In this document: one piece after another, positions 1 to 64,000 of the stretch
How positions within the stretch are numbered: the stretch's first letter is position 1
How the letters are laid out: every line of letters begins with the position of its first letter
Assembly (NCBI GenBank): GCA_049324675.1
Contig: JBMONM010000120.1
Location: 8,833 to 72,832 of the forward strand
DNA from: Thermodesulfobacteriota bacterium
GTDB lineage: Bacteria; Desulfobacterota; Desulfovibrionia; Desulfovibrionales; Desulfovibrionaceae
DNA: 64,000 bases
Reading direction: 5' to 3'
Notes under the pieces: generated by a model
Database searches by the model: none
The model's input: the letters and a program-made list of their open reading frames with translations, nothing else
Told to the model about the DNA's origin: nothing
Program-made: the position numbers and the translations under genes

Positions 1-563
1 GGATAGGCCGCGGTGCATTGCAGGATGGCCAGGTTGGAGTTGATGGGCATGATCGCGTCGTAGGCCCGGCGCACGTCGTCGAAGTCGCCGCCGCCGGTGC
101 TTAAAAGCAGGGGCTTGCCCGTTTGGGCCATGTGCTTGAGCAGCGGAATGTTGGTCAGGTCGCCCGAGGCGGCCTTGTAGAAGGGCAGGTCGATCTTTTC
201 CAGAAAGTCCACGCTGGGCATGTCGAAGGCCGTGGCGAAAAACAGCAGGCCCAGTTCCCGGGCGTAGTCCTTGAGGGCCCGGTATTCGGCCTCGCCGAAT
301 TCCAGGGCCTCGCGGTGCTCGCCGTAGGTCAGGCCGAAGCTGTTTTCGTTGTCGTAGCTGCTGTCGTACAGCGTCTTGACGAACAGGCTCTTGTTGTCGC
401 GCTTTTGCAGCTTGACGGCGTTGACCCCGCACTCCTTGGCCACGCGGAACATTTCCATGGCCTTTTCCAGGCTTCCCTGGTGGTTGTGGCCGATCTCGGC
501 GATGCAGAAGCAGGAGTTTTCATCGCAAATCACATGATTGCCCAGTGTCAGGGTGCGTTGCAT
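1..563 (-). CDS. NeuB/PseI/LegI-family nonulosonic (sialic-like) acid synthase, N-terminal 187 codons; the 3' part lies left of the window
   Basis: Absent from the ORF track because it runs off the edge. The reverse complement from ATG (563-561) reads MQRTLTLGNHVICDENSCFCIAEIGHNHQGSLEKAMEMFRVAKECGVNAVKLQKRD...FYKAASGDLTNIPLLKHMAQTGKPLLLSTGGGDFDDV. This is the AEIGxNHxG / KxQ / SGD / LSTG pattern of NeuB-type synthases. The frame stays open to position 3. Confidence 0.8.
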   Translation of the reverse strand, partial: MQRTLTLGNHVICDENSCFCIAEIGHNHQGSLEKAMEMFRVAKECGVNAVKLQKRDNKSLFVKTLYDSSYDNENSFGLTYGEHREALEFGEAEYRALKDYARELGLLFFATAFDMPSVDFLEKIDLPFYKAASGDLTNIPLLKHMAQTGKPLLLSTGGGDFDDVRRAYDAIMPINSNLAILQCTAAY

Positions 564-607
564 GCTGTCTCTCCGGGATGACGTGCCCCGTTTGCAACGG
601 AGCGGTC

Positions 608-1444
608 CTAAAGTTTGTCCGCGAGGTGTATCTCGGCTCTCGCGTAGAGGTACAGGGCGACGGCCAGCAGGACGAGCCCGGCGCAAAAGCTGTAGGCCAC
701 ATCCTTGTAGGGAAAGACCGTGTTGGCGTCGATGACCGACCGAAACCCCATGAACACGCCCACCAGGGGGTTGAGGTTGTAGACGAACCTGAGTTTGCCG
801 GGAATCATGTCCGGGGTGTAGATGATCGGCGACACGAAGACGCCGAGCTGGAGGATCAGCGCCAGCAGCTTCTGGGGGTCTTTTGAGTCCAGGCCCACGG
901 CCGCGAACAGCGTGCCCAGGCTGAAGGCGTGCAGCATGCACAAGGGCAGAACGACAAGGAGCAGGAGGATCTTGGCGTCGGGATACACCTTTTCGTACGC
1001 GCACAAGGCGATCAGCGGCAGGCAGGACAGGGCGAACTTGTGCAGCTTGGAGAACACCGGCACCAGGGGAATGATCAGGCGCGGAAAATAGATTTTCTTG
1101 ATGACCCCGGCCTCGTTGGTCAGGCTCATGGACGCGCCCATGGCCGCGTCCAGGAAATAGAACCACAGGATGTAGCCGCTGAAAAGGTAGACCATGTAGG
1201 GCATGGTCACGTGCATGTTGGCGCTGGAGAGCCTGCTCAGCGAAACGAAGATCAGGGTCATGGCCAGGGGGCTGGAGCTGGCCCAGAGAAAGGCCAGGCT
1301 GGTGGACTTGTTGCTGACCCGGATGTCCTTGCGCACCAGATTGAGAAACAGGTTCCTGTATTTCCACAGGTTGGGGTCGAGAATCCGCTTGGCGGTCAGG
1401 GGCTTGATGACGATTTCGGGAGTGGACTGCCGGGGCTTGCTCAT
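608..1444 (-). CDS. wzm: ABC-2 type polysaccharide export permease (Wzm/TagG/KpsM family)
   Basis: C-terminal 278 aa of track ORF 608..2386, starting at MSKPRQSTPEIVIKPL. Several hydrophobic segments are visible, plus the ...IKKIYFPRLIIPL... motif typical of ABC-2 permeases. GGAGG lies 5 nt upstream of the ATG at 1444. ATGA overlap with the upstream gene. Confidence 0.9.
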   Translation of the reverse strand: MSKPRQSTPEIVIKPLTAKRILDPNLWKYRNLFLNLVRKDIRVSNKSTSLAFLWASSSPLAMTLIFVSLSRLSSANMHVTMPYMVYLFSGYILWFYFLDAAMGASMSLTNEAGVIKKIYFPRLIIPLVPVFSKLHKFALSCLPLIALCAYEKVYPDAKILLLLVVLPLCMLHAFSLGTLFAAVGLDSKDPQKLLALILQLGVFVSPIIYTPDMIPGKLRFVYNLNPLVGVFMGFRSVIDANTVFPYKDVAYSFCAGLVLLAVALYLYARAEIHLADKL

Positions 1445-3084
1445 GATTCCTCCGTGTCCCGGGCGTCGTCCTGGTCCGCTGCCGGCCGCAGCGGCCGGAC
1501 GCGGGGCTCGGCGCCGACGATCAGGCTGTCGGCCGGCACCGGCTTGGCGACCACCGTCCCCGCGCCCACGATGCTGCGATCGCCGACCGCGCCGCCCTTG
1601 AGGATCATGGAGCCCATGCCCAGCCAGCAGTTGCGGCCGATGTGCAGCGGCGCGGAGGGAATGTCGAAGTCGTTCCCGGGGTAGAGCCCGAGCATTTTCA
1701 GGAAGTGGTTTTTGCGCTGCGCGGGATCGAAGGGATGGGTGGTGTTGTCGAAGATCTGCACCCCGTGGGCGATCAGGGTGTCGTCGTCGATGACCACGCG
1801 GCAGGCGGCGCTGATGATCACGTCGTCGCTGATGTAGACGTTGTTGCCGATGACCACCTGTCCGCCGGGCTCGACGCGGATGATGCCGCGGCACACCGAA
1901 TGGTCGCCGATGACCACGGCCGCGCGGTCGCCGGCCAGATTGATGAGCCGGGCCTTGACCCCCAGCCTCACGCCGTGGCCGATGGTCGCCTGGCCGGTGA
2001 AGGTCTTCCAGACGCCGGCCACGGCCGCGCGGTCCCGCAGCGAGGTCAGGAAGGAAAACACCAGGCCCGCCAGCGAGAATCCCGCGGCCGGCCGGGGATA
2101 CACCTTGCCGCTGGCAAAGGCGTGGTCGTCGTAGCGCCGGCGCGTTTCGAGGATCTCCAGACGGCGCTGGACCCGATGGACCCCGCGGACCACCGCCGGC
2201 GCGACCGCGCCGGGCTTGTAGCGCTGCACCAGATGGTGGGGCTTGTTTATCTGCCGGAGCGGATCGAGAAGGCTGATGTACCGGCTGCTCATGATGTTCT
2301 GGAAGGTCCGCGCCCGGGACGGCGAGAAAAGCCTTCCCGTGACCGGGGTGAGCAGGCGGCAGGCGGCCCTTTTCAGGGACCAGCACAGGTCCGGGGGGTC
2401 TTTCTCCGCATAGAGCCTGTTATAGAGCCGGATTGAGCGGGACAGCCTGCGTCGATGGCGGATGGCGGCCTCGTCCGCCCCGTTTCCCGGCCAGCCGCGG
2501 CGGTGGTGCAGGGCCACCCGCTTGGTGTAGGCCACGCCGTAGCCGGCGAACAGCGTCCGGGCCGTCAGGTCGGGGTCTATGCCGTAGTCCTTGAATTCCA
2601 GGCTGAATCCGCCCAGTTCGCGCATCACCCTGGTGGGCAGCATTCCCTGGTTCACATTGAGAATGCCTGTGGAGGAGATGCCGCCGATATAGGGATGGCT
2701 GGTAAACGGCCCCTCGATGTCGCGCACCTTGAGGGCCACCATGCCCAGGGTCGGGTCGGCCTCCAGGGCGGCCAGGGCCGCGTCCAGGCCGCCGTCGACG
2801 ACGAGGTTGTCGTCGGAGAGCCAGCATACGAACGGCGTGTCCACGCGCTCGAGAAACACCTTGTTGTAGGCCGCCGCCTGGCCCAGGCGAACGCCCTCGA
2901 AGATGGGGATCAGGCGCTCGGAGGCCGTTTCGCGCAGATATTCGATGGTTCCGTCCGTGGACCCGGCGTCGGTCACGAAGACCTGGACGGAGCTTTTCGT
3001 CTCGCGAAAAATGCTCTCGATGCAGGCCGTAAGCAACGTCAGGCGATTGTAGGTGCCCAGGACGACGGAAAGCTTTGGCGGCAT
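1441..3084 (-). CDS. Fusion protein: N-terminal GT2 glycosyltransferase plus C-terminal left-handed beta-helix (hexapeptide) acyl/acetyltransferase
   Basis: Track ORF 1441..3108. The N-terminus MPPKLSVVLGTYNRLTLLTACIESI...VFVTDAGSTDGT...WLSDDN is GT2-like. The C-terminus has hexapeptide-repeat runs (IGDHSVCRGIIRVEPGGQVVIGNNVYISDDVIISA...IGRNCWLGMGSMILKGGAVGDRSIVGAGTVV). The start is ATG 3084 (MPPKLSVV) or ATG 3108. Confidence 0.8.
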   Translation of the reverse strand: MPPKLSVVLGTYNRLTLLTACIESIFRETKSSVQVFVTDAGSTDGTIEYLRETASERLIPIFEGVRLGQAAAYNKVFLERVDTPFVCWLSDDNLVVDGGLDAALAALEADPTLGMVALKVRDIEGPFTSHPYIGGISSTGILNVNQGMLPTRVMRELGGFSLEFKDYGIDPDLTARTLFAGYGVAYTKRVALHHRRGWPGNGADEAAIRHRRRLSRSIRLYNRLYAEKDPPDLCWSLKRAACRLLTPVTGRLFSPSRARTFQNIMSSRYISLLDPLRQINKPHHLVQRYKPGAVAPAVVRGVHRVQRRLEILETRRRYDDHAFASGKVYPRPAAGFSLAGLVFSFLTSLRDRAAVAGVWKTFTGQATIGHGVRLGVKARLINLAGDRAAVVIGDHSVCRGIIRVEPGGQVVIGNNVYISDDVIISAACRVVIDDDTLIAHGVQIFDNTTHPFDPAQRKNHFLKMLGLYPGNDFDIPSAPLHIGRNCWLGMGSMILKGGAVGDRSIVGAGTVVAKPVPADSLIVGAEPRVRPLRPAADQDDARDTEES

Positions 3085-3231
3085 GACGATACGCGCTCCC
3101 ACCCTCATTTCATGAGCGGCATCTGTTCGCGTTGCGGCGTCGCCGCAACCGGGTTGTCGAAAAAATGGCCTGAGCTCAAGAAGGGTGCCTCCAGGGTGTC
3201 GGTTTTTGCGGCACGTGCGGCGTCCGCGTGG

Positions 3232-4257
3232 TCACGCGGCGCAGCGCACGAGCACCCCCTGTCCCGAAAGCAGGGGCACGAGCCTCCATCCGGGGGTGGC
3301 GGCCAGGAATTCCTGGGCCGCCTTCACGACCCCGGGGGTGGTGTTGAATCCATAGTCGTCCAGCACGATCACGCCTCCCACGGCAAGGCGCGGTCCGAAA
3401 AACCGCAGGGCGTCGCGGGTGACGGCATAGAGGTCGGCGTCCAGGTGCACGAAGGCGAACCGGTCCCGGTCCAGACCCTGGCAGGTGTCCTGAAACCGTC
3501 CCTTGTGGAGCCGCACCGCCGGCCAGGGGGCCAGGGCCGCAACGACGTTCTCGAACAGGGTGTCGCCGAAAAGCCCGGGGGTGTGAATCGGCTCCAGGGA
3601 CGGCTCGATGTCCTGTGCGTCATGCCCGCTGAAGCTGTCGAACCCATGCAGGGGCACGTCGTCCCGGCCCAGGGCCGCAAGCAGGGAGGCCATGAAGAAC
3701 AGGCTGCCGCCCTTGTACACCCCGACCTCGGCCACGGCGCCCTCGATACGGCTTCCCGGGCCGAAAAGATCCGCGATCAGGCTATGGAGGGTGTGGAGCC
3801 GGTCGTAGTGGAGCAGGGTCAGGCGCTTCCGGATGACCTGGCCGGCCAGTTCCCCGAACACCGGCAGACTGACGAGGTCGGGCTGCTTGTGCTGGTTGGC
3901 CCCGTAATAGGACGGCACGTAATGATGGTCCTTTTTGCGGGGAAAGGCCTCGACATCCTCCGGAAGCAGCGCACAGAGCCGGGAGGCCGGGGCGCCGCCG
4001 TCCAGGAACGCCCGGCACGCGCCCGAGAGGAACCCGGCGGTGTCGTCGACAGGGGTTGCGGCGAAGACCTCCAGGGTCCGCTCAAAGTATTTTTTCCGCG
4101 CAAAACCGGCGCGATCCACCAGGCTGAGAAGCCACAGGGCAAGCGCCTCCAGCCAGGAGAACAGCGTCGGCAGCAGGGACTGGCGCGCGAAGTGTTTTGC
4201 GGACCGGAGGAGCGTCCGGCGTGCGGCTTCCTTTGTATGCTCTTTGCGGTGTTCCAT
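3232..4257 (-). CDS. TylF/MycF-like (macrocin O-methyltransferase family) class I SAM methyltransferase
   Basis: C-terminal 341 aa of track ORF 3232..4809, starting at MEHRKEH. Contains AEVGVYKGGSLFFMA...FVHLDADLYAVTRDALRFFGPRLAVGGVIVLDDYG, which matches the TylF-family SAM-binding and DxDxY layout. No clear RBS, so the start is uncertain. Confidence 0.75.
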   Translation of the reverse strand: MEHRKEHTKEAARRTLLRSAKHFARQSLLPTLFSWLEALALWLLSLVDRAGFARKKYFERTLEVFAATPVDDTAGFLSGACRAFLDGGAPASRLCALLPEDVEAFPRKKDHHYVPSYYGANQHKQPDLVSLPVFGELAGQVIRKRLTLLHYDRLHTLHSLIADLFGPGSRIEGAVAEVGVYKGGSLFFMASLLAALGRDDVPLHGFDSFSGHDAQDIEPSLEPIHTPGLFGDTLFENVVAALAPWPAVRLHKGRFQDTCQGLDRDRFAFVHLDADLYAVTRDALRFFGPRLAVGGVIVLDDYGFNTTPGVVKAAQEFLAATPGWRLVPLLSGQGVLVRCAA

Positions 4258-4414
4258 GAATGTGCGGTGAAAAGGCGCCGAGGCCTTGGGTTTGCAAGAC
4301 GGTCCCGCGCCCGCGTCGGCAGGCGAAGAGCGGATATCACCGGGACGTGCCGGAGCGGCCGGTTTTCGTATCACGGCCCGGTCCGGGTGCGGAGCCGTTT
4401 TTTGGACACCATCC

Positions 4415-5581
4415 TCATTGTCGCGGGGCGGCCAGGGCTTCCCTGGCGATGGCAAGCAGGCTTTCGGCCGCGGCGCGCTGCCTGTCGGCGGTTTGCGCCC
4501 GCGCCCGCCGTTCACGCGCCGCGTCTGGTCCTGAATGTCCGTTCGGGTAAACCGTTTCCAGCACGTTTGCAAGATTTTCAACATCTTGCCGCCGGAAAAA
4601 AAAGGCCTGGTCATAGTCGTGGAGCTGTTCCCGGTGCACCGGGAAATCCGAGGCCACGACCGGGCGTCCCAGGGCCCTGGCGTCCTCGACGATCGTGCTC
4701 CAGCCCTCGAACAGGGACGGCTGGAGCACGGCCACGGCCCGCCGGAAGACCTCGATCTGCGCGGCCCGGGGGATGAGCCCCAGGATATGGACCTGGTCTT
4801 CAAGATCATGGTCCCGCAGGAAGGTCCGCAATTCTTCGAAATATTCCGGATTGCGGGGGTCGGCCCGATAGCCGGTGCATACCAGGGGCGCGCGCACCCC
4901 CCGGTCGCGCAAAAGGCCCAGGGCCTTGAAGGCGGTCAGATGGTCCTTGTGGGCCCAGAACTGGTTGGGCAGGTAGAGGAATCGTTCGGGCAGGCCAAGC
5001 TTCTCGAACCCCCGCGGGTCGGCGTCGACGGCCCGGATGTTGCTGCAAAACGACCAGACCCGGACCCGGGCCCGGGCGTCCGGGTGGAAGCGCTGGAAAT
5101 GCTCCCGGGCAAAGACGCTGCTCACCACCAGCACGCCGGGGCAGTCGGCCACCCGGGCGTGCAGGGCGTCCCGGTGGGCCCGCTCCTGTTCCGGGAAGAA
5201 CCGGGGCAGGAAGCGGTGCTGGAAGTCCGGAATCCAGTACAGGGGCGTCCCCGGAGTGGGGCCGGGGGTGAACACGGGAAAGACCACCCCCCGGCGCGGG
5301 CCGGTCCAGGCGCAAAGCCGCCGCCCGATCCGTCCCGCGAGACCGGGCCGGCAGCCCAGACCCTCCAGCAGCCTGCGGGCCGCGGGCGTTTCCCGGGCGA
5401 GCATGGCCCGGATGCGGTCGGCCACTTCCACGTTGTCCCGGCTGAGAAAACGCACCTCCAGGCGCGGCCGCTCGGCCCGGGGCAGCCGCAGCAGGGCCGC
5501 CACCAGATTCTCGATGTACAGCGCGCCGCCGATCCAGCCTTCGCTGGCGCCGAAATTGAGGATCAAGGACCAGTCGGCCAC
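4415..5581 (-). CDS. GT4 (Glycos_transf_1) glycosyltransferase, WIPDFQH-motif subfamily
   Basis: 388-aa ORF with a GTG start preceded by GAGGAAA. Contains ...YWIPDFQHRFLP...PNQFWAHKDH...LQPSLFEGWSTIVEDARALGRPVVASD, the E-x7-E retaining GT-B motif. Clear paralog of 53240..54415. Confidence 0.85.
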   Translation of the reverse strand: MADWSLILNFGASEGWIGGALYIENLVAALLRLPRAERPRLEVRFLSRDNVEVADRIRAMLARETPAARRLLEGLGCRPGLAGRIGRRLCAWTGPRRGVVFPVFTPGPTPGTPLYWIPDFQHRFLPRFFPEQERAHRDALHARVADCPGVLVVSSVFAREHFQRFHPDARARVRVWSFCSNIRAVDADPRGFEKLGLPERFLYLPNQFWAHKDHLTAFKALGLLRDRGVRAPLVCTGYRADPRNPEYFEELRTFLRDHDLEDQVHILGLIPRAAQIEVFRRAVAVLQPSLFEGWSTIVEDARALGRPVVASDFPVHREQLHDYDQAFFFRRQDVENLANVLETVYPNGHSGPDAARERRARAQTADRQRAAAESLLAIAREALAAPRQ

Positions 5582-5591
5582 GGTTCTTTCC

Positions 5592-6557
5592 TCACCCGAG
5601 CCGGCGCAGGGCGGCCCGCAGCAGCGAGGCGGCGAAACGTTTCCAGGCCGGTCCGGGTTGCGGCGATTCCGGTCCGGCCTGTCGCGGCAGGGCGGCCAGC
5701 AGGCCTTCCCGCAACGCGGTCAGGCGCGCGGCCCCGGCCGGGTCCGGGCCGCCCAGGCGTTCGGCGCCCCGGGCGAGCACGGCCTGGGCGTAGTCGTGCA
5801 CGCCCTGGCAGGAGGCGATGACCGCCTGGAGGATGTGCGCCCCGGCCTCGGCCGGCAGGGCCTCGGGCCGTTTCAGGTACAGGGCGTGGCCCCACAGCAG
5901 TTGCCCGTCGCTGGCGATGTCCCGGGGCAGGCCCTTCCAGCGCAGGCATCGCGGCGAAAGCGCGAACAGGGCGAAGCGATGTTCGCGCAAAAAGGCGTCC
6001 ACCTCGCCGAAAAGGGGTTGTTCCAGGTACTGGGGGACGAATTCCACCTCGGCCTTGACGGCCAGGATCGGCCCGTCCAGGGCCCCGACCGCGCCGCGCA
6101 GGATGTCCAGCTCCGACCCCTGGGTGTCCAGTTCGAAACAATGGATCGTTTCCTCGCCGATGGAGGCCAGAAAGGCGTCCAGGGTGTCGGTGCGCAGCCT
6201 TACTGTGCGTTCGGGGGTCAGGCAGCCGTCCACGCCCTCGTAGTCGGCCAGGGACCGGGGATCGGGCGCATAGAGCGAGGAGCAGGCCGGATTGGCCGTG
6301 ACGTGGAAGGTCGTTTCCCCGGTCCCGCCCGCCAGGGCCACCGGATGGAAGCGGTAGTTGGGCCGGGCGGCGGCGTTGAGGCGGCGGCATTCTTCCTCGT
6401 CGGGCTCGAAGCCGATGTAGCGTCCCTGGGGGAAGATATCGACCAGGGGGTTGCCGGACTCGGCCCGGGCCCCGCAGTCCACGTACACGAGGCGCGGGGC
6501 CGCGCTCAGCAGGGGCAGCAGGGCGGGGCGCAGGGTTGTCGCGAAACGGTAGGACAT
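5592..6557 (-). CDS. FkbM-family SAM methyltransferase
   Basis: 321-aa ORF. VYVDCGARAESGN...GFEPDEEE...TFHVT...CFELDTQGSELDILRG matches the FkbM (Methyltransf_21) pattern. Confidence 0.85.
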   Translation of the reverse strand: MSYRFATTLRPALLPLLSAAPRLVYVDCGARAESGNPLVDIFPQGRYIGFEPDEEECRRLNAAARPNYRFHPVALAGGTGETTFHVTANPACSSLYAPDPRSLADYEGVDGCLTPERTVRLRTDTLDAFLASIGEETIHCFELDTQGSELDILRGAVGALDGPILAVKAEVEFVPQYLEQPLFGEVDAFLREHRFALFALSPRCLRWKGLPRDIASDGQLLWGHALYLKRPEALPAEAGAHILQAVIASCQGVHDYAQAVLARGAERLGGPDPAGAARLTALREGLLAALPRQAGPESPQPGPAWKRFAASLLRAALRRLG

Positions 6558-6566
6558 GGCGTGGCC

Positions 6567-7568
6567 TTAGGGCGCGGTTTCGGGCAGGTCCCGGTCGCCC
6601 AGCCCCCAGGTGCGCCGGCCGTTGAGCAGCATGGGATGGTTGTTGCGGCGCATGGCCCCGATGTAAAGGGAATAGTCGCCGAAGGCCAGGGGGCTTTCGG
6701 CGTCCCTGGCCCGGTCGGCGATGGCCACGTCCGCGCCGTCGCCGCGCGCGCCGTGGTCCATGTGGTAGACTTGCAGCGGATAGGCCAGGACCTGTTCCCG
6801 GAATCCGGCGTAATGGGCCGCGTAGCACAAGAGCCCGTCCAGCTTGAAGGCCCGCAGGGGCAGTTCGGGATAGCCGCGCAGATCCATCCAGGCGTCCTTC
6901 GAGAGCAGGGTGAAGTCGCCGCAGGCGTTGGTGTGCAGATAGGGCGGCATCCCCGGCTCCTTGCCCGGCAGGTTGCCCGGGGACCGGAAGGCGTCCGCCT
7001 CGGGGGCGAAAAATTTCCGCCCCCCGGCCGGGGTCAGCACCTTCGAGGCCGCATAGATCCGGATGACATGGCCGCGGCAATAGTCCATGCGGGCTTCGAG
7101 GGTCCCGTCGAGCTCCGGGGCCGGGGGGATGTCGCAGCGGTCCAGGCGGTACATGGCCCCGGGGTCCGGATTGCGGTCGGCCAGCCAGGCCATGAGCTCC
7201 ATGGAAAACAGCACGTCCACGTTGGTGGCCAGCACGAACGGGGCCTTGGCCCGGCGGATGCCCACGTTCTTGGCGATCATCTGAAACAGGGGGATGCGCG
7301 CCGCGTTGGGGAAGCCGGCGTGCAGCTCCGGGGCCACGGTGACGATGCGGGTGCGCATCCAGCCCGGTTCGGGCCAGGCCACGGCCTCGGCCAGGGGCGG
7401 CCGGTCGGGCTGGGGGTTCCATTCCACGACCACCAATTCCAGCGGCAGGCGCAGCGTGTGGCACTGCCTGGCCAGGGTGTCGGCGAAAACCGCGGTGCGG
7501 CGGTTGAGTTCGCCGCCCGGATCGTCGTTTCGCGAGGTCACCACGACGGAGAGAAAAGGGTCCTGCAT
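6567..7568 (-). CDS. GT2-like glycosyltransferase (divergent)
   Basis: Track ORF 6567..7664 begins at a GTG inside wzt. I trimmed it to ATG 7568 (MQDPFLSVVVTSRNDD...ELVVVEWN...ATNVDVLFS), which has a GT-A-like N-terminus and a DxD-like NVD. No RBS is visible, so the start is uncertain. Confidence 0.65.
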   Translation of the reverse strand: MQDPFLSVVVTSRNDDPGGELNRRTAVFADTLARQCHTLRLPLELVVVEWNPQPDRPPLAEAVAWPEPGWMRTRIVTVAPELHAGFPNAARIPLFQMIAKNVGIRRAKAPFVLATNVDVLFSMELMAWLADRNPDPGAMYRLDRCDIPPAPELDGTLEARMDYCRGHVIRIYAASKVLTPAGGRKFFAPEADAFRSPGNLPGKEPGMPPYLHTNACGDFTLLSKDAWMDLRGYPELPLRAFKLDGLLCYAAHYAGFREQVLAYPLQVYHMDHGARGDGADVAIADRARDAESPLAFGDYSLYIGAMRRNNHPMLLNGRRTWGLGDRDLPETAP

Positions 7569-7621
7569 GGTTGCGGAATCCACGGAGGGGGCGTTTTCGA
7601 AAGAGGGCGCGCCGCCCTGGT

Positions 7622-8887
7622 TTAGGAGGTTATCGATTCGTGCCGCCAGTCGAAGTCCACGCACACCGGGGCGATGGCCTTGTGCGGCAGGCGGCCCGTG
7701 CCGAAGAAGTCGCCTTCGGTCACCACGACCTTGCCGGCCCGGCCGACCTTGTCCACGAGCTGGTGGTTGATGTGCAGGGAGACCAGGAGCTGATACACGG
7801 CGGGCATCAGGGGAAGGCGTTCGATCCGGCAGACGAAGCGGCCGCGCTTTTTCATGCCGGTCAGATCCGTTTCCAGCACGTCGCTGTGCATGGAGATCAG
7901 GCGTTGCTGCCGCTCGTTTTCCACGGCCAGGGCGATGTCCACGCTGTGGATCTTCTCCGGCATCTCCTCCTGGAATTCGTATTCGAGGATGACCTGGATG
8001 TCCTGGCCGGTGCGCACCGACTCGCAGGGCCTGCCGTCGGCGTCGGCGAGCCGGCTTTTCAGGAAGCGCGCGACCCCGGTGCCCCGGCGGTCGGTGACGC
8101 AGGAGAGGTCCATGGGGTCGCCGCCCACCCGGTTGGCCTCCTCATAGGCCCGGACCACCTCCACGGCGTTGCCGTCGAGCCGGATGGCGCCCTGGTCGAG
8201 CCAGATGACCCGGTCGCAGAACTGCAGGATGCTGGCGATGCTGTGGGAAACGAACAGCACCGTCCGCCCCCCGCCGGTCAGGGAGTCCATTTTTTTGAGG
8301 CATTTTTCCTGAAAGGCCACGTCGCCCACGGACAGCACCTCGTCCAGCAGGAGGATGTCGGGATCGAGGTGCGCGGCCACGGAGAAGCCCAGGCGGGCGT
8401 ACATGCCGCTGGAGTAGAACTTGACCGGGAGTTCGAGAAACTTGCCCACGCCGGAGAACTGGACGATGTCGTCGAAGCGCTCCTGCACCTCCTGCAGGGT
8501 CAGCCCCTGCATGGCGGCGTTGAGATAGATGTTTTCCCGCCCGGTCAGTTCCGGGTTGAATCCGGTGCCCACCTCCAGAAGCGAGGTCACCCGGCCGCGG
8601 ATCCTGGCCTCGCCTTCGCTGGGATAGGTGATCCGGGACAGGATCTTGAGCAGGGTGGACTTGCCCGCGCCGTTGTGGCCGATGATCCCTATCTTTTCCC
8701 CCTGGTGGATGTCGAAGCTGACGTTTTTCAGGGCGAAAAAGATTTTCTCCCGGCCCCCCTCTTTCTTGCTCCGCAGAAACCGCAGCAGCCGGGCCATGGG
8801 ACTTAGGTCGGTGTGGGTTATCCGGTATCTCTTGGAAAGATTCCGGACGCTGATTATCGGGGGATTTTCAGGGGATGTCTGTTTCAT
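7622..8887 (-). CDS. wzt: O-polysaccharide ABC transporter ATP-binding protein with a C-terminal Wzt_C-like extension
   Basis: Starts at MKQTSPENPPIISVRNLSKRY. Walker A is GHNGAGKST, the signature is YSSGMYARL and Walker B is ILLLDE. About 170 further residues follow the NBD (..RFLKSRLADADGRPCESVRTGQDIQVILEYEF...VSLHINHQLVDKV..), resembling the beta-sandwich glycan-cap-binding domain of Wzt proteins. Confidence 0.9.
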   Translation of the reverse strand: MKQTSPENPPIISVRNLSKRYRITHTDLSPMARLLRFLRSKKEGGREKIFFALKNVSFDIHQGEKIGIIGHNGAGKSTLLKILSRITYPSEGEARIRGRVTSLLEVGTGFNPELTGRENIYLNAAMQGLTLQEVQERFDDIVQFSGVGKFLELPVKFYSSGMYARLGFSVAAHLDPDILLLDEVLSVGDVAFQEKCLKKMDSLTGGGRTVLFVSHSIASILQFCDRVIWLDQGAIRLDGNAVEVVRAYEEANRVGGDPMDLSCVTDRRGTGVARFLKSRLADADGRPCESVRTGQDIQVILEYEFQEEMPEKIHSVDIALAVENERQQRLISMHSDVLETDLTGMKKRGRFVCRIERLPLMPAVYQLLVSLHINHQLVDKVGRAGKVVVTEGDFFGTGRLPHKAIAPVCVDFDWRHESITS

Positions 8888-9878
8888 GTCCAGGGTGGTC
8901 GCTGAGCAATCCGTGGGACCCGATATGTTTCTCAAGGATTCCGGCAAGGGCGGCGCGACCATGTTGATTGAGGTGTTCCGTGGTGTCTTCGCGGTGGAAG
9001 AAGAACGTGGCGTCAAGGGCGCGGGATAAATCCAGGGGCACGCAACGCGCGGGCGCGCGTCCGGAAGTTGCGTCGTGGACGGCCTGCAGCACACGGTCGG
9101 CGTTGCGTTTCACGCCCAAGGCGAAGTGCTCCCCCACATGGCGAATCCCTGCCATCATATTTACTGGAGTCAGATACAGCAAGATATTTATCCCCAAGGG
9201 GAGGAGGCGCTCCACGGTCCGGGCCAGATCGGCCAGCCGGCGGTTGTCCGGGGCCAGGGGGGGGAGGTAGTGGGCCATGAAAAGTCCCCGGCGGCGCCGG
9301 GTCTGGCCGTCGGGGTCGGCCGGACGGGATTCGGTCAGGCGGATGTAGTCCCCGACCCGTGTCAGGTCCGATTCGGCGAGGCCGAGATCGTGCGCCAGAA
9401 ACCGGTTCCAGGCGGCCTCATCCCGGGGGGCGTCGCCGCGATGCGGCCGCAGGCGGCCCCGGCGGGCGTATTCGTCGATGCGCCCGATTTCCGACCGGAA
9501 CTGAAATTCCGGCCGAAACTCCCATATGGGCGAGAAGCAGCGGAGGTTGACCGCCACGACCACCAGTCGCGGCCGGGCGGGCAGACGCTCGAACAGGGCC
9601 AGCAGGTGCCGATAGATCGTGGGATGGTAGGCCGAGTGGGTGGCCCCCAGGACGACGCCGCCGAGCCGGGCGTCGAGCATCTCGGCCGTGGTGCGGCGGT
9701 CCGCGTCCTCCCGGGCGATGCGCTCCACCGACGAATCGCCGAGAAAGAGCACCGGTTTTCCCGGGCCGCGTCCGAAGGTCTTGACCACCAGATCCAGCGG
9801 CTTGGGCGGGACGGCGGTCCGGCCGCCCCTGGTGCGGAGAAAAAAGTCGCCGATCCGGTTCCGCAGAAAGGATCTCAT
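8868..9878 (-). CDS. SGNH/GDSL-like hydrolase or acyl-esterase family protein (function unknown)
   Basis: Trimmed from track ORF 8868..10097 to ATG 9878 (MRSFLRNRIGDFF). That ATG forms an ATGA overlap with the transketolase stop. Contains PVLFLGDSS (block I-like) and TTEHLNQHGRAALAG (block V-like DxxH). Confidence 0.6.
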   Translation of the reverse strand: MRSFLRNRIGDFFLRTRGGRTAVPPKPLDLVVKTFGRGPGKPVLFLGDSSVERIAREDADRRTTAEMLDARLGGVVLGATHSAYHPTIYRHLLALFERLPARPRLVVVAVNLRCFSPIWEFRPEFQFRSEIGRIDEYARRGRLRPHRGDAPRDEAAWNRFLAHDLGLAESDLTRVGDYIRLTESRPADPDGQTRRRRGLFMAHYLPPLAPDNRRLADLARTVERLLPLGINILLYLTPVNMMAGIRHVGEHFALGVKRNADRVLQAVHDATSGRAPARCVPLDLSRALDATFFFHREDTTEHLNQHGRAALAGILEKHIGSHGLLSDHPGHETDIP

Positions 9879-11773
9879 GCCTGCAGGTGTTCCCGGACGC
9901 GGGCGGCCAGACCGGCCGCGTCCAGGCCGTGGGTCGCCAGGACTTCCGTGTTCAGGCCGCAGCGGGGGATGTCGCCGAGGCCGACGCGGACCAGCCGGGG
10001 CGGGTCGGGCAGGCGCAGCCCGGCCAGGGCCGCGGCCACGGTTTCGCCCTGTCCCCCTTCCAGAAAGTGGTTTTCGGCCAGGACCAGCAGCGGACAACGC
10101 CCGGCCAGCTCCGCCAGCCAGTCCGCATCCACCCGGTTCAGCCAGGGCAGATCGACCACGCCCAGTTCGACGCCTTCGCCGGCCAGGATCTCGGCCGCCC
10201 CCATGGCCTCGTTGAGGAGCACCGGGCCGGCGGCCACCAGGACCGCGTCGCGGCCGGCGCGCAGCTCCACGCCCCGCCCGGGGGTCAGGGCGTAGTCCTC
10301 CGGAAGGTCGAAGCGCCGCGCGACCGGGATGGTCACCAGACGCAGGTAGCCCGGGCCGTCATGGACGCGCAGCAGGTAATCCAGGGCCGGCCCCACTTCC
10401 CGGGCGCAGCCGGGTTCCAGCATGACCATGTCCGGAATGCCCTTGAGCGCGGCGATGTCGCGCACGCATTGGTGGGAGTGGCCCGGGCCGCCGGGCAGGA
10501 CCCCGGCCAGGCTGCCGACGTACAGGACATGGCTGCGTTCGGTGGCGTTGTTGAAGATCTGTTCGTTGGGCCGGGCGCTTAGGAAACAGGCAAAGGAATG
10601 GACCACGGGCATAAGGCCCTGCCGGGCCATGGCCCCGGCCGTGGACACCATGTCCTGTTCGGCGATGCCGCATTGGAAGTAGCGCTCCGGAAAGGCCTTG
10701 CGGAAGGGCAGCACCCCGCAGTCCAGGGCCAGGTCGGCGTCCAGGACCACGAGGTCCGGGTCGCCTCGGCCGGCCTCCAGCAGGGCCTGGGCGTAGGCGG
10801 CGACCAGTCGTTCGCCCTGGGCCGGGGCGGCCGGGGTGTGGGCCACGGCCTCGGTGCGAAGCGGCGGCAGGCCCAGGGCCGCCAGTTGCCCGTTTGCCCG
10901 CCGGGACAGTTCGTCCAGGGCCCGGGCGTATTCCTCGGGTTTGGGCGCGCCGCTGTGGTAGTAGTAGCGCTCCAGGTCGTGTTCGGCGTCGTGGGCGGTG
11001 CGCTCCATGAAGGAGACGCCCTTGCCCTTGACCGTGTCGGCGACGATCACCTGGGGCCGGTCGCGTTCCCGGCGGCACCGGTCCAGGCAGGCGGCCAGGG
11101 CCGTGAGGTCGTGGCCGTCGCAGCGGGTGACCATCCAGCCGTGGGCCGCGAACCGGGCTTCGAGGTCGCCCAGGGAACTGACCTGGTCCACCCAGGTGTC
11201 GGATTGCAGCTTATTGTGGTCCACGATGGCCGTAAGCCCCGCGAGACGCAGGTTGGCGCAGGGCAAAAGCGACTCCCAGGTCTGGCCTTCCTGGAGCTCG
11301 CCGTCGCCCAGAAGCACGAACACGCGCCGGTCCCGGCCGCGCAGGCGGTCGGCCAAAAGCAGCCCCTTGGCCTTGGCCACGCCCATGCCCAGGGAGCCGG
11401 TGTTGGCCACCACGCCCGGGACGTGCACGTCGGGGTGCCCGGGCAGGCCGCCCAGGCGGCGCAGGCGGTGCAGCAGGTCGAAGTCGAGCAGCCGAAGGGC
11501 CAGCCGCACGGCGTAGAATCCCGGGCAGTCGTGGCCCTTGGAGGAGAAGAACAGGTCCCCCCGTTCCCGGCCGAGCTCCTGAAGGTGCAGCCAGGCCACG
11601 ATGTCCATGGCGCTGAAGCTCGACCCCAGGTGGCCGGAACCGGCCCGGGCGACCATGTACAGGGTGTTGATCCGGCACAGGGTGGCGAAGGCCTCGGCCC
11701 GGGGGACCGGGGGCAGGGCCTCGGAAAGAAGCCCCTGGAAGACGTCGGCGGGAATGTAACGCAGTTCGTTCAT
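9875..11773 (-). CDS. Transketolase, single-chain (N-terminal ThDP-binding plus pyrimidine-binding and C-terminal domains)
   Basis: 632-aa ORF. Contains ARAGSGHLGSSFSAMDIV, VLLGDGELQEGQTWES, GIAEQDMVSTAGAMARQG and HQCVRDIAALKGIPDMVMLEP, which are canonical transketolase blocks. Confidence 0.9.
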   Translation of the reverse strand: MNELRYIPADVFQGLLSEALPPVPRAEAFATLCRINTLYMVARAGSGHLGSSFSAMDIVAWLHLQELGRERGDLFFSSKGHDCPGFYAVRLALRLLDFDLLHRLRRLGGLPGHPDVHVPGVVANTGSLGMGVAKAKGLLLADRLRGRDRRVFVLLGDGELQEGQTWESLLPCANLRLAGLTAIVDHNKLQSDTWVDQVSSLGDLEARFAAHGWMVTRCDGHDLTALAACLDRCRRERDRPQVIVADTVKGKGVSFMERTAHDAEHDLERYYYHSGAPKPEEYARALDELSRRANGQLAALGLPPLRTEAVAHTPAAPAQGERLVAAYAQALLEAGRGDPDLVVLDADLALDCGVLPFRKAFPERYFQCGIAEQDMVSTAGAMARQGLMPVVHSFACFLSARPNEQIFNNATERSHVLYVGSLAGVLPGGPGHSHQCVRDIAALKGIPDMVMLEPGCAREVGPALDYLLRVHDGPGYLRLVTIPVARRFDLPEDYALTPGRGVELRAGRDAVLVAAGPVLLNEAMGAAEILAGEGVELGVVDLPWLNRVDADWLAELAGRCPLLVLAENHFLEGGQGETVAAALAGLRLPDPPRLVRVGLGDIPRCGLNTEVLATHGLDAAGLAARVREHLQA

Positions 11774-11796
11774 GGAGGGTTTTTCCTTGCGGGGTC

Positions 11797-12630
11797 CTAC
11801 CAGCGGCGCAGGGCGAAGGCCACGCCGTATCCGACATGGGGGTTGGACCAGGAGGTGAACCGGGGGTCGGTGGCCACCATCTCCCGCCAGACGTCCAGGA
11901 GATAGGGGTGGCTGGGGTGGCAGATGTCGTCGAAGACGATCGCGCCGCCGATCTTCAGGCGCGGCAGGACGTCCGCCAGGTCCTCGATGGCCCCTTCCCG
12001 GGAGTGGTCCCCGTCCACGGTGATCATGTCGAAACGCAGGGCCTCGTTATCCCGGAAAAACGCCTTGAGGGTCTGGTGGGAGTTGCCGTGGTGGTAGTCC
12101 CGGGGGCCGGTGTGGCCGCATTTGTCGAGCTCCGCGTCCACCAGGGCCCGGCCGGGGTTGTCCATGCCGGCGTACCGCTTGCCGGGCCACATGTCGAACA
12201 GGTGGAACCGGCAGGCCGGGGCCTTGGAGGCCACGGCGCAGGCGCTGCGGCCCCGGCGCACGCCGATCTCCAGATAGCGTTCGGGCCGCAGGGTTTCGGC
12301 CAGGGCCAGCAGGACGGTGACGATGTCGGCATAGCCCCAGGCGTCGCCGAAGCGCTTCAGCCCCTCGGCGTAATAGGCTTGCAGGTAGGATACGTAGTCG
12401 TCCGGCTCCAGGCGGCGGCTCAGCTCCAGGGCCTCCCGGACGTAGCGGGAGTCGCCGATGCGCCGCCCCAGGGCCGGGGCCGGGAGCAGAAGCGGCGGAT
12501 ACCAGTCGTTCCGGCCCCGGGTGTAGCACAGCGCCCCGACCATCTCCGGGGTGTCCGGATACTCCGGCCTGGGGCAGGCGGCGGGAGCGGCCGGGCGTGC
12601 GCCGAGAATCTTTTTCAGGACAGATGCCAT
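11797..12630 (-). CDS. Class I SAM methyltransferase (Methyltransf_24 / CmcI-like)
   Basis: 277-aa ORF. YLEIGVRRGRSACAVA...MITVDGDHSREGAIEDLADVLPRLKIGGAIVFDD is typical of this O-methyltransferase fold. Confidence 0.75.
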   Translation of the reverse strand: MASVLKKILGARPAAPAACPRPEYPDTPEMVGALCYTRGRNDWYPPLLLPAPALGRRIGDSRYVREALELSRRLEPDDYVSYLQAYYAEGLKRFGDAWGYADIVTVLLALAETLRPERYLEIGVRRGRSACAVASKAPACRFHLFDMWPGKRYAGMDNPGRALVDAELDKCGHTGPRDYHHGNSHQTLKAFFRDNEALRFDMITVDGDHSREGAIEDLADVLPRLKIGGAIVFDDICHPSHPYLLDVWREMVATDPRFTSWSNPHVGYGVAFALRRW

Positions 12631-12770
12631 AGGGGTTCGCCGTGGTTCGATGTTGGAAACAGGAAAGGCACGCCCCGCTTGGTATCACCATTGCCCGCGG
12701 CAGGACAAGGCCGCCCCGGCGCCCGGCCCGGGCGCCCCGGGACAGGGGAAAAACGCCCCCGGGTCCCGCC

Positions 12771-14291
12771 TCACGAGGCCTGCCGGCGAAACCTGCCGAG
12801 CAGGCCGCGCGCCGCTTTCCGTGTTCGTTTCGCAACCTGCCGGGAAGCGCGCAGCAGGCGTTTTCCGACGGCGTGAAACAGGATGCGGAACGCGGTCGTT
12901 TTCCGGTCCACGTAGGCGCGATTTTTTCGAGCCGCCCGGAGCAGTTCCTCCGGAGCCGGCGGGCCGGTTTTCCGCGCCGCCGGGGAAGGGGCCGGCCGCA
13001 GATAGTCCGCCGGATACGAGAAGGCCGGCGTCCGGACGGCGGGTTTTTCCAGGCTCCGGGCCTTTTTTCCCCGATAGGCCATGAACCAGTCGTTGATGTC
13101 CTCCGGCCGCATGTCCCAGGGGACGACGTACGATTCCGGACGGTCGGCGACCCGCTCCGGAAAGGCCCCGAGATTCGGGACGACCACCGGCAGGGCGCTG
13201 CGCAGGGCCTCGGACAGCGTGAAGCTGTATGTTTCGGGAACCCGGGCCGGGAACCAGACGATGTGGGGGGAGACCGCGCGCAAAAGTCCTTGCAGCTCCT
13301 GTTCCCGGTACCGGCCGTGAACGGTCAGGGCGGACCGGGGGCGGACGGACAGACGCCGATAGGCATGGCCGATGAGCTCGAAGGAAAGGGGCAGGCCCCG
13401 TTTTTTGGCGTCCCTGGCGCAGGCCTCCAGGGTGTCGGCCCCCTTGTGCCTGGACATGGCCCCCAGGACGGCGATGACGAGCGGCCGGCCGGCCTCGGGG
13501 AGGGGTTTCGGGAGGGGGGGCTGGGGCGGCGTCGGCTCCGGGTGCCAGGCCGTGACGAGAGCGGCATCCGGGAAATGACGCCGCAGCCGTCCGGCGACAT
13601 CGAAGGACGGGGCGAAGACCCGTGCGGCCCGCTCCAGAAACGCGGCGGAATTCGCCCGCCAGGTTTCGATCGACCCGCCCTTCGCGGCCGGGTGATCCTC
13701 CAGGCATCGCCGGCATTGTCCCTCGCCGTCTTCGCCGCAATAGCCCCCGTCCGGGGTCATCAGATGTATCCGGGGACAAAAACTGTAATAATCGTGCGCC
13801 GTGAAATCAAAGGGGACCTCCAGTTCCCGGGGAAGGTCCCGCACGGAGGCGTCCCAGCCCAGGAGGTGGTGATAGTGGATGCGCGAGACGCCGATTGCCC
13901 GGAAAAAATCCAACAGCAGGGAGTGGTCCGTTTCGTAATCCAGGACGATATGGAAGGATTCGCCGGGCTGGTTCCACAGGATATCGACCATGTTTCCAAC
14001 CCGGTGTCCCAGTATGGTATGCGGGACCATGAGCAGGTGGCGGGCGTGGCCGTGCAGCAGTCGGGCCAGGTCGTCGATATGGCGCCTCGAGCCCCCGACG
14101 TCGGAATGGCTGACGGCCAGAACGACGGGGAGGCCGCCCTGCGCGAGCCGGGCCATGTCGGCCGCCAGACGAACCAGGTCCGTTTTTTCGCCCAATCTCG
14201 TGTCCTGCCTGTCTCGGTCCGGGTTTCGCCGGACCGGCCGGTAGGGGCCGATAGCACCGCCGACGGAAAAAGCCCAGCGCCGCGCCCCCAT
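12771..14291 (-). CDS. GT4-like glycosyltransferase with a basic C-terminal tail
   Basis: Track ORF 12771..14573 trimmed. Contains ...PVVLAVSHSDVGGSRRHIDDLA...IAVLGAMSRHKGAD...VWFPARVPETYSFTLSEALRSALPVVVPNLGAFPE (GT-B C-terminal domain). The tail is Lys/Arg-rich. The start is ambiguous: ATG 14291, an internal TTG, or ATG 14156. Confidence 0.65.
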   Translation of the reverse strand: MGARRWAFSVGGAIGPYRPVRRNPDRDRQDTRLGEKTDLVRLAADMARLAQGGLPVVLAVSHSDVGGSRRHIDDLARLLHGHARHLLMVPHTILGHRVGNMVDILWNQPGESFHIVLDYETDHSLLLDFFRAIGVSRIHYHHLLGWDASVRDLPRELEVPFDFTAHDYYSFCPRIHLMTPDGGYCGEDGEGQCRRCLEDHPAAKGGSIETWRANSAAFLERAARVFAPSFDVAGRLRRHFPDAALVTAWHPEPTPPQPPLPKPLPEAGRPLVIAVLGAMSRHKGADTLEACARDAKKRGLPLSFELIGHAYRRLSVRPRSALTVHGRYREQELQGLLRAVSPHIVWFPARVPETYSFTLSEALRSALPVVVPNLGAFPERVADRPESYVVPWDMRPEDINDWFMAYRGKKARSLEKPAVRTPAFSYPADYLRPAPSPAARKTGPPAPEELLRAARKNRAYVDRKTTAFRILFHAVGKRLLRASRQVAKRTRKAARGLLGRFRRQAS

Positions 14292-14338
14292 GAAAAAAAC
14301 GTCCCCCCCCGGGCCGGCCGCCAGCGGCCGATTATGTA

Positions 14339-14364
14339 TTGCCAATTCGAATCCGAAATGGCAA
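14339..14364. promoter_or_regulatory. Palindromic element TTGCCA-N14-TGGCAA (spacer contains ATTCGAAT) in the divergent control region
   Basis: Read directly: ttgcca (14339-14344) and tggcaa (14359-14364) are reverse complements. This is the lowest-GC patch between the two divergent operon starts (14291 minus strand, 14441 plus strand). Confidence 0.35.
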
Positions 14365-14440
14365 ACCAGCGCCTGCGGCGTTTCTCCTCGCGGCGCGGCG
14401 GCCGCCGCCGGACGAAGGGGAATGCCGACACGGCCGGGAC

Positions 14441-15331
14441 ATGGAAAAAACAACACTCGTATCGGTCTTGATCTGCACCCACAATGCGGAACGCTTTCTT
14501 GGCGCGACGATCGAAAGCGTCCTCCGTCAGACGTATACGAACCTTGAAATACTTGTGCACGACGACGGTTCAACGGACGAAACCGCGTCTTTCTTGACCA
14601 AAATCAAGGAGACCAGCCCCTATCCCTGCGAAGTGCTTTTCTCCGGACGAAAAAAGGGACCCTACGCGGGCCTCAATTCCCTCCTCGAAAAAGCAAAAGG
14701 CCGGTATATCGCCATTCTCGACCATGACGACCTGTGGCGGGCCGACAAGATCTCCCGCCAGGTCGAGTTCCTGGAGGGCCATCCGGAGTTTCAGGCCTGC
14801 GGCTCCATGACCTATGTCCTGTGGGAATCCTTCGGCAGGCTCAGCGTCTTTCGGGCGAAGGAGAGGGACGACAAGGCCTTTCACAGCACGCTCATGTTTC
14901 GCAACGACCCGGCCTTCAGATACGACGAGGGCTATCTGTACCGGAACGATTTCCAGTTCATCAGAAAGCACTTATGTGGAAACGCGGGCGCCATCTCCAA
15001 TCTTCAGGAGCCGCTGGCCCTGTGGAGGATTCGCTCCGACGGACGGAACCTGAGCCGGCGCTGGTCGGGCCCCGGCTCCATCCGGCGCTACATCAGGGCC
15101 ACGGGCGACGTCGCCGGAGGCGTTTCCGGATATCTTTTCAACCTGCTTCCGTCGCGCCTCGTCTATACGATCCTGACCTCGCGGCATGCGACGAAGACCC
15201 GCGACCTTTCACCCGCCGAACGGGAAGACCCTTTTGTGTTCCTGAACGACACGGCGGACCCTCCGCCTCCCGGGCCGCACCCGCGCGACACGGCCATGCC
15301 CGCCGCATGTCCCGGACAAAAGACCGCCTGA
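14441..15331 (+). CDS. GT2 glycosyltransferase
   Basis: Trimmed from track ORF 14339..15331 to ATG 14441. MEKTTLVSVLICTHNAERFLGATIESVLRQTYTNLEILVHDDGSTDET...ILDHDDLW is the classical GT2 N-terminus with a DxD. Its stop overlaps the next start (TGATG). Confidence 0.85.
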   Translation: MEKTTLVSVLICTHNAERFLGATIESVLRQTYTNLEILVHDDGSTDETASFLTKIKETSPYPCEVLFSGRKKGPYAGLNSLLEKAKGRYIAILDHDDLWRADKISRQVEFLEGHPEFQACGSMTYVLWESFGRLSVFRAKERDDKAFHSTLMFRNDPAFRYDEGYLYRNDFQFIRKHLCGNAGAISNLQEPLALWRIRSDGRNLSRRWSGPGSIRRYIRATGDVAGGVSGYLFNLLPSRLVYTILTSRHATKTRDLSPAEREDPFVFLNDTADPPPPGPHPRDTAMPAACPGQKTA

Positions 15332-17040
15332 TGGAAAAAGCGAACCCGGAAACCCTGATCGTGCCCGATCGCCGCTTGGCGCGCCTGCGCGAAGAGGCCC
15401 TGGACATGCCCTCGCTTTTCCTGGACGAAAAGGCGCGGTGCGATCTCGAACTGCTCCTGAACCGGGGCTATGCCCCCTTGCGCGGCTACGCCACGAGCAA
15501 GGAGTGCGAGGCCATCCTTTCGGATCTGCGGCTTCCGGACGGAACCTTCTGGCCCATTCCCGTGGTGTTGTCGTTTCCCCGGGCGGCGGCGCGGGATCTG
15601 GCCCCCGGGCGGCGGGTGGCCTTGCGGGACCGGGAAGGCTTCATGCTGGCGGCCCTTTCTCTTACGGAGATATGGGAGCCCGACCCCCGGGCGTGGGCCC
15701 GGGCCGTGTACGGGACCGACCGCCCCGGACGGCATCCCGAGGCGGACCGGCTGCTGGCGGACCGGGACGCCGTGTGCCTGGCCGGCCCCGTGGAGGGGCT
15801 GTCCCTGCCCCAGCACTACGATTTCGTCCACCTGCGCCACACCCCGGCCCAGGCCCGCCGCCTTCTGGCGGAAGGGGGCCGGAGGCCGGCCATCGGTTTC
15901 CAGGACGCGGCCCCGCTGCACGTCATGCACCGGGAGACGCTTCTGTCCTGCGCCGCCGAGCACGGGGCCAGGCTTTTCATCTCCCCGCTGCTGCCCGCGG
16001 CCCACTTCACCGAGGTCGCCTCGTTTTCCACGGTGCGCTGCTACGAGTCCTTCGTGCGGCACATGCCGCCCCACAGCGCCCTGTTGTGCCTCACGGCCAT
16101 GCGCGCCCGCCAGGCCGGCCCGCGCGGGGCCATGCTCCAGGCCCTGGTCAACCGCAATTACGGGTGCACCCATTTTCTCGTGCACGAGCGCCACGACGAC
16201 CCCTTTGCGGGCCGCGGCAAGCCCTTCTATCCGCCCTGGGCGGCCCTTCAGGCCCTGGAGGAGGTGAAGGAAGGCCTCGGGGTGACCCCGCTGCCGTTTC
16301 GGCCCCGGAGGTATGTCCCGGAGTTCTCCCTGTACCTGGACCCCCGCGACATCAGGAAGGGCATCGCCGGCGTCGAGGTCGGCCATGCGGACCTGGAACG
16401 CCGCCTGGACCGGGGGGAGGGGATTCCGGAGTGGTACGCCTTCCCCGAGGTGGTCCGGGAGCTGCGCCGGACGCGCCCCCCGGCCCACAGGATGGGGTTC
16501 ACGCTGTTTCTGACCGGGCTTTCGGGGGCCGGCAAGTCCACGCTGGCCAAGGTCCTTTTCGTCATGCTCCAGGAATGCCAGGACCGGCCGGTCAGCCTGC
16601 TGGACGGGGACATCGTCCGCCGCCACCTGTCCAGCGAGTTGACGTTTTCCCGCGAGCATCGCAATCTCAACGTGCGGCGCATCGGATACGTGGCCAGCGA
16701 GATCACCAAGAACCGGGGCATCGCCCTGTGCGCCCCCATCGCCCCCTATCCCGAATCCCGCCTCACGGCGCGGGAGATCGTCTCACAGTGGGGGCCGTTT
16801 ATCGAAATTTACGTCTCCACCCCCCTGGCGGTTTGCGAGCAGCGCGACCGCAAGGGGCTGTACGCCAAGGCCCGGGCCGGAATCCTGCGCGGCGTCACCG
16901 GGGTGGACGACCCCTATCTGCCCCCGGAAAATCCGGAGCTGGCCATCGACACCTCGGCCTGCACCCCCCGGGAGGCGGCCCTGGCCGTCCTGAGGTATCT
17001 GGAAGGCCGGGGGTTGCTCAGAAAGACGGCCGGAGAGTAG
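15331..17040 (+). CDS. cysC: Two-domain protein: N-terminal ATP-sulfurylase-like domain with degenerate active-site motifs, plus C-terminal adenylylsulfate (APS) kinase
   Basis: Trimmed from track ORF 14734..17040 to ATG 15331 (MEKANPETLIVPD). The C-terminus FTLFLTGLSGAGKSTLAKVL...LDGDIVRRHL...FSREHRNLNVRRIGYVA...CEQRDRKGLYAKARAG is a canonical APS kinase. The N-terminus aligns by eye to Sat. However, it has FQDAAPLHVMHRE instead of FQTRNPxHRAHxE, and HFLVHERHDDP instead of HFIVGRDHAGP. Confidence 0.88.
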   Translation: MEKANPETLIVPDRRLARLREEALDMPSLFLDEKARCDLELLLNRGYAPLRGYATSKECEAILSDLRLPDGTFWPIPVVLSFPRAAARDLAPGRRVALRDREGFMLAALSLTEIWEPDPRAWARAVYGTDRPGRHPEADRLLADRDAVCLAGPVEGLSLPQHYDFVHLRHTPAQARRLLAEGGRRPAIGFQDAAPLHVMHRETLLSCAAEHGARLFISPLLPAAHFTEVASFSTVRCYESFVRHMPPHSALLCLTAMRARQAGPRGAMLQALVNRNYGCTHFLVHERHDDPFAGRGKPFYPPWAALQALEEVKEGLGVTPLPFRPRRYVPEFSLYLDPRDIRKGIAGVEVGHADLERRLDRGEGIPEWYAFPEVVRELRRTRPPAHRMGFTLFLTGLSGAGKSTLAKVLFVMLQECQDRPVSLLDGDIVRRHLSSELTFSREHRNLNVRRIGYVASEITKNRGIALCAPIAPYPESRLTAREIVSQWGPFIEIYVSTPLAVCEQRDRKGLYAKARAGILRGVTGVDDPYLPPENPELAIDTSACTPREAALAVLRYLEGRGLLRKTAGE

Positions 17041-17119
17041 GGCGGGGCCTTCGCGCAACACGCCGCTCCGGCATAAAACGCGGAAGCGCGGGCGTATCGA
17101 TCGGCCCGCCTCCGGAACG

Positions 17120-19039
17120 GTGACCATGTCCGAAGACATTTTCCGAGACACTCCCCATCCGCCGGGTCAGGGCACCCGCCTCGGCACCCTCGTCTGTCTC
17201 GTCCACGTCCTTCTGGGGTGTTTTCTCTTTCACACCCTCGGCGCCGTCCTGGCCACCGACGACAAGGCCAATGTCCTGCTCGAGATGGAGACCACGTCCC
17301 CGGGCCTTGTCCGGCTGTATTTCGACCCCATGTGGGGCTTCGACGAAAAGGACAGCATGGCCGTCCAGACGGCCGCCGACGGCGCCCCCCGGACCTATGC
17401 CTTCGTGCTCAGGGGCGAACGGGTGCGGGCCCTGCGGATCGACCCCCCGGAAGGCGGGGGGACCTTCGTCATCACCGGCCTGCGGCTGGTTCCCAGGGCG
17501 GGCGACCCGCCCGTGTCCATCCCCCTGTCACGCATCGAGGCCAGGCGGGACATCGCCGGCATGGCCCTCGCCGGCGGCCGGCTGACCGTGACCGTCGGCC
17601 CGGAGGCGCCCGATCCGCAACTGCTGGTCCGGTTCGACGAACCCCTGGCCATCGACGGCGGGAAGCCCGACGGCTACCTCACCCAGACCGAGGCGGCGGT
17701 GGCCGTGGGCCTGGTCCTGGTCGTCCTGGTTCTCTTGTGGCGCGCCCGGACGACCCCGGCCGGGGCGTTTTTCGCCACGACCCTTCTGCCCGGGGTCATC
17801 CTGGGCATGATGCTGGCCCTGGCCGCCGAAAGCCCCCTGGACAGCCACCCCGACGAGAGACAGCACGTCGAGGCCGCCCGGGTCTTCACCTCCGCCTGGC
17901 TGCCGCCGGCGGTGGACGACCCCAGGCTCATCCCCTCCCTGTCGAAATACGGCTATTCCTATGCGCAGGACGGCTACCCGGTCTATTGGCTGATCGGGCT
18001 GGCCACCCGGGTGCTGGAGCTGGCTCCGACCTATTACCAGACCGCCCGGCTGCTCAATGTCGCCCTGTTCTTCTTTCTCGCCGCCCTTCTTCTGTGGCGG
18101 GAGCGGGTGCGCGCGCCCCTGACGCTGGTGCTGGTGTGCTCGCCGCAACTGTTCTACACCTTTTCCTATTTCAACGGCGACGCCTTTCCGCTGTTTTTGA
18201 CGCTTTTGACCGCGGTGCTCCTGGCCGGACCGGACAACCCGGTGGGCCGGTTCCTGTCCTCCCCGTCCTTTACGGACGACCTGTCCGGAGGCGTCATCCT
18301 GGCCGGGCTGATGGGGCTGACCGCCATATCCAAGCCCAACTACCTCCTGGTCCTGGCCTTTTTTTTCGGGCTCGCCCTTCTGGACATCCTCAGGGACGCC
18401 GTCGGCAAAAGGCGGCGCCTGCTCAAGCTCGCGGCCCTGGCGGCGTGCGTGACGGCGGTCTACGGCCTCAATGCCTGGTATCAGGACCATATCAACGGAT
18501 ATGAGCGCGACAGGCGCATGGCGGCCTTCGTCGAGCTCCACGCCGAGGAGCAGTACAAGCCGAGCAGGTTCACGAAAGGGGAGGGCCAGTTTTCGCTGCG
18601 GCTTCGCGACAAGGGAGTCGATCCGCTGGAGATCTTCGGCGACACCTACCGCTGGCACATCCGAAGCTTTGAGAGTTTCGTCGGGGTGTACGGCTACATG
18701 CAAAAATTCGCCCCGCTCCAGTACTACGCGTTTTTCGCCCTGATGTGGCTGACGTTTTTTGCGGTCCTGGGGTGGTTTCTCTGGAAGGGCGGCGGCCATT
18801 CCCGGCTGCTCCTGGTCTTTCTGGCCGGAAGTCTGGTCCTTGCCGTTGGGCAGTCCGTGTACTTTTCCTGGGCCATGGATTTCCAGGCCCAGGGACGCTA
18901 CCTGTTCCCCGTCCTGCCCATGCTCTTCGCCATCATGTCCAGGCTGCCGCAGCATCGCCGGGAGGTGCTGACCATCACCTTCGGCCCGGCGTTCTTCCTG
19001 CTCGGGATGTGGTCGTTTTTGTTCATCGCCCTGTCCTGA
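17120..19039 (+). CDS. Large polytopic membrane protein, DUF2142-like / GT-C-fold glycosyltransferase candidate, with an N-terminal extracytoplasmic domain
   Basis: 639-aa ORF with a GTG at 17120 and an ATG at 17126. One TM segment is followed by a roughly 150-aa soluble region and then many hydrophobic helices. SHPDERQHVEAARVF resembles the PDExxH loop motif I associate with DUF2142. Confidence 0.7.
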   Translation: MTMSEDIFRDTPHPPGQGTRLGTLVCLVHVLLGCFLFHTLGAVLATDDKANVLLEMETTSPGLVRLYFDPMWGFDEKDSMAVQTAADGAPRTYAFVLRGERVRALRIDPPEGGGTFVITGLRLVPRAGDPPVSIPLSRIEARRDIAGMALAGGRLTVTVGPEAPDPQLLVRFDEPLAIDGGKPDGYLTQTEAAVAVGLVLVVLVLLWRARTTPAGAFFATTLLPGVILGMMLALAAESPLDSHPDERQHVEAARVFTSAWLPPAVDDPRLIPSLSKYGYSYAQDGYPVYWLIGLATRVLELAPTYYQTARLLNVALFFFLAALLLWRERVRAPLTLVLVCSPQLFYTFSYFNGDAFPLFLTLLTAVLLAGPDNPVGRFLSSPSFTDDLSGGVILAGLMGLTAISKPNYLLVLAFFFGLALLDILRDAVGKRRRLLKLAALAACVTAVYGLNAWYQDHINGYERDRRMAAFVELHAEEQYKPSRFTKGEGQFSLRLRDKGVDPLEIFGDTYRWHIRSFESFVGVYGYMQKFAPLQYYAFFALMWLTFFAVLGWFLWKGGGHSRLLLVFLAGSLVLAVGQSVYFSWAMDFQAQGRYLFPVLPMLFAIMSRLPQHRREVLTITFGPAFFLLGMWSFLFIALS

Positions 19040-19071
19040 GCCGTCGCCCGGGGCGTGAAGGAGTGCGGTCC

Positions 19072-21063
19072 ATGCAGCAGAAAGGGGGTTCGACCCTTCC
19101 CGGCCCGGAGGGCGGCCGGACCGGGCGGCCGCGTTCCCCGTGGACCCCGGCGTACGACGTCCTGCGCAACATCTACTGGCGTTTCGCGGCGTTCCCGGCC
19201 GCGCATGTGGCCCTCTTGCGCTGGTGGGGCCGGGCCAGACAAGGCCTCCTGGCCTTTTCCCACTCCCCGGACAACCGCCGGTTCCGTCGGGACATGGCGG
19301 CGCGCCGCAGTGACGAGGCGGCCGTGCGCACGGCCGTGCCCGCGCCCGAGCCGGACGAATGGCCCGAACTGGACCTCTCCGTGGTCACCCACGACAGCTC
19401 CCGCTGGCTGGACGGCTTTTTCGCCTCCCTGACAGCGCAGCGCTATCCCCTGGACAGGCTTTACCTGCGCATCGTGGACAACGGCTCCAGCGACGACACC
19501 GCGGGCCGCATCCGGGACTTCCTGGCCGAAAAAAGGGAGGGCTTCGCCGGGACCTGGTTCGTGGCCCAGGAGAACGCGGGGTTCGGCGCGGGACACGACC
19601 GGGCCCTGCGCGCCGGGCGGTGCGCCTACTGTCTGGTCGCCAACGTGGATCTCGAATTCCTGCCCGACTCCCTGTGCGCCGTGGTGCGCGCGGCCCTGGC
19701 CGACACCGGGGGCATCGTGGGAAGCTGGGAACTGCGCCAGTACCCCTACGAGCATCCCAAGCACTACGACCCGGTGACCCTGGAGACGGCGTGGTCCTCC
19801 CATGCCTGCGTCCTTCTGCGCCGCAGCGCCTACGAGCGGTGCGGCGGCTACGACCCGGCCCTTTTCATGTACGCCGAGGACGTGGAGCTGTCCTACCGGC
19901 TGCGCTCCCACGGCTACGCCCTCAAGTACGTCCCCGCGGCCGCGGTCACCCACCACGCCTACGAGGCCCCCGGGGCGGCCAAGCCGGCCCAGTACGCCGG
20001 CGGGGCCTTCGGCAACCTGTTCGTGCGCCTGCGCTACGGAAACATTCGGGACGTCCTGGCCGGCCTTGCGCTGTACGCCGCCTTCCTGATCCGCCCGGAG
20101 CCCTTTCCGGGCGTGAAGCGTTCGCTTCTGAGAAAGCTCGCGGCCCTCGTCCCGGCCCTGCCGCGCCTGCGCCGCGCAAAAGGCCCGGCCCGGGCCCGTT
20201 ACCCCTTCCGGGGCCTGGATTACGAGCTGTCGCGCGGCGGGGCGTTCGTCCCGGCCCGGCCCCCGGCGTTTCCGCCCGGGGAGGCGCCGCGCGTCTCGGT
20301 GCTGATCCGCACCTATGCGGGGCGAGGGTTTCTTCTGGCCCAGGCCGTGCAAAGCGTGTTCAACCAGACCTGGCCGGCCGTCGAGCTGGTCGTGTCCGAG
20401 GACGGCGGCGACACCCAGAAGGAGCTGGTCGAAACCCTGGCCCGCCGGGCCCCGGCCGGGACCACGGTGCGCCACATCCCCAATCCCAGGCGGGGGCGCT
20501 CGGCCACGGGCAACGCCGCGCTCAAGGCGGCCTCCGCGCCGTATTTCCTGTTTCTGGACGACGACGACCTCTTGTACGCGGACCACATCGAAACCCTGAT
20601 GCGGGCCCTGTCCGACCATCCGGAGTGCCACGCGGCCTACGCCCCGGGGCTGGAGGTGGTGACCCGCCTCGACCCCGCCCGGGGGCGCTACGTCGAGGCC
20701 TGCGAACGCCGGCCAAAGGGTCTGTGGCGGACGTGGGACTACGCGGCGCTTCGTGAGGACAATTATATCGTCATCTCGGCCCTGGCGAGCCGGTCCCTGT
20801 ACGAGGAGCGCGGGGGGTTCGATCCGGAGGTGGAGATGCTCGAGGACTGGAACCTGTGGATGCGCTACGGCTTCGGCAACGCGTTCGCCTACGTGCCGAA
20901 GATCACCATGCTGTATCGCACGCCCTTTGACCCCTGGGCCGTGGCCGGGCGGGGACGGGCCCTGCACGAGGCCCATCCGGCGGCCAAGGCCCGGGCCATG
21001 GCCGCGATCCGCGCCGGGAAGGACGCATGGTCAGGGAGCCGGAAGCCGGGCCCGGCGACCTGA
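19072..21063 (+). CDS. Double-domain GT2 glycosyltransferase
   Basis: Trimmed from track ORF 18745..21063 to ATG 19072, preceded by GAAGGAG. The first GT2 module is LDLSVVTHDSSRWLDGFFASL...RIVDNGSSDDT...EDVELSYR. The second is RVSVLIRTYAGRGFLLAQAVQSV...VVSEDGGD...FLDDDDLLY...EDWNLWMR. Confidence 0.85.
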   Translation: MQQKGGSTLPGPEGGRTGRPRSPWTPAYDVLRNIYWRFAAFPAAHVALLRWWGRARQGLLAFSHSPDNRRFRRDMAARRSDEAAVRTAVPAPEPDEWPELDLSVVTHDSSRWLDGFFASLTAQRYPLDRLYLRIVDNGSSDDTAGRIRDFLAEKREGFAGTWFVAQENAGFGAGHDRALRAGRCAYCLVANVDLEFLPDSLCAVVRAALADTGGIVGSWELRQYPYEHPKHYDPVTLETAWSSHACVLLRRSAYERCGGYDPALFMYAEDVELSYRLRSHGYALKYVPAAAVTHHAYEAPGAAKPAQYAGGAFGNLFVRLRYGNIRDVLAGLALYAAFLIRPEPFPGVKRSLLRKLAALVPALPRLRRAKGPARARYPFRGLDYELSRGGAFVPARPPAFPPGEAPRVSVLIRTYAGRGFLLAQAVQSVFNQTWPAVELVVSEDGGDTQKELVETLARRAPAGTTVRHIPNPRRGRSATGNAALKAASAPYFLFLDDDDLLYADHIETLMRALSDHPECHAAYAPGLEVVTRLDPARGRYVEACERRPKGLWRTWDYAALREDNYIVISALASRSLYEERGGFDPEVEMLEDWNLWMRYGFGNAFAYVPKITMLYRTPFDPWAVAGRGRALHEAHPAAKARAMAAIRAGKDAWSGSRKPGPAT

Positions 21064-21089
21064 ACGGTTCCGCCGGGCCGGGTTTTCGC

Positions 21090-21112
21090 GGCCCCTTGTT
21101 GGACAAGGGGCC
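21090..21112 (+). terminator. GC-rich hairpin immediately after the double-GT2 stop (no U-tract)
   Basis: ggccccttgt (21090-21099), tgg, then acaaggggcc (21103-21112) form a perfect 10-bp stem. It lies 27 nt after the stop at 21063, at the start of a 189-bp gap before gmd. No T-run follows, so terminator function is uncertain. Confidence 0.3.
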
Positions 21113-21252
21113 GAAGATGGGATAGTCCGCATGTACAGCCGATGAGGAACCTTTTCCCCCGGATCATGAAAAACCTCCGCTCCGAAACGCCGGCATGGAC
21201 CGGCTTCCCGGGTGTCGCGGCCCTTTGAACGCCTTTTATCCGAAAAAGACGC

Positions 21253-22404
21253 ATGATGAAAAAAGCCCTCATTACCGGAATCACCGGCCAGGACGGCGCG
21301 TATCTCGCGGAACTTCTTCTGGGCAAGGGGTACGAGGTGCACGGCATCAAACGCCGCTCGTCCCTGTTCAACACGGACCGCGTCGACCACCTGTACCAGG
21401 ACCCCCACGCCAGCCAGCGGCGGTTCTTTCTGCACTACGGCGACATGAGCGATTCCTGCAACCTCATCCGCATCCTGCAGGAGGTCCGGCCCGACGAGGT
21501 CTACAACCTGGCGGCCCAGAGCCATGTCCAGGTGTCCTTCGAGTCCCCGGAATACACGGCGGACATCGACGCCCTGGGCACCCTGCGGCTGCTGGAGGCC
21601 ATACGCATCGTGGGCCTTGCCGGCCGGACGCGCTTCTACCAGGCCTCGACCTCGGAGCTTTTCGGCATGGTGCAGGAGGTTCCCCAGACCGAAAAAACGC
21701 CGTTCTACCCCCGCTCGCCCTATGCCTGCGCCAAGCTGTATTCCTACTGGATCACGGTCAACTACCGCGAGGCCTACGGCATGTACGCCTGCAACGGCAT
21801 CCTGTTCAACCACGAGTCGCCCATACGCGGCGAGACCTTCGTCACCCGCAAGATCACCCGCCTTCTGGCGCGCATCATTTTAGGCCTTCAGGACTGCCTC
21901 TACCTCGGCAACCTGGAGGCCCGGCGCGACTGGGGCCATGCCCGGGACTACGTCGAAATGCAGTGGCTGATGCTGCAACAGGAGCAGCCCGAGGATTTCG
22001 TCATCGCCACCGGACGGCAGTTTTCGGTCCGCGACTTCGTGAACACGGCGGCGGCGGAAGTGGGCCTGACCCTGGACTGGCAGGGGAGCGGCCTGGAGGA
22101 AACCGGCACCGTGGCCGCCGTGGACCTGGACAGGCTGGCCCGGGCCGCGGGAGGGCGTCAGGGAATCCAGTGCCACGCCAAGTCCGGGGACGTCATCGTG
22201 CGCATCGACCCGCGCTACTTCCGGCCCACGGAGGTGGACACCCTGCTGGGGAATCCGGCCAAGGCCAGGGAAAAGCTGGGATGGGTTCCCAGGATCACCT
22301 TCGAGGAGATGGTGGCCGAGATGGCCCGCGAGGACCTGTCCTTAAGCATGCGCGACGCCGTGTGCAAGGTGGCGGGCTTCAAGTCCTTCACCTATAACGA
22401 ATGA
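21253..22404 (+). CDS. gmd: GDP-mannose 4,6-dehydratase
   Basis: [48 protein letters not shown]...[46 protein letters not shown] is an unmistakable Gmd sequence. Confidence 0.97.
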
Positions 22405-22405
22405 C

Positions 22406-23350
22406 ATGGACAGGACCGCCCCTTTCTACGTGGCCGGACATCGCGGCCTGGTCGGCGGCGCCCTGTGCCGCGCGCTGACGCGGGCCGGGTACGGCAACCT
22501 CGTGGTCCGCACCCACGCGGAACTGGACCTGTGCGATCAGGCGGCGGTGCGGGCGTTTTTCGCGCAGCACAGGCCGGCCTACGTGATGCTGGCGGCGGCC
22601 AGGGTGGGGGGCATCCACGCCAACGCCACCTATCCGGCCGAGTTCATCTACCAGAACCTGCAGATCCAGAACAACGTCATCGACAGCGCCTCCCGCTTCG
22701 GCGTCGAGAAGCTCCTCTTCCTGGGGTCCTCGTGCATCTATCCCCGGGACTGCCCCCAGCCCATCAAGGAGGAATACCTGCTCACGGGTCCCCTCGAACC
22801 CACCAACGAACCCTACGCCCTGGCGAAAATCGCGGGCATCAGGATGTGCCAGGCCTACCGCCGGCAGTACGGCTTCGACGCCGTCAGCGCCATGCCCACC
22901 AACCTCTACGGCCCGGGCGACAACTACCACCCGGAGAACAGCCACGTCATTCCGGGGCTGATCCGGCGATTTCACGAAGCCAAGGAAGCCGGCCTGGACA
23001 GGGTGGCCATCTGGGGCACGGGAACGCCCCTGCGCGAGTTTCTGCACGTGGACGACATGGCCGAGGCCTGCGTGTTCCTGATGGAGAACTATTCCGGCGA
23101 ATGCCACGTCAACGTGGGCAGCCAGGAGGAGCATACGATCCTGGACGTGGCCCGGCTCATCGCCCGCATCGTGGGCTTCGGGGGCGGGATCGACACCGAC
23201 CCCTCAAGGCCCGACGGCACGCCGCGCAAGCTCATGGATTCGGGCCGGCTTTTCGCCATGGGGTGGAAACCGCGCATCGCCCTGGAAGACGGCCTGCGCG
23301 ACGCGTACCGCGACTTCCTGCAAAACCGGTCCGGAAAGCCGGACTTCTGA
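22406..23350 (+). CDS. fcl: GDP-L-fucose synthase (GDP-4-keto-6-deoxymannose 3,5-epimerase/4-reductase)
   Basis: [14 protein letters not shown]...[30 protein letters not shown]...[10 protein letters not shown]...[22 protein letters not shown]...[29 protein letters not shown] is a canonical Fcl/WcaG sequence. Confidence 0.95.
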
Positions 23351-23427
23351 TCGGCCGCCCCTCCCGCGATGCGGCGGAGCGGGATTCCGTCTCCGCACAT
23401 GAAAGGGCCATGCCGTGCGGAAAAGAC

Positions 23428-24786
23428 ATGGACACTCTCGACTGCTTCAAATCCTACGACATCCGCGGCCAGGTCCCCCGGCAGCTCGATGCCGCCCTGG
23501 CATGGCGCATCGGCCGGGCCTTCGCGGCCGAGCTGCGGCCCGAAACCGTGGTCCTGGGATACGACATCCGGGAGACGAGCCGGGATCTGGCCGGGGCCGC
23601 GGCCTCCGGGCTCGCGGCGGGCGGGGCCGACGTCCTGGACATCGGGCTGTGCGGCACGGAGGAGGTCTATTTCGCCACGGCCCACTTTCGGGCCGGGGGC
23701 GGCATCATGGTCACGGCCAGCCACAACCCCCGGGACCACAACGGGATGAAGCTCGTGGGGCCGGGTTCCGCGCCGATTTCCGGGGATACGGGGCTGGGGG
23801 AGATCAAGGCCCGCGTTGCGGCCGAAAACTGGGGCGACGCCCCGCCCCGCGCCGGTTCGACGCGGCCCCTGGCCCACCGGCGGGTCTACATCGAGCGCCT
23901 GCTCGGCACGGTGGACCTGCGTGGGCTTGCGCCCCTGCGCCTCGTCGCCAACCCGGGCAACGGCTGCGCCGGCCCGCTCATCGACGCCCTGGAGCCGCAT
24001 CTGCCCTTCTCCTGGATCAAGGTCCACCACGAGCCGGACGGCAGCTTCCCCAACGGCGTTCCGAATCCGCTTCTGCCCGAACGCCGCCAGGCCACGGCCG
24101 ACGCGGTGCGGGCCCACAAGGCCGACATGGGGCTGGCCTGGGACGGGGATTTCGACCGCTGCTTCTTTTACGACGAACAGGGCCGGTTCATCGAGGGCTA
24201 TTACCTTGTCGGGCTGCTGGCCCGGCTCATGCTGCGGAAGCATCCCGGCCAGGTCGTCCTGCATGACCCCCGGCTGGTGTGGAACACCCGGGCCGTCGTT
24301 CTGGAGTCGGGCGGCGCGCCGATCATGACCAAGACCGGCCACGCCTTCATCAAGGAGCGCATGCGCCGGGAAAACGCCGTGTACGGCGGGGAGATGAGCG
24401 CCCACCACTACTTCCGCGATTTCTACTTCTGCGACAGCGGCATGATCCCCTGGCTGCTCGTGGCCGAGCTTGTCAGCGCCACGGGCCGGCCGCTTTCGAC
24501 CTTCGTGGACGCGATGATCCGCGACTATCCGAGCAGCGGCGAGATAAACATGCAGCTGGACGATCCGGCGGCGGCCCTGGCGCTTTTGCGCGAACACTAC
24601 GGGGAACGGGCCGCATCGGTTGACGAGGTCGACGGCCTGAGCATGGACATGGGGGACTGGCGGTTCAATATCCGGTCCTCGAACACGGAGCCGCTCGTGC
24701 GCCTCAACGTCGAATCCCGGGGCGACCCCGAGCTCATGCGCGCCAAGACCCGGGAGATCCGCAACCTTGTGCGGGGCGGGAACTGA
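23428..24786 (+). CDS. manB: Phosphomannomutase (alpha-D-phosphohexomutase family)
   Basis: Trimmed from track ORF 22465..24786 to ATG 23428 (MDTLDCFKSYDIRG); an alternative ATG is at 23410. Contains the TASHNPRDHNGMK phosphoserine loop, the GLAWDGDFDRCFF metal loop and GGEMSAHHYF. Confidence 0.9.
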   Translation: MDTLDCFKSYDIRGQVPRQLDAALAWRIGRAFAAELRPETVVLGYDIRETSRDLAGAAASGLAAGGADVLDIGLCGTEEVYFATAHFRAGGGIMVTASHNPRDHNGMKLVGPGSAPISGDTGLGEIKARVAAENWGDAPPRAGSTRPLAHRRVYIERLLGTVDLRGLAPLRLVANPGNGCAGPLIDALEPHLPFSWIKVHHEPDGSFPNGVPNPLLPERRQATADAVRAHKADMGLAWDGDFDRCFFYDEQGRFIEGYYLVGLLARLMLRKHPGQVVLHDPRLVWNTRAVVLESGGAPIMTKTGHAFIKERMRRENAVYGGEMSAHHYFRDFYFCDSGMIPWLLVAELVSATGRPLSTFVDAMIRDYPSSGEINMQLDDPAAALALLREHYGERAASVDEVDGLSMDMGDWRFNIRSSNTEPLVRLNVESRGDPELMRAKTREIRNLVRGGN

Positions 24787-24802
24787 CCGCCCGGGATATT
24801 CC

Positions 24803-26206
24803 ATGATAAAGCCCGTCATTCTGTGCGGCGGCTGCGGAAGCCGCCTCTGGCCGCTCTCCCGCAACCTGTACCCGAAGCAGTTCCTGGCGCTTTTAGGCGA
24901 AAAGACCCTGTTCCAGGAGACGCTGGCCCGGGCGGCCGGGCTCCCCGGGGCCCTCGCGCCCATGACCGTGTGCAACCTCGAACACCGGTTCATCGTGGCC
25001 GAGCAGCTGCGGGGCCTGGGCCTTGAAGGGGAGATCGTGCTCGAACCGGCCGGACGCAACACCGCGCCGGCCATCGCCGTGGCCGCCCTGCGCTGCGAAA
25101 AGCGCGACCCCGTGCTTCTGGTCCTGCCGGCGGACCACCATATCGAGCCCCGGGAGGATTTCGCGCGGGCCGTGGACCAGGCCCTGCCCCTGGCCGAGGA
25201 GGGTTGGCTGGTCACCTTCGGCATCGATCCGACCCGCCCGGAGACGGGCTACGGGTACATCCGCGGCGGCCGGCCCAGGGGGGGCGGGCGGCATATCGAC
25301 GCCTTCGTGGAGAAGCCGGACCTGAAGCGGGCCGAGGCCATGCTGGCCGAGGGCGGGCATTATTGGAACAGCGGAATCTTCGTGCTCAAGCCCTCGGCCT
25401 ACCTGCGGGAGATGGAGCGGCTCCAGCCGGAGATGCTCGAGGCCTGCCGCCGAGCCGTGGCCGCCAGCAAGGCGGACCTGGATTTTATCCGCCTGGACAG
25501 GAAGGCCTTTGAGGCCTGTCCCGAGGACTCCATCGATTACGCGGTCATGGAAAAGACCGACAAGGGCGTCGTGGTGCCCATGTCCGTGCGCTGGAGCGAT
25601 CTGGGCTCGTGGCACGCGCTGTTCGAGGCCGGCCCAAAGGACGCGCACGGGAACGTGACCCATGGCGACGTGCACATCCATGACGCCGAAGGGTGCTATC
25701 TGGATTCGCGCGACAGGCTGCTGACGGCCGTGGGCGTGCGGGACCTGGTGGTGGTGGTCACGGCCGACGCCGTGCTGGTCGCGGACAAGGATGCGTCGCC
25801 CCGGGTCAAGGAGCTGGTGGCCGGGCTGCGCCGGGAGGGCCGCCCCGAGGTGGTCTCCCACCGCAAGGTCTACCGGCCGTGGGGCGCATACGAGACCACG
25901 GACCAGGCCGACCGGTTCAAGGTCAAGCGCATCACGGTCAACCCGGGCCAGATCCTGTCCCTGCAAAAGCACCACCACCGGGCCGAACACTGGATCGTGG
26001 TGCGGGGCACGGCGGCCATCGTCAACGGCGACACGGAGCTCGTGCTGCGGGAGGACCAGTCCACGTACATCCCCATCGGCAACGTGCACCGTCTGGAAAA
26101 TCCGGGCCGGATCCCCCTGGACATCATCGAGGTCCAGACCGGCTCCTACCTGGAAGAGGACGATATCGTCCGCCTGGACGACGTGTACAACCGCCTGGCC
26201 GATTGA
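24803..26206 (+). CDS. manC: Mannose-1-phosphate guanylyltransferase / mannose-6-phosphate isomerase (type II PMI-GMP)
   Basis: Trimmed to ATG 24803. Contains MIKPVILCGGCGSRLWPLSRNLYPKQF...FVEKPDLKRAEAMLAEGGHYWNSGIFV...RPWGAYETTDQADRFKVKRITVNPGQILSLQKHHHRAEHWIVVRGTA, the cupin PMI domain. Confidence 0.95.
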   Translation: MIKPVILCGGCGSRLWPLSRNLYPKQFLALLGEKTLFQETLARAAGLPGALAPMTVCNLEHRFIVAEQLRGLGLEGEIVLEPAGRNTAPAIAVAALRCEKRDPVLLVLPADHHIEPREDFARAVDQALPLAEEGWLVTFGIDPTRPETGYGYIRGGRPRGGGRHIDAFVEKPDLKRAEAMLAEGGHYWNSGIFVLKPSAYLREMERLQPEMLEACRRAVAASKADLDFIRLDRKAFEACPEDSIDYAVMEKTDKGVVVPMSVRWSDLGSWHALFEAGPKDAHGNVTHGDVHIHDAEGCYLDSRDRLLTAVGVRDLVVVVTADAVLVADKDASPRVKELVAGLRREGRPEVVSHRKVYRPWGAYETTDQADRFKVKRITVNPGQILSLQKHHHRAEHWIVVRGTAAIVNGDTELVLREDQSTYIPIGNVHRLENPGRIPLDIIEVQTGSYLEEDDIVRLDDVYNRLAD

Positions 26207-26230
26207 CCGTGCCCGCGTGACGAGGCCGTG

Positions 26231-27004
26231 ATGGCGTATTTCACCATTATCACCGCCACCCGCGACGCGGAAAGGACCCTGCCGGGCCTGCTCGCGTCCC
26301 TGGCCGCCCAGACCTGCCGGGACTTCACCCACATCGTACAGGACGGCGGCTCACGGGACGCCACGGTCGCCGTCGCCCGGGCCCACGCCGAAAGGCTCCC
26401 GGAACTGCGCCTGGAAAGCGCCCCCGACGCCGGCATCTACGACGCCTGGAACACGGCGCTTGCCGCGAACGCCGCGTCGCTGGGGGAATGGGTCCTGTTC
26501 CTGGGCGCGGACGACAGGCTGGCCGCGCCGGACACGCTTGCGCGGGCGCGGGCCCTTTTGGAGGGCCTGCCGCCGGCCGTCCGGTTCGCCAGCGGCAGGG
26601 CCCTGCTCGAAGACCGTGCCGCCGGAAGGCTGCTGGACATCTCCGGGGACGCCGCCAGGGCCCTGGCCGATCTCCCGAAACGCATGCCCGTGCCGCATAC
26701 GGCCCTTTTCCACCGCGCGTCGCTCTTCTCGTCCAGCCGCTTCGACGCCTCCTTCAGAATCGCCGGGGACTACGAGTTCGTGGCCCGGCACTGGACCGCC
26801 CGCGAGCACGGGGCGAATGTGGATCTGGTGGTCACGATCATGGGGGACGGGGGGCTCAGCGTGGACCCGGCCCACCTCCCCCTGTGCCGGGAGGAGACCA
26901 GGCGCGTGCAGCGGACCTTTTTCCCGGTGCGGCACCGGATACACGCCGCGCGGGGGGCGGCATGGCGGCTGTGGAGCCGCCTGCGCCGGCCGGACGCCGG
27001 CTGA
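26231..27004 (+). CDS. Small GT2 glycosyltransferase
   Basis: MAYFTIITATRDAERTLPGLLASLAAQTCRDFTHIVQDGGSRD...LFLGADDRL. The start is ATG 26231, or the GTG at 26228 used by the track. Confidence 0.8.
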   Translation: MAYFTIITATRDAERTLPGLLASLAAQTCRDFTHIVQDGGSRDATVAVARAHAERLPELRLESAPDAGIYDAWNTALAANAASLGEWVLFLGADDRLAAPDTLARARALLEGLPPAVRFASGRALLEDRAAGRLLDISGDAARALADLPKRMPVPHTALFHRASLFSSSRFDASFRIAGDYEFVARHWTAREHGANVDLVVTIMGDGGLSVDPAHLPLCREETRRVQRTFFPVRHRIHAARGAAWRLWSRLRRPDAG

Positions 27005-27260
27005 GGAACGTCGCGCGGCCTGCCGTGTTCCGGGCTTTGGGCTTCTGGAAAACTCGCCCGGGAGGCGGGGATGGCGCTTGCGGGCAAAGCGTGGTAGTGG
27101 ACCCGTGTTCAAATTTCCTTAGGAGCGCAACGGATTATGCACGGCTCCAGGCATGTTCCATGGAGACGTTACACGTTTTCCCAACCCGTGACCGAAGAGA
27201 AATGAAGCCGCACGATCCCGGGCGGGAAGCCCTGCCCCAGGTCGTTGCCGCGATACGGAC

Positions 27261-29807
27261 ATGACCATTTCGTCCCCAGCACATCCATCCGTCGATACTT
27301 CCCCTCAGAAAACCGCATGGCTTCCGGGATTCGCCGCCCTGCTGGCGGTGGCGGCCGTTTTCCATATCCTGGAATACCAGTATCTCCAGAATGCCTACGC
27401 GACACATATGCCCCACTACGATTCCATGGGCAGCTACATGTACATGTATGAGGTGATGAACACCCTGCATGCGCAAGGGTTTTTCCCGGCCTTGAAGCTG
27501 GCCTCGGGACATTTTCTTTCCTGGGGCATGAGTTTCTTCGCCCTCGTTTTTTCCCCGGTGCTCCGGAACACGCCGCAAAGCCTCCTCCTGTTCCATACCC
27601 TGTGCATCCTCGTTTTCATGCTGTCCGTCCACAGCGCGGCCCTGGCCCTGGGAAAGGACTGGAAACTGGGCGTGGCGGCATCCCTGATGATCTTTTTGCC
27701 GGACACGTTTTATTCATGGCAGGGAGGCCTCCACGACCTGCAACGGGACATCAGCTTCGTCGCGCTGCTCGGGGCGGCCTGTTTCCTGTTTTTCGCCGCC
27801 GTCTGGAAGCCGTCCGTCTGGAAAAGCCTTTCCTTGGGATTCGTCGCCGCCCTCTCCGTCTGGTCCCGGGACAACGGCATCTTCTGGTTCATCCTCATCT
27901 TCTGCCCCATCGTCGGGGTCTGGCTCCTGGGCCGGCTCCGGCGCCGGGACTTCGGCACCCCGCGGCGCGTTCTTGTGCCGGCCCTCCTGCCCTTCGCGGC
28001 CATGGTCCTGCCCTTTTTGCTTCTCTGTTATGCCTCGATCCGGTCGCGCATGGGCAACACCTATCTGCGCTGGGCCTTCGGCCACGACATCCTGGCCTCG
28101 CTTCGGGAGTTCTGGGATGTCCCGCTGCTGATCTTCTTCGGCCGCGTGGGGCCGCTCACCAGCCTGGACCAGGGAACCTGGGTGGCGACCCTGTCCCTTG
28201 TCGGCGGCCTGGGCGCCTGTCTCGTCGCCTTGCGGCTTTGCGCCGTGCTGCGCTTCGACCGATCCTTTCTCCTGGGCGCCCGGGGCCTGTCCGTGCTCGG
28301 CGCCGGGGTGTGGTCCCTTTTCATCACCTCCTTTCTGCTCATCGCCTATCTCAAACTGACGCCGAGCCAGTCCGGTCTGGGCTACCACAGCGTCAAGCAC
28401 ATGTTTTATACCTCGCTCCTGGGCTTCTTTTTCCTGCTTTTCTACCTTGTGACCGCTGTCGCACCCGGCCGTCGCGCGCCGTCCGGCCGGGTGCTGCTGG
28501 GAGGGCTCGGGGTTGTGTGCCTCATCCTGGCCTGGGCCGGCATTCACCGCACCCTGGCCAAAACCCCGCCGGCTGAACCGGAACATCTGCATATCGCGCA
28601 GGAACTCTCCACAACAGTCTCGATACCGGGCCGGGAAGCGTCCACCGTGGCCTTCATGTGGCATGATAAAATCAGCATAGACGCATTACGTTACTTTTCA
28701 TTGCAAAAAGGCCGCGACGCAATAAAAAAACTCTATTATCCTCATCCCTTGAACACGTCTCTTGAACTGGATTTCGCCGTCAACGCCCCGGAAAACGAGA
28801 TCCCCGCGCTTCTTCAAAGCCTTCATGAGCACACCATGGCGCGTGCCGACTATGTCGTCTGCAATGCCTCGCCCGGAGCGTATTCCACGCCGAAGCACCA
28901 TTATTTTTTCTTTCGCCACGGACAACCGGTGGTGGACTCCCTGCTGCGCGATCCCGAATTCGAAACGGTATACCGCTTCACGTTGCTCGGGCAGCCCTTC
29001 GTGGTGCTCAAGAACCTCCGCCGGTTCGCCGCGGCCCGGCCCGGGGAGGACGATCCCCCCTCTTCCGCCTCCGGACCCGGCATCCCCAGGGACATGGATA
29101 TTTTTCTGTTGATGGGGCAAAGCAACATGAGCGGCCGGGGCCGCCTGGGCGATGTTTCGCCGACCGCCGCGCCCGAGGGCGTCTGGATGTACGCCAACTC
29201 GGGACAGTGGAAGCCCGCCGCCGAGCCGGTGGACGACGCCGCGGGGCAGGTGGACGAGGTCTCCCTGGACGCAAACGCCGGCTACGGGCCGTCCCTGGCC
29301 TTCGGGATGACCCTGCGCGAGCTGACGGGCCGTCCGGTCGGCCTGGTCCCCTGCGCCAAGGGGGCCAGCGGCATCGACGCCTGGCTGCCCTCCACCTCCC
29401 GGGGGACGCTGTACGGCTCGTGCCTGGCCCGGGCCCGCGAGGCCGGGCGGCACGGCGTGGTTCGCGGCGTCCTGTGGCTGCAGGGGGAAAACGACGCCAT
29501 GCGGCAGGGTCTGGCCGAAGCATGGCCGGGGAGGTTCGAGACCATCGTCGCCGCGTTGCGCACGGATCTCGGCGACGCCGCCCTGCCGGTGGTCTTCGCC
29601 CAGCTGGGGGCCGATCCGGACGACGCCCGTTTTCGTTTCTGGGAAGCGGTGAAAAAGAGTCAGGCCGCAGTCGCCATTGCGGGCACCGATATGATTACGA
29701 CCGAGGATCTGCCGCACGACGGCGTGCACTTCACCGCCCAGGGGTATGCCCTGCTCGGCGCGCGCCTTGCCCGCGCCGCGGCCGCCCTTGGCCGGCCCGC
29801 CCAATGA
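27261..29807 (+). CDS. Fusion protein: N-terminal polytopic membrane domain, a middle soluble domain and a C-terminal SASA/CE6-type (sialate O-acetylesterase-like) SGNH domain
   Basis: 848-aa ORF. The first roughly 430 aa are mostly hydrophobic helices. From about nt 29095 the C-terminus reads DIFLLMGQSNMSGRG...GYGPSLAFG...LWLQGENDA...HDGVHFT. This matches the GQSNM / WxQGExD / DxxH blocks of the DUF303/SASA esterase family. Confidence 0.8.
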   Translation: MTISSPAHPSVDTSPQKTAWLPGFAALLAVAAVFHILEYQYLQNAYATHMPHYDSMGSYMYMYEVMNTLHAQGFFPALKLASGHFLSWGMSFFALVFSPVLRNTPQSLLLFHTLCILVFMLSVHSAALALGKDWKLGVAASLMIFLPDTFYSWQGGLHDLQRDISFVALLGAACFLFFAAVWKPSVWKSLSLGFVAALSVWSRDNGIFWFILIFCPIVGVWLLGRLRRRDFGTPRRVLVPALLPFAAMVLPFLLLCYASIRSRMGNTYLRWAFGHDILASLREFWDVPLLIFFGRVGPLTSLDQGTWVATLSLVGGLGACLVALRLCAVLRFDRSFLLGARGLSVLGAGVWSLFITSFLLIAYLKLTPSQSGLGYHSVKHMFYTSLLGFFFLLFYLVTAVAPGRRAPSGRVLLGGLGVVCLILAWAGIHRTLAKTPPAEPEHLHIAQELSTTVSIPGREASTVAFMWHDKISIDALRYFSLQKGRDAIKKLYYPHPLNTSLELDFAVNAPENEIPALLQSLHEHTMARADYVVCNASPGAYSTPKHHYFFFRHGQPVVDSLLRDPEFETVYRFTLLGQPFVVLKNLRRFAAARPGEDDPPSSASGPGIPRDMDIFLLMGQSNMSGRGRLGDVSPTAAPEGVWMYANSGQWKPAAEPVDDAAGQVDEVSLDANAGYGPSLAFGMTLRELTGRPVGLVPCAKGASGIDAWLPSTSRGTLYGSCLARAREAGRHGVVRGVLWLQGENDAMRQGLAEAWPGRFETIVAALRTDLGDAALPVVFAQLGADPDDARFRFWEAVKKSQAAVAIAGTDMITTEDLPHDGVHFTAQGYALLGARLARAAAALGRPAQ

Positions 29808-29847
29808 CGGCGGGCGACGGCGCGATCCTTTCCGGGGAGAAAAACGC

Positions 29848-32001
29848 ATGAAGGTCGCTGTGTATGGGAATAACCGGGGGGCGGTGCGCATCCTCGAGTT
29901 CCTGACGAGTTTTTTGCCCGCGAGCGACCTGTTCGCCGTCGCCCCCTATTCCGAAAAGGTCTATTTCTGGGCCGACTCGGTCCTGGATTTCGCCAGAAAC
30001 CACGGCATCCGGGTCATACAGGACCCCGGGGACGCCAGCCTGAAGCGGGAGATCCTGCAGGACATGCGCCGGTTCGCCCCGGACGTCCTGTTGTCCGTCT
30101 TTTACGGCCTGTACATCGACCCCGAAATCATCGCCATCCCCTCCCGCTGCGCCATCAATTTCCACGCCTCCCTGCTGCCCAAATACCGGGGGTTCGCGCC
30201 CCTGATCTGGGCCGTCGCCAACGGGGAAAGCGAAACCGGCGTGAGCGCGCAGTTCATGAACAACCCCTACAACCAGGGCGACATCCTGATGCAGCGCCCC
30301 CTGCCCATCGGGCCGGACGACACGGGCTACAGCCTGCATAACGCGGCCACGGACCTGATCGCCCGGATGCTGCCCGAGCTGTGGGAGATGATCGAGCGCG
30401 ACGCCTTCGACCCCCGGCCCCAGGACAGTTTCGGCTCCTATTATCCCCGGGACTCCCAGCGCATAAACCAGATCAACTGGCGCTACTCGGCCTCCTCGAT
30501 CCGCAACGTCGTCCGGGCCCTGGCCCCGCCCATGCCCGGGGCATACTCCTACCTCGACGGCGGGCGGTGCATCCTGGCCCGGGTCGGACTGCGCCGGCGC
30601 GGGGCGCCGAACATGGCCCCGGGCGAGCTTTTTTTCCAGGACGACGAGGTGCTCGTGGCCACCGGCCAGGACTGTCTGGCCATCGAATCCGTGGTGGTGG
30701 ACGGGGTCGAGATGGACGGGGCCACGTTTCGCGCGCGCCACCTCGAACACCTGGAACGGCCGGCGCTGCGCAACCTGCCCGAGGATTCCGGGTTCGCGCC
30801 GGAAACCATCGCCATGGAAGGCGGGCAGCCCGTCTGCCAGAAATACATCTTCTTCGGCCTGCCCTCCCTGGGGGAGGAGGAGGAACGGGCCATGGTCGAG
30901 ACCCTGCGCTCCCAGTGGATCGGCATGGGGAAAAAGACCCTGGAGTTCGAAAACCGCTTCGCCGAATACGTGGGCAGCGGCTGGGCCCTGTCCACGAGCT
31001 CCTGCACCGCGGCCCTGCATCTGGGGTTGCTGGCCCTGGGGATCGGCCCGGGCGACGAGGTCATCACCACCCCCCTGACCTTCGTGGCCACGGCCAACGC
31101 CATCGAATACACAGGGGCCAGGCCGGTGTTCGCGGATGTCGAGCCGGACACGCTGAACCTCGATCCCGAGCGGGTCGCGGCCGCGATCACCCCGCGCACC
31201 AAGGCCATTTTGCCCGTGCATTTCGGGGGCCTTCCCGTGAACATGGAGGCCTTCGAGGCCCTGGCGCACAAGCACGGCCTGCATGTGCTGTATGACGCGG
31301 CCCATGCCGTGGGCGGCTCCTACAAGGGGGTGCGCATCGGCGGCGGCGGGCATCTGTCCTGCTTCAGCTTCTACCCCAACAAGAACCTGACCACCTGCGA
31401 AGGGGGCATGGTGACCGGCGACGACGAGTCCGTCCTCGGCGCGCTCAGGCTGCTGCGCCAGCACGGCCTGCGGGACAACGCCTGGCAACGCTACCAGACC
31501 AAGCGAATCATCCTCTACGAGGCCAGCACCCTGGGCTATAAATACAACATGACGGATCTCCAGTCGGCCATCGGCCTGGCACAGCTTGAAAAGCTGGAGG
31601 GATTCCAGAAGCGCCGGGAGGAGATCGCCCAGTATTACAACAGCGTGATCCAGGACATGGACTGCGTTGCGAGTTGCTACCAGCCGCAGCGTTACGACGG
31701 GTCCAGGCATGCCCTGCATCTCTATATCGTTCTTCTGGACATGGACAGACTCTGCACGGACCGCAACCAGATCGCGGCCGCCCTGCGGGAGGAGAACATC
31801 GGCGTGGGCATTCATTATCTTCCCGTGCACAGGCATGCCTATTACCGGGAAAAATACGCCCTTTCCCCCGCCGACTATCCGGTGGCGGACCGCGCCGGCA
31901 ACACCTGCATCACCCTTCCCACCAACCCGTCCATGAGCCAGGTCGACGCGGCCATGGTCATCAAGGCCCTGCGAAAGGTCCTCACATGGTACTCCCGATG
32001 A
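29848..32001 (+). CDS. Fusion protein: N-terminal formyltransferase (Fmt/ArnA-N-like) plus C-terminal DegT/DnrJ/EryC1 PLP sugar aminotransferase
   Basis: Trimmed from track ORF 29746..32001 to ATG 29848 (MKVAVYGNNRG). NFHASLLPKYRGFAPLIWAVANGESETGVS is the formyltransferase HxSLLPxxRG motif. The C-terminus ...EFENRFAEYVGSGWALSTSSCTAALHLGLLALGIGPGDEVITTPLTFVATANAI...FSFYPNKNLTTCEGGMV contains the DegT-family active-site Lys. Confidence 0.9.
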   Translation: MKVAVYGNNRGAVRILEFLTSFLPASDLFAVAPYSEKVYFWADSVLDFARNHGIRVIQDPGDASLKREILQDMRRFAPDVLLSVFYGLYIDPEIIAIPSRCAINFHASLLPKYRGFAPLIWAVANGESETGVSAQFMNNPYNQGDILMQRPLPIGPDDTGYSLHNAATDLIARMLPELWEMIERDAFDPRPQDSFGSYYPRDSQRINQINWRYSASSIRNVVRALAPPMPGAYSYLDGGRCILARVGLRRRGAPNMAPGELFFQDDEVLVATGQDCLAIESVVVDGVEMDGATFRARHLEHLERPALRNLPEDSGFAPETIAMEGGQPVCQKYIFFGLPSLGEEEERAMVETLRSQWIGMGKKTLEFENRFAEYVGSGWALSTSSCTAALHLGLLALGIGPGDEVITTPLTFVATANAIEYTGARPVFADVEPDTLNLDPERVAAAITPRTKAILPVHFGGLPVNMEAFEALAHKHGLHVLYDAAHAVGGSYKGVRIGGGGHLSCFSFYPNKNLTTCEGGMVTGDDESVLGALRLLRQHGLRDNAWQRYQTKRIILYEASTLGYKYNMTDLQSAIGLAQLEKLEGFQKRREEIAQYYNSVIQDMDCVASCYQPQRYDGSRHALHLYIVLLDMDRLCTDRNQIAAALREENIGVGIHYLPVHRHAYYREKYALSPADYPVADRAGNTCITLPTNPSMSQVDAAMVIKALRKVLTWYSR

Positions 32002-32735
32002 ACGACGCCGCGCCCATGCCCATCGAGGAGGTTTCCGTCATCATCCTGGCCTACAACGACATGGAGGTCGTGGAGGAGAGCGTCCGCTACGTCCATGCCA
32101 CCCTCGGCCGGCTGGCCCGGCGCTTCGAGGTCATCGTGGTCGAGGACTGCAGCACGGACGGCACCCGGGAGATCGTCCGGGCCCTGGAACAGGAGCTTCC
32201 CGAGGTGCGGGCCGTTTATCACGCGAAAAACAGGGGCGTGGGCGACGGCCTGCGGGACGGCTTCCAGGCCGCCCGGTACGACCTGGTCTGCACCAACTGC
32301 GCCGACCTGCCGTTCGACGTGGCGGACCTGGCCCGGGCGGTCCCCGCCATGCTGTCGCAGCAGGCCGACGTCTGCGTCATGGTCCGGCACGACCGCTCGG
32401 CCAATTCCGCGTTCCGCAAGCTGACCTCCTACGTCAACTATCTGATCATACGCCTGCTCTTCAATACCCCGGTGCATGATTACAACTTCGTTCAAATGTA
32501 CAAGCGCGCCGTCTGCCAGTCGATCCCGCTACAGGCAAAAGATGTGTTCGTTCCTCCGGAGCTCATCATAAAGGCCTATCGCGCCGGCCACAAGATCGTC
32601 GAGTTTCGAACGACTTTTCATCCGAGGAAGGCCGGCAGGAGCAAGTACGGCCATCCCAAGCACTTCATCCGGACGTTTCGGGATCAGATTCTTTTTTGGA
32701 CCCGCCTGCGCCTCAAAAAGAGTCCCCATGCCTGA
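31998..32735 (+). CDS. DPM1/ArnC-like GT2 (polyprenyl-phosphate glycosyltransferase candidate), soluble form
   Basis: The ATG at 31998 forms an ATGA overlap with the upstream stop. Contains VSVIILAYNDMEVVEESV...VIVVEDCSTDGTREIV...HAKNRGVGDGLRDGF...CADLPFD...PELIIKAYRAGHKIVEF. Confidence 0.8.
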   Translation: MNDAAPMPIEEVSVIILAYNDMEVVEESVRYVHATLGRLARRFEVIVVEDCSTDGTREIVRALEQELPEVRAVYHAKNRGVGDGLRDGFQAARYDLVCTNCADLPFDVADLARAVPAMLSQQADVCVMVRHDRSANSAFRKLTSYVNYLIIRLLFNTPVHDYNFVQMYKRAVCQSIPLQAKDVFVPPELIIKAYRAGHKIVEFRTTFHPRKAGRSKYGHPKHFIRTFRDQILFWTRLRLKKSPHA

Positions 32736-33492
32736 GCCGAATTACAACGAAAACGACATCGCCTTCCTCAACGCCATAGAAGAGCACCACTTCTGGTACA
32801 GGACCCGTCGGCATCTGCTGAGAACCCTGCTCCGGGACGTTTCCCCGCAGCTTCCCGCCGCGCCGGCGATTCTCGACCTCGGCTGCGGCAACGGCTCCAT
32901 GGTTTCGACCATCCGGGAATACGGGACCTACGTGGGCATCGAATACGCCCGGGAGGCCGCGGCCAACTGCCGGGCCAAGGGCGTCCCGGCCCTGGTCGGC
33001 GACGCCCGGCGCATTCCCCTGCGCACGGATTCCATGGATGTGGTCACGATTCTCGACCTGCTGGAACACGTCGACGACGACCGGGCCGTGCTCGAGGAAT
33101 GCTCCCGGGTGCTCAGGCCCGGCGGCTTCCTGCTGGTCATGGTCCCGGCCTTCATGGCCTTGTGGACCTCCTTCGACGAATATTCCTTCCACAAGCGGCG
33201 GTATTCCCGGGGCCGGCTGTCGCGGTTGCTGCGGGACTCCGGTTTCGTTCCGGCCCGAAAGGGCTACATGTTTTCCTTTCTCTTTCCCGTCCTGTTGTTC
33301 AACAGCCTCCTGGAGCGGATCAGGCCCGGAAAGCCGGATCGCGGACAGGGGTGGCGCCGGCGCCTGGCCCCGCCGCGCCCCGGGGTCAACGGATTGCTTT
33401 GCACGCTGGGAAGACTGGAGACCATGTTCATGCGCCGCGGCCTGGTCCCCTTCGGGACCACCTTCCTGGCCATATGCCGCAACGTCAAATAA
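32728..33492 (+). CDS. Class I SAM methyltransferase (Methyltransf_11/23-like)
   Basis: 254-aa ORF with EEHHFWYRTRR...ILDLGCGNGSM...VTILDLLEHVDDDRAVLEECSRVLRPGGFLLVMVP. Paralog of 39687..40442. Confidence 0.85.
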   Translation: MPEPNYNENDIAFLNAIEEHHFWYRTRRHLLRTLLRDVSPQLPAAPAILDLGCGNGSMVSTIREYGTYVGIEYAREAAANCRAKGVPALVGDARRIPLRTDSMDVVTILDLLEHVDDDRAVLEECSRVLRPGGFLLVMVPAFMALWTSFDEYSFHKRRYSRGRLSRLLRDSGFVPARKGYMFSFLFPVLLFNSLLERIRPGKPDRGQGWRRRLAPPRPGVNGLLCTLGRLETMFMRRGLVPFGTTFLAICRNVK

Positions 33493-33504
33493 ACAGGGGT
33501 CATC

Positions 33505-34449
33505 ATGGACACGCCGTACACCTTCATGCGCGACAAGGACCGGGAGTTTCCCCCGATGGTCATCGTGGACTTCACCAACGTCTGCAACCTGCGGTGCGTG
33601 CACTGCGCCCATCCGGTGATCAAGAAGGAGGCCGGCTACAAGCCGGCGTTCATGAAAAAGGAGCTTTTCAAAAAGATCGTGGATGAAACGGCCGGCCGCG
33701 ACATCCTGCTCATGCGCATCGCCAGCGACGGGGAGAGCCTGCTGCACCCGGACTTTTTCGAGATGATGCACATGGCCAAGGACGCGGGCGTGGCCCCGGT
33801 CAACCTCACGACCAACGGCATGCTGCTCACGCCGGAGACCGGCCGCAGGCTGGTCGACTGCGGCCTGGACATCGTGGACGTGAGCATCGACGCCCACAGC
33901 AAGGACATCTACGAACAGATCCGCCGGGGCGGAAGCTACGACACGGTGGTGGCGAACACCCTTGGGCTGGTTCAGGCGCGCAACGAGGCCGGCAGCTCCA
34001 TGCGCATCTTCGTGAGCATCATCCGCCAGCCCCTCAACGCCCACCAGATCGAGGACTTCAAGGCCTTCTGGGAGCCCAGGGTGGATTTCGTCCTGGTCCG
34101 CAACCTGTGCGACGAGGTCGGCCTGGTGGACATCGAGCCCGTGGAGTCCGTGGCCGTGCCCGAGGTCCGCTGGCCCTGTCCGCAGTTCTGGAAACGCATC
34201 ACCATCACCCATTCCGGCGACGTCCGGTACTGCGTGGAGGACTGGCGCAACATCACGGTCATCGGCAACGTCGGGCGCCAATCCATTGCGGAGATCTGGC
34301 AGGGGGAAACCTACCGGCGGCTGCGGGAACGCCAGCTCAAGGGCGACTACCGGGGCATGGCCCTGTGCGAGGACTGCAAGGACTGGGCAACGGCGCCATG
34401 GGACTTCGGATACGACCGGATCGTCAGGGAGACGACGCGCCCGAAATGA
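33505..34449 (+). CDS. Radical SAM protein with a C-terminal Cys-rich SPASM/twitch-like region
   Basis: 314-aa ORF. VDFTNVCNLRCVHCAH is the CxxxCxxC cluster. GESLLHPDF and TTNG are also present. The C-terminal cysteines are WPCPQFW...VRYCVEDW...CEDCKDW. Confidence 0.9.
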   Translation: MDTPYTFMRDKDREFPPMVIVDFTNVCNLRCVHCAHPVIKKEAGYKPAFMKKELFKKIVDETAGRDILLMRIASDGESLLHPDFFEMMHMAKDAGVAPVNLTTNGMLLTPETGRRLVDCGLDIVDVSIDAHSKDIYEQIRRGGSYDTVVANTLGLVQARNEAGSSMRIFVSIIRQPLNAHQIEDFKAFWEPRVDFVLVRNLCDEVGLVDIEPVESVAVPEVRWPCPQFWKRITITHSGDVRYCVEDWRNITVIGNVGRQSIAEIWQGETYRRLRERQLKGDYRGMALCEDCKDWATAPWDFGYDRIVRETTRPK

Positions 34450-35174
34450 AAAACCCCGGTCAAAAGGCCGGCACCCTGGCCATCATCCAGCCGAGCTTCG
34501 TCCCCTGGCGCGGCTACTTCGACATCATCCGCCGTTCGGATGTCTTCGTCTTCTACGACGACGTGCAATACGAGAAAAACTCCTGGAGAAACCGGAACAA
34601 GATCAAGACGGCGAAGGGCTGGCAGTGGATCACCGTGCCGGTCCTGACCAAGGGCCGCCTGACCCAGGCGATATGCGAGGCCCGGATAAACGACGCGGAG
34701 CCCTGGAGGAAGAAGGTCCTTGGCTCCATCTCCCAGGCCTATTCCAAGGCCCCGTTCTTCAAACAATATTTCCCCCTCGTGGCCGGAAGCGTCACCGACG
34801 GCGGGGAAAGCCTGTCCGATCTGTGCATCGGACTGACCCGGGAGGTGTGCGCCCGCCTCGGCATCCGGACCGCCTTTCTCCGGTCAAGCTCCCTGGGGAT
34901 CGGCACGGAGCTTCGGGGCGCGGATCGCGTCCTGGCCATCTGCAAGGCGCTCGGGGCCGCGCGCTACGTCTCCGGCCCCCGGGCCAGAAGCTACCTCGGG
35001 GACGGGGCGGATTTCGAGGCGGCGGGCGTGGCCCTGGAATACATGACCTACGACTATCCGGAATATCCCCAGTTGCACGGACCCTTCCTTCCGGACATGT
35101 CCATCCTGGATCTGCTTTTCAACTGCGGCGACCAGGCCCCGCGCTACATCTGGGACCGGCCGGACCGGCCTTGA
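34446..35174 (+). CDS. WbqC-family protein (LPS-cluster-associated, function unknown)
   Basis: The ATG at 34446 overlaps the upstream stop (ATGA). LAIIQPSFVPWRGYFDIIRRSDVFVFYDDVQYEKNSWRNRNKIKT..GWQWITVPV matches my memory of the WbqC-like family N-terminus. Confidence 0.75.
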   Translation: MKNPGQKAGTLAIIQPSFVPWRGYFDIIRRSDVFVFYDDVQYEKNSWRNRNKIKTAKGWQWITVPVLTKGRLTQAICEARINDAEPWRKKVLGSISQAYSKAPFFKQYFPLVAGSVTDGGESLSDLCIGLTREVCARLGIRTAFLRSSSLGIGTELRGADRVLAICKALGAARYVSGPRARSYLGDGADFEAAGVALEYMTYDYPEYPQLHGPFLPDMSILDLLFNCGDQAPRYIWDRPDRP

Positions 35175-35210
35175 CGGCGGAAGGTCCCCGGCCGGACGCC
35201 CGTCCGGGAC

Positions 35211-35849
35211 TCAGGACGCAAGGGACAGCCGCATGTCGAACAGGGTCCGCTGTTTCTTGACGGTCTTCAATCCATGGCGGCCCGGAACCTCGGCCATGAT
35301 GCGCCGGCAGTCCCGCAACCACCCGCTGTAGTCATCCCACTCGAACAACAAAATGACCCGGCGATAGCGCAAGGTGCGCGAGACGCCGTGCAGCACGCGC
35401 AGGGTCAGAAAGTCGGCCAGCCGGCGGAAAAGACCGGGCCAGGGCTCGGAAATATGGATGACGCCGCCGGGTCCGAGCACCCGGACGAGTTCGGGAAAAA
35501 GCCGCCCGACATCGATGTGGTGCAGGAAGTCGGCCAGGTACAGGGCGTCGAAGGCGGCGTCGGCAAAGGGCAGCCGGAAGGCGTCGGCGCAGGCCCGGGC
35601 CGACCCGGAGGCGCGCGGCAGCAGCTCCATGGAGATGTCGATGCCGAACACCCGCTGGTAGCCGAGTTCGGCAAAGGCCCGCTGATTGAGGCCTTCCCCG
35701 CAGCCGACCTCCAGAATCCGGGCGCTTTTCGGGATGCCGAAGGAACGGATCGTGGCCTTGCGCGGCCCGATGGCCTTGTCCACGGAAACGAAGGCCTCGT
35801 TCCAGTCCTCGATGGTGAGCCCGTGGGTGTTTCGTGTGGAATCAGTCAT
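35211..35849 (-). CDS. Class I SAM methyltransferase
   Basis: 212-aa ORF with ILEVGCGEGLN...GIDIS...FDALYLADFLHHI...VRVLGPGGVIHISEP. Confidence 0.85.
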   Translation of the reverse strand: MTDSTRNTHGLTIEDWNEAFVSVDKAIGPRKATIRSFGIPKSARILEVGCGEGLNQRAFAELGYQRVFGIDISMELLPRASGSARACADAFRLPFADAAFDALYLADFLHHIDVGRLFPELVRVLGPGGVIHISEPWPGLFRRLADFLTLRVLHGVSRTLRYRRVILLFEWDDYSGWLRDCRRIMAEVPGRHGLKTVKKQRTLFDMRLSLAS

Positions 35850-36915
35850 GTCCCTTGAACGCTATGGTAATGACGTTGGGTCGTTCGGAAAAGGAGTCCT
35901 TGAAGCCCAGGGAGTTGTCGCAGTACCGACAGCTGGAGAACTGCCCGCGGTTTTTTAAAATCCCCCGGCGAAAGGCGTTGAACCCGGGGGAGCCCCAGCC
36001 GTCGCGGACCGTGGCCCCCTTCTCCCGCAGGGTCGCCATGGTCGGGGGATAGAGCCAGTCGTAGCAGCACGGCAAGAGCCGCTGGTCCGAGGTCAGGGCC
36101 GGCGCGACCCACAGGCCGTGGCAGTGGTTTTTCAGGGAGTGCGGTTCGTATTTGGCCGTGATCTCGATCTCATCCGGGGTGGGGGTGCGCCTGGGGGTGC
36201 CTTCGTACACGTAGTCGGTATTGACGTAGCGCGGATGCAGGTCGACCTGCATGGCCTCGGCCATCTTTTTGATGTCGGGCAATTCGTGCCTGTTCTCCGG
36301 GGTCAGCAGGGCCCGGAAGGCCAGCCGCGGGGTTTTCGATCCCGTGCGCTCCTTGGCGGCGTTGATCTTGCGCACGTTCTCCCGGACATTGTCCAGATTG
36401 CCGCAGCGATGGTATTTGCCGTAGTTGTCCTGGGTCGCGCCGGAAATGGAGATATACAGGGTGTCCAGCCCCGAGGCCACGACCTGCTCCCCCCAGTCCT
36501 CCGGGGTCTTGTAGCTGCCGTTGGTGCTGGTCCAGACCGCGATACGGCTGTCCGCGGCATGGCGGATCATCTTGAAGATGTCCGGATGCAGGAACGGTTC
36601 GCCGCTCATTTGCAGGATCAAAAACATCAGGGAGTCTTTGACGCTGTCCACATGGCGCCTGTAGTCCTCAAGCGGCATGGCCACATGCTCCACGTGGGCC
36701 TGCTTGGCCGGAACCCAGCACCCGGCGCAGCGCAGATTGCAGTAGTTCACGGGTTCGACCCACAACGCCGCCGGGCCGTAAGGCGCCCTGGGGATGCGCA
36801 AAAACGCGCAGGCCATGTTGGCGGACAGCTTGAAAAGCTTGCCCGGCGTGACCTGCCCCTTGAACAAGGCGGTGACCATGAAGCGCGAGAAATAGGTCAG
36901 ACTTTTCCAATTCAC
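35842..36915 (-). CDS. Radical SAM protein
   Basis: Track ORF 35842..37044 trimmed. VEPVNYCNLRCAGCWV is the CxxxCxxC cluster. SGEPFLHPD and TSTNG are present, and the C-terminus has Cys pairs (LLPCCYDW, SSCRYCDN). The preferred start is GTG 36915, preceded by GAGGG and 13 nt after the upstream stop. Alternatives are ATG 36879 or ATG 36972. Confidence 0.8.
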   Translation of the reverse strand: MNWKSLTYFSRFMVTALFKGQVTPGKLFKLSANMACAFLRIPRAPYGPAALWVEPVNYCNLRCAGCWVPAKQAHVEHVAMPLEDYRRHVDSVKDSLMFLILQMSGEPFLHPDIFKMIRHAADSRIAVWTSTNGSYKTPEDWGEQVVASGLDTLYISISGATQDNYGKYHRCGNLDNVRENVRKINAAKERTGSKTPRLAFRALLTPENRHELPDIKKMAEAMQVDLHPRYVNTDYVYEGTPRRTPTPDEIEITAKYEPHSLKNHCHGLWVAPALTSDQRLLPCCYDWLYPPTMATLREKGATVRDGWGSPGFNAFRRGILKNRGQFSSCRYCDNSLGFKDSFSERPNVITIAFKGHD

Positions 36916-36928
36916 GGTCGAGGTGCCC

Positions 36929-38524
36929 TCATGCCGGCTTGGCAGTGTTTTTGTCCATGACCACAACCACATACGTGAACAGGTCAAAAGGGGTGTGCGA
37001 GGCCCGCCTGAGGGAAAACCCGTGCCGGCCGCACAAGGCTTCAACCTTCTTTCTGCTGGTGAAAAGCGTCACTTCACCAGGATACAAAGCGACCTTCCTG
37101 CGCCGCGCCAGACCGAGCAGGGTTTCCAGACAGACCGCGCAGGCCTTGTACCAGCCGTAACGCGGCGGCCACAAAAGCAGGCAGCGCCCCCCCGGCTTGA
37201 GCACCCTGCGAAATTCCCCGAGAACGACGTCCAGTTCCGGCTCGGTGAAATGTTCCATGACCCCCAGGTTCCAGATGCCGTCGAGACTGCCGGCGGCAAA
37301 GGGAAGCCTGTACATGTCCCCCTGCACCGCGGCGTCGATGGCCGGCATGGTCCTGGCCCGCACGAGCGGCGGAAAGGAAAAATCCAGGCAGATCAAGGTG
37401 CGTCCCCCGGCCGGCAGCCGGGCGCTGGTCTCGGACGACCCCGAGCCCATTTCGACGAAAATCCCTTGTTCGGGAAAATACCGGGCGAAAAGCCGCCGCA
37501 GTCCCCGGGCGATGATATTCGTGCGGATGAAGGACAGGGCCGTGTGGGCCGGGGCCGAGGCGAAATGGGAGGTCCAGAAGCCGTCCCAGGCCTCGGCCGT
37601 ATTGGCCGGGACCGGTTCCCCGGCCGCGTTGCCGTCCGGCCGGGGCGGCCGGGTCCGCGTCCCGGCATTGATCCAGGCCACGGCGGCCAGGGCCAGGGCG
37701 GCCCAGGTCGCCAGGCCGCTTCCGATATTCCCGGAAAGGACCAGGCCGGCGGCGAAAAACGGCAGCGTGAGCCCCATGGCCTTGTCGTGGATCAGATAGA
37801 GGTCCCGGATGACGGCAAAGGCCACGGAGGCGGCGAACACCAGGACGGCGGGCGTCCAGGCCGGGGAAACGCCCAGGGAGGCCACGCCGAACGCCCCGAG
37901 GACGGCGGCCAGGGCGCACAGTCCCACCCGCAGGGGGCGCAGGGCCGGTTCCGGGTCCAGATACTGCATGATCCCGTAGGCCAGGGCCAGGCACAGGACC
38001 CCGCCGGCCAGCGGCGTGAAGGCCAGCGGGATCAGCCAGCAGCAGGCCGCGAGCCGGCCGTGGGGCAGAAATTCGAGCAGCGGCAGGGCGGCCGCGGCAA
38101 GGCCGGACGACAGCGGCATCCCGCCGGCGACCATGCCTCCCAGCACGGCCAGGGCGTTGAGCGTCGCGCCGACCAGCCCGGCGGGAAGCCGGCCCGGAGA
38201 GGGCCGCGGCGGGGGGGATGCGCCCGCGCCGAGGATGCGCCCGGCGAGAAGCCGGGCATTGCGGTCGTTGGGCGTGGCCAGGCAGCGGTCGTTCTCGGCG
38301 GCGGCCGTGGCCGTGTCGCCCCGGCGATAGAAATCGAACTCGTCCCCGGGAACGGACAGTTCATGGGCCTGTCCCTGAAACTCCCAGCGGACCAGATACC
38401 CCTCCGGCGTGGCGGTGACGGCCAGGGACCGCGCCGCCTCGGCGTACCGTCCGGGGGAGGCCGCTTCCCGGCAGGCGTGCAGATGCCTGAGCAGGAGGTG
38501 GCGCAGGGCCTTTTCCTTTCTCAC
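36929..38524 (-). CDS. Membrane protein with a C-terminal class I SAM methyltransferase domain
   Basis: Track ORF 36929..38611 trimmed to GTG 38524. That GTG forms a GTGA overlap with the upstream stop and is preceded by GGAGGGG. A soluble N-terminal region of roughly 100 aa comes first. Several hydrophobic helices follow (LPAGLVGATLNALAVLGGMVAGG...VLVFAASVAFAVI...). The methyltransferase domain is last: FVEMGSGSSETS...GVMEHFTEPELDVVLGEFRRVLKPGGRCLLLWP. Confidence 0.75.
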   Translation of the reverse strand: MRKEKALRHLLLRHLHACREAASPGRYAEAARSLAVTATPEGYLVRWEFQGQAHELSVPGDEFDFYRRGDTATAAAENDRCLATPNDRNARLLAGRILGAGASPPPRPSPGRLPAGLVGATLNALAVLGGMVAGGMPLSSGLAAAALPLLEFLPHGRLAACCWLIPLAFTPLAGGVLCLALAYGIMQYLDPEPALRPLRVGLCALAAVLGAFGVASLGVSPAWTPAVLVFAASVAFAVIRDLYLIHDKAMGLTLPFFAAGLVLSGNIGSGLATWAALALAAVAWINAGTRTRPPRPDGNAAGEPVPANTAEAWDGFWTSHFASAPAHTALSFIRTNIIARGLRRLFARYFPEQGIFVEMGSGSSETSARLPAGGRTLICLDFSFPPLVRARTMPAIDAAVQGDMYRLPFAAGSLDGIWNLGVMEHFTEPELDVVLGEFRRVLKPGGRCLLLWPPRYGWYKACAVCLETLLGLARRRKVALYPGEVTLFTSRKKVEALCGRHGFSLRRASHTPFDLFTYVVVVMDKNTAKPA

Positions 38525-39687
38525 GACCGCCCCTCCCCGTGGAATCCGGCCATGATCTTGGCCGCGAGTCGGCGCAATTCCGGCTCGGCAAAGGGACGGG
38601 CAAGGCCGCAACCCCGGTTGAACAGCGACATCCTGTGGAACATGGGCCGAAGAAACCGGGCGGTCAGGGTAATTTCCGGATAGCTGCCGTACATGCAGCC
38701 CGGGCAGGTGGCGGTAAAGGGGGAGATGGCCTCATGGATCTCGCCGCTGCGGTAGGATCTGACGAAATCCGGGGCATGGACCGGAAAGTCCCGGCCGATC
38801 TTGTAGTCGCAGCAGGGCTGGATGTTTCCGTTGGGCTCGATGGCGAAGTAAAGATTGGGGGAGTCGCAGACGCCATGGTTGCGCCGGCGCCAGCGCGTGG
38901 GTTCGTCGGCCAGAAACCTGTAGATGTCGTCCAGGTATTCGTCGCAGTCATAGAGATGCTTGCCCCCGCGTCGCAGGACCTTGAGCTCGTCAAGGACCTG
39001 CCGCAGCCTGGGGAGCTTTTCCCGGGGAAAGGCGCAGACCCCGTCGTCGTCGAAACTCCGGAACCCGCGCGGCTGGTCCGGCGTGGTGACATGGCACGGC
39101 ACCAGGGAGACCCACCAGCCGATGCGCGTGGCGAACTCGACGACCGCCGCAAGGTGCTCGAGGTTGCGGGGCATGAGCACCGTGCCGAAAAATCCCTGCC
39201 CGCCCTGGGGAAAGAGCTCGCTGACCATGGCCACGGCCTTGAGGGTGCGCTCGAAGCTGTGGGGCATGCCGTTTATGGTGTCCTGGGTGGAGGTGTCGAG
39301 GCTGTCCAGGGAGATGCTGATATCGTGGCCGCCGGCCTCGATGCAGGCCCGCATGGCCGCCCGCGAGGCCAGGCCGTTGGTCTGCATCCGGACATGGATG
39401 CCGTTGTCGACAAAGGCCTTGATGATTTCCGGCAGGTCCCGGCGCACGAACGGCTCGCCGCCGATGAGCAGGACGATGCACACCCCGATTTCCGCGAGAT
39501 TCTCGGCCATGGCCCGGATCTGACGGATGTTCATTTCCGGGGCGTCGGCCTGGGCGTAGACGATGTTGCACTGCTCGCAATAGTGGTTGCAGCGGGCGGT
39601 GATATAATACTGGACGTACAGCGGCCGGCTCTTGGTGACGAGAGACCTGGCCAGCTTTTTTTGCAACTCGTGACTGAAAAAGGCCAT
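38521..39687 (-). CDS. Radical SAM protein
   Basis: 388 aa from ATG 39687, which overlaps the upstream stop (TGATG). YYITARCNHYCEQCNI is the CxxxCxxC cluster. LIGGEPFVRRD and QTNG are present. C-terminal cysteines are IQPCCDY and ATCPGCMY. Confidence 0.9.
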   Translation of the reverse strand: MAFFSHELQKKLARSLVTKSRPLYVQYYITARCNHYCEQCNIVYAQADAPEMNIRQIRAMAENLAEIGVCIVLLIGGEPFVRRDLPEIIKAFVDNGIHVRMQTNGLASRAAMRACIEAGGHDISISLDSLDTSTQDTINGMPHSFERTLKAVAMVSELFPQGGQGFFGTVLMPRNLEHLAAVVEFATRIGWWVSLVPCHVTTPDQPRGFRSFDDDGVCAFPREKLPRLRQVLDELKVLRRGGKHLYDCDEYLDDIYRFLADEPTRWRRRNHGVCDSPNLYFAIEPNGNIQPCCDYKIGRDFPVHAPDFVRSYRSGEIHEAISPFTATCPGCMYGSYPEITLTARFLRPMFHRMSLFNRGCGLARPFAEPELRRLAAKIMAGFHGEGRS

Positions 39688-40442
39688 CACCCGACCTCGT
39701 TTCTGCGCGCCGCGGCAAGGAGCGAGGCCCCGAGCGGCGGCGACGGCAGGATTTTCCGTTCCAGGGCCCCGACCCTGCCGAGCAGCGCCCCCGCAAGCCG
39801 GCCGGGAGGCTGGAAGCCGCGGGCCACGATGGCCGCCGTGTCGGACGCAAACGCCGTCAGGCAGTTGCGCATGGCCAACAGCGGGAGCAGCCCCATCCCC
39901 CAGTACCGCAAGCGCTCCACCCTGCAGCCCGCCCCCTCGACCACCGGCTGCAGGGTGGCTTTCGAATACCGGCGCAGGTGGCCGACCGCCCTGTCGTAGC
40001 GTCCCCGGAACACCTCCAGGGCGGGGATGTTCAGAAAGACGAAGCCGCCGGGCCGGACATGGGCCACGGCGGTCTCCAGAAACGCCCGGTCGTCGGCGAT
40101 GTGCTCCAGGACGTCGAAGAGCAGCACGGCATCGTAGCGTCCCAGCATCTCGGCGCGTTTTTCAAACACGTCGTAGGCGAAGGCCCGTCCCCGCAACGCG
40201 GGATTGGCGGCCACGGCATGGTCGCAGGTGTCCACGCCGTCGACCACCCAGGCCGAACAGGCCTCGATCTGCCGGCGCAGGATACCCTGGCCGCAGCCGA
40301 CGTCCAAGACACGCAGGGGCCGCTCCGGCAGGTCCCCGAAGTCGCGCAAAAGCGCGCGGAAGGCGGCCAGCCGCCATTGAAACCAGAAGTGGTCGGGCGA
40401 GGAGATCTCGTACCACTGATCCGGGAAGGGTGCGGCGCTCAC
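39687..40442 (-). CDS. Class I SAM methyltransferase
   Basis: GTG start at 40442 in a GTGA overlap with the upstream stop, with GGAG 7 nt upstream. Contains SPDHFWFQWRL...VLDVGCGQGIL...VLLFDVLEHIADDRAFLETAVAHVRPGGFVFLNIP. Paralog of 32728..33492. Confidence 0.85.
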   Translation of the reverse strand: MSAAPFPDQWYEISSPDHFWFQWRLAAFRALLRDFGDLPERPLRVLDVGCGQGILRRQIEACSAWVVDGVDTCDHAVAANPALRGRAFAYDVFEKRAEMLGRYDAVLLFDVLEHIADDRAFLETAVAHVRPGGFVFLNIPALEVFRGRYDRAVGHLRRYSKATLQPVVEGAGCRVERLRYWGMGLLPLLAMRNCLTAFASDTAAIVARGFQPPGRLAGALLGRVGALERKILPSPPLGASLLAAARRNEVG

Positions 40443-41428
40443 CGGGGCTCCATGCTGACGACTTCCCTGACGATGAATGTCGGCCGCCCCTTCACCTCCA
40501 GGTACATCCTGCCCAGGTACGATCCGAGGACATAGAGGCCGAACAGCACGATGCTGTTGGTGAAAAGCATGACCGGCAGCATCCAGGACCTGTCGGAGAG
40601 CCAGCCCGGAAACCCGGCGGCCAGCATGGCCAGGGACAGCACGAACAGGACCAGGGCGGCGAACTGGGAAACCCGCAGGGGCATGATGCTCATGGAGGCG
40701 AGGCCTTCCGTGGCCAGGTGGTAGAGCTTGCGGAAGGTGTACTTGGTTTCTCCCTGGGCGCGTTCCGGCCGGTGGTATTCGAGGCGGGCCGTTTCGTAGC
40801 CGACCCAGGCCCGCAGGCCGCGCCCGAAACGCAGCCGCTCCGGCAGCATGTTCAGCGCCCCGACCACCGGACGGCCCATGAGCCCGAAGTCGCCGCTGTC
40901 CAGCGGCACCTCCACCGAGGACAAAAACCGGTAGAGCCGGTAGAACGCCGCGTAACAGAATTTTTTGACCGGCGAGCCCTGCCGCGACGCCCGCTGGCCG
41001 TACACCGTTTCCGCCCCCCGGCGCCAGAGGGCGACCATGTCCAGCAGAAGTTCCGGCGGGTCCTGGAGGTCGGCGTCGATGATGGCCGTCACGTCCGCAT
41101 CGCTGAAGGCGATGCCGGCGCTGATCGCCGCCTGGTGACCGAAATTTCTTGTGAAGATAATGAGTTGCATGGGGTTTTTCCGGCCGCCGAGCTCCCGGAG
41201 CAGGGCCGCGGAATCGTCGCGGCTGCCGTCGTCCACAAAGAGATACCGCGCCTTTTTGAGGTGGTGCCGGCGCATGTTTTCCGGGCTGAAGACTTCATCC
41301 AGCCTTTTCACGAGAAGCGGGATGACGTCCGCTTCGTTGTAGATGGGCACGATGATGTCAATACTGATATCAAGATCGGAACGGATATCGAGGGGTATGC
41401 ATTGAGGCGCGACGTTTTGACGCTGCAC
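40439..41428 (-). CDS. GtrB/CsbB/ArnC-like GT2 with C-terminal TM helices (polyprenyl-phosphate sugar synthase candidate)
   Basis: Track ORF 40439..41461 starts at a TTG. I prefer GTG 41428, which has AGGAG 7 nt upstream. Contains ISIDIIVPIYNEADVIPLLVKRL...FVDDGSRDDS...FTRNFGHQAAISAGI...IDADLQDPPE. Two C-terminal hydrophobic helices follow (MPLRVSQFAALVLFVLSLAMLAA; VMLFTNSIVLFGLYVLGSY), and then the typical ...VKGRPTFIVRE ending. Confidence 0.85.
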   Translation of the reverse strand: MQRQNVAPQCIPLDIRSDLDISIDIIVPIYNEADVIPLLVKRLDEVFSPENMRRHHLKKARYLFVDDGSRDDSAALLRELGGRKNPMQLIIFTRNFGHQAAISAGIAFSDADVTAIIDADLQDPPELLLDMVALWRRGAETVYGQRASRQGSPVKKFCYAAFYRLYRFLSSVEVPLDSGDFGLMGRPVVGALNMLPERLRFGRGLRAWVGYETARLEYHRPERAQGETKYTFRKLYHLATEGLASMSIMPLRVSQFAALVLFVLSLAMLAAGFPGWLSDRSWMLPVMLFTNSIVLFGLYVLGSYLGRMYLEVKGRPTFIVREVVSMEPR

Positions 41429-41533
41429 TATCCAGCTCCTGACGCGATATCTTTGATGCAAGCGGCGCAGGCATGCTTCTTTTCCTGTCCACCATCCCCG
41501 GTCATCCCTCGGCCGCGTGCCCCCTGAAGGCGT

Positions 41534-43708
41534 TCATGCGCGGGCCTTCCCCGCCCGAAAGCGGTCCGCCCGGCCTTTGACGGCGATGGCGAGCGGGATG
41601 ACGGTCAAAAGCCCAAGCATGCCCCAGGACAGATAGGCCAGCCAGAGTCGCAGGCGCGGCCGGTAGCGGATGTCCACCGAGACGATGCCCGAGGGTATCT
41701 CCACGGCTACAAGAGCGTCAAGGGCTTCCCTGGTTTCGAGGAACGTCCGCCCTCCCTGCCGGTCCGTGCCCACCGCCTGCCAGCCGGGCCGATACATCTG
41801 GCTGACGAGCAGCCAGCGGGCGGCGTCCGAGGGGGCGAATTCCGCGACCACGCCGTCTTCCACAAGCCTGGCCCGGGTGTCGCCCCGCCAGCGGGACAGG
41901 ACCGGGCCGGCGTCGGCGCAGAGCAGGCGGTCGTGGGGGCATCCCGGCACGGACGACAGCCTGAGATCGGGCGTGTCGGCCGAGACGAACGCCGCGAAGG
42001 GCCAGGCCCGGGGATTCTCGTAGACCAGAAGCGTCGACTTTTCCCCCGTCGGACAGGTCAGGACCAGACTGGTCCCCGGGGGCTGTGGCTCGGTGTCCAG
42101 GGCCAGGATGTAGCGCACGCCCAGGACGTCCAGGAGCGGGCTATTCTCCGCCAGGCTCCTGTCGGGGACGATGTGGCTGTGCATGAGCATGGTCGTCGGC
42201 GGATACACGGGCACGTACACGCCCTTGAAGTAGCCGTTTACGATCGGAAGCCCGTGGTACCCGAGCGTGTTGTGCCAGAGGCCCAGGCGGATCAGGTCGT
42301 AGGGGAAGCCGCGCCGGCCTCCGATATCCCCGGCGAACACGAATCGTCCGGGCGACTGTGCGTACAGCCCGCGAAGCCTTTCGATCAGGGGCGAGGGATC
42401 AAGAATGCTGGCGGTGACCTGCTTGGCGGCGGGCATGAAGGAAAGGGGCCTTCCCCCGGCGTGGACCAGGGCCGAGGAAAGGTTTTGCAGCCAGAACGGG
42501 GAGGCGCCCGCGGCCATGAGCAGGAAGTGCAGGGCGAGAAGGGCCGTGGCCCCCAGCCGCCAGGTCCGGCCAAGGCCCCGAAGGCGGTCGATGGCCGCCC
42601 CGGCCAGAAAAAGCGCGGCAATGATGGCCGGATCACGAAAGGCGATGAGCCAGGCGATGACGCCGCCGCACAGGGATTTGGGCAGATGGACGAGCAGGAC
42701 GCCCCCCAGGAAGACCGCGGCAAAGGCCCGCCGGTCCCGGGAGGCGAGGTTCCCCTCCCAGATTCCCACGATCGCCAGGACCACGAATATCGGCCCGAAC
42801 CAGAAGTTGCGGACCCCGGCCTGCAGGTTGGCGCGCAGGAAGGACTCGTCCCCCCACAGCACCAGGGGCTTGACGAACATCGCCCACAGTTCGCGCGGCG
42901 CAAACAGGGTGTAGGGAACGTACAGGCGGTCGATCGCCGGAGGGAACAAGGACATTTCCGAATACAGGGTGAAGGCCCGAAAGCCCACGGCCAGGCAGAA
43001 CCCCAGTCCGGCCGCGGCCAGCCAGGCCGCCTGCCTTGCGCCCGGGCGCAGCGCGGCGACGAAAACCGCGAGCATGACGCCATAGGCGGCCACCACCCCG
43101 TTGTGCCCGTTGAGCATGGCCAGGGCCGCGAACAGGGCCAGCAGGCAGGCGCCGGACAGGGATTTCAGGGGCGTGTCGGCGTCACGTACGGCCAGAATGA
43201 AATAGAACAGGATCGGCAGGACGCTCCAGACGTGAAAAACCTCGGGCCAGAAGTCGACCAGCCCGTAATTGAGATGCGGCGCGCACAGTAAAAACGTGGC
43301 CGCGCAACACAGGGAGGCGAACCAGGAGAGCCTGACGCGTCTGGCCGCGGCATAGACGAAACAGCTCCCGACGGTCATCTGCAGCCAGTAAAAAAGGGCC
43401 AGACAGATCTTCATCGGCACAAGCTGCAGCATGAAAATGATGGGATGGAAGGAGAGGGTCGAGGCGAAAGGCTGCGGCATCCCCAGGCCGAGCATGGTCG
43501 TCCAGAGGGTGACGCCCCCCTGGGTCAGAAAACGGGCCTGGGCCGCCGTGGAATAGATCGTTGAAAAAAAACTCTCCAGGTCCCCGGAGATGATGAAAAA
43601 ACACGGTCCGTAAACGACGGCCGAGAAAAGGGCCAGGGCCGGAAACACGACAACCGGGGAAGGAGCCTTCCCGGCGCGGCCTCCGGAAGCGCCCTGCTCA
43701 CAGCACAT
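41534..43708 (-). CDS. Large polytopic membrane protein, YfhO-like / GT-C-fold glycosyltransferase candidate
   Basis: 724-aa ORF. The N-terminal roughly 430 aa are almost entirely hydrophobic helices. The C-terminal roughly 290 aa look soluble, followed by one final TM (WLAYLSWGMLGLLTVIPLAIAV). This architecture, and adjacency to a GtrB/CsbB-like GT2, fits the YfhO family. The assignment is by architecture only. Confidence 0.7.
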   Translation of the reverse strand: MCCEQGASGGRAGKAPSPVVVFPALALFSAVVYGPCFFIISGDLESFFSTIYSTAAQARFLTQGGVTLWTTMLGLGMPQPFASTLSFHPIIFMLQLVPMKICLALFYWLQMTVGSCFVYAAARRVRLSWFASLCCAATFLLCAPHLNYGLVDFWPEVFHVWSVLPILFYFILAVRDADTPLKSLSGACLLALFAALAMLNGHNGVVAAYGVMLAVFVAALRPGARQAAWLAAAGLGFCLAVGFRAFTLYSEMSLFPPAIDRLYVPYTLFAPRELWAMFVKPLVLWGDESFLRANLQAGVRNFWFGPIFVVLAIVGIWEGNLASRDRRAFAAVFLGGVLLVHLPKSLCGGVIAWLIAFRDPAIIAALFLAGAAIDRLRGLGRTWRLGATALLALHFLLMAAGASPFWLQNLSSALVHAGGRPLSFMPAAKQVTASILDPSPLIERLRGLYAQSPGRFVFAGDIGGRRGFPYDLIRLGLWHNTLGYHGLPIVNGYFKGVYVPVYPPTTMLMHSHIVPDRSLAENSPLLDVLGVRYILALDTEPQPPGTSLVLTCPTGEKSTLLVYENPRAWPFAAFVSADTPDLRLSSVPGCPHDRLLCADAGPVLSRWRGDTRARLVEDGVVAEFAPSDAARWLLVSQMYRPGWQAVGTDRQGGRTFLETREALDALVAVEIPSGIVSVDIRYRPRLRLWLAYLSWGMLGLLTVIPLAIAVKGRADRFRAGKARA

Positions 43709-44297
43709 TGGCGTACACCCCGCGCACCTCGGCCGGCTGCACGCACAGGTAGGTCAGGGTCTGGCGCTGGGTGGCGTGCCCGAACACGGTCATAAGCGTG
43801 GGGATGTCCACCCCGAAACTCACCCGCTGGTGATAGCCCCAGGTCTTGCGCAGGGTGTGCGTGCCGTACCGGCCCCGAAGCCCCACGGCCCGGCACCAGC
43901 CCTTGATCAGCCGGTTGAGCCAGCTCGGGGTCATCCGCCCCCGCCGACCCAAAAAAAGCGGCCCGGACTCGTCAAGGCCCGGCCCCTCCAGAATCCCGCC
44001 CGGTCCGGCCAACACCTCGCGACAGGCCCGGTTGAACACCAGCCGCCGGACCTTGCCGGTCTTGTGCTCGCGGATCGCCGCGCCGCGCTCGCCCCCGGCC
44101 AGGATCTCCCGGGCCTGCCCGACCGTCAGGGCCAGAAGATCCCCGGCCCGCAGCGCGGTGTTGATCCCGACCACGAACAGGGCCAGGTCGCGCGGCCGGT
44201 CCTTGAGCAGAAACCGGATGGCCGTGATCGCCTCCAGGCTGGTGATCGGCTCCACCGTGAGCGTGCTGCCCTTTCGCGGATGGTTTTTTGCGGCCAT
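43698..44297 (-). CDS. Short tyrosine recombinase (phage-integrase catalytic domain only, FimB/FimE-sized)
   Basis: Track ORF 43698..44402 trimmed to ATG 44297, which has AAGGGG 5 nt upstream. All catalytic-signature residues are visible: INTALRAGDLL (Arg), HKTGKVRRLVF (Lys), GTHTLRKTWGY (HxxR), VFGHATQRQTLTYL (His, Tyr). There is no N-terminal SAM-like DNA-binding domain. The product is 199 aa. Confidence 0.85.
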   Translation of the reverse strand: MAAKNHPRKGSTLTVEPITSLEAITAIRFLLKDRPRDLALFVVGINTALRAGDLLALTVGQAREILAGGERGAAIREHKTGKVRRLVFNRACREVLAGPGGILEGPGLDESGPLFLGRRGRMTPSWLNRLIKGWCRAVGLRGRYGTHTLRKTWGYHQRVSFGVDIPTLMTVFGHATQRQTLTYLCVQPAEVRGVYANVL

Positions 44298-44317
44298 GCG
44301 ACCCCTTCTTTTTTCGT

Positions 44318-44328
44318 GCGGTTTTGCC
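44318..44328. repeat. Left arm of a perfect 11-bp inverted repeat (GCGGTTTTGCC)
   Basis: Read directly. Its reverse complement GGCAAAACCGC occurs at 44466-44476. This arm lies 21 nt upstream of the recombinase ATG. Confidence 0.9.
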
Positions 44329-44368
44329 CATTCTGCATACAAAACCGGACGGATACCGCAAGGGTTTT

Positions 44369-44396
44369 TTGACCTTGTCGCTAACATGTCGATATT
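44369..44396 (+). promoter_or_regulatory. Sigma70-like promoter TTGACC-16 nt-GATATT, pointing rightward (away from the recombinase in this orientation)
   Basis: ttgacc is at 44369-44374 and gatatt at 44391-44396. No plus-strand gene lies downstream. As drawn it would transcribe antisense to the 3' end of 44607..45602. Confidence 0.4.
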
Positions 44397-44418
44397 TTTC
44401 ATTTTTTTGACGGGTGGT

Positions 44419-44446
44419 TCGTCATCTTTGGCACAAAAGATGACGA
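44419..44446. promoter_or_regulatory. Perfect palindrome TCGTCATCTTT-ggcaca-AAAGATGACGA (protein-binding site or hairpin)
   Basis: Read directly. It has an 11-bp stem and a 6-nt loop, and lies inside the segment bounded by the inverted repeat. No adjacent U-tract exists on either strand. Confidence 0.5.
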
Positions 44447-44465
44447 TGGCCGGCGCGCCGCCGCC

Positions 44466-44476
44466 GGCAAAACCGC
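44466..44476. repeat. Right arm of the 11-bp inverted repeat (GGCAAAACCGC)
   Basis: Exact reverse complement of 44318-44328. Confidence 0.9.
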
Positions 44477-44606
44477 GCAGGAAACAAGGGACCGGGGCGG
44501 ACGCGGAAAAGCCCGGCGAAACCCGGTCCGGGAATCAGTCCGGCGGCGGCCCCTGGTGTCGCTTCCCGTAAAAAATATGCCGCTGTTTTTTTTAAGAAAA
44601 ATATAC

Positions 44607-45602
44607 TTAATTCAACGTATTCTTCTCAAAATCCGCATGCATGGACCTTGAGGACGCGACCTGGCCGGCGTCCCGCCCGGAGTCGGCCTCGATGAAGGCC
44701 AGGGGGCGCTTCTTGGTCTCGTCGAAGATGCGCCACAGGTATTCCCCGAAGACCCCCAGGGTGACGAGCTGCAGCCCGCCCAGGATCAGGATCAGGGTCA
44801 CGATGGACGGCCAGCCCAGGACCGGCGCGCCGAAAAAGATCGCCCGGACGATGACCACCAGGGCATACAGCGCCCCCAGCCCGGCGATGCCGAACCCCAG
44901 GAAGGTCATCAGCCGCAGCGGCACCCCGGAAAAGGACACGATCCAGTCCAGGGCGAGGCGCATCTTGCTTCGGAAGTTCCATTTGGACTGGCCGTGCCGG
45001 CGGGGCCGGCGGTCGTACTCCACCCCCGTCTGCGTGAATCCCAGCCACACGATGAGCCCGAAAAGCGAGGTGTTGCGTTCGCCGCACCGTGCAATCGCGT
45101 CCACCACCCTGCGGTCCAGAAGATAGAAGTCCGCCCGGGACAGGTCGATACGGCCGCGCAGGCCGGGATTGAGCATCCGCAGCAGCCGGTAGAAGACCTG
45201 GGCGAAGAGCCTGACCCGGAGCGGCTCCTCCTCCCGGTTGCGGCGCAGGGCCCAGACCACCCGGGCTCCGTCCCTCCAGGCCGCGATCATCCGGGGCAGG
45301 GCCCCGGGGTCGTCCTGGCCGTCGGCGGACAGGCAGCAGGCCACCCGCCCCCTGGCCCGGGCCAGCCCCACCCGCAGGGCCACATGGCTGCCGCTGCGTT
45401 TGCTTAAGCGCAGGCAGGTGATGCGCGGGTCGGCAAGGGCCGCCACCACGCCGAAGGTGTCGTCCTCGGAATGGTCGTCCACCACGATGATCTCGAAATC
45501 CTCGGCGAATTCCGGCAGCCCGGCCAGGGCGGCCCGGATATCGGCGATGGTCCCGGGCAGGGACCGGCTTTCGTTGTAGGCGGGAAGGACGAGGGAAATC
45601 AT
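44607..45602 (-). CDS. GtrB/ArnC-like GT2 with C-terminal TM helices (polyprenyl-phosphate sugar synthase candidate)
   Basis: Track ORF 44607..46514 trimmed to ATG 45602 (ATGA overlap). Contains MISLVLPAYNESRSLPGTIADI...IIVVDDHSEDDT...RSGSHVALRVGL...SADGQDDP. Two C-terminal helices are present (LRLMTFLGFGIAGLGALYALVVIV; IVTLILILGGLQLVTLGVFGEY). Confidence 0.9.
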   Translation of the reverse strand: MISLVLPAYNESRSLPGTIADIRAALAGLPEFAEDFEIIVVDDHSEDDTFGVVAALADPRITCLRLSKRSGSHVALRVGLARARGRVACCLSADGQDDPGALPRMIAAWRDGARVVWALRRNREEEPLRVRLFAQVFYRLLRMLNPGLRGRIDLSRADFYLLDRRVVDAIARCGERNTSLFGLIVWLGFTQTGVEYDRRPRRHGQSKWNFRSKMRLALDWIVSFSGVPLRLMTFLGFGIAGLGALYALVVIVRAIFFGAPVLGWPSIVTLILILGGLQLVTLGVFGEYLWRIFDETKKRPLAFIEADSGRDAGQVASSRSMHADFEKNTLN

Positions 45603-46261
45603 ACGTCGCGCCCCCTGATGGGTCCGGCCGGGCATCCGGCCACGGTGGTTTCCGGCAACACGTCGCGCACGACCACGGCCCCGAGGCCCACCATGGCCGC
45701 GTCGCCGACCACGATCTCCTGGATGAACCGGGACCCCGACCCCAGGTAGCAGCACCGCCCCACCCGCACCCCGCCGGACACGGACACGTTCGAGCCGACC
45801 AGGCAGTAGTCCCCGATGACCGACTCGTGGGCCACCACGGTTCCGGGCAGCATGACCACGTGGTCGCCCACGGTGACGGCGGCGGTCAGGGTGACGTGGG
45901 CCATGACCAGGGTGTTGACGCCCAGGCGCACCAGGGGGCCCAGGGCCGCCGTGGGATGCACCAGGGTGGCCAGGCGCTGCCGGGGCAGGCCCAGGGAGGC
46001 GATGATCTGCGGGCGGTTGCGGAAGGTCTCGGGACGTCCGGGCACGGCCAGGACCATGGCCCCGGGGTGGGCGGCGAACACCTCCCGGCCGCCCAGGACC
46101 GGATATCCGGCAAACGTCGCGCCGTGCGTGCGCGCGTCGTCGTCCACGAAGCCCAGAAAATCCCAGGCCGGGGCCACGGCATTCCGGGCCTCGATGACGG
46201 CCACGGCCTCGCGGGCGTTGCCGCTGAAGGGGAAAAGGAGGAGTTGCCGGGTCGCGGTCAT
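45599..46261 (-). CDS. PglD/NeuD-like sugar N-acetyltransferase (left-handed beta-helix)
   Basis: Trimmed to ATG 46261 (ATGA overlap). Contains LLLFPFSGNAREAVAVIE...FLGFVDDD... followed by hexapeptide repeats VGDHVVMLPGTVVAHESVIGDYCLVGSNVSVSGGVRVGRCCYLGSGS. Confidence 0.85.
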   Translation of the reverse strand: MTATRQLLLFPFSGNAREAVAVIEARNAVAPAWDFLGFVDDDARTHGATFAGYPVLGGREVFAAHPGAMVLAVPGRPETFRNRPQIIASLGLPRQRLATLVHPTAALGPLVRLGVNTLVMAHVTLTAAVTVGDHVVMLPGTVVAHESVIGDYCLVGSNVSVSGGVRVGRCCYLGSGSRFIQEIVVGDAAMVGLGAVVVRDVLPETTVAGCPAGPIRGRDV

Positions 46262-47511
46262 GCGCCCTCCATGGCCCGGCGCAGGGAGGCGGCCACCCGG
46301 TCGACGTCGGCCGCGTCCATGGTGGGATACAGGGGCAGGATGACGCCCGTGTCCCGGGCCAGACGGCTCTTTTCCAGGCCGTGGCCCCGCCAGGCGTCGA
46401 TGTAGGGCGGCTCCAGGTGGGCGCACATGATGCCCCGCCTGGTGGCCACGCCCTGGTCCTTGAGGGCGCGCATGACCGGTTCCTGTCTGGCCGGATCGTC
46501 CAGGCGGACCACATAGCTTTGCCGGTTCACCCGGGCGTACGGCGGTTCGGCCGGAAGCGTCAGGCCCGGCACGTCCGCCAGGGCGGCGGCATAGGCGTCG
46601 GCGATGTCCCGGCGGCGGGTCACGATGCCCGGCAGGCGCTTGAGCTGCTCGATGCCCACGGCGGCCTGGATGTCGGTCATGCGGCCGTTGTGCCCGGTGA
46701 TGAGGTAGTCTTCGAACACGAGCCCCCCGGCCGCATGCCGGGCGGCGTCGGAGACGCTCATGCCGTGCTGGCGCAGCAGGCGGAAGCGGCGGTCGTGTCC
46801 GGGATCGTTCGTGGTGATCATGCCGCCGTCGCCGGTGGTGATGACCTTGCGGGGGTGGAAGCTGAAACAGGCCACGTCGCCGTGGGGGCGGCCGATCCTC
46901 TCGAAAGCCTCGCCCAGGCGCACTTCGCTGCCAATGGCGCAGGCCGCATCCTCCACCACCGGGACCCCGGCGGCGCGGCACAGGGGCAGGATGCGCCCCA
47001 TGTCGGCCGGGACGCCCACCTGATGCACGGCCAGGACCGCGCCCAGACGCCCGGCCCGGCCGGATTCGCCGCAAAAGTGGACCAGCGGGCTCTCCCCCCG
47101 GGCCAGCCGGGCCGCGTCCCGGTAATACGGGCCGTCCGGGCCCGGGGCGTAGTCCTCGGCCAGGATGCGGGCCAGCTCGTCCGGGTCCATGTTCAGGGTG
47201 GCCGGGTCGATGTCCGCGAACACGGGTTCGGCCCCGCAGGCGCGCACGGCGTTGGCCGTGGCGATGAAGGAATGGCTGACGGTGACCACCGTGTCCCCGG
47301 GCCTCACCCCCACGGCCAGGAGGGCGTAATGCAGGGCCACGGTGCAGTTGGCCACGGCGCAGGCATGGGCCGCGCCGGTGTAGCGGGCGAAATCGGCCTC
47401 GAACTCGGCCACCCGGGGGCCCTGGGTGACCCAGCCCGAGAGGATGGTCCGGGAGGCGGCGTCGGCCTCGGCCTGACCGAGAAGCGGCAGGGCCACGGGG
47501 ATGGTCTTCAT
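46258..47511 (-). CDS. DegT/DnrJ/EryC1-family PLP sugar aminotransferase
   Basis: Trimmed to ATG 47511 (MKTIPVALPLLGQAEADAA). Contains ...GPRVAEFEADFARYTGAAHACAVANCTVALHYALLAVGVRPGD...FSFHPRKVITTGDGGMITT, which holds the active-site Lys. Confidence 0.9.
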   Translation of the reverse strand: MKTIPVALPLLGQAEADAASRTILSGWVTQGPRVAEFEADFARYTGAAHACAVANCTVALHYALLAVGVRPGDTVVTVSHSFIATANAVRACGAEPVFADIDPATLNMDPDELARILAEDYAPGPDGPYYRDAARLARGESPLVHFCGESGRAGRLGAVLAVHQVGVPADMGRILPLCRAAGVPVVEDAACAIGSEVRLGEAFERIGRPHGDVACFSFHPRKVITTGDGGMITTNDPGHDRRFRLLRQHGMSVSDAARHAAGGLVFEDYLITGHNGRMTDIQAAVGIEQLKRLPGIVTRRRDIADAYAAALADVPGLTLPAEPPYARVNRQSYVVRLDDPARQEPVMRALKDQGVATRRGIMCAHLEPPYIDAWRGHGLEKSRLARDTGVILPLYPTMDAADVDRVAASLRRAMEGA

Positions 47512-47537
47512 GGGTACACCCTTTTGCCGGGGGCGGA

Positions 47538-48584
47538 TCAGGCGCCGCCGGCCTCGCGTTCGGCCAGCCAGGGCTCGGGGGCGCAGGCCTCCCAGTTCTG
47601 GGGCTGCATGGAGGCCAGCACCTCCTCGGTCACGGGCACGTTGTCCCGGAACCAGGCCACGGTCCTGGCCAACCCTTCCCGGATGCCGATTCCGGGCGAA
47701 TCGCCGAGCACCCGGCGCAGCCGGGCCGGGTCCCCGAAAAGGCGCAACACGTCGCTCGGGCGGCCCGGGGCGTGGACCACCGGGACGTCGAGCCCGGTCA
47801 GTTCGCCGACCAGCCTGGCGATCTCCAGGACCGACACCTCCTGGCCGTGGCACAGGTTGAGGGCCGTGCCCCGGGCCGCGTCGCACTCCATGATCCGGAC
47901 CAGGAAATCGGCGGTCTCGACCACGTAGGTGAAATCCCGGGTCTGTTCGCCGCTGCCGTAGACCACGGGCGACTTTCCGGCCAGGGCCCACAGGATGAAC
48001 CGGGGGATCACCTCGCCCTTGACGCCGTGGTAGTGTTCGCGGGGGCCGTAGTTGTTGTGCGGCCGGACGATGACCGTGGACAGCCAGCCGGCGCGTTCGA
48101 AGACCTGGGTGTAGTATTCCCCGGTCAGCTTGGACGCGCCGTAGATGGTCTCGGGCTTGAAGTGATAGTCCTCGGGCATGGGCACGATGTCGGCCGTGCC
48201 GTTGACCTCGGAGCTCGAGCAGTAGAGAAACCGGCGCACCCCGGCCCGGGAGGCGGCCTTCAGGACGTTCAGGGTCCCGGTGGCGTTGACGTCGTGGACG
48301 ATGGTCGGCCGGCGCAGGCTCAGGCGCACGTTGCGGCAGGCCAGGTGAAAGACGAACTCCGCCCCGGCGAAAAGCCGGCGCAGGCCGGGCTCGTCCAGGA
48401 TGTCCGCCTCGGCCACGGTCAGGCGGGCGTCCCCGGCGTGGTGGGCCAGGTTCTCCCGGCTGCCGCTGGAAAAATCATCCACGACCACCACCCGGTTTCC
48501 GGCCGCGAGCAGGCGGTCGACCAGGTGGCTGCCGATGAATCCCGCGCCGCCGGTGACCACGGCCAGGGAATTCCTAACATCCAT
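47538..48584 (-). CDS. NAD-dependent sugar-nucleotide epimerase/dehydratase (extended SDR)
   Basis: 348-aa ORF. AVVTGGAGFIGSHLVDRL is the Rossmann motif. SSSEVNG...YGASKLTGE gives the S...YxxxK catalytic triad. Confidence 0.9.
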   Translation of the reverse strand: MDVRNSLAVVTGGAGFIGSHLVDRLLAAGNRVVVVDDFSSGSRENLAHHAGDARLTVAEADILDEPGLRRLFAGAEFVFHLACRNVRLSLRRPTIVHDVNATGTLNVLKAASRAGVRRFLYCSSSEVNGTADIVPMPEDYHFKPETIYGASKLTGEYYTQVFERAGWLSTVIVRPHNNYGPREHYHGVKGEVIPRFILWALAGKSPVVYGSGEQTRDFTYVVETADFLVRIMECDAARGTALNLCHGQEVSVLEIARLVGELTGLDVPVVHAPGRPSDVLRLFGDPARLRRVLGDSPGIGIREGLARTVAWFRDNVPVTEEVLASMQPQNWEACAPEPWLAEREAGGA

Positions 48585-49677
48585 GCGCGCATTCCTTGAC
48601 GAGCTTCGCCGCCGTTTCGGCCATCTCCAGGGGCAGTTCCGGATACATGGGCAGGGACAGGACCTCCGACGCGGCCTTCTCGGTCTCCGGGAAAGCGCCC
48701 GGGCCGTACCCCAGGTCGGCGTAGGCCGGGAGCAGGTGCACCGGAATGGGATAGTGGATGCCCGTGCCCACGCCCTTGTCCGTCAGGCGGGCCTGGAGCG
48801 CGTCCCGGCCGGGGCTGCGCACGGCGTAGACGTGGTAGACGTGGCGGCGTCCGGGCAGTTCCACGGGCGGGATCACGGACGAGCCGGCCAACAGCCGGTC
48901 GTAGACCGCGGCCACGGCCCGGCGGGATTCGGTCCAGGCCGGCAGGTGGCGCAGCTTGACGCGCAAAATGGCGCCCTGGAGCCCCTCCATGCGGTAATTG
49001 AAGCCCCTAAGCACGTGGTGGTACTTGCGCTCGGCCCCCCAGTCCCGGAGCATGCGCAGGGTGCGCACGAAGTCCGGATTGCCGGTGGTGACCATGCCGC
49101 CCTCGCCGTAGGCCCCCAGGTTCTTGCCCGGGTAGAAGGAAAAGCAGGCCATGTCGCCCATGCTTCCGGCCATGCGGCCCTTGTAGGAGGCCCCGTGGGC
49201 CTGGCAGGCGTCCTCGATGACCGTGATGCCGCGCTTCCGGGCCATGTCCAGGATGGGGTCCATGTCCGCGCACTGGCCGTAGAGATGCACCGGGATGATG
49301 GCCTTCGTGGCCGGGCTTATGGCCCGGGCCACGGCCGCCGGGTCGATGGTCATGGACACGGGGTCGATGTCGGCGAAGACGGGTCTGGCCCCGGTGTAGA
49401 CGATGGCGGCCACGGTGGCCACGAAGGTGTGCGGGGTGGTGATGACCTCGCAGCCCGGCCCGATGCCGGCGGCCAGAAGGGCCAGGTGCAGGGCCGAGGT
49501 GCCGGAGTTGACGGCCACGCCCTGGGCCGCGCCGCAAAAGGCGGCGAATTCGGATTCGAAGGCGGCCACCTGCGGCCCCAGGACATACTGGGAACTGGCC
49601 AGGACATCGAGCACGGCCGCGTCGATTTCGGCCTTGATGGCCGCGTACTGGGCTTTCAGATCGAGAAATGGAATCAT
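48574..49677 (-). CDS. DegT-family aminotransferase, WbpE/WecE-like
   Basis: Trimmed to ATG 49677. Contains MIPFLDLKAQYAAIKAEIDAAVLDVLASSQYVLGPQVAAFESEFAAFCG...NSGTSALHLALLAAGIGPG...FSFYPGKNLGAYGEGGMVTT. Confidence 0.9.
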   Translation of the reverse strand: MIPFLDLKAQYAAIKAEIDAAVLDVLASSQYVLGPQVAAFESEFAAFCGAAQGVAVNSGTSALHLALLAAGIGPGCEVITTPHTFVATVAAIVYTGARPVFADIDPVSMTIDPAAVARAISPATKAIIPVHLYGQCADMDPILDMARKRGITVIEDACQAHGASYKGRMAGSMGDMACFSFYPGKNLGAYGEGGMVTTGNPDFVRTLRMLRDWGAERKYHHVLRGFNYRMEGLQGAILRVKLRHLPAWTESRRAVAAVYDRLLAGSSVIPPVELPGRRHVYHVYAVRSPGRDALQARLTDKGVGTGIHYPIPVHLLPAYADLGYGPGAFPETEKAASEVLSLPMYPELPLEMAETAAKLVKECAHGC

Positions 49678-49688
49678 GCGGGATACCG

Positions 49689-50702
49689 TTACCGCGGCAG
49701 CTCCACGAGCTGTCCGCGCTTTTTGAGGGAGGCGTCGGCGGCCTCCAGGGCGCCGACCACGCGCAGGCCCATTTCGCCGCCGGTGATGGGAGAAGTCCCG
49801 TGTTCCAGGCAATCCACGAAATGCGCCGCCTCGAGCCGCAAGGCCTCGGTCTGCTCGTAGGCCGGGGCCCACATGTCCCCGGTGCGGTAGCCGACCATGA
49901 CCTTGTACATGCTTTCCGGGTCCTCGGTGAGGGTGATGCCCCGGTCGTAGACCCGGACCTTTTCGCTGCTGTGCAGGTCGTCGAAGACGATCATCTTCCT
50001 GTTGCCGCCGATGAGCGTCTGGCGCAGCTTGACCGGCGAGAGCCAGTTGACGTTGACGTGGGCCACCACGTTTTCCTGAAAGTAGAAGGTCAGCCAGGCC
50101 ACGTTCTCGGGCCGGCCGGGCACGTGGGCCATGCCCGTGGCCGAAACGGCCACGGGTTTTTGCGGCAGAAGGAAGTCCATGATGGACAGGTCGTGCACGG
50201 CCAGGTCCCAGATCACGTTCACGTCGTGCTGGAAAAGGCCCAGATTGACCCGGGTGGAATCGTAGTAATAGACGTCGCCGAAGGACTCCTGGGCCATGAT
50301 CTCCTGTATCTTGCGCACCGCGCCCATGTAGATGAAGGTATGGTCCACCATGAGCGTCAGACTCCGCCGGGCGGCCTCGTCCACCAGCCGTCTGCCCTGC
50401 TCCACCCCGGCGGTCATGGGTTTTTCCACCAGCACGTGCTTTCCGGCCCGGAGCGCGGCCAGGGCCAGATCGTAGTGGCTGGACACGGGGGTGGCCACGG
50501 CCACGGCGTCCACCTCCGGGTCGTTGATGCAGTCCATGGGGTCCGTGGTCACGCGCACCGAGGGATAGCCCGCGGCGGCGGTCTCCAGGCGGCCGGGACG
50601 GGCGTCGCACACGACGCGCACCCGGGCCCCCTTGGTCTGGAAAAAGTTGCGCACCAGATTGGGGCCCCAGTAGCCGAAGCCGATGATGCCGACACCGATC
50701 AT
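49689..50702 (-). CDS. Gfo/Idh/MocA-family oxidoreductase, WbpB-like
   Basis: Trimmed to ATG 50702 (ATGA overlap). Contains MIGVGIIGFGYWGPNLVRNF...AVAVATPVSSHYDLALAALRAGKHVLVEKPM. Confidence 0.9.
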   Translation of the reverse strand: MIGVGIIGFGYWGPNLVRNFFQTKGARVRVVCDARPGRLETAAAGYPSVRVTTDPMDCINDPEVDAVAVATPVSSHYDLALAALRAGKHVLVEKPMTAGVEQGRRLVDEAARRSLTLMVDHTFIYMGAVRKIQEIMAQESFGDVYYYDSTRVNLGLFQHDVNVIWDLAVHDLSIMDFLLPQKPVAVSATGMAHVPGRPENVAWLTFYFQENVVAHVNVNWLSPVKLRQTLIGGNRKMIVFDDLHSSEKVRVYDRGITLTEDPESMYKVMVGYRTGDMWAPAYEQTEALRLEAAHFVDCLEHGTSPITGGEMGLRVVGALEAADASLKKRGQLVELPR

Positions 50703-51187
50703 GCCGTCTCCTCCCCGGTCCGCGCCTCGCCCACGACCCGGGCCGGCACGCCCATGGCCAGGGCGTTGTCCGGGACGTCCCGGGTGACCACGGCCCCGGC
50801 CCCGATCATGGCGTTCTCGCCGATGGTCACGCCGCACACGATGGTCGCGCCGGAGCCGATGGAGGCCCCCTTCTTCACCAGGGTGGGGGTCATGACCCAG
50901 TCCTCGGCGGTCTGGAGCGATCCGTCCGGGCGGGTTGCGCGCGGAAACCTGTCGTTGGTGAACATGACGCCGTGTCCCACGAACACGCCGTCCTCGATGG
51001 TCACCCCCTCGCAGATGAAGCTGTGGGAGGAGATCTTGCAGCGCCGGCCCACCGAGGCCCCGGCCTGGATCTCGACGAAGGCCCCGATCCTGGTTTCGTC
51101 GCCCACGGCGCACCCGTAAAGATTGACCAGCTCCGGGTGAAAGATCACGACTTGGTCGCCGAGTCGGACGCTTGGGGAGATGGGCAT
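50699..51187 (-). CDS. Hexapeptide-repeat N-acetyltransferase, WbpD-like
   Basis: 162-aa ORF with left-handed beta-helix repeats: IGAFVEIQAGASVGRRCKISSHSFICEGVTIEDGVFVGHGVMFTND...IGSGATIVCGVTIGENAMIGAGAVV. Confidence 0.85.
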   Translation of the reverse strand: MPISPSVRLGDQVVIFHPELVNLYGCAVGDETRIGAFVEIQAGASVGRRCKISSHSFICEGVTIEDGVFVGHGVMFTNDRFPRATRPDGSLQTAEDWVMTPTLVKKGASIGSGATIVCGVTIGENAMIGAGAVVTRDVPDNALAMGVPARVVGEARTGEETA

Positions 51188-51384
51188 GGCGCGGGGGATG
51201 GGTTTTAGTGGGATGCCGCGTGATTACGGCGGATTCGCCTGGGCCTGGGCTCTAGCACAGGAACCCTGGCCCGGCAAGCGCGGTCCGGGGCGGCTTCACA
51301 ACCCGGCATGTTCACTCTATGGTGCGCCTTCATGCCGCTCGTGTGCGAAGGCGCACAGGAGCCCTTGTTGAAACAGGGGGAACG

Positions 51385-53214
51385 ATGTCTTCAAAAGCGC
51401 CCGTCGCGCAGACGGCACAGGACGCCGAAGCCCAGCCCGCCCGGCTGGACGTCCTGGACCTGGCCGGCTGGGCCGTTTTCCTGGCCGTGGCCGGATTCGT
51501 CTTCCTGTTCCTGCTTCCGGCCAAGGGCACGGAGTTCACGGACGAGGGCTGGTATCTCCAGGCCTCCCTGGCCGCGGCCACGGGCCAGGGCTTCGACTCC
51601 CTCCTGCCCCAATCCCCGTTCTACCTGATCGGCGCGTTCTTCATGAAACTCGGGCTGACCGGCGTCCTGGCCCAGCGCGACATCTACCACCTGCTCATCG
51701 TCGCCTGCCTCGGCCTCTTCGCCTGGGGGCTCACGGACCGCCGCCCGGCGGCCTTCTGCGTCTCCCTGGGGCTTTCCGTCAGCCTTACGGCCACCCTGAC
51801 CTCGCTTTTAAGCTACGAAAACACACCCCTGCTCTTCGCCCTGGCCGGCATGGGGCTGTACGCGGCGGCCAGGAACCGCCGCGAAAAGGACCGGGCCTCG
51901 GGCGAAGCGCTCCTCTTGCGCGTTCTGGCCGGGGCCTGCCTGGGGATGGCCTGCTGCATCAACCCCACCACCGGCCCCACGGCGGCCGTGCTCGTGGTCG
52001 CGGCGGCCATCGCGGACCGGGCCGGGGACGCGCCCCTGCGGCTGATCCTGGCCCCGGCGGCGGGCGCGGCCGTGGTCTTCGGCGGGCTTTTCGGCTGGTA
52101 CCTGGGCAGCATCGGCCTGAGCGCCTTTTTCACCGTTCCGGCCACCTACGGGCTTCGCCTGGAAAAGATCCTGTCCGTGCTGGAATACACGGTGCAGTGG
52201 CCGATCCTTCTGGGGGCGGTCTTCGGCGCGGGCCAGCTGTGGCGTCGGCTGTCGAGCCGGAAGCCGGGGCCGGCCGGAGGCCTGACCTGCGGGCTTGTGG
52301 CCGTTCTGACCCTGTCCCTGGCCGTGTTCATGGCCGCCCAGGCCGGTTTCGGAGCCGGGCGCGGCGTCCTGGCCCCGGCCTTCCGGGCCGCCGCGGGCCT
52401 GGGGCTGGCCTGGATCGGCCGCACGCCGGAGCTTTTATCCTTCCAGCTGCTGCTTTTCTTCGGATTCGCCTTCCTGACCCTGGCCCTTCTGGGCGGCTCG
52501 GGAACGGGGCGGGCCTGGCGGCTGGCGGCGGCCGCCGCCGGGATCATCGGGCTGTACTGGTTCAATCAGGAGATTTTGACCGCGGCCCCGGTATCGCTCA
52601 AGACCTTCTTCGCCGGCCCCCTGTATCTGACGGCCTTTTTCCTGCTGCACCGCCTGGCCCGGCAAGGGGACGAAAACCGCGCCGGCCCCCGGACCGCCCT
52701 GGTCTTCGCCTGCTTTCTGACGGTTGCGGCCTGCGCCGTCTTCACCTCGGTGAACTTCAGCCACCCCGGCCACGTCTCGCCCCTGGGACCGAAGGTCGAA
52801 ACGGGCCTGCCCGGCCTTGAGGGCCTTAGGGACACCCCGGAGCGGGCGGAGCTTTTGCGCGGGCTGGCGGCGGCCTACGCGCGGCACGACTGCGCCGGCA
52901 AGACGCTTATCACCTTCCAGAAAACGTCCCTGCTGGGCTATCTGTTCGGCCGCAAGCTCCCGGACGGCCTGAGCTACATCTGGCCGCACTTCCGCTTTCC
53001 CGAGGACCGCCTGCGCCAGGAGATCGACTCCGGGCGGCCGTATTGCGTCTTCGTGTCCAAAAACGGGGAAAGCGATGCGAACTGGCGCGCGACCGAGCCC
53101 TTTCTCGGCTACCTGGCCGCGCGCAGCAGCCACGTGGAGACCATCCGGTCCCAGGGGGACAGGGACCCGGCCAATCCGTTCACGCTCTACGTGGGCCCGG
53201 CCCAGGCGCCGTAA
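51385..53214 (+). CDS. Polytopic membrane protein, ArnT/PMT_2-like GT-C-fold glycosyltransferase candidate
   Basis: Track ORF 51319..53214 trimmed to ATG 51385, preceded by AGGGGGA. A first TM is followed by the loop GTEFTDEGWYLQASL (DE-type GT-C motif). I count more than 10 hydrophobic helices, then a soluble C-terminal domain of roughly 150 aa. Confidence 0.7.
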   Translation: MSSKAPVAQTAQDAEAQPARLDVLDLAGWAVFLAVAGFVFLFLLPAKGTEFTDEGWYLQASLAAATGQGFDSLLPQSPFYLIGAFFMKLGLTGVLAQRDIYHLLIVACLGLFAWGLTDRRPAAFCVSLGLSVSLTATLTSLLSYENTPLLFALAGMGLYAAARNRREKDRASGEALLLRVLAGACLGMACCINPTTGPTAAVLVVAAAIADRAGDAPLRLILAPAAGAAVVFGGLFGWYLGSIGLSAFFTVPATYGLRLEKILSVLEYTVQWPILLGAVFGAGQLWRRLSSRKPGPAGGLTCGLVAVLTLSLAVFMAAQAGFGAGRGVLAPAFRAAAGLGLAWIGRTPELLSFQLLLFFGFAFLTLALLGGSGTGRAWRLAAAAAGIIGLYWFNQEILTAAPVSLKTFFAGPLYLTAFFLLHRLARQGDENRAGPRTALVFACFLTVAACAVFTSVNFSHPGHVSPLGPKVETGLPGLEGLRDTPERAELLRGLAAAYARHDCAGKTLITFQKTSLLGYLFGRKLPDGLSYIWPHFRFPEDRLRQEIDSGRPYCVFVSKNGESDANWRATEPFLGYLAARSSHVETIRSQGDRDPANPFTLYVGPAQAP

Positions 53215-53239
53215 ACGCGCAGCCGGCGGCCGCTTTTCC

Positions 53240-54415
53240 TCATTCGGAACGCGCCCGGCCGTGCCGGTCGACGACATCGAGCACGATCTCTTCGTAGGCC
53301 TCGGCGAAACGGCGCAGGCGCCCGGGCGTTTCGGCTGCGGCGCGCTCGGCCTCGGCGCGTTCTTCCCGAAGATTATGGGTTTCCAGAACCTCGGCCATGA
53401 CGGCCGCCAGCCGCGCCGGGTCCGTGGGATCGAAAAACATCCCCCGGGCCGGGTTCTGTTCCCGGTGCACGGCGATGTCCGACAGGAGAATGCGCTTGCC
53501 CAGGCTCTTGGCCTCCTCGACGGTGGTGCTCCACCCCTCGAAAAAGGAAGGGTTGATGAGGGCCAGCGAGGTGCGCATGAGCACCGCCGCCTCGGCATAG
53601 GGGATCAGGCCCAGGAACCGGAGCCGATCGGCCAGCCCGGCCGTGCGCAGCCGCTCCGCGAGGGAGGCGAAATGCTCCGGCCGCCGGTAATCGCTCGTCC
53701 GGCCGGTGCTCACCACCAGGGGGGGGCGTCCCTTCCCGGCGAGAAGCCCGAGGGCCTCGATCACCACCGCGTGGTTCTTGTGCGCCCAGACCTGGTTGGG
53801 AATATGGAAAAAGGGCTCGTCGATGCCGTGCCGGGCCAAGACCTCGTCGGCGGGCGGCAGCGCGGCCGGATCCGGGGCGTGGGCCACGAAGCGCAGGACA
53901 TGGACGGGGCAGCGGGCCTTCGGGTACAGGCGCTCGAAATCACGCCGGGCGGCCTCGCTGCTCAGGACAACGGCCTGGGCGTGACGCGCCGCGGCCTTTT
54001 GGGTGACGTCCCGATCCCGGCATTCCGCCTTGTCGAAGCACAGGGGCAGATGCCGGTGCTGAAAGTCCGGGATCCAGCACAGCGCCGGGACCGGCGAGCG
54101 CCTCCCGAGCCAGGCGGCGTGCGAAAGCAGCCCTATGTTCTGCCGCCGCAGCTCCCGGGCCAACAGCCCCCCGTTATCCAGAAAACGCCGGCCGACATTG
54201 TCCCGGACCTTGTCCAAAAAAGGCCTCGCCCCACACGGGGCGGGGATGGTCGGGCAGCGGTCGAACGGCGCGGGCAGCGCGGCCGCCGACCCCACGATCA
54301 CGGGTTCGACGCGCCTGTTTTCAAGGGTGAAAAGCGCGCCCAGAAGATTGCGGAAATAGTGGAGTCCGCCGATCCATTCCCGCGTGTTGGGCACCACCCA
54401 GGCCACACGGATCAT
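53240..54415 (-). CDS. GT4 glycosyltransferase, WIPDFQH-motif subfamily (paralog of 4415..5581)
   Basis: Trimmed to ATG 54415 (ATGA overlap). Contains MIRVAWVVPNTREWIGGLHYFRNLL...CWIPDFQHRHLP...PNQVWAHKNH...INPSFFEGWSTTVEEAKSLGKRILLSD. Confidence 0.85.
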   Translation of the reverse strand: MIRVAWVVPNTREWIGGLHYFRNLLGALFTLENRRVEPVIVGSAAALPAPFDRCPTIPAPCGARPFLDKVRDNVGRRFLDNGGLLARELRRQNIGLLSHAAWLGRRSPVPALCWIPDFQHRHLPLCFDKAECRDRDVTQKAAARHAQAVVLSSEAARRDFERLYPKARCPVHVLRFVAHAPDPAALPPADEVLARHGIDEPFFHIPNQVWAHKNHAVVIEALGLLAGKGRPPLVVSTGRTSDYRRPEHFASLAERLRTAGLADRLRFLGLIPYAEAAVLMRTSLALINPSFFEGWSTTVEEAKSLGKRILLSDIAVHREQNPARGMFFDPTDPARLAAVMAEVLETHNLREERAEAERAAAETPGRLRRFAEAYEEIVLDVVDRHGRARSE

Positions 54416-55341
54416 TCGGGAAACTCCGACCGGAACCAGCGCAGATAGCCGGCCAGCCCCGTGTCGATATCCACGCCCGGCGCGAAACCCCAGGCCGTGG
54501 CCCGGCGCGCGTCGGCCACGAGGTGGCAGGGATCGCCGGCCTTGGTCGCCCCGGAAAAATCCGGCGTCAGGGCCGGACGCCATTGCCCGCCGAGCCGGAC
54601 CAGGACCTCGCGGACGCTGACCCCGGTTCCCGTTCCGCCGTTGACCACGGGGCAGGCCGGGTCGGCCCGCTCCATGGCCAGATGCAGAAGGCGCGCGGCG
54701 TCGTTCACATGAAGCCAGTCCCGGCGTTCCTCGCCCGAACCGAAAAAACGAAACGCCCCGTCCCGGGCCTTGCGGCAGGCATCCCACAGAAGCTGTTTGC
54801 GAAGCCCTTCCCCGTACAGGGAAAAAAAACGGACCACGGCCACAGGCACGCCCCAGCGGCCGGCAAAGCACCGGCAGGCGTCCTCGGCCATGCGCTTGTG
54901 CAGGCCGTAAGGGGAGATGGGATCGAGGGGGGCGTCCTCGGCCAGGGGTTGTGCGCCCGCCGCGCCGTAGACCGCCGCGCTGGACGGGTACACGACGCGC
55001 ACGGCCGGGGCCCGGCGGCGGGCGAATTCAAGGACGTCGACGGTGGTGCCGACCGTGCGCCGGAAATCCCCGCGCGGATTTTCCAGGGAAAAACCCACCG
55101 TGCCGCTGCCCGCGCAATGAACGATCGCGGCGACCTCTCCGCAGGCGGCGGACAGCTCCTCGAGGGTCTCCAGCCGGACGTCGGCCGGACGCCAGATATC
55201 CATGCCCCAGTCGCGAAACGTCCCGCCCGCGAAGCCGCCATGGCCGATGCCGGCCACCCGGAAGCCCGAGGCGGCGAGATGCCGCGCGGCATGGCGGCCA
55301 AGGAATCCGGCGGCGCCGGTGACAACGACCAGTTTTCTCAC
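54412..55341 (-). CDS. NAD-dependent epimerase/dehydratase (SDR)
   Basis: GTG start at 55341, preceded by GAGGGGA. VVVTGAAGFLGRHAARHL is the Rossmann motif. SSAAVYG...YGLHKRMAE gives S...YxxxK. Confidence 0.85.
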   Translation of the reverse strand: MRKLVVVTGAAGFLGRHAARHLAASGFRVAGIGHGGFAGGTFRDWGMDIWRPADVRLETLEELSAACGEVAAIVHCAGSGTVGFSLENPRGDFRRTVGTTVDVLEFARRRAPAVRVVYPSSAAVYGAAGAQPLAEDAPLDPISPYGLHKRMAEDACRCFAGRWGVPVAVVRFFSLYGEGLRKQLLWDACRKARDGAFRFFGSGEERRDWLHVNDAARLLHLAMERADPACPVVNGGTGTGVSVREVLVRLGGQWRPALTPDFSGATKAGDPCHLVADARRATAWGFAPGVDIDTGLAGYLRWFRSEFPE

Positions 55342-55410
55342 GATCTGTTCCCCTCGGCGGGGGCCTGGTTCTTCCGGGTGTTCCGGGGGACGCCGCCTTT
55401 GTCGGATGGA

Positions 55411-56331
55411 TCAGGATACGGAACGAAAGGTCACGTCGCAGCGCATGCCGTCCTTGATGAGCAGGTCGGGGTTGTCCAGGGGGATCACCACCTCGTAAAA
55501 GGAGGGCTGCTGCAGGTGGGCCGGGAGGCTCACGAAGGAGATGTCGGAAATCGCGCTGTGGAAGGTCCGGTCCGGAAAGGCCTTGAAAACGATATCCACG
55601 GGGTCCCCGGGCTTGAGCTTCAGGGCCTGGATCTCGTGTACGGCGCACCGCACCAGAAGCTTTTCCAGCGTCCCGATTTCATACAGGATGTCCTTGTCGG
55701 CCGGGGTGAACTCGGCGCCCGGAACCAGCCTGGGGCTGACGGAGAGGATGTGGCCGTCGATCCCGGCCTCCTCGTAAAAATACTTGGGAAAGGACCCGCC
55801 GTCGACCTCGACCCCGTATTTCGTGGCCGTGTTTTCCCGTTTCTGCTCCATCTGGGCCTTTTCGTTCTTGATCTTCTCCCGCAAGAGCTCGATGTGCATC
55901 TCCTTGAGCTTGACCCGCTCGTCGGTCAGGTGCACGTCCTGCGGCGAGACCGCGCCGTGTTCCTGCATCATCTTTGCTTCGGCGTTGGCGTCCTTGATCT
56001 TCTTCAGTTCCACCAGGGCCTTTTGCAAAGTGGACTCGCTTCCGGTCACCCGGTGACCGGAGAGGTTCGTCTTTTCCTGGATGACCTGCTCAAGGGGGGC
56101 CTCGTAGCCGATGAGCCTGGTCCCGGCCGTGACCCTGTCCCCGATGCGCATGTCCACGGAGGTGATCTTCAGACTGCCCCCGCCGATAAGCACATCCGCC
56201 ACGCGAACGACGGCCCTCTGGACGCAGTAGGCCTTGCCCACCACGACCAGGGGGGCGTTCTGGGCCGAAAGCCCCGTGGCGGAGAGCAAAACGAGAAAGG
56301 CGAAAACCACGCCGAAAATACGTTTCATCAT
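55411..56331 (-). CDS. Secreted HlyD-like / RND-type periplasmic adaptor (membrane fusion protein) family protein, with no transporter partner in the window
   Basis: Trimmed to ATG 56331, with AAGGA upstream. The signal peptide is MMKRIFGVVFAFLVLLSATGLSA. A lipoyl-like segment (ITSVDMRIGDRVTAGTRLIGYE) is followed by a long coiled-coil region (KALVELKKIKDANAEAKMMQE...HIELLREKIKNEKAQMEQ). A beta-barrel-type C-terminus is also present (LKLKPGDPVDIVFKAFPDRTFHSAISDISF). Confidence 0.65.
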   Translation of the reverse strand: MMKRIFGVVFAFLVLLSATGLSAQNAPLVVVGKAYCVQRAVVRVADVLIGGGSLKITSVDMRIGDRVTAGTRLIGYEAPLEQVIQEKTNLSGHRVTGSESTLQKALVELKKIKDANAEAKMMQEHGAVSPQDVHLTDERVKLKEMHIELLREKIKNEKAQMEQKRENTATKYGVEVDGGSFPKYFYEEAGIDGHILSVSPRLVPGAEFTPADKDILYEIGTLEKLLVRCAVHEIQALKLKPGDPVDIVFKAFPDRTFHSAISDISFVSLPAHLQQPSFYEVVIPLDNPDLLIKDGMRCDVTFRSVS

Positions 56332-56458
56332 CCATCCTTGTCCAAAAAACGGCGCACGGAGCGCAAAATGAGCGGGGAGCGCGCGGAAGCCCCCTGCTTT
56401 TTCATAAAACCCAGGCGGTGGCAAGCCGGCCCCTCCAGGTGTTGCCGTGATGTTCTCT

Positions 56459-56500
56459 TCCTGTTGCGGTTCCTGTTGCGGTTCCTGTCCTGTTGCGGTT
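56459..56500. repeat. Tandem 12-bp direct repeats (TCCTGTTGCGGT x2, a 6-nt partial, then CCTGTTGCGGTT)
   Basis: Read directly: ...tcctgttgcggt tcctgttgcggt tcctgt cctgttgcggtt... The repeats lie in the 223-bp intergenic region between the nadE stop (56555) and the HlyD-like start (56331). Confidence 0.9.
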
Positions 56501-56554
56501 GCCCCGGTGTCGCTTCAGGGTCTTTCCGGCGGCGCCGGGCAAACCTCTCCCGGG

Positions 56555-58390
56555 TCAGGACAGCCCTCCGGCGCGTCCGGCCAGGGGCAGCCGCCAGTCC
56601 TTGCCGAAGGCCCGGGGGGTGATCTTGACCCCGGGGGGACTCTGGCGCCGCTTGTATTCGCTGCGGCCGACCATCCGAAGCACCCGGCGCACCGTCTCCG
56701 GATCCCGGCCCCGGGCCGCCATGTCCTCCAGGCCCAGGCCGCGCTCCACGTGATCGGCCAAAATGGCGTCCAACACGTCGTAGGGCGGCAGGGAATCGGC
56801 GTCGAGCTGGCCGGGCCGCAGTTCGGCCGAGGGCGGCTTGGTCAGGACCCGCCCGGGAATCACGGCCCCGGCCGGTCCCGAAAACCCCAGCCCCGCGAGC
56901 TCCGAGGCGGCAGCCGCGTTGCGCCACCCGGAAAGCGCGTAGACCAGGGTCTTGGGCACGTCCTTGATCACCGCGAACCCCCCGGCCGTATCCCCGTACA
57001 GGGTGGAATAGCCCACGGCGGTCTCGCTCTTGTTCCCCGTGGTGATCACCAGGCTCATGAACTTGTTGGCCAGGGCCATAAGCAGCGTGCCCCGGGCCCG
57101 GGACTGGAGGTTCTCCTCGGTCACGTCCGGCTTGCGGCCGGCGAAGGGTTCGGCCAGGGCGTCCAGAAAGGCCTGGAACACGCCGTCCACGGACACCACC
57201 TGGAACGAAATCCCCAGGTTCGCGGCCAGTTCCCGGGCGTCCTCCAGGCTGTGGGCCGAGGAATAGCGCGTGGGCATGGCCACCCCCAGGACCTGGCCGG
57301 GACCCAGGGCGTCGGCGGCCAGGGCCGCGGTCAGGCTGGAATCGATGCCCCCGGACAGGCCGATCACGACCCGGGAAAAGCCGCTCTTGCGCACATAGTC
57401 GCCAAGCCCCAGGACCAAGGCCGCGTAGACCTCGGCCGGCGGGGACACGACCCCGGCGATCGCGGTCCGGATCATGGCCGCAGACGGTTCGGGGCACTCC
57501 GGGAAAACCGGGGTTTCCAACCCGTCGTCCGGGGTCCCCTCCCCTTTCGCGACTCCCGGGGCCGGGGCCTCCAGATCCACCCGGTCCGTGTCCTCGAAGA
57601 CCGCCCTCGATACCTCCAGGCGGTCCCGGGGATCGGCCAGCCGGGCCCGCCTGACCTCGGACGGGTCCAGGTCGGCCAGGACCAGCTCCTCGCGAAACGC
57701 CGCCCCCCGGGCCACGGTCTCGCCCGAAGGGGAAAAGACCAGGGCCCGGCCGTCGAAGACCAGCTCGTCCTGGCCGCCGACCAGGTTGCAGTAGGCCACG
57801 TAGGCCCGGGAGTCGGCGGCGCGCACGGCAAGCATGCGTTCCCGGGCCGCCCCCTTGCCCAGATGATAGGGCGAGGCCGAGATGTTGACCAACAGCGTGG
57901 CCCCGGCCGCGGCCTCCATGGCCGCCGGACCGTCGGGATACCAGATGTCCTCGCAGACGCTGACGCCGATGTGGAACCCGGCCCGGCCAAGGATCAGGTT
58001 GCGGTCGCCGGCCCGGAAATAGCGGTGTTCGTCGAAAACCCCGTAATTGGGCAGAAGCCGCTTGTGGTACGCGGCCGCGATGCGGCCGCCGTGGGCCACC
58101 AGGGCCGCGTTCGCCACGTCGTGGGGACAGGCCGGGGCCCCGAAGATCACGGTCATGTCCGGCTCGACCCGGGCCAGGCTCAGGGAGGCGGCCCGGGCCG
58201 CGTCCAGAAAGCGCGGGGACAAAAGCAGGTCCTCGGGCGGATAGCCGGACACGGCCATCTCCGGAAAGACCGCCACCCGGGCCCCGGCCCGGGCCGCGGC
58301 GCGGATGAACGCGGCCATGCGGGCCGTGTTCCCGGAAATGTCCCCCACGGTGGGGTTTACCTGGCACAGGGCCAGACGCAGACACTGCAT
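56555..58390 (-). CDS. nadE: Glutamine-dependent NAD+ synthetase (nitrilase-like glutaminase domain plus NAD synthetase domain)
   Basis: Trimmed to ATG 58390, preceded by GGAGAGG. LRLALCQVNPTVGD...VAVFPEMAVSGYPPEDL...VCEDIWYP is the CN-hydrolase domain. VIGLSGGIDSS (PP-loop) ...TGNKSETAVGYSTLYGD is the synthetase domain. Confidence 0.95.
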   Translation of the reverse strand: MQCLRLALCQVNPTVGDISGNTARMAAFIRAAARAGARVAVFPEMAVSGYPPEDLLLSPRFLDAARAASLSLARVEPDMTVIFGAPACPHDVANAALVAHGGRIAAAYHKRLLPNYGVFDEHRYFRAGDRNLILGRAGFHIGVSVCEDIWYPDGPAAMEAAAGATLLVNISASPYHLGKGAARERMLAVRAADSRAYVAYCNLVGGQDELVFDGRALVFSPSGETVARGAAFREELVLADLDPSEVRRARLADPRDRLEVSRAVFEDTDRVDLEAPAPGVAKGEGTPDDGLETPVFPECPEPSAAMIRTAIAGVVSPPAEVYAALVLGLGDYVRKSGFSRVVIGLSGGIDSSLTAALAADALGPGQVLGVAMPTRYSSAHSLEDARELAANLGISFQVVSVDGVFQAFLDALAEPFAGRKPDVTEENLQSRARGTLLMALANKFMSLVITTGNKSETAVGYSTLYGDTAGGFAVIKDVPKTLVYALSGWRNAAAASELAGLGFSGPAGAVIPGRVLTKPPSAELRPGQLDADSLPPYDVLDAILADHVERGLGLEDMAARGRDPETVRRVLRMVGRSEYKRRQSPPGVKITPRAFGKDWRLPLAGRAGGLS

Positions 58391-58485
58391 GCCCCTCTCC
58401 TTGTTTTTGCCCCGCGGCGCGGCCCGCCCCCGCCCCTTTCCTGGTCCCGGGCGCGAAACGCGCCGCCGTGCGCGGCACACCTGGC

Positions 58486-58773
58486 CTAGGGCTCGACGTT
58501 GCTCTCGGTCTTGGCCCAATAATCGTCGGGATAGGTGCCGGTCTCGTTTTTATCCAGAAATCCGTCCCCGCTTTTGTCCAGGCGTTGGAAGCGGGTTTCG
58601 GCGGCGCCCGTCTGCTTGTAGCGGGCGATGAATTCCGCGCGGCTGATCTTGCCGTCCCTATTCGCGTCCAGGGCCGCCGCGCCCTTGGAAAGCCCGCCCT
58701 TGCCGGCGCATCCGGCCCCGCACAGACAAAGCGCGCAGACAGCGGCCGCGGCCAATGCCTTGCTCGTATTCAT
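58486..58773 (-). CDS. Small lipoprotein with two EF-hand calcium-binding loops
   Basis: 95-aa ORF with a strong RBS (AAGGAGAGG). It has a signal peptide with a lipobox-like LCGAGC. The EF-hand loops are DANRDGKISRAEF and DKSGDGFLDKNE. Confidence 0.8.
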   Translation of the reverse strand: MNTSKALAAAAVCALCLCGAGCAGKGGLSKGAAALDANRDGKISRAEFIARYKQTGAAETRFQRLDKSGDGFLDKNETGTYPDDYWAKTESNVEP

Positions 58774-58836
58774 CGCCTCTCCTTTCGGCCCGGCCGTGCG
58801 GCCGGGATGATGGGTTCGAACCGCACAGAACGGGGC

Positions 58837-60303
58837 CTACGCCCCGGCGTCCTTGGCCGGACGCACATGGGTGCGCCAGTGATTCTTGAGCCAGACATCC
58901 TTCGGGCCGCCGGGACAGGCGCGCAGCAGGTCCTCCAGCTCGGCCGGATCCAGGGCCTCGCGCCAGGAGGCGAACAGGGCCTCCTCGACCAGTTTCGCGG
59001 CCTTGCGGCGGCGCTCGATCTCCCTGGCCGCGGCCTCGGCCTCGACCTCCTCCCGGGACACGTAGTCCGGATGGGGCCGCAGGGCCCCCCACCTGGCCAG
59101 GGCCGTGAACAGGTAGGCCTGGGGATTTTTGACCTTCTCCCCGTTGGCCAGTTCCGTCAGCCTGCCGAAACGCTCCAGCTCCCAGTCGGCCCGGTCCAGG
59201 CTGACGGCGAGCATGTCCCGATCCAGGGTCTTGCCGATCCTGACCCTGGCGGCAAGCACGCGGCGCAGGTGTTCGAGCCGGAAGCCGGCCTCGAAGACCT
59301 TGGGCCACATGGTGGCCAGGAGGTCGTCGGTCCAGCCGTCCAGGCACGGATCCGACTCCTGGTCCTCCCCGCCCGGATAGAAAGAATCTTTTCTATCTAT
59401 CCTAGAGGGGGTCCGGGGGTCCGGCCTGGTGTCCGGTCTTTGGTGTGGCGGAGTGACTGGCTGGCCGAATGACTGGTTTTGTGCATGGTTTAATGAGAGG
59501 CTTATGGAGGGGTCTACTGTGTGGCTTAAAGATGGGTTCAGTGTGTGGTTTTGAGTCTGGCCGAAGACGTCCGCCGCCTCGAAGGGGGCGCAGCGGGGAT
59601 GGTTGAAGGCGATGCGCACGCCCTGGATGTTGCCGTCGCGGGCCTTCTTGAAGGTCAGGAAATCCAGGGCCGCCAGCCGGCGCATGATGGTCCGGGTGGT
59701 GTTCTCCCCGAGGCTTACGGCCCTGGCGATGTGGGCCATCTTGATGATCTCGGGTTTGACCCGCAGCAGGTGGCAGAGCACCCGGCGCTGGTTGGCGTTC
59801 AGGCGGTCCAGGGGGGTGTAGCCGATCTCGGCGGAAAACGTCGGGTCTGGTGTGCGGTCCTGTGTGCGGCTTGGTGCGTGGTCTTTGGTCGGGTCTGGAG
59901 CGTGGTCTTGAGTGGAGTCTTGTGTCTGGTTTTGAGAGTGGTCTATAGTGTGGTTTGTTGATAGGCTTTGTTTCTGGTCTGCCGACCGGTCTTCCTTCCG
60001 GTTGCGCATGTGGCTGTGCGCCCGTTCGACCGGCGTGGTGTCCGGTGTGGCGAGTGGCTTTGTGACTGGCCTTGTGTCCGGCCTTGTGTCCGGCCTTGGG
60101 GGCGAGGCCGGGCGCGGGCCGGGGATGTCGGGCGCGCGGTTCGGTTCCGTGGGCCTGCGGGTTCCGGACGGCGCATTCCCGGTCAGAAAGGCGATGGCCT
60201 CCCGGGGAAAGGCGTCCAGGGCGGGAAAGGCGTGGAACTGTTCCTGGGGGGGAATGCTGTGGAACAGGTCGTCCGGCTCGGAGCTAGGCTTTTTGCTGGA
60301 CAC
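58837..60303 (-). CDS. Winged-helix (MarR/Rep-like) protein with two low-complexity Pro/Asp/Thr/Gln/His linkers; presumed partner of the upstream ParA
   Basis: Track ORF 58837..60402. I chose GTG 60303, which lies 17 nt before the ParA stop with AGAGG upstream. The frame stays open through a lower-GC region, which supports real coding. The HTH-like core is NANQRRVLCHLLRVKPEIIKMAHIARAVSLGENTTRTIMRRLAALDFLTF. The low-complexity runs include RPDTRPDTRP and TQDSTQDHAPDPTKDHAPSRTQDRTPDP. The start is uncertain. Confidence 0.55.
   Translation of the reverse strand: MSSKKPSSEPDDLFHSIPPQEQFHAFPALDAFPREAIAFLTGNAPSGTRRPTEPNRAPDIPGPRPASPPRPDTRPDTRPVTKPLATPDTTPVERAHSHMRNRKEDRSADQKQSLSTNHTIDHSQNQTQDSTQDHAPDPTKDHAPSRTQDRTPDPTFSAEIGYTPLDRLNANQRRVLCHLLRVKPEIIKMAHIARAVSLGENTTRTIMRRLAALDFLTFKKARDGNIQGVRIAFNHPRCAPFEAADVFGQTQNHTLNPSLSHTVDPSISLSLNHAQNQSFGQPVTPPHQRPDTRPDPRTPSRIDRKDSFYPGGEDQESDPCLDGWTDDLLATMWPKVFEAGFRLEHLRRVLAARVRIGKTLDRDMLAVSLDRADWELERFGRLTELANGEKVKNPQAYLFTALARWGALRPHPDYVSREEVEAEAAAREIERRRKAAKLVEEALFASWREALDPAELEDLLRACPGGPKDVWLKNHWRTHVRPAKDAGA
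60068..60098. repeat. In-frame tandem 12-bp repeat (GGCCTTGTGTCC x2.6) encoding (RPDT)n on the minus strand
   Basis: Read directly: ggccttgtgtcc ggccttgtgtcc ggccttg. The related GTGTCCGG motif also occurs at about 59428 and about 60037. Confidence 0.9.
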
Positions 60304-61084
60304 GGTCGACAACCTCTTTCGCCAGGGACAGGTAGTCCTGGGCCCCGGATTTTCCGGCATCGAACTCGAAAATGGTCTTGCGGTGGGAGTGGGCCCGGTC
60401 AATGTCGATGTTGACCCGGATCTCGGTCCCGAAGACCGGGATGCCCTTGGCGTCGAAAAAGGCCCGGATGCGGTTCTTGTTCTTCTTGTGGGTCACGGCC
60501 CGGCCGTCGAGCTTGGTCAGGACCACGCCGAGCAGAAGCAGGGTCTTGTTCTGCTGCTTGGCCTGGGACAGGACGTGGACGAAGGTGGAAAAGCCGTCCA
60601 GGGCGTACTGGTCCCCCACGGGGCAGGGAACCAGGACGAAGTCCGAGATCAGAAGGGCGTTGCGCAGCATGGGGCCGATGTTCGGCGGGGTGTCGATGAT
60701 CACGAAATCGTATTTGGCGATGTCCTTGTCGTTCTGCAAAAGACGGGAAAAACCCAGCACGCTGTCGATGCTCGAATAGGACCGGACCTCCCACTCCATG
60801 CACCGGATGGAATTGGGCACGATCTCCAGGTGTTCGGAGCGGGTGGCGCAGGCATTGGGGCTGAAGGCGCCCTCGGGGTCTTCCAGGGCCTTGACCAGGC
60901 TGTAATTTTCCCTCAACCCAAAATCAGGCAAAAGCGTGGACGTGGTATTGGATTGCGGATCCCCGTCGATGACCAGCACCTGGTAGCCAAGAGCAGCTAT
61001 CCCTGCGGAAAGATTGACGCAAGTCGTCGATTTTCCCACGCCGCCCTTGTTGTTGCCTATGGTGATGATCAGGGGTTTGGCCAT
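60284..61084 (-). CDS. parA: ParA/Soj-family partition ATPase (short type, no N-terminal HTH)
   Basis: 266-aa ORF. MAKPLIITIGNNKGGVGKSTTCVNLS is the deviant Walker A motif. VLVIDGDPQSN and FVIIDTPPN are also present. Confidence 0.9.
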   Translation of the reverse strand: MAKPLIITIGNNKGGVGKSTTCVNLSAGIAALGYQVLVIDGDPQSNTTSTLLPDFGLRENYSLVKALEDPEGAFSPNACATRSEHLEIVPNSIRCMEWEVRSYSSIDSVLGFSRLLQNDKDIAKYDFVIIDTPPNIGPMLRNALLISDFVLVPCPVGDQYALDGFSTFVHVLSQAKQQNKTLLLLGVVLTKLDGRAVTHKKNKNRIRAFFDAKGIPVFGTEIRVNIDIDRAHSHRKTIFEFDAGKSGAQDYLSLAKEVVDRVQQKA

Positions 61085-61093
61085 TTAGGGTCT

Positions 61094-61136
61094 CCTGGAA
61101 ATTTCACTTTTCCAGGTGATTTCATCTTCCTGGAAT
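61094..61136. promoter_or_regulatory. Three copies of an 8-bp motif (CCTGGAAA / TTTCCAGG / CCTGGAAT) in the parA leader; the first pair forms an inverted repeat overlapping the parA Shine-Dalgarno
   Basis: Read directly: cctggaaa (61094-61101), a 7-nt spacer, tttccagg (61109-61116), and cctggaat (61129-61136). On the minus strand, TTTCCAGGAGACCCTAAATG places the AGGAGA RBS partly inside one arm. Confidence 0.5.
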
Positions 61137-61254
61137 TTTGTCAAACCGGAGAGCCGAATGGAGCTGAAAAAAAGATTGGCGGTCTGTCCGGTCACCGGAT
61201 ATGAAACGAAATCCCGAGCGGACCGCCGCACTGCGGCGGCGACCGGAGGAAGCC

Positions 61255-61596
61255 ATGTCGCATGTCCGTGGTTCTGCGGTGTTTCCCTTTTTTTTCTTCA
61301 TGCTGTTTCTCGCCCTGCCTCCCGGCCGCCTGGAGGCCCAGGAAGCCGGGGACGAGCCCCGTCCGGTTTCCTCCGGGACGGAGGTGTCCGGCGTGATCCA
61401 GGAGGAATACGGCGAAGGCCTGTTTCTGGTCGCCGATGACGGCGCCCTGTATCTGGTCATCACCCCCGAGGAGGTCTCCCTGGAAGAGGAGGAGGCCTTT
61501 CACCTCAAAAACAAGGGCGCGCGGGTCACCCTCATCGGCGACGTCTACCGGGACGCCGAGGGCGCCCTGAGCCTCGTGGTCTACGGCCTTCCATAA
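61255..61596 (+). CDS. Small secreted acidic protein (hypothetical)
   Basis: Track ORF 61201..61596 trimmed to ATG 61255, preceded by GGAGGA. The signal peptide is MSHVRGSAVFPFFFFMLFLALPPGRLEA, and the mature part is Glu/Asp-rich. I recognise no family. Confidence 0.5.
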   Translation: MSHVRGSAVFPFFFFMLFLALPPGRLEAQEAGDEPRPVSSGTEVSGVIQEEYGEGLFLVADDGALYLVITPEEVSLEEEEAFHLKNKGARVTLIGDVYRDAEGALSLVVYGLP

Positions 61597-61704
61597 CGAC
61601 CATGGGCCCTTCCCCGGACACGCGCCGTCCCGTCGCCGTCCGTTCCGGGGGCGGGCATCGTTTCGCGGCCGGGCCGACGGGCCTGGCCGCAAGGAGAACA
61701 GGAC

Positions 61705-61938
61705 ATGTTCGGCATAGGGGTTTCCGAGCTTTTGATCGTCTTGGCCATCGTGCTGCTTTTTTACGGGGGCAAAAAGCTTCCCCAGATCGGTTCCGGACTC
61801 GGCAAGGCCATCCGCAATTTCCGCAGCGCCGGAAGCCAGCCCGACGAGATCGAGATCAAGCCCGCCGCGCCCCCGCCTTCGCCCCCGTCCCCGCCGAGGG
61901 ACGCGGAAAAACCCGGCCGGCCCGAGACCGGGGCCTGA
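61705..61938 (+). CDS. tatA: Twin-arginine translocase subunit TatA/E
   Basis: [40 protein letters not shown] is the canonical TatA TM plus amphipathic helix. AAGGAGA RBS. Confidence 0.9.
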
Positions 61939-62029
61939 GCCGGAAATCGCCCGACGCCTCGGCCTTGCGTCGGCCCGCCCCGGTCGCAAGGGCGGCGCCG
62001 GCCCGTCTTTCAGGGCGCGATGAGGTGGC

Positions 62030-62857
62030 ATGATGGACGTACGACATACCCAGGACATTCTGTTCGCGGATCTTCCGACCAAGATGGAAAAATCCCGGTC
62101 GGTCATCGACGAGGCCTTTTCCCGGTTCGCGCCGGACGAACTGGCCGTGGCCGTGACCGGGGGCAAGGACAGCACCCTGCTTCTGCGCCTGATCCTGGAC
62201 GCCTCGCAAAAGGCCGGCCGCGCGCGGCCGGTCATCGTGCACCTCGACGAGGGCGACCCCTTTCCGGAGATCACGGCCTTTCTGGCCCGCCTGTGCCGGG
62301 AGTGGGACCTGTCCCTGGAGGTTGTCCGCAACGAGGACCTGCTCGGCCCGGGACGGACGGTGGGGGAGTGGATCGAGGTTTCCGGGCTGTCGGAAAAAAA
62401 CCGCCGGGAGCTTTCCCGGCTGTCCTTTTCGGGCCGGGGTTTCGCCTTCGATCCGGAATCGCCGGCCGGCAACCACCTGTGCAAGACCGTGCCCCTGCAG
62501 GAATTTCTGGACAGGCGGGGGATCGCGGCCCTGGTGACGGCCATCCGCTGGGATGAGCACGAGGCCCGTTTTTCCGAGGACTACTTCAGCCAGAGGAGCG
62601 TGCCGCCGCATCTGCGGGTGCATCCGCTGCTGCACTTCCGGGAGCGCGACATCTGGGAGGCCACCTTTTTCCTGGGCCTGCCCTTTTGCGAGCTCTACCG
62701 CCTGGGCTACCGGTCCCTGGGGACCCGCTCGGGCACGGTCCGGGCCTCGGATCTCCCGGCCTGGGAGCAGGACCTGGAGCACACCCCGGAAAGGGCCGGC
62801 CGGGCCACGGAAAAGGAGCGGTCCATGGCCGCTCTGCGGTCCCTGGGCTATCTTTAG
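62030..62857 (+). CDS. PAPS-reductase / CysD-like PP-loop ATP pyrophosphatase family protein
   Basis: 275-aa ORF. LAVAVTGGKDSTLLL is the PP-loop SGGKDS variant. AIRWDEHEAR and HPLLHFRERDIWE are present. GYRSLGTRSGT sits where CysH/CysD have GYxSIGC. No C-terminal ECG(L/I)H redox motif is visible. Confidence 0.75.
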   Translation: MMDVRHTQDILFADLPTKMEKSRSVIDEAFSRFAPDELAVAVTGGKDSTLLLRLILDASQKAGRARPVIVHLDEGDPFPEITAFLARLCREWDLSLEVVRNEDLLGPGRTVGEWIEVSGLSEKNRRELSRLSFSGRGFAFDPESPAGNHLCKTVPLQEFLDRRGIAALVTAIRWDEHEARFSEDYFSQRSVPPHLRVHPLLHFRERDIWEATFFLGLPFCELYRLGYRSLGTRSGTVRASDLPAWEQDLEHTPERAGRATEKERSMAALRSLGYL

Positions 62858-63381
62858 GGACGTGGGGCGCGCCGGCCTTCGGCCGTGCCCCGGGACCCGA
62901 GCAGCTTGACGAAGACCTCCCCGGTGTGGCTCAGAAACACCAGCTTGCGCCCCTTTTCCCCGCCCACATGGCTGGCCGCGACCCGGAACCGGTGCCGGGC
63001 CAGGGATTCGAAGGCCGCGCGCACGTTCAGTTCCCCGACCCCGGCCTCTCCCTGGAACAGGGCCGACGCCCCGCCGAACACCTTGCATTCCACCTCGGAC
63101 GCGGCCACGCCGCGCCGGGCCAGCCGCGCGGCCAGGGCGTCGACGGCCGAATCCACGTAGCGGAAGGGGTTTTGCGGCACAAGGGCGGTTTCGTAGGCCG
63201 CGGCCGTGGGCAAAAGGGCGTGGAAGATGCCCCCCAGGAGGTATTCGCGGGAAAAAAAGGCCACCGAAACGCAGGATCCGAGCACGGTCTGGACCAGGGT
63301 GGGGCGGTCGTACAGCCCGCCCTGGGCCACCAGAAGATAGACCTGGTCGACTCCGGGATGGAATTCCAGGAGATGTTTCAT
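62854..63381 (-). CDS. cheD: Chemoreceptor glutamine deamidase CheD
   Basis: Trimmed to ATG 63381 (ATGA overlap). Contains ...LGSCVSVAFFSRE..GGIFHALLP...RYVDSAVDALAARL...ECKVFGGA. Confidence 0.9.
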   Translation of the reverse strand: MKHLLEFHPGVDQVYLLVAQGGLYDRPTLVQTVLGSCVSVAFFSREYLLGGIFHALLPTAAAYETALVPQNPFRYVDSAVDALAARLARRGVAASEVECKVFGGASALFQGEAGVGELNVRAAFESLARHRFRVAASHVGGEKGRKLVFLSHTGEVFVKLLGSRGTAEGRRAPRP

Positions 63382-63794
63382 GTTTCCTCGAGAAGGGGGT
63401 TTTCGGCCAGATCCAGGGCCCGCAGGGCCTCGAGCATGTCGGCCGGCTCGAAGGGTTTGGTCAGGTAGGCCCCGGCCCCGGCCTCGAACTGGGCCCGGAA
63501 CATGTTGTCCGGATCGTCCAGGCTCGAGAGCATGATGGCCTTGGTCATCTCGGGCCGGCCCGCCCGCCGGTCGAGTTCCCGGATGCGGGCCAGGGCCGCG
63601 TGGCCGTCCAGACGGGGCATGAGGATGTCCATGACCACCAGGTCGAAGGGCTCCCCCTGTTCCAGGGCCTCCCTGAACAGGTCCACGCCGTCCAGGCCGT
63701 CCGCGGCCTCCCGGCAGCATCCCAGGCCTTCCAGGCAGGACTGGATGAGGTGGCGCTGGTAGCGGCTGTCGTCGACGATGAGAATGCGCAGCAT
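63378..63794 (-). CDS. CheY-like single-domain response regulator
   Basis: MLRILIVDDSRYQRHLI...DLVVMDILMPRLDGHAAL...AIMLSS...GAGAYLTKPF shows the receiver-domain D-D, D, S/T and K pattern. Confidence 0.9.
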   Translation of the reverse strand: MLRILIVDDSRYQRHLIQSCLEGLGCCREAADGLDGVDLFREALEQGEPFDLVVMDILMPRLDGHAALARIRELDRRAGRPEMTKAIMLSSLDDPDNMFRAQFEAGAGAYLTKPFEPADMLEALRALDLAENPLLEET

Positions 63795-63817
63795 GTCCGT
63801 TCTCCCAGCGGCCGGAA

Positions 63818-64000
63818 TCAGGGCTCCCGGCGTCGTGTGTCCCCGGTCCGGGACGACAGGGCGGCCCGGGCCAGGCCGGGAACGTCCAGGACCAGGGCCA
63901 TGTGTCCGTCCTCGGTCACGGTGCCGCCCAAAATCCCCGCGATCCGTCCCAGGGCCGGCCCCAGGCTCTTGAGCACGGCCTGTTTCTGCCCCAGCACCTC
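63818..64000 (-). CDS. C-terminal 60 residues of a CheW-domain protein (CheA or CheW); the 5' part lies right of the window
   Basis: Not in the track. The reverse complement reads EVLGQKQAVLKSLGPALGRIAGILGGTVTEDGHMALVLDVPGLARAALSSRTGDTRRREP then a stop (TGA at 63820-63818). The ...GGTVTEDGHMALVLDV... segment resembles the end of the CheW-like domain. Confidence 0.65.
   Translation of the reverse strand, partial: EVLGQKQAVLKSLGPALGRIAGILGGTVTEDGHMALVLDVPGLARAALSSRTGDTRRREP

Follow-up and report, generated by a model that had tools for sequence, protein, structure and literature searches.

A formyltransferase–aminotransferase fusion heads a conserved gene cassette with a probable role in charging a lipid carrier with a modified amino sugar

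What is the task of a protein that joins a formyltransferase to an aminotransferase in one chain and is encoded directly ahead of a glycosyltransferase? The question is raised by a locus within a gene cluster of O-antigen type from a Thermodesulfobacteriota MAG, of which we analysed a 64,000-nucleotide stretch of DNA, hereafter the window (Table 1). A first-pass annotation of this DNA had offered two answers: a cytoplasmic pathway in which GDP-mannose genes feed the synthesis of an N-formylperosamine-type sugar, and an Arn-style pathway in which the formylated amino sugar is handed to polyprenyl phosphate.

Table 1. Features of the locus, with positions counted from the first nucleotide of the window.
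Feature	Position	Strand	Length	Remarks
gmd	21253–22404	+		TIGR01472, 591 bits, above cut-off
fcl	22406–23350	+		487 bits, cut-off 500
manB	about 23428–24786	+		Pfam domains
manC	about 24767–26206	+		Pfam domains
Ordinary cytoplasmic glycosyltransferase (GT2), WcaE-like	26228–27004	+	258 aa	between manC and p848
p848, membrane/SASA protein	27261–29807	+	848 aa	immediately upstream of the fusion
Formyltransferase–aminotransferase (FT–AT) fusion	29848–32001	+	717 aa	single open frame; Formyl_trans_N, Formyl_trans_C and DegT
FT-like half	29848–30729	+		fusion residues 1–294; Formyl_trans_N and Formyl_trans_C subdomains
DegT-family PLP aminotransferase (AT) half	30865–31974	+		fusion residues 340–709; Pfam 421 bits
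GT2, ArnC/GtrB/DPM1-like, TM-less	31986–32735	+	249 aa (start at ATG 31986) or 245 aa (start at ATG 31998)	
Class-I SAM methyltransferase	32728–33492	+	254 aa	Pfam Methyltransf_11/25/23; overlaps the GT2 stop
Radical-SAM protein with SPASM/twitch auxiliary-cluster domain	33505–34449	+	314 aa	Pfam Radical_SAM and SPASM
WbqC-family protein	34446–35174	+	242 aa	Pfam WbqC, 266 bits; last cassette gene

The fusion is a genuine, rare single protein. Its ATG is preceded at 9 nt by a GGGGAG sequence, and its one open frame encodes three Pfam domains, namely Formyl_trans_N (residues 65–176, 82.2 bits; gathering cut-off 26.1), Formyl_trans_C (residues 207–294, 43.3 bits; gathering cut-off 21.1) and DegT_DnrJ_EryC1 (E 7e-126), in keeping with the single polypeptide of the first-pass annotation. 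A frameshift or misassembly that joins two adjacent genes would also yield such a frame, and separate FT and AT genes do occur in nature, since they are adjacent and in different frames at two loci of actinomycete MAGs (L037, L048). Against an artefact, an independent Logan contig carries the identical ORF, GC3 is uniformly high (0.87) over its entire length, the 95%-identical fusion cluster has eight member sequences, and eight more homologues (37–44% identity) are colinear over the FT/AT junction as single chains aligned end to end. The independent contig, the cluster and the colinear distant homologues refute a sequencing frameshift, and we assign an artefact of any kind a negligible probability. 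The architecture occurs elsewhere in about ten distinct full-length homologues (37–95% identity), one of them archaeal and aligned in a single HSP (L003). The earlier reader was aware of no characterised single-chain protein of this kind, and our literature searches likewise turned up none with the FT–AT architecture.

The FT half contains the HxSLLPxxRG motif reported for it, in the segment NFHASLLPKYRG (fusion residues 104–115). Here N104-F-H106-ASLLPKYRG aligns to N102-L-H104-GSLLPKYRG of ArnA, with both the N-x-H pair (codons 30157–30165) and the SLLPxxRG folate loop present. The catalytic aspartate of the Asn/His/Asp triad, which we take to be D140 in ArnA, D146 in FMT and D144 in GART, is replaced: in a residue alignment to ArnA its position is occupied by Asn142 (codon 30271–30273, context YNQGD). 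N-formylation by this half is doubtful for that reason, and so is the formamido product that had been expected of the locus. Full conservation of N104, H106 and the SLLPKYRG loop, together with the presence of D145 three residues past Asn142, means that residual activity is possible. The aspartate is likewise replaced in the 95%-identical homologue (P0001) and missing from P0003, P0014 and P0247, of which P0014 has also lost the Asn and His residues and adjoins a GNAT; it is kept in P0004–P0008, L003, L037, L048 and all arnBCA-type FTs. The best match of the FT half in the PDB is the FT domain of ArnA (107 bits versus 83 for WbkC).

In the AT half the PLP lysine is K512 (codon 31381–31383, motif SFYPNKN), which is invariant throughout the fusion family and aligns to the Schiff-base lysine of ArnB in SFHAIKN. 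Contrary to what a perosamine pathway would lead one to expect, the domain scores higher with the UDP-sugar enzyme ArnB (291 bits; 41% identity to the Salmonella protein) than with the characterised perosamine synthase Per (235 bits; 37% identity), and it groups with the ArnB type. The NCBIfam models PseC (354 bits) and ArnB (348 bits; NF008658, equivalog cut-off 631) both match under their cut-offs. In a neighbour-joining tree without bootstrap, for which a root on Per was chosen, the fusion ATs group with stand-alone ATs linked to WbqC and radical-SAM genes; this group lies beside the ATs of the arnB-arnC-arnA type, and the clade of the window AT is separate from them. Judged by these similarities, the fusion is an ArnA-type formyltransferase-fold domain joined to an ArnB-like nucleotide-sugar 4-aminotransferase.

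The GT2 that follows is translationally coupled to the fusion. The junction reads ...TCC CGA TGA, and with ATG 31998 as the start the stop and start codons overlap as ATGA, just as the first-pass annotation had it; a second in-frame start at ATG 31986 (MVLPMND...) gives an overlap of 16 nt instead of 4, is the gene caller's pick on the identical Logan contig and resembles the beginning of an 81%-identical homologue (MVLAMN). The fusion is followed directly by a GT2 in the window as well as in L083, L084 and L086. No TM segment is predicted in the window GT2, so it has no C-terminal TM hairpin as found in ArnC and GtrB, and the hairpin is present in its homologues of L083 and L084 and absent from those of L082, L086 and L089. 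Soluble members of the polyprenyl-phosphate GT2 family exist, DPM1 and Ppm1 among them. Pfam recognises the GT2 domain with 78 bits, and of the NCBIfam models only ArnC, PgfS and AglJ match past the N-terminal half of GT-A; the latter two each cover more than 200 residues, and ArnC positions 4–213 align to residues 8–220 with 70 bits, far under the equivalog cut-off of 529. In the PDB, ArnC (60 bits) scores above DPMS (37 bits), which agrees with the earlier description of a soluble DPM1/ArnC-like enzyme. Alignment with GtrB-like proteins shows no variation at D50, S52, D54, D103, R130 and D161, which represent the DxSxD and xAD motifs, the catalytic aspartate and the arginine of the family, and with these acidic and arginine residues kept the enzyme looks functional, a candidate polyprenyl-phosphate glycosyltransferase.

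Because each of the three parts has its highest-scoring solved structure in an Arn enzyme, we prefer the Arn-style, lipid-carrier answer to the cytoplasmic one; the AT–GT2 pairing, moreover, recurs in homologous loci. We put the chances at about even that the locus encodes an Arn-like or Gtr-like route of side-chain decoration with delivery of an amino sugar via a lipid carrier. Counting against it are the low ArnC score and missing TM hairpin of the GT2, the Asn of the FT half, and the lack in the window of genes for ArnT/PMT_2, an ArnD-type deformylase, an ArnE/F-like flippase, Ugd and an ArnA-type decarboxylase.

The cytoplasmic answer draws on the GDP-mannose genes. The gmd-fcl-manB-manC set for the supply of GDP-mannose and GDP-fucose heads the same-strand gene string in which the fusion lies, with gmd 7.4 kb upstream of it. 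The first-pass annotation had placed these genes just upstream; they do belong to the same string, but two genes, a GT2 and p848, intervene before the fusion. A link is plausible because gmd is the operon's only 4,6-dehydratase, making it a possible source of GDP-4-keto-6-deoxymannose for the AT. The stronger claim that these genes feed the fusion did not hold up as a conserved feature: gmd is missing from the vicinity of most fusion or cassette loci, RmlB/RmlA-like genes take its place in one variant, and in the window gmd forms a pair with fcl as in the standard GDP-fucose route. The fusion might nonetheless aminate and formylate the Gmd product to a GDP-formamido sugar that cytoplasmic glycosyltransferases use directly, a proposal we regard as unlikely. 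Under this proposal the pathway would end in an O-antigen exported by an ABC transporter, as in Brucella or Yersinia O:9, with the downstream GT2 as an ordinary chain builder. Among the genes of the window is one for a Wzt ABC-transporter ATPase that includes a Wzt_C domain, and gmd homologues lie close to related cassettes in L001 and L158/L160; yet fcl, directly after gmd, consumes the Gmd product. Per ranks second among the structural relatives of the AT, and WbkC also matches the FT half, but both are outscored by ArnB and ArnA; the loss of the catalytic aspartate and a coupled GT2 that resembles polyprenyl-phosphate transferases past the N-terminal half of GT-A likewise speak against this pathway.

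The lipid-carrier reading can be examined further in the genes downstream, which the first-pass annotation had passed over and which together with the fusion and the GT2 form a conserved, uncharacterised and translationally coupled cassette of five genes in the order AT(±FT), GT2, methyltransferase, SPASM radical-SAM protein and WbqC, headed by the fusion and with a polytopic membrane protein upstream. The order is identical in L086 (77% identity) and in L089 (AT 61% identical), where the AT lacks an FT domain and again overlaps the GT2; in L001, L090/L091 and L082 the genes are permuted. The methyltransferase, for which no specific PDB relative was found, has the same place in the order in L086 and L089, and in L084 and L085 a methyltransferase likewise follows. 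The radical-SAM gene is kept next to the AT in L086, L089, L001 and L090, and WbqC adjoins the fusion or the AT in L082, L086, L089, L090 and L001. Other cassettes include RmlA/B-like or other SDR genes, some of them 4,6-dehydratase-like. The WbqC family has more than 7000 members, and an AF2 model of the window protein (pLDDT 93.7) gave no significant fold match in the PDB. Of 46 metagenomic WbqC loci, 35 have a GtrB/ArnC-like GT2 within 5 kb and 32 have a DegT gene, which ties WbqC to lipid-carrier GT2s. The logic of the cassette is mirrored in the window by a convergent minus-strand operon with genes for a membrane protein, a GtrB-like GT2, a methyltransferase and a radical-SAM protein. Two more GtrB/PgfS-like genes are located at 40439–41461 and 44607–46514, one of which adjoins a gene for a 724-aa polytopic protein.

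The radical-SAM protein suggests a different origin for the keto group. It has the motif C27-x3-C31-x2-C34 and the auxiliary cysteines C225, C243, C288 and C291, and all seven except C291 are invariant in a five-sequence alignment. Its best PDB match is BtrN (47 bits), ahead of BlsE (31 bits). BtrN supplies the ketone to a DegT-family aminotransferase in butirosin biosynthesis. The FT half could then be a pseudo-enzyme or scaffold, and the lipid carrier would deliver an amino sugar that is free or N-methylated, with its ketone made by the BtrN-like enzyme and not by an NAD-dependent SDR; if true, the cassette would in this way replace the dehydrogenase step of ArnA by an oxygen-sensitive one. 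Asn142 and the other homologues without the aspartate, including P0014 beside its GNAT gene, are consistent with this idea, as is the compact cassette of L089, which has neither an FT domain nor an SDR. The cysteine spacing is similar to that of BtrN, but the match covers the auxiliary-cluster domain alone; radical-SAM genes are rare near WbqC (within 5 kb at 1 of the 46 loci), other variants carry the 4,6-dehydratase-like SDRs, and the conserved folate loop and N-x-H pair, with D145 nearby, argue for an FT half that may still be active. A pseudo-enzyme FT half together with a radical-SAM-derived ketone seems to us improbable.

At the upstream end, the first-pass annotation had expected delivery by one of the GT-C-like membrane proteins but had not pointed to the one directly next to the fusion. 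Every fusion locus with enough flanking sequence has an adjoining multi-TM protein (500–630 aa) or PMT_2 protein. In the window this is p848, in which at least nine predicted TM segments (residues 1–430) are followed by some 170 soluble residues and, at the C-terminus, a SASA domain, an SGNH-type carbohydrate esterase (residues 612–840; Pfam 181 bits). Its N-terminus has no Pfam, PDB-sequence or profile match, and profile comparison with PMT_2 and neighbouring membrane proteins revealed no similarity. The family is very small, with five clusters. A 50%-identical homologue without SASA (P0123) lies upstream of an IS-disrupted FT fragment, and another member (P0125) overlaps a 344-aa GT2; these pairings of the N-terminal family, with the FT fragment and with a GT2, belong to L087 and L088, respectively. 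The AF2 model of p848 is poor (pLDDT 55), and its sole full-length Foldseek match, to STT3A, is weak (E 0.016, TMq 0.43). Together with topology and gene context, this match makes p848 a candidate for the periplasmic GT-C-like transferase of the cassette.

The domains, the conserved residues and the recurrent gene order described above are observed; from them we infer substrates, a lipid acceptor and a direction of flow for the preferred lipid-carrier route, as well as roles for the radical-SAM enzyme, methyltransferase, WbqC and p848. The DegT half would aminate a nucleotide-activated keto-sugar using PLP on K512; the best candidate in the operon for this substrate is GDP-4-keto-6-deoxymannose from Gmd, the alternative being a ketone from the radical-SAM enzyme, as BtrN provides for BtrS. 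The amine might next be capped or modified, by formylation, provided that the FT half has kept its activity, or alternatively by the neighbouring methyltransferase through N- or O-methylation. The GT2 would then move the sugar onto polyprenyl phosphate at the inner membrane face and, after flipping, p848 would place it on a periplasmic acceptor, probably an O-antigen-like polysaccharide encoded by the surrounding genes.

Another reading sees here the canonical Arn system itself, which makes UDP-L-Ara4N to modify lipid A and confer resistance to polymyxin/CAMP, with nothing but the domain fusion different. Solved structures of its components ArnB, ArnA-FT and ArnC do give the top matches, and related loci with the order arnB-arnC-arnA exist in many phyla. 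We consider this very improbable, given that the 64 kb hold no Ugd, ArnA-type decarboxylase, ArnD-type deformylase, ArnT/PMT_2 or ArnE/F-like flippase, that every NCBIfam equivalog cut-off is missed by a wide margin, that the cassette lies inside a cluster of O-antigen type, and that the AT clade stands apart from arnBCA-type ATs.

The Arn system (PmrHFIJKLM) of E. coli and Salmonella is similar to the cassette in its DegT 4-aminotransferase, its Fmt-type formyltransferase with a C-terminal subdomain and its polyprenyl-phosphate-loading GT2, and the gene order fits cytoplasmic synthesis of an amino sugar with lipid-carrier delivery to a polytopic transferase. In the cassette, however, the formyltransferase is joined to the aminotransferase (steps 2 and 3), whereas its partner in ArnA is the decarboxylase (steps 1 and 3); the GT2 is without TM helices, the FT half has Asn for the catalytic Asp, and a methyltransferase, a SPASM radical-SAM enzyme and WbqC, absent from Arn operons, are added. 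The Gmd/Per/WbkC pathway of Brucella and Yersinia enterocolitica O:9 shares with the locus a gmd in the operon and would share the sequential action of a DegT aminotransferase and an N-formyltransferase on a 4-keto-6-deoxy sugar. Per and WbkC are separate proteins, the solved WbkC chains (261 residues) are shorter than the two-subdomain FT half, and the N-formylperosamine pathway includes no lipid-carrier GT2, radical-SAM enzyme or WbqC. Butirosin biosynthesis offers a parallel in BtrN and BtrS, a twitch/SPASM radical-SAM enzyme encoded with a DegT aminotransferase, although the substrate of BtrN is an aminocyclitol and not a nucleotide- or lipid-linked sugar. Lastly, in three-component glycan decoration GtrA/GtrB/GtrC use unmodified UDP-glucose, whereas the window GT2 is coupled to sugar-modifying enzymes and the window contains no GtrA-like flippase; what the cassette would have in common with the Gtr system, PgfS, Ppm1 and PpgS is a GT2 whose product is a polyprenyl-phosphate sugar, and a polytopic protein, encoded next to it, that uses this sugar outside the cytoplasm.

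The fusion protein, which joins a formyltransferase-like (FT) half to a DegT-family PLP aminotransferase (AT) half, is encoded in a single frame of a window of about 67% G+C, in which coding frames were picked by third-position GC. GGGGAG lies 9 nt before its ATG, and the preceding gene has its stop at 29807. Pfam assigns Formyl_trans_N to residues 65–176 (82 bits), Formyl_trans_C to residues 207–294 (43 bits) and DegT_DnrJ_EryC1 to residues 340–709 (421 bits), and the FT motif pointed out in the first-pass annotation, NFHASLLPKYRG, occupies residues 104–115. The ATGA overlap reported there between the fusion stop and the following GT2 gene is present (CGATGA at the junction, 4 nt, GT2 start at ATG 31998). 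An in-frame start at ATG 31986 (MVLPMND) is equally possible; it is the gene caller's choice on an identical independent contig, and an 81%-identical GT2 orthologue begins MVLAMN. The GT2 is soluble as described, with zero predicted transmembrane (TM) segments, and gmd, fcl, manB and manC lie where they had been placed, manC being separated from the fusion by genes for a WcaE-like GT2 and an 848-aa protein, p848.

The single-chain FT–AT is genuine and rare. A frameshift artefact joining two neighbouring genes, the alternative raised beforehand, is excluded by independent assemblies and colinear homologues: an identical protein with the same neighbour genes occurs on a Logan contig, and a search of 5.8 billion proteins recovered full-length colinear homologues of the same Pfam architecture (P0001, 95% identical; P0003–P0008, 39–44%; P0014, 37%) together with the N-terminally truncated P0002 (77%). 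On a Thaumarchaeota MAG contig (L003) the fusion aligns as one 680-residue HSP. A second search, against 1.84 billion sequences representing clusters at 50% identity, yielded 97,671 matches; of the top 150, only four are FT–AT proteins, namely P0007, P0014, P0247 and, in truncated form, P0002. No characterised FT–DegT single chain was found in a literature search, an absence that is not proof. In two actinomycete MAGs (L037, L048) FT and AT are neighbouring separate genes behind a GtrB-like GT2, which is likely the pre-fusion state. The same ArnB-like AT clade also occurs fused behind an extended SDR in six representatives and duplicated as AT–AT in two, the proteins being P0254, P0258, P0261, P0280, P0302, P0319, P0256 and P0333; it is unusually prone to fusing with pathway partners. 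An ArnA-DH-like label for the SDR halves is not warranted, as they are generic GalE/4,6-dehydratase-like. A 77%-identical orthologue of the fusion is apparently broken by a DDE transposase inside the FT domain, shortly before the position equivalent to Asp140 of ArnA, and its halves lie on separate contigs (L087, 2371–4319; L086, 1–1832), both from JGI sample 3300048576.

The fusion heads a tightly packed five-gene cassette that was absent from the first-pass annotation and comprises FT–AT, GT2, a methyltransferase (MT), a radical-SAM/SPASM enzyme (rSAM) and a WbqC-family protein. PDB matches to the methyltransferase are generic only and give it no specific identity. Locus L086 has the identical gene order with a 77%-identical fusion, and L089 has the identical order with a 61%-identical AT without an FT domain, the AT and GT2 genes again overlapping. 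Permuted versions are found in a Pseudomonadota MAG (L001: MT–AT–AT–rSAM–WbqC, then GT4, B12-rSAM and Gmd) and in Anaerolineae (L090/L091: WbqC–AT–rSAM–MT, with sulfotransferases directly after the methyltransferase), and in L082 the gene immediately before the fusion is that for WbqC, and the neighbourhood also encodes two soluble GT2s and two PMT_2 proteins. A polytopic membrane protein (500–630 aa) or a PMT_2 protein adjoins every fusion locus with enough flank. In the window this protein is p848, in which at least nine TM segments are followed by a soluble domain and, at the C-terminus, a SASA esterase domain; the family of its N-terminal part has very few members, one of which precedes the IS-disrupted FT copy and another of which overlaps a 344-aa GT2. 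A GT-C fold for p848 could not be supported: Pfam, NCBIfam, PDB profile searches and hhalign against the neighbouring membrane proteins gave no GT-C likeness, and its AF2 model (pLDDT 55; only full-length Foldseek match STT3A, E 0.016) is too poor for a reliable fold search.

Coordinates of the fusion, its cassette and other features of the window
Feature	Coordinates	Strand	Remarks
ABC-transporter-type O-antigen machinery	1441–12630	minus	same stretch also has TylF-, FkbM- and Methyltransf_24-type methyltransferases
Wzt with Wzt_C carbohydrate-binding domain	7622–9094	minus	part of the above
Transketolase-like gene	9875–11773	minus	77%-identical copy in L086, next to genes for a CTP_transf_3 cytidylyltransferase and an SDR
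Fused PUA_2/ATP-sulfurylase/APS-kinase gene	14734–17040	+	flanks cluster
gmd, fcl, manB, manC	21253–26206		
WcaE-like GT2	26228–27004		
p848 gene	27261–29807		
Fusion (FT–AT)	29848–32001	+	ATG to TGA, 717 aa
GT2	31986 or 31998–32735		cassette
Class-I methyltransferase	32728–33492		cassette
Radical-SAM/SPASM enzyme	33505–34449		cassette
WbqC-family protein	34446–35174		cassette
Convergent operon	35211–43708	minus	724-aa polytopic protein (weak YfhO match), GtrB/PgfS-like GT2 with TM hairpin, then MT–rSAM–MT–rSAM–MT (middle MT a 531-aa methyltransferase-containing protein)
Phage-integrase-family gene	43698–44402	minus	234 aa, in polysaccharide cluster; overlaps start of 724-aa protein gene
GtrB/PgfS-like GT2 (C-terminal)	44607–46514	minus	635 aa; TM hairpin; N-terminal ~300 aa without family match
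Second amino-sugar set	46258–51187	minus	SDR, DegT, GFO_IDH_MocA, hexapeptide acetyltransferase
Second DegT aminotransferase	within 46258–47991	minus	
Extended SDR (SDR1), GalE/UXS-like	47538–48584	minus	
GFO_IDH_MocA oxidoreductase	49689–51113	minus	
Hexapeptide acetyltransferase	50699–51187	minus	
PAPS-reductase-family gene	62030–62857	+	flanks cluster

Among solved structures, the best match of the AT half is ArnB (291 bits; next relevant, Caulobacter perosamine synthase, 235 bits), that of the FT half the ArnA formyltransferase domain (107 bits; Brucella WbkC, 83 bits) and that of the GT2 ArnC (60 bits; Pyrococcus DPMS, 37 bits). NCBIfam agrees, yet all scores fall far under the equivalog cut-offs (ArnB 348 against 631, PseC 354 against 423.5, ArnA 138 against 777, ArnC 70 against 529). 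Only with the polyprenyl-phosphate transferases ArnC, PgfS and AglJ do the NCBIfam matches of the GT2 reach past the N-terminal half of its GT-A domain, and the GT2 residues D50, D54, D103, R130 and D161 are common to GtrB-like proteins. In a neighbour-joining tree of AT domains, built without bootstrap support and rooted on Per by choice, the fusion ATs form one clade with stand-alone ATs adjoining WbqC and radical-SAM genes, and this clade neighbours ATs from loci with the order arnB–arnC–arnA. The window's AT shares 41% identity with Salmonella ArnB and 37% with Per. By the refutation criterion set out in the first-pass annotation, the perosamine-type aminotransferase of one of its two readings is thus disfavoured, though only modestly: bit scores, identities and the tree lean towards ArnB but, as guides to UDP or GDP specificity read from sequence, fall short of decisive.

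The FT half departs from ArnA at a catalytic position. ArnA, like FMT (N108/H110/D146) and GAR transformylase (N106/H108/D144), has an Asn/His/Asp triad, of which Asp140 is the third member. Residue-level alignment to E. coli ArnA places N104 and H106 of the fusion correctly, but Asn142 (context YNQGD) at the position of Asp140. That position holds Asn in P0001, Arg in P0003, Tyr in P0247 and Gly in P0014, which has lost the Asn and His as well; it is Asp in P0004–P0008, L003, L037, L048 and all nine arnBCA-type FTs. The P0014 locus (L083; GCA_021772705.1, genes 2355–6098) carries a GNAT acetyltransferase gene after its GT2, which suggests N-acetylation in place of N-formylation with a dead FT domain retained. 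In part of the fusion family, then, the domain appears to persist while its canonical formyltransferase chemistry is being lost, and a 'formyltransferase' label from motif-based annotation can mislead. In the window's protein a residual activity is possible, given the nearby D145 and an intact folate loop. With Asn142 in place of the catalytic Asp, the formamido sugar predicted at first pass is therefore no safe inference.

As to which sugar is made, the canonical UDP-Ara4N route is unlikely, because Ugd, an ArnA-type decarboxylase, ArnD, ArnT/PMT_2 and ArnE/F-like genes are missing from the 64-kb window, where no small flippase-like ORFs were found either. SDR1, considered as an Arn-type decarboxylase, is ambiguous between GalE-like and UXS-like and is part of a separate minus-strand amino-sugar set; it was rejected as the partner enzyme of the FT–AT protein. 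A 4,6-dehydratase-type SDR adjoins WbqC or AT in L113, L114, L124 and L168, and L158 reads GT2–WbqC–MT–AT–RmlB-like–RmlA-like with Gmd 1.5 kb upstream; the occurrence of such SDRs in several variants suggests that the products are 4-amino-4,6-dideoxyhexoses, the nucleotide varying among cassette variants. Since Gmd is the sole 4,6-dehydratase in the window's operon, GDP-4-keto-6-deoxymannose is the best single candidate keto-sugar, although Fcl accompanies Gmd and no dehydratase is part of the compact L089 cassette. Alternatively, the ketone could come from the radical-SAM enzyme, whose auxiliary-cluster domain matches BtrN best and has similar Cys spacing; BtrN oxidises an alcohol to a ketone for a DegT-family aminotransferase in butirosin synthesis. 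We put a GDP-derived 6-deoxyhexose slightly below an even chance, the rest being divided between a ketone that the radical-SAM enzyme makes on a different sugar and further possibilities.

The WbqC family (PF08889) is large, with more than 7000 matches, and merits its own study. No function for it was found in the searchable literature and no sequence match in the PDB; its AF2 model (pLDDT 93.7) has no significant Foldseek match to solved structures, the top matches being HUP-like pantothenate synthetases and photolyases at a TM score of ~0.3. Of 80 metagenomic WbqC loci fetched (L092–L171), 46 had 3 kb or more of flank, and in these we counted neighbours within 5 kb. A GtrB/ArnC-like GT2 is present in about three quarters (35/46) and a DegT aminotransferase in about 70% (32/46), which links WbqC in general to the making of polyprenyl-phosphate sugars and the amination of sugars, and supports a lipid-carrier reading of the window's cassette. 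Methyltransferase genes are near WbqC in 12 loci, FT in four and a radical-SAM gene in one; the radical-SAM partner is peculiar to the window's sub-branch.

The surrounding cluster is of the ABC-transporter type (Wzt with Wzt_C), is rich in methyltransferase genes and also carries genes for sulfate activation; its glycan may be sulfated. In the convergent minus-strand operon the logic of the cassette recurs without an AT, and the repeated pairing of methyltransferase and radical-SAM types suggests joint action on lipid-linked or nucleotide sugars. The adjoining phage-integrase-family gene may mark a point of recombination or shuffling, and the second amino-sugar set looks WbpB/E/D-like.

What the analysis shows is confined to the domains present, the residue patterns and the conserved order of genes; every substrate, and the direction in which the route runs, is inferred. 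The DegT half would aminate a keto-sugar nucleotide; the amine would be capped, with a formyl group should the FT half retain activity, or the sugar would be methylated; the soluble GT2 would move the sugar onto polyprenyl phosphate; and, after flipping, p848 would pass it to the polysaccharide of the surrounding cluster. Such an Arn-like or Gtr-like decoration route is the likeliest mechanism, at about even odds. The first-pass observation holds up, its interpretation only in part: of its two readings the Arn-style lipid-carrier route is favoured by the Arn-ranked parts and the WbqC link, perosamine is disfavoured and the formamido group doubtful. A more far-reaching reading, which we consider improbable as a whole, is that AT(±FT)–GT2–MT–rSAM–WbqC constitutes an undescribed and phylogenetically wide pathway of anaerobic bacteria and archaea for a lipid-carrier-linked modified amino sugar, in which a BtrN-like radical-SAM enzyme would replace an NAD-dependent dehydrogenase in making the ketone for an ArnB-like AT, and WbqC would act as a hitherto unrecognised enzyme in the metabolism of polyprenyl-phosphate sugars. 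In that case the fusion would serve as a natural 'Rosetta stone' of the physical coupling between the ArnA FT domain and ArnB.

Resistance to polymyxin and antimicrobial peptides arises mainly through Arn-type pathways. ArnA joins two non-consecutive steps, which raises the question of why it does so and of whether it channels substrate through ArnB. In the fusion, evolution has physically linked the steps of an FT fold and an ArnB-like aminotransferase; it is relevant here because a recent ArnA study modelled an ArnA–ArnB complex but did not succeed in isolating a stable one (PMC12650200), and it offers a tractable single-chain system for channelling studies. With its WbqC link, the conserved cassette may well represent a new family of surface-glycan modifications that depend on a lipid carrier in anaerobes and archaea. 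Compared with the Arn pathway, it uses known folds in the same kind of pathway, but differs in the fusion partner of its FT and in its extra conserved enzymes, and does without the Arn-specific decarboxylase, deformylase, ArnT and flippase.

What the first reader, a model, noticed from the sequence alone, without database searches (positions are those of the whole stretch)
32728..43708. Radical-SAM and methyltransferase-dense decoration module wired to a GtrB/CsbB-type GT2 and a YfhO-like membrane protein
These 11 kb contain the following genes:
- **Radical SAM proteins (three).** 33505-34449 has CNLRCVHC plus a Cys-rich SPASM-like tail. 35842-36915 has CNLRCAGC. 38521-39687 has CNHYCEQC.
- **Class I SAM methyltransferases (four).** These are 32728-33492, 35211-35849, the C-terminal domain of the membrane protein 36929-38524, and 39687-40442. 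The first and last are paralogs sharing an HFW(Y/F) N-terminal motif.
- **Other genes.** A WbqC-family protein, a polyprenyl-phosphate-type GT2 (40439-41428) and a 724-aa YfhO-like protein (41534-43708).

The minus-strand genes are chained by GTGA/TGATG overlaps, so they are very likely expressed as a unit.

The known paradigm has a GtrB/CsbB enzyme loading a sugar on polyprenyl phosphate, followed by transfer outside the cell by YfhO/GtrC-type GT-C enzymes. That explains only two of these genes. I know of no described pathway in which a lipid-linked or nucleotide sugar passes through three radical SAM enzymes and four methyltransferases. I saw no B12-binding domains. I also saw no small precursor-peptide ORFs next to the SPASM-type enzyme, so a RiPP explanation is unsupported.
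Basis: partly seen in the sequence, partly recalled or inferred. Interest (0 to 1): 0.75.

Follow-up and report, generated by a model that had tools for sequence, protein, structure and literature searches.

The report
Radical-SAM-extended lipid-linked sugar decoration operons
Two back-to-back operons in a sulfate-reducer's surface-sugar locus pair lipid-carrier sugar-loading enzymes with radical SAM and methyl-transfer enzymes, and one such set is an unstudied cassette found in more than a dozen bacterial phyla.

Summary

It is not one 11-kb module. It is two convergent operons with separate evolutionary distributions.

- **Minus strand (43708-35211).** This is a self-contained seven-gene unit: GT-C-fold transferase, GtrB-like GT2, MT, rSAM3, a novel N-domain/TM/MT fusion, rSAM2 and MT. 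It recurs intact in an unrelated genomic context.
- **Its core.** GT2 + MT + rSAM3 + a ~75-aa undescribed domain occurs in 73 genome loci from about 15 phyla, including SAR11. In one relative rSAM3 is fused to the membrane domain.
- **Plus strand (29746-35174).** This is an Arn-like formyltransferase/aminotransferase + ArnC-like GT2 + MT + BtrN-like rSAM1 + WbqC block. It is also conserved elsewhere.

No precursor peptide, no B12 domain and no literature on either block was found.

Best reading: these are multi-component transmembrane glycosylation systems in which membrane-associated rSAM/MT pairs tailor the sugar, probably on polyprenyl phosphate, before GT-C transfer. The chemistry is unknown.

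Verdict: a new variant of a known kind. Interest 0.62.

The parts
41534..43708 (-). 724-aa GT-C-fold glycosyltransferase candidate: about 12 TM helices, a beta-rich periplasmic domain and a C-terminal TM helix. First gene of the minus-strand operon.
   Evidence: AF2 model has pLDDT 68 and pTM 0.74. The top 22 Foldseek PDB hits are all GT-C enzymes: ArnT 5f15 (E 5.7e-6), AftD, STT3, PglB, Emb, Pmt4. Invariant D43 and E45 follow TM1. Pfam YfhO is only weak. Only 8 homologues were found.
40439..41428 (-). GtrB/CsbB/ArnC-type GT2, a polyprenyl-phosphate glycosyltransferase with two C-terminal TM helices.
   Evidence: PF00535 5.3e-22. PgfS 1.1e-52 and ArnC 6.9e-36 over full length, both below the equivalog cut-offs. 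TM helices at 256-274 and 283-301. Orthologues lie next to rSAM3 in 56 of 67 loci.
39687..40442 (-). Class I SAM methyltransferase (Methyltransf_23, HFW motif). Part of the conserved core cassette.
   Evidence: PF13489 3.9e-19. Orthologues at 37-45% identity lie beside rSAM3 in L002-L004. The cluster occurs in 22 loci.
38521..39687 (-). rSAM3: radical SAM enzyme with CNHYCEQC and a C-terminal 5-Cys (twitch-like) auxiliary-cluster region. Signature gene of the conserved cassette.
   Evidence: PF04055 1.3e-23. Invariant C33/C37/C40 plus C274, C292, C328, C331. Homologues are 54-68% identical across phyla. 73 genome loci. Best structural match is BlsE 7vob, E 2.4e-11.
36929..38524 (-). Three-part fusion: an undescribed ~75-aa N-domain (ALRHLLL...FDFYRRGD, about 38290-38524), a 5-6 TM helix region, and a C-terminal class I MT domain (about 36929-37515).
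   Evidence: The N-domain has no Pfam or PDB relative. It follows rSAM3 in about 45 loci in four architectures. It is fused to rSAM3 in L085.
35842..36915 (-). rSAM2: radical SAM enzyme (CNLRCAGC) with a weak SPASM-like tail. Paralogue of rSAM1.
   Evidence: 26% identity to rSAM1, E 1e-22. It co-occurs with rSAM3, GT2 and MT in L080, L084 and the 56%-identical L085.
35211..35849 (-). Class I MT of the 'MTb' type, the type that sits beside rSAM3 in 41 other loci. Last gene of the minus-strand operon.
   Evidence: PF08241 1.2e-19. Cluster membership.
29746..32001 (+). Formyltransferase-DegT aminotransferase fusion (ArnA-N-like plus ArnB/PseC-like).
   Evidence: Formyl_trans_N 5.6e-23 and DegT 7.7e-126. 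ArnA 4.1e-40, ArnB 4.3e-104, PseC 1.1e-105, all below equivalog cut-offs.
31986..32735 (+). 249-aa GT2 without TM helices. The ArnC catalytic domain is its best match.
   Evidence: PF00535 3.4e-21. ArnC 1.6e-19 over profile positions 4-213, PpgS 3.6e-6. No TM helices. The same gene order occurs in L083.
32728..33492 (+). Class I MT (HFW motif), paralogue of 39687-40442.
33505..34449 (+). rSAM1: radical SAM/SPASM enzyme whose C-terminal auxiliary-cluster domain aligns with BtrN.
   Evidence: The BtrN alignment conserves the YC.ED and LC..C cysteines. The family is 45-59% identical in many MAGs.
34446..35174 (+). WbqC-family protein of unknown function. Always follows rSAM1 in the closest relatives.
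   Evidence: PF08889 1.1e-78. rSAM1-WbqC pairs occur in L081 and L083. No PDB relative.
43698..44402 (-). Tyrosine-recombinase-like gene abutting the operon. Possible trace of how the seven-gene unit arrived.
   Evidence: Phage_integrase 4.6e-10. It overlaps the 724-aa gene start by 11 nt. It is absent from the L080 copy of the operon.

Best explanation
The region is two convergent operons inside a very large surface-polysaccharide locus of a Desulfovibrio-like Thermodesulfobacteriota MAG. Both follow the same logic: a GtrB/ArnC-family GT2 is followed directly by an HFW-type methyltransferase and then a twitch/SPASM-type radical SAM enzyme.

**Minus strand (43708-35211).** This is a self-contained multi-component transmembrane glycosylation system.
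1. The GT2 loads a monosaccharide from a nucleotide sugar onto polyprenyl phosphate at the cytoplasmic face. Inferred from family.
2. rSAM3 is held at the membrane by the N-domain/TM protein. It performs a radical C-H abstraction on that sugar. Inferred. Candidate chemistries are oxidation, epimerisation, decarboxylation or deoxygenation, as in BlsE, BtrN or DesII.
3. The methyltransferases add methyl groups.
4. rSAM2 and MT2 add a second edit.
5. The edited lipid-linked sugar is flipped, possibly by the TM region of the fusion protein.
6. The 724-aa GT-C enzyme transfers it onto an acceptor glycan outside the membrane.

**Plus strand (29746-35174).** This is an Arn-like route.
1. The aminotransferase makes a 4-amino sugar and the formyltransferase makes it a 4-formamido sugar.
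2. An ArnC-like GT2 transfers it.
3. A BtrN-like radical dehydrogenase (rSAM1), an MT and WbqC elaborate it further.

**Shown:** gene identities, folds, operon structure, conservation and co-occurrence. **Inferred:** the substrates, the lipid-linked stage of tailoring, and the chemistry.
For: **Context.** The whole window is a glycan locus: ManC, Gmd, three further DegT genes, several GT2s, a SASA esterase and sulfate activation.

**The operon is a unit.**
- DNA homology with L080 covers exactly 35224-43621, at 82% identity.
- In L080 the operon sits among unrelated genes.

**Core cassette.**
- rSAM3 relatives are 54-68% identical across phyla.
- They occur in 73 genome loci.
- A GtrB-like GT2 lies within 4 kb in 38 of 44 loci with full flanks, and in 56 of 67 loci overall.
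- MT clusters are present in 41 and 22 loci, and SDR genes in 41.
- Neighbours include LPG_synthase_TM flippase-like proteins and PMT_2/DUF6798 membrane proteins.

**Membrane tethering.**
- L085 encodes rSAM3 + N-domain + TM as one 707-aa protein.
- The N-domain is otherwise fused to TM, to MT, to TM+MT, or stands alone.

**Folds.**
- The 724-aa protein matches only GT-C enzymes at the top of the structure search.
- The best sequence and structural match of rSAM3 is the sugar-nucleoside decarboxylase BlsE.
- The rSAM1 tail aligns with BtrN, including the cluster cysteines.

**Parallel case.** In Desulfovibrio sp. A2 the GT-C homologue sits beside an MT, a B12-type rSAM, a DPPR-synthase-like UbiA (2.1e-23) and a HAD protein.

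- The multi-component glycosylation paradigm (PMC8035078, PMC11127046).
- Modification of sugars while on the lipid: ArnD and DprE1/E2 (my knowledge).
- The AglP methyltransferase of the Haloferax N-glycosylation pathway (PMC3871713).
- rSAM editing of lipid-attached sugars by HpnJ and calditol synthase (PMC13459092).
Against: - No biochemical data exist for any component.
- All NCBIfam hits are far below the curated cut-offs, so specific activities are not assigned.
- The structural neighbours of rSAM3 also include the peptide maturases SkfB, PqqE and SuiB, at E-values only about 100-fold weaker than BlsE.
- No GtrA/Wzx-type flippase is encoded in the operon.
- The plus-strand GT2 lacks TM helices, so its polyprenyl-phosphate acceptor is a guess.
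- Gemmatimonadota-type loci lack the N-domain, so it is not obligatory.
- Tailoring could occur on the nucleotide sugar rather than on the lipid.
- The 724-aa model is of moderate confidence and built from 9 sequences.
Confidence: 0.55

Rival explanations
1. The radical SAM and methyltransferase enzymes tailor soluble nucleotide sugars in the cytoplasm, as in classical deoxy- and amino-sugar pathways. The GT2 and GT-C enzymes then simply carry the finished sugar across the membrane.
For: - Characterised sugar rSAMs (BlsE, BtrN, DesII) act on soluble substrates, and these are among the best matches.
- rSAM1, rSAM2 and rSAM3 themselves have no TM helices.
- DegT and SDR genes for NDP-sugar chemistry are adjacent.
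Against: - rSAM3 is fused to a polytopic membrane domain in L085.
- Its partner domain is usually membrane-embedded.
- Gene order puts the GT2 before the MT and rSAM in both operons.
- The cassette travels with the GT2 rather than with any one NDP-sugar pathway.
Confidence: 0.2
2. The cassette makes a modified membrane glycolipid as an end product. The rSAM would rearrange or contract the lipid-attached sugar, as proposed for HpnJ (hopanoid cyclitol ether) and calditol synthase. The product would not be a donor for glycan decoration.
For: - There is precedent for rSAM action on lipid-attached sugars (PMC13459092).
- rSAM3 is membrane-tethered.
- There are weak hits to the lipid-modifying rSAMs Tes/GDGT-MAS and HpnH.
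- Not every rSAM3 locus shows an obvious GT-C gene.
Against: - In this window and in L080 the operon starts with a GT-C-fold transferase.
- Many relatives have PMT_2/DUF6798 proteins nearby.
- No NCBIfam HpnJ family appears among the listed matches (best 25 shown per protein).
- The loci are embedded in polysaccharide gene clusters.
Confidence: 0.12
3. rSAM3 is a protein or peptide maturase. The conserved ~75-aa domain encoded right after it (F.FY.RGD motif) would be its substrate or recognition element. The GT2 and MT would then act on that protein or be unrelated neighbours.
For: - The domain is consistently adjacent in about 45 loci, sometimes as a stand-alone protein of 101-126 aa.
- Structural neighbours include SkfB, PqqE, SuiB and anSME.
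- The best NCBIfam hits include several maturases.
Against: - The domain is fused N-terminally to polytopic membrane domains, to methyltransferases, and to the C-terminus of rSAM3 itself. That is atypical for a precursor.
- The RGD motif is not kept in the L085 fusion.
- The domain is absent from Gemmatimonadota loci.
- No conserved small ORF exists in the flanks of rSAM3 in the genome loci scanned.
- rSAM3 lacks an RRE domain.
- Association with the GtrB-like GT2 is as strong as association with the domain.
Confidence: 0.08
4. The rSAMs are cofactor or heme-pathway enzymes (AhbD/NirJ/MoaA-like, or tungsten-cofactor maturase-like) that merely sit in this locus.
For: The top NCBIfam hits are AhbD, NirJ2 and W_rSAM_matur.
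Against: - Scores are 76-97 bits against cut-offs of 380-500.
- Matches cover only the shared rSAM core.
- No heme or cofactor genes are nearby.
- Neighbourhoods are consistently glycan-related.
Confidence: 0.02

Closest known systems
Three-/multi-component transmembrane glycosylation systems (GtrB/CsbB + GtrA/GtcA + GtrC/YfhO/GT-C). PMC8035078, PMC5836110.
   Same: A membrane-linked GT2 with two C-terminal TM helices, plus a large GT-C-fold membrane protein encoded together in a glycan locus.
   Different: Five extra genes lie between and after them: two rSAMs, three MT domains, and a novel N-domain/TM protein. There is no GtrA-type flippase gene. The GT-C protein fails the Pfam YfhO threshold.
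Pentofuranose three-component systems and mycobacterial DPR-to-DPA conversion (PMC11127046).
   Same: The lipid-linked monosaccharide donor is diversified by auxiliary enzymes before GT-C transfer. The Desulfovibrio sp. A2 relative of the GT-C protein sits beside a DPPR-synthase-like UbiA and a HAD protein.
   Different: There the auxiliary enzymes are epimerases or oxidoreductases. Here they are radical SAM enzymes and methyltransferases, and the donor synthase is a GT2 rather than a UbiA-type PRTase.
Arn pathway (ArnA formyltransferase, ArnB, ArnC, ArnD, ArnT).
   Same: The plus-strand block has formyltransferase + DegT aminotransferase + ArnC-like GT2 in a row. Arn also edits the sugar (deformylation) after transfer to undecaprenyl phosphate (my knowledge).
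   Different: All scores are below the equivalog cut-offs. The GT2 lacks TM helices. No ArnD or ArnA dehydrogenase domain is present. MT, rSAM and WbqC follow instead.
Sugar-modifying twitch/SPASM radical SAM enzymes: BlsE, BtrN, DesII.
   Same: BlsE is the best sequence and structural match of rSAM3. The BtrN auxiliary-cluster domain, with its cysteines, aligns to rSAM1. BtrN works with a DegT-family aminotransferase (my knowledge), and DegT genes flank rSAM1 relatives.
   Different: Identity is only 15-20%. The known enzymes act on soluble antibiotic intermediates, not on surface-glycan precursors, and they have no membrane partner.
HpnI/HpnK/HpnJ (hopanoid cyclitol ether) and calditol synthase (PMC13459092).
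   Same: A glycosyltransferase puts a sugar on a lipid, and a radical SAM enzyme then edits that sugar.
   Different: The rSAM families are different, with no NCBIfam HpnJ family among the listed matches. The lipid here is inferred to be a carrier rather than the final product.

Membership tests
Multi-component transmembrane glycosylation system (GtrB/CsbB + flippase + GT-C) | Membrane-linked GT-A/GT2 enzyme of the polyprenyl-phosphate glycosyltransferase type | tested here: met
   PF00535. Full-length PgfS 1.1e-52 and ArnC 6.9e-36. Two C-terminal TM helices.
Multi-component transmembrane glycosylation system (GtrB/CsbB + flippase + GT-C) | Polytopic GT-C-fold glycosyltransferase encoded with it | tested here: met
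   The AF2 model's top 22 PDB hits are all GT-C (ArnT E 5.7e-6). Invariant D43/E45 follow TM1. Model confidence is moderate.
Multi-component transmembrane glycosylation system (GtrB/CsbB + flippase + GT-C) | GtrA- or Wzx-type flippase | tested here: inconclusive
   No operon gene hits GtrA or Wzx families. The TM region of 36929-38524 is an untested candidate. In known systems the flippase is often encoded elsewhere (PMC8035078).
Multi-component transmembrane glycosylation system (GtrB/CsbB + flippase + GT-C) | Formation of a C55-P-monosaccharide and its extracytoplasmic transfer | not testable with these tools
   Needs biochemistry.
YfhO family (PF09586) | Score at or above the Pfam gathering threshold | tested here: not met
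   15.8 bits against 28.5, at the C-terminal 60 residues only. Five of nine relatives give weak hits, best 4.9e-6. The overall architecture (TM bundle + periplasmic domain + C-terminal TM) is similar.
Radical SAM superfamily with SPASM/twitch auxiliary domain | CxxxCxxC motif and PF04055 above threshold | tested here: met
   All three proteins. Motifs were read directly.
Radical SAM superfamily with SPASM/twitch auxiliary domain | C-terminal Cys-rich auxiliary-cluster domain | tested here: met
   rSAM1 SPASM 53.7 bits (cut-off 21.5). rSAM2 19.8 bits, just below. rSAM3 has no Pfam hit but has conserved C274/C292/C293/C328/C331.
BtrN-type radical SAM dehydrogenase | BtrN-like auxiliary-cluster domain with conserved cysteines | tested here: met
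   rSAM1 residues 232-308 align with BtrN 176-251, whole-sequence E 1.6e-11. YCVED and LCEDC align with PCFED and LCKNC.
BtrN-type radical SAM dehydrogenase | Oxidation of a secondary alcohol on an aminocyclitol or sugar | not testable with these tools
   Activity assay needed.
RiPP / peptide-modifying rSAM maturase | Conserved adjacent precursor-peptide gene | tested here: not met
   No conserved small ORF within 3.5 kb of rSAM3 in the genome loci scanned; every conserved cluster lay inside or antisense to known genes. Gene junctions around rSAM1 and rSAM2 leave no room.
RiPP / peptide-modifying rSAM maturase | RRE/PqqD-like recognition domain | tested here: inconclusive
   No Pfam RRE hit in the rSAMs. 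The adjacent N-domain has no Pfam or PDB relative and its fold was not modelled.
Arn (Ara4N) pathway | ArnA-FT, ArnB and ArnC equivalogs above NCBIfam cut-offs | tested here: not met
   138 bits against 777, 348 against 631, and 70 against 529. It works like Arn but is not a member.
Class B (cobalamin) radical SAM methylases | N-terminal B12-binding domain | tested here: not met
   No PF02310 in any window rSAM. Relatives' loci do carry separate B12-rSAMs.

The most novel reading that the evidence does not exclude
rSAM3 and its partner N-domain define an unrecognised class of membrane-tethered radical SAM enzymes found across many phyla. These enzymes would edit a monosaccharide while it is attached to polyprenyl phosphate. 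GT-C enzymes would then install those sugars on surface glycans of lineages from SAR11 to Verrucomicrobiota and CPR bacteria.
Probability: 0.4. Interest if true: 0.8.

Novelty: new variant of a known kind. Interest (0 to 1): 0.62.

Why it matters
Periplasmic 'three-component' glycosylation is a main source of surface-antigen diversity. Its lipid-linked donors are thought to be simple sugars, at most epimerised or deformylated.

A conserved cassette that adds radical chemistry and methylation to that step would imply a hidden layer of sugar diversity. It occurs in about 15 phyla, including abundant ocean and soil lineages. It would also define a new substrate class for radical SAM enzymes, namely polyprenyl-phosphate sugars.

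It gives a concrete, compact target for reconstitution: four to seven genes, one of which is a natural rSAM-membrane fusion. It also shows that many uncultured bacteria carry glycan loci rich in rSAM/MT pairs, none of which has a known product.

Tried and rejected
- **Exact look-up of rSAM3 with a GTG-extended start** found nothing. The ATG-start rSAM1 look-up worked.
- **Literature** searches on WbqC, rSAM with GtrB or polyprenyl, rSAM with undecaprenyl or GT-C, rSAM/SPASM with O-antigen, and rSAM with dolichol gave no description of these cassettes.
- **Profile search of the 724-aa family against PDB sequences** found nothing. The fold search was needed.
- **WbqC** has no solved relative.
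- **N-domain** profile against PDB and Pfam gave only noise.
- **tblastn with the window's 724-aa protein, rSAM1 and WbqC** found nothing in the 73 rSAM3 loci. These genes are therefore not part of the conserved core.
- **Rfam** found no riboswitch or other RNA in the window.
- **Glycyl-radical-type reading of the RGD motif** was considered and dropped. The motif does not fit the consensus as I recall it, and rSAM3 is not of the activase type (not tested).
- **Cofactor or heme roles** suggested by the top NCBIfam names were rejected on the score gaps and the context.

Full report
**Source and setting.** The window is 63-72% G+C. Its rSAM3 protein is 100% identical to one from a 'MAG: Thermodesulfobacteriota bacterium'. 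rSAM1 is 99% identical to a 'MAG: Desulfovibrio sp.' protein.

The whole window is a surface-glycan locus. It carries:
- ManC and Gmd;
- several GT2 genes;
- three further DegT aminotransferases;
- a LegB-like dehydratase;
- an ATP-sulfurylase/APS-kinase fusion;
- a TM+SASA esterase.

**Observation.** The overlapping junctions are real.

Two refinements are needed:
- 'YfhO-like' rests on a sub-threshold Pfam hit (15.8 against 28.5 bits). Weak hits occur in five of nine relatives.
A formyltransferase-DegT fusion (29746-32001) and a 249-aa GT2 (31986-32735) overlap into MT1.

**Two operons, not one module.** The plus-strand genes run from 29746 to 35174. The minus-strand genes run from 43708 to 35211. 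They converge on a 36-nt spacer.

DNA comparison with a metagenomic contig (L080) shows 82% identity over exactly 35224-43621, which is the seven minus-strand genes. In L080 they lie between a sigma-54 regulator and Fe-S/CCG genes, followed only by a SASA esterase. In the window a tyrosine-recombinase-like gene abuts the operon. The seven genes are therefore a transferable unit.

The plus-strand order DegT-GT2-MT-rSAM1-WbqC recurs independently in L083. The rSAM1-WbqC pair recurs in L081. Both lie in other polysaccharide loci that also carry B12-type rSAMs.

**The conserved core.** rSAM3 has 1,835 homologues at E ≤ 1e-5. The best 120 are all at least 54% identical to it. Against 50%-identity cluster representatives the family collapses to few clusters, with 151 at E ≤ 1e-30.

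A genome scan returned 73 loci. They come from:
- Myxococcota and Bdellovibrionota;
- Elusimicrobiota and Planctomycetota;
- Alpha- and Gammaproteobacteria, including Rhodospirillum sp. A1_3_36 and Pelagibacter HIMB1746;
- Desulfobacterota and Acidobacteriota;
- Verrucomicrobiota and Actinomycetota;
- Gemmatimonadota and Latescibacterota;
- Chloroflexota and Auribacterota;
- Chitinivibrionales and a Woesebacteria MAG.

Clustering all ORFs around rSAM3 gave these neighbours:

| Neighbour | Loci |
|---|---|
| GtrB-like GT2 | 56 of 67 (38 of 44 with ≥4 kb on both sides) |
| MTb-type methyltransferase | 41 |
| MT23-type methyltransferase | 22 |
| SDR genes, often an Epimerase+adh_short fusion | 41 |

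LPG_synthase_TM flippase-like and PMT_2/DUF6798 membrane proteins also occur nearby. The window carries both MT types. MT2 (35211-35849) clusters with MTb. The C-terminal MT of the fusion also resembles the MTb genes.

**A new partner domain.** Directly downstream of rSAM3, about 45 loci encode a ~75-aa domain. Its consensus is ALRhLLL...SLxV...VxW...FxFYxRGD. It has no Pfam or PDB relative.

It appears in five arrangements:
- fused to 5-6 TM helices, giving proteins of about 300-400 aa;
- alone, as proteins of 101-126 aa (Chthoniobacter, L042, L056);
- fused to an MT (L059, L060, L063, L065, L072);
- fused to TM plus MT (the window, 36929-38524);
- in L085, fused to the C-terminus of rSAM3 itself, giving a 707-aa rSAM-N-domain-TM protein.

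Gemmatimonadota-type loci lack the domain. The fusions argue that it couples rSAM3 to the membrane and to the MT, rather than being a substrate. No conserved small ORF exists near rSAM3.

**Folds.** The rSAM3 model (pLDDT 79) matches BlsE best, at E 2.4e-11 and TM-score 0.69 normalised to the target. Next come SkfB, PqqE, SuiB, MoaA, viperins, AbmM and DesII. BlsE is also the best PDB sequence hit.

The C-terminal domain of rSAM1 aligns with the auxiliary-cluster domain of BtrN, cysteines included. rSAM2 is a paralogue of rSAM1. It travels with rSAM3 in L080, L084 and the 56%-identical L085.

The 724-aa model (pLDDT 68, pTM 0.74) has about 12 TM helices, a beta-rich periplasmic domain and a terminal TM helix. 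Its top 22 PDB matches are all GT-C enzymes, led by ArnT. Its family is tiny, with 8 members. In Desulfovibrio sp. A2 the homologue sits beside an MT, a B12-type rSAM, a DPPR-synthase-like UbiA and a HAD protein. That is the same logic built from different parts.

**Mechanism proposed.** Both operons have the order GT2, then HFW-type MT, then rSAM.

For the minus strand I infer the following sequence:
1. The GT2 loads a sugar onto polyprenyl phosphate.
2. Membrane-held rSAM3 and the MTs tailor it.
3. rSAM2 and MT2 perform a second edit.
4. The product is flipped.
5. The GT-C enzyme transfers it to an acceptor glycan.

For the plus strand, the ArnA-N/ArnB/ArnC-like trio suggests a 4-formamido sugar placed on a carrier. 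A BtrN-like radical dehydrogenase, an MT and WbqC would then elaborate it. By analogy, BtrN works with a DegT-family aminotransferase in 2-deoxystreptamine synthesis (my knowledge).

Several enzymes already modify lipid-attached sugars:
- ArnD and DprE1/E2 (my knowledge);
- the auxiliary epimerases of the pentofuranose systems (PMC11127046);
- the AglP methyltransferase of the Haloferax Agl pathway (PMC3871713);
- the rSAMs HpnJ and calditol synthase (PMC13459092).

The specific chemistry remains open.

**Comparison and novelty.** This is the multi-component transmembrane glycosylation paradigm (PMC8035078) with an added radical-SAM/methyltransferase layer and a new adaptor domain.

No NCBIfam model reaches its cut-off. 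No paper in the searchable library describes the cassette. I therefore rate it a new variant of a known kind.

It is interesting mainly because the core cassette is so conserved and so widespread, and because it suggests radical chemistry on polyprenyl-phosphate sugars.

Noticed in passing
43698-44402 (-): A 234-aa tyrosine-recombinase-like gene (Phage_integrase 4.6e-10) overlaps the start of the 724-aa gene by 11 nt. It separates two GtrB-type modules and is absent from the L080 copy of the operon.
   Followed up: partly
44607-48584 (-): A second GtrB/PgfS-like GT2 (PgfS 3e-53, two C-terminal TM helices) lies here. The N-terminal ~300 codons of its long ORF look non-coding. It is preceded by a DegT aminotransferase and a LegB-like 4,6-dehydratase. 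This is a third polyprenyl-phosphate-sugar-type module in the locus.
   Followed up: partly
27261-29807 (+); L080 18648-19403: An 848-aa protein has about 9 TM helices and a C-terminal SASA carbohydrate esterase domain. A stand-alone SASA homologue (73% DNA identity) directly follows the seven-gene operon in L080. This hints at a functional link, for example O-acetyl handling.
   Followed up: partly
14728-17040 (+): An ATP-sulfurylase/APS-kinase fusion lies inside the glycan locus, suggesting a sulfated surface polysaccharide.
   Followed up: no
16994-19039 (+) and 51256-53214 (+): Two large polytopic membrane proteins (681 and 652 aa, 8-9 hydrophobic segments) have no Pfam hit. They may be further GT-C, polymerase or ligase-type enzymes.
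   Followed up: no
L085 10254-12377: A natural fusion of rSAM3 with the N-domain and TM region gives a 707-aa protein. It sits in a 40% G+C metagenomic contig, next to rSAM2, GT2, MTs and a B12-type rSAM.
   Followed up: yes
L083 10534-12921; L079 13114-15638: L083 encodes a 795-aa B12-rSAM fused to a class I methyltransferase, in an rSAM1/WbqC locus. In Desulfovibrio sp. A2 (L079) a B12-type rSAM, a DPPR-synthase-like UbiA and a HAD protein lie next to the GT-C homologue. rSAM-MT coupling therefore recurs with non-homologous parts.
   Followed up: partly
L029 12371-14080 and about 20 other rSAM3 loci: A ~570-aa fusion of an NAD-epimerase-like domain and a short-chain dehydrogenase domain is frequent near rSAM3. 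It may be a redox partner, as AprD3 is for AprD4 or DprE2 for DprE1.
   Followed up: no
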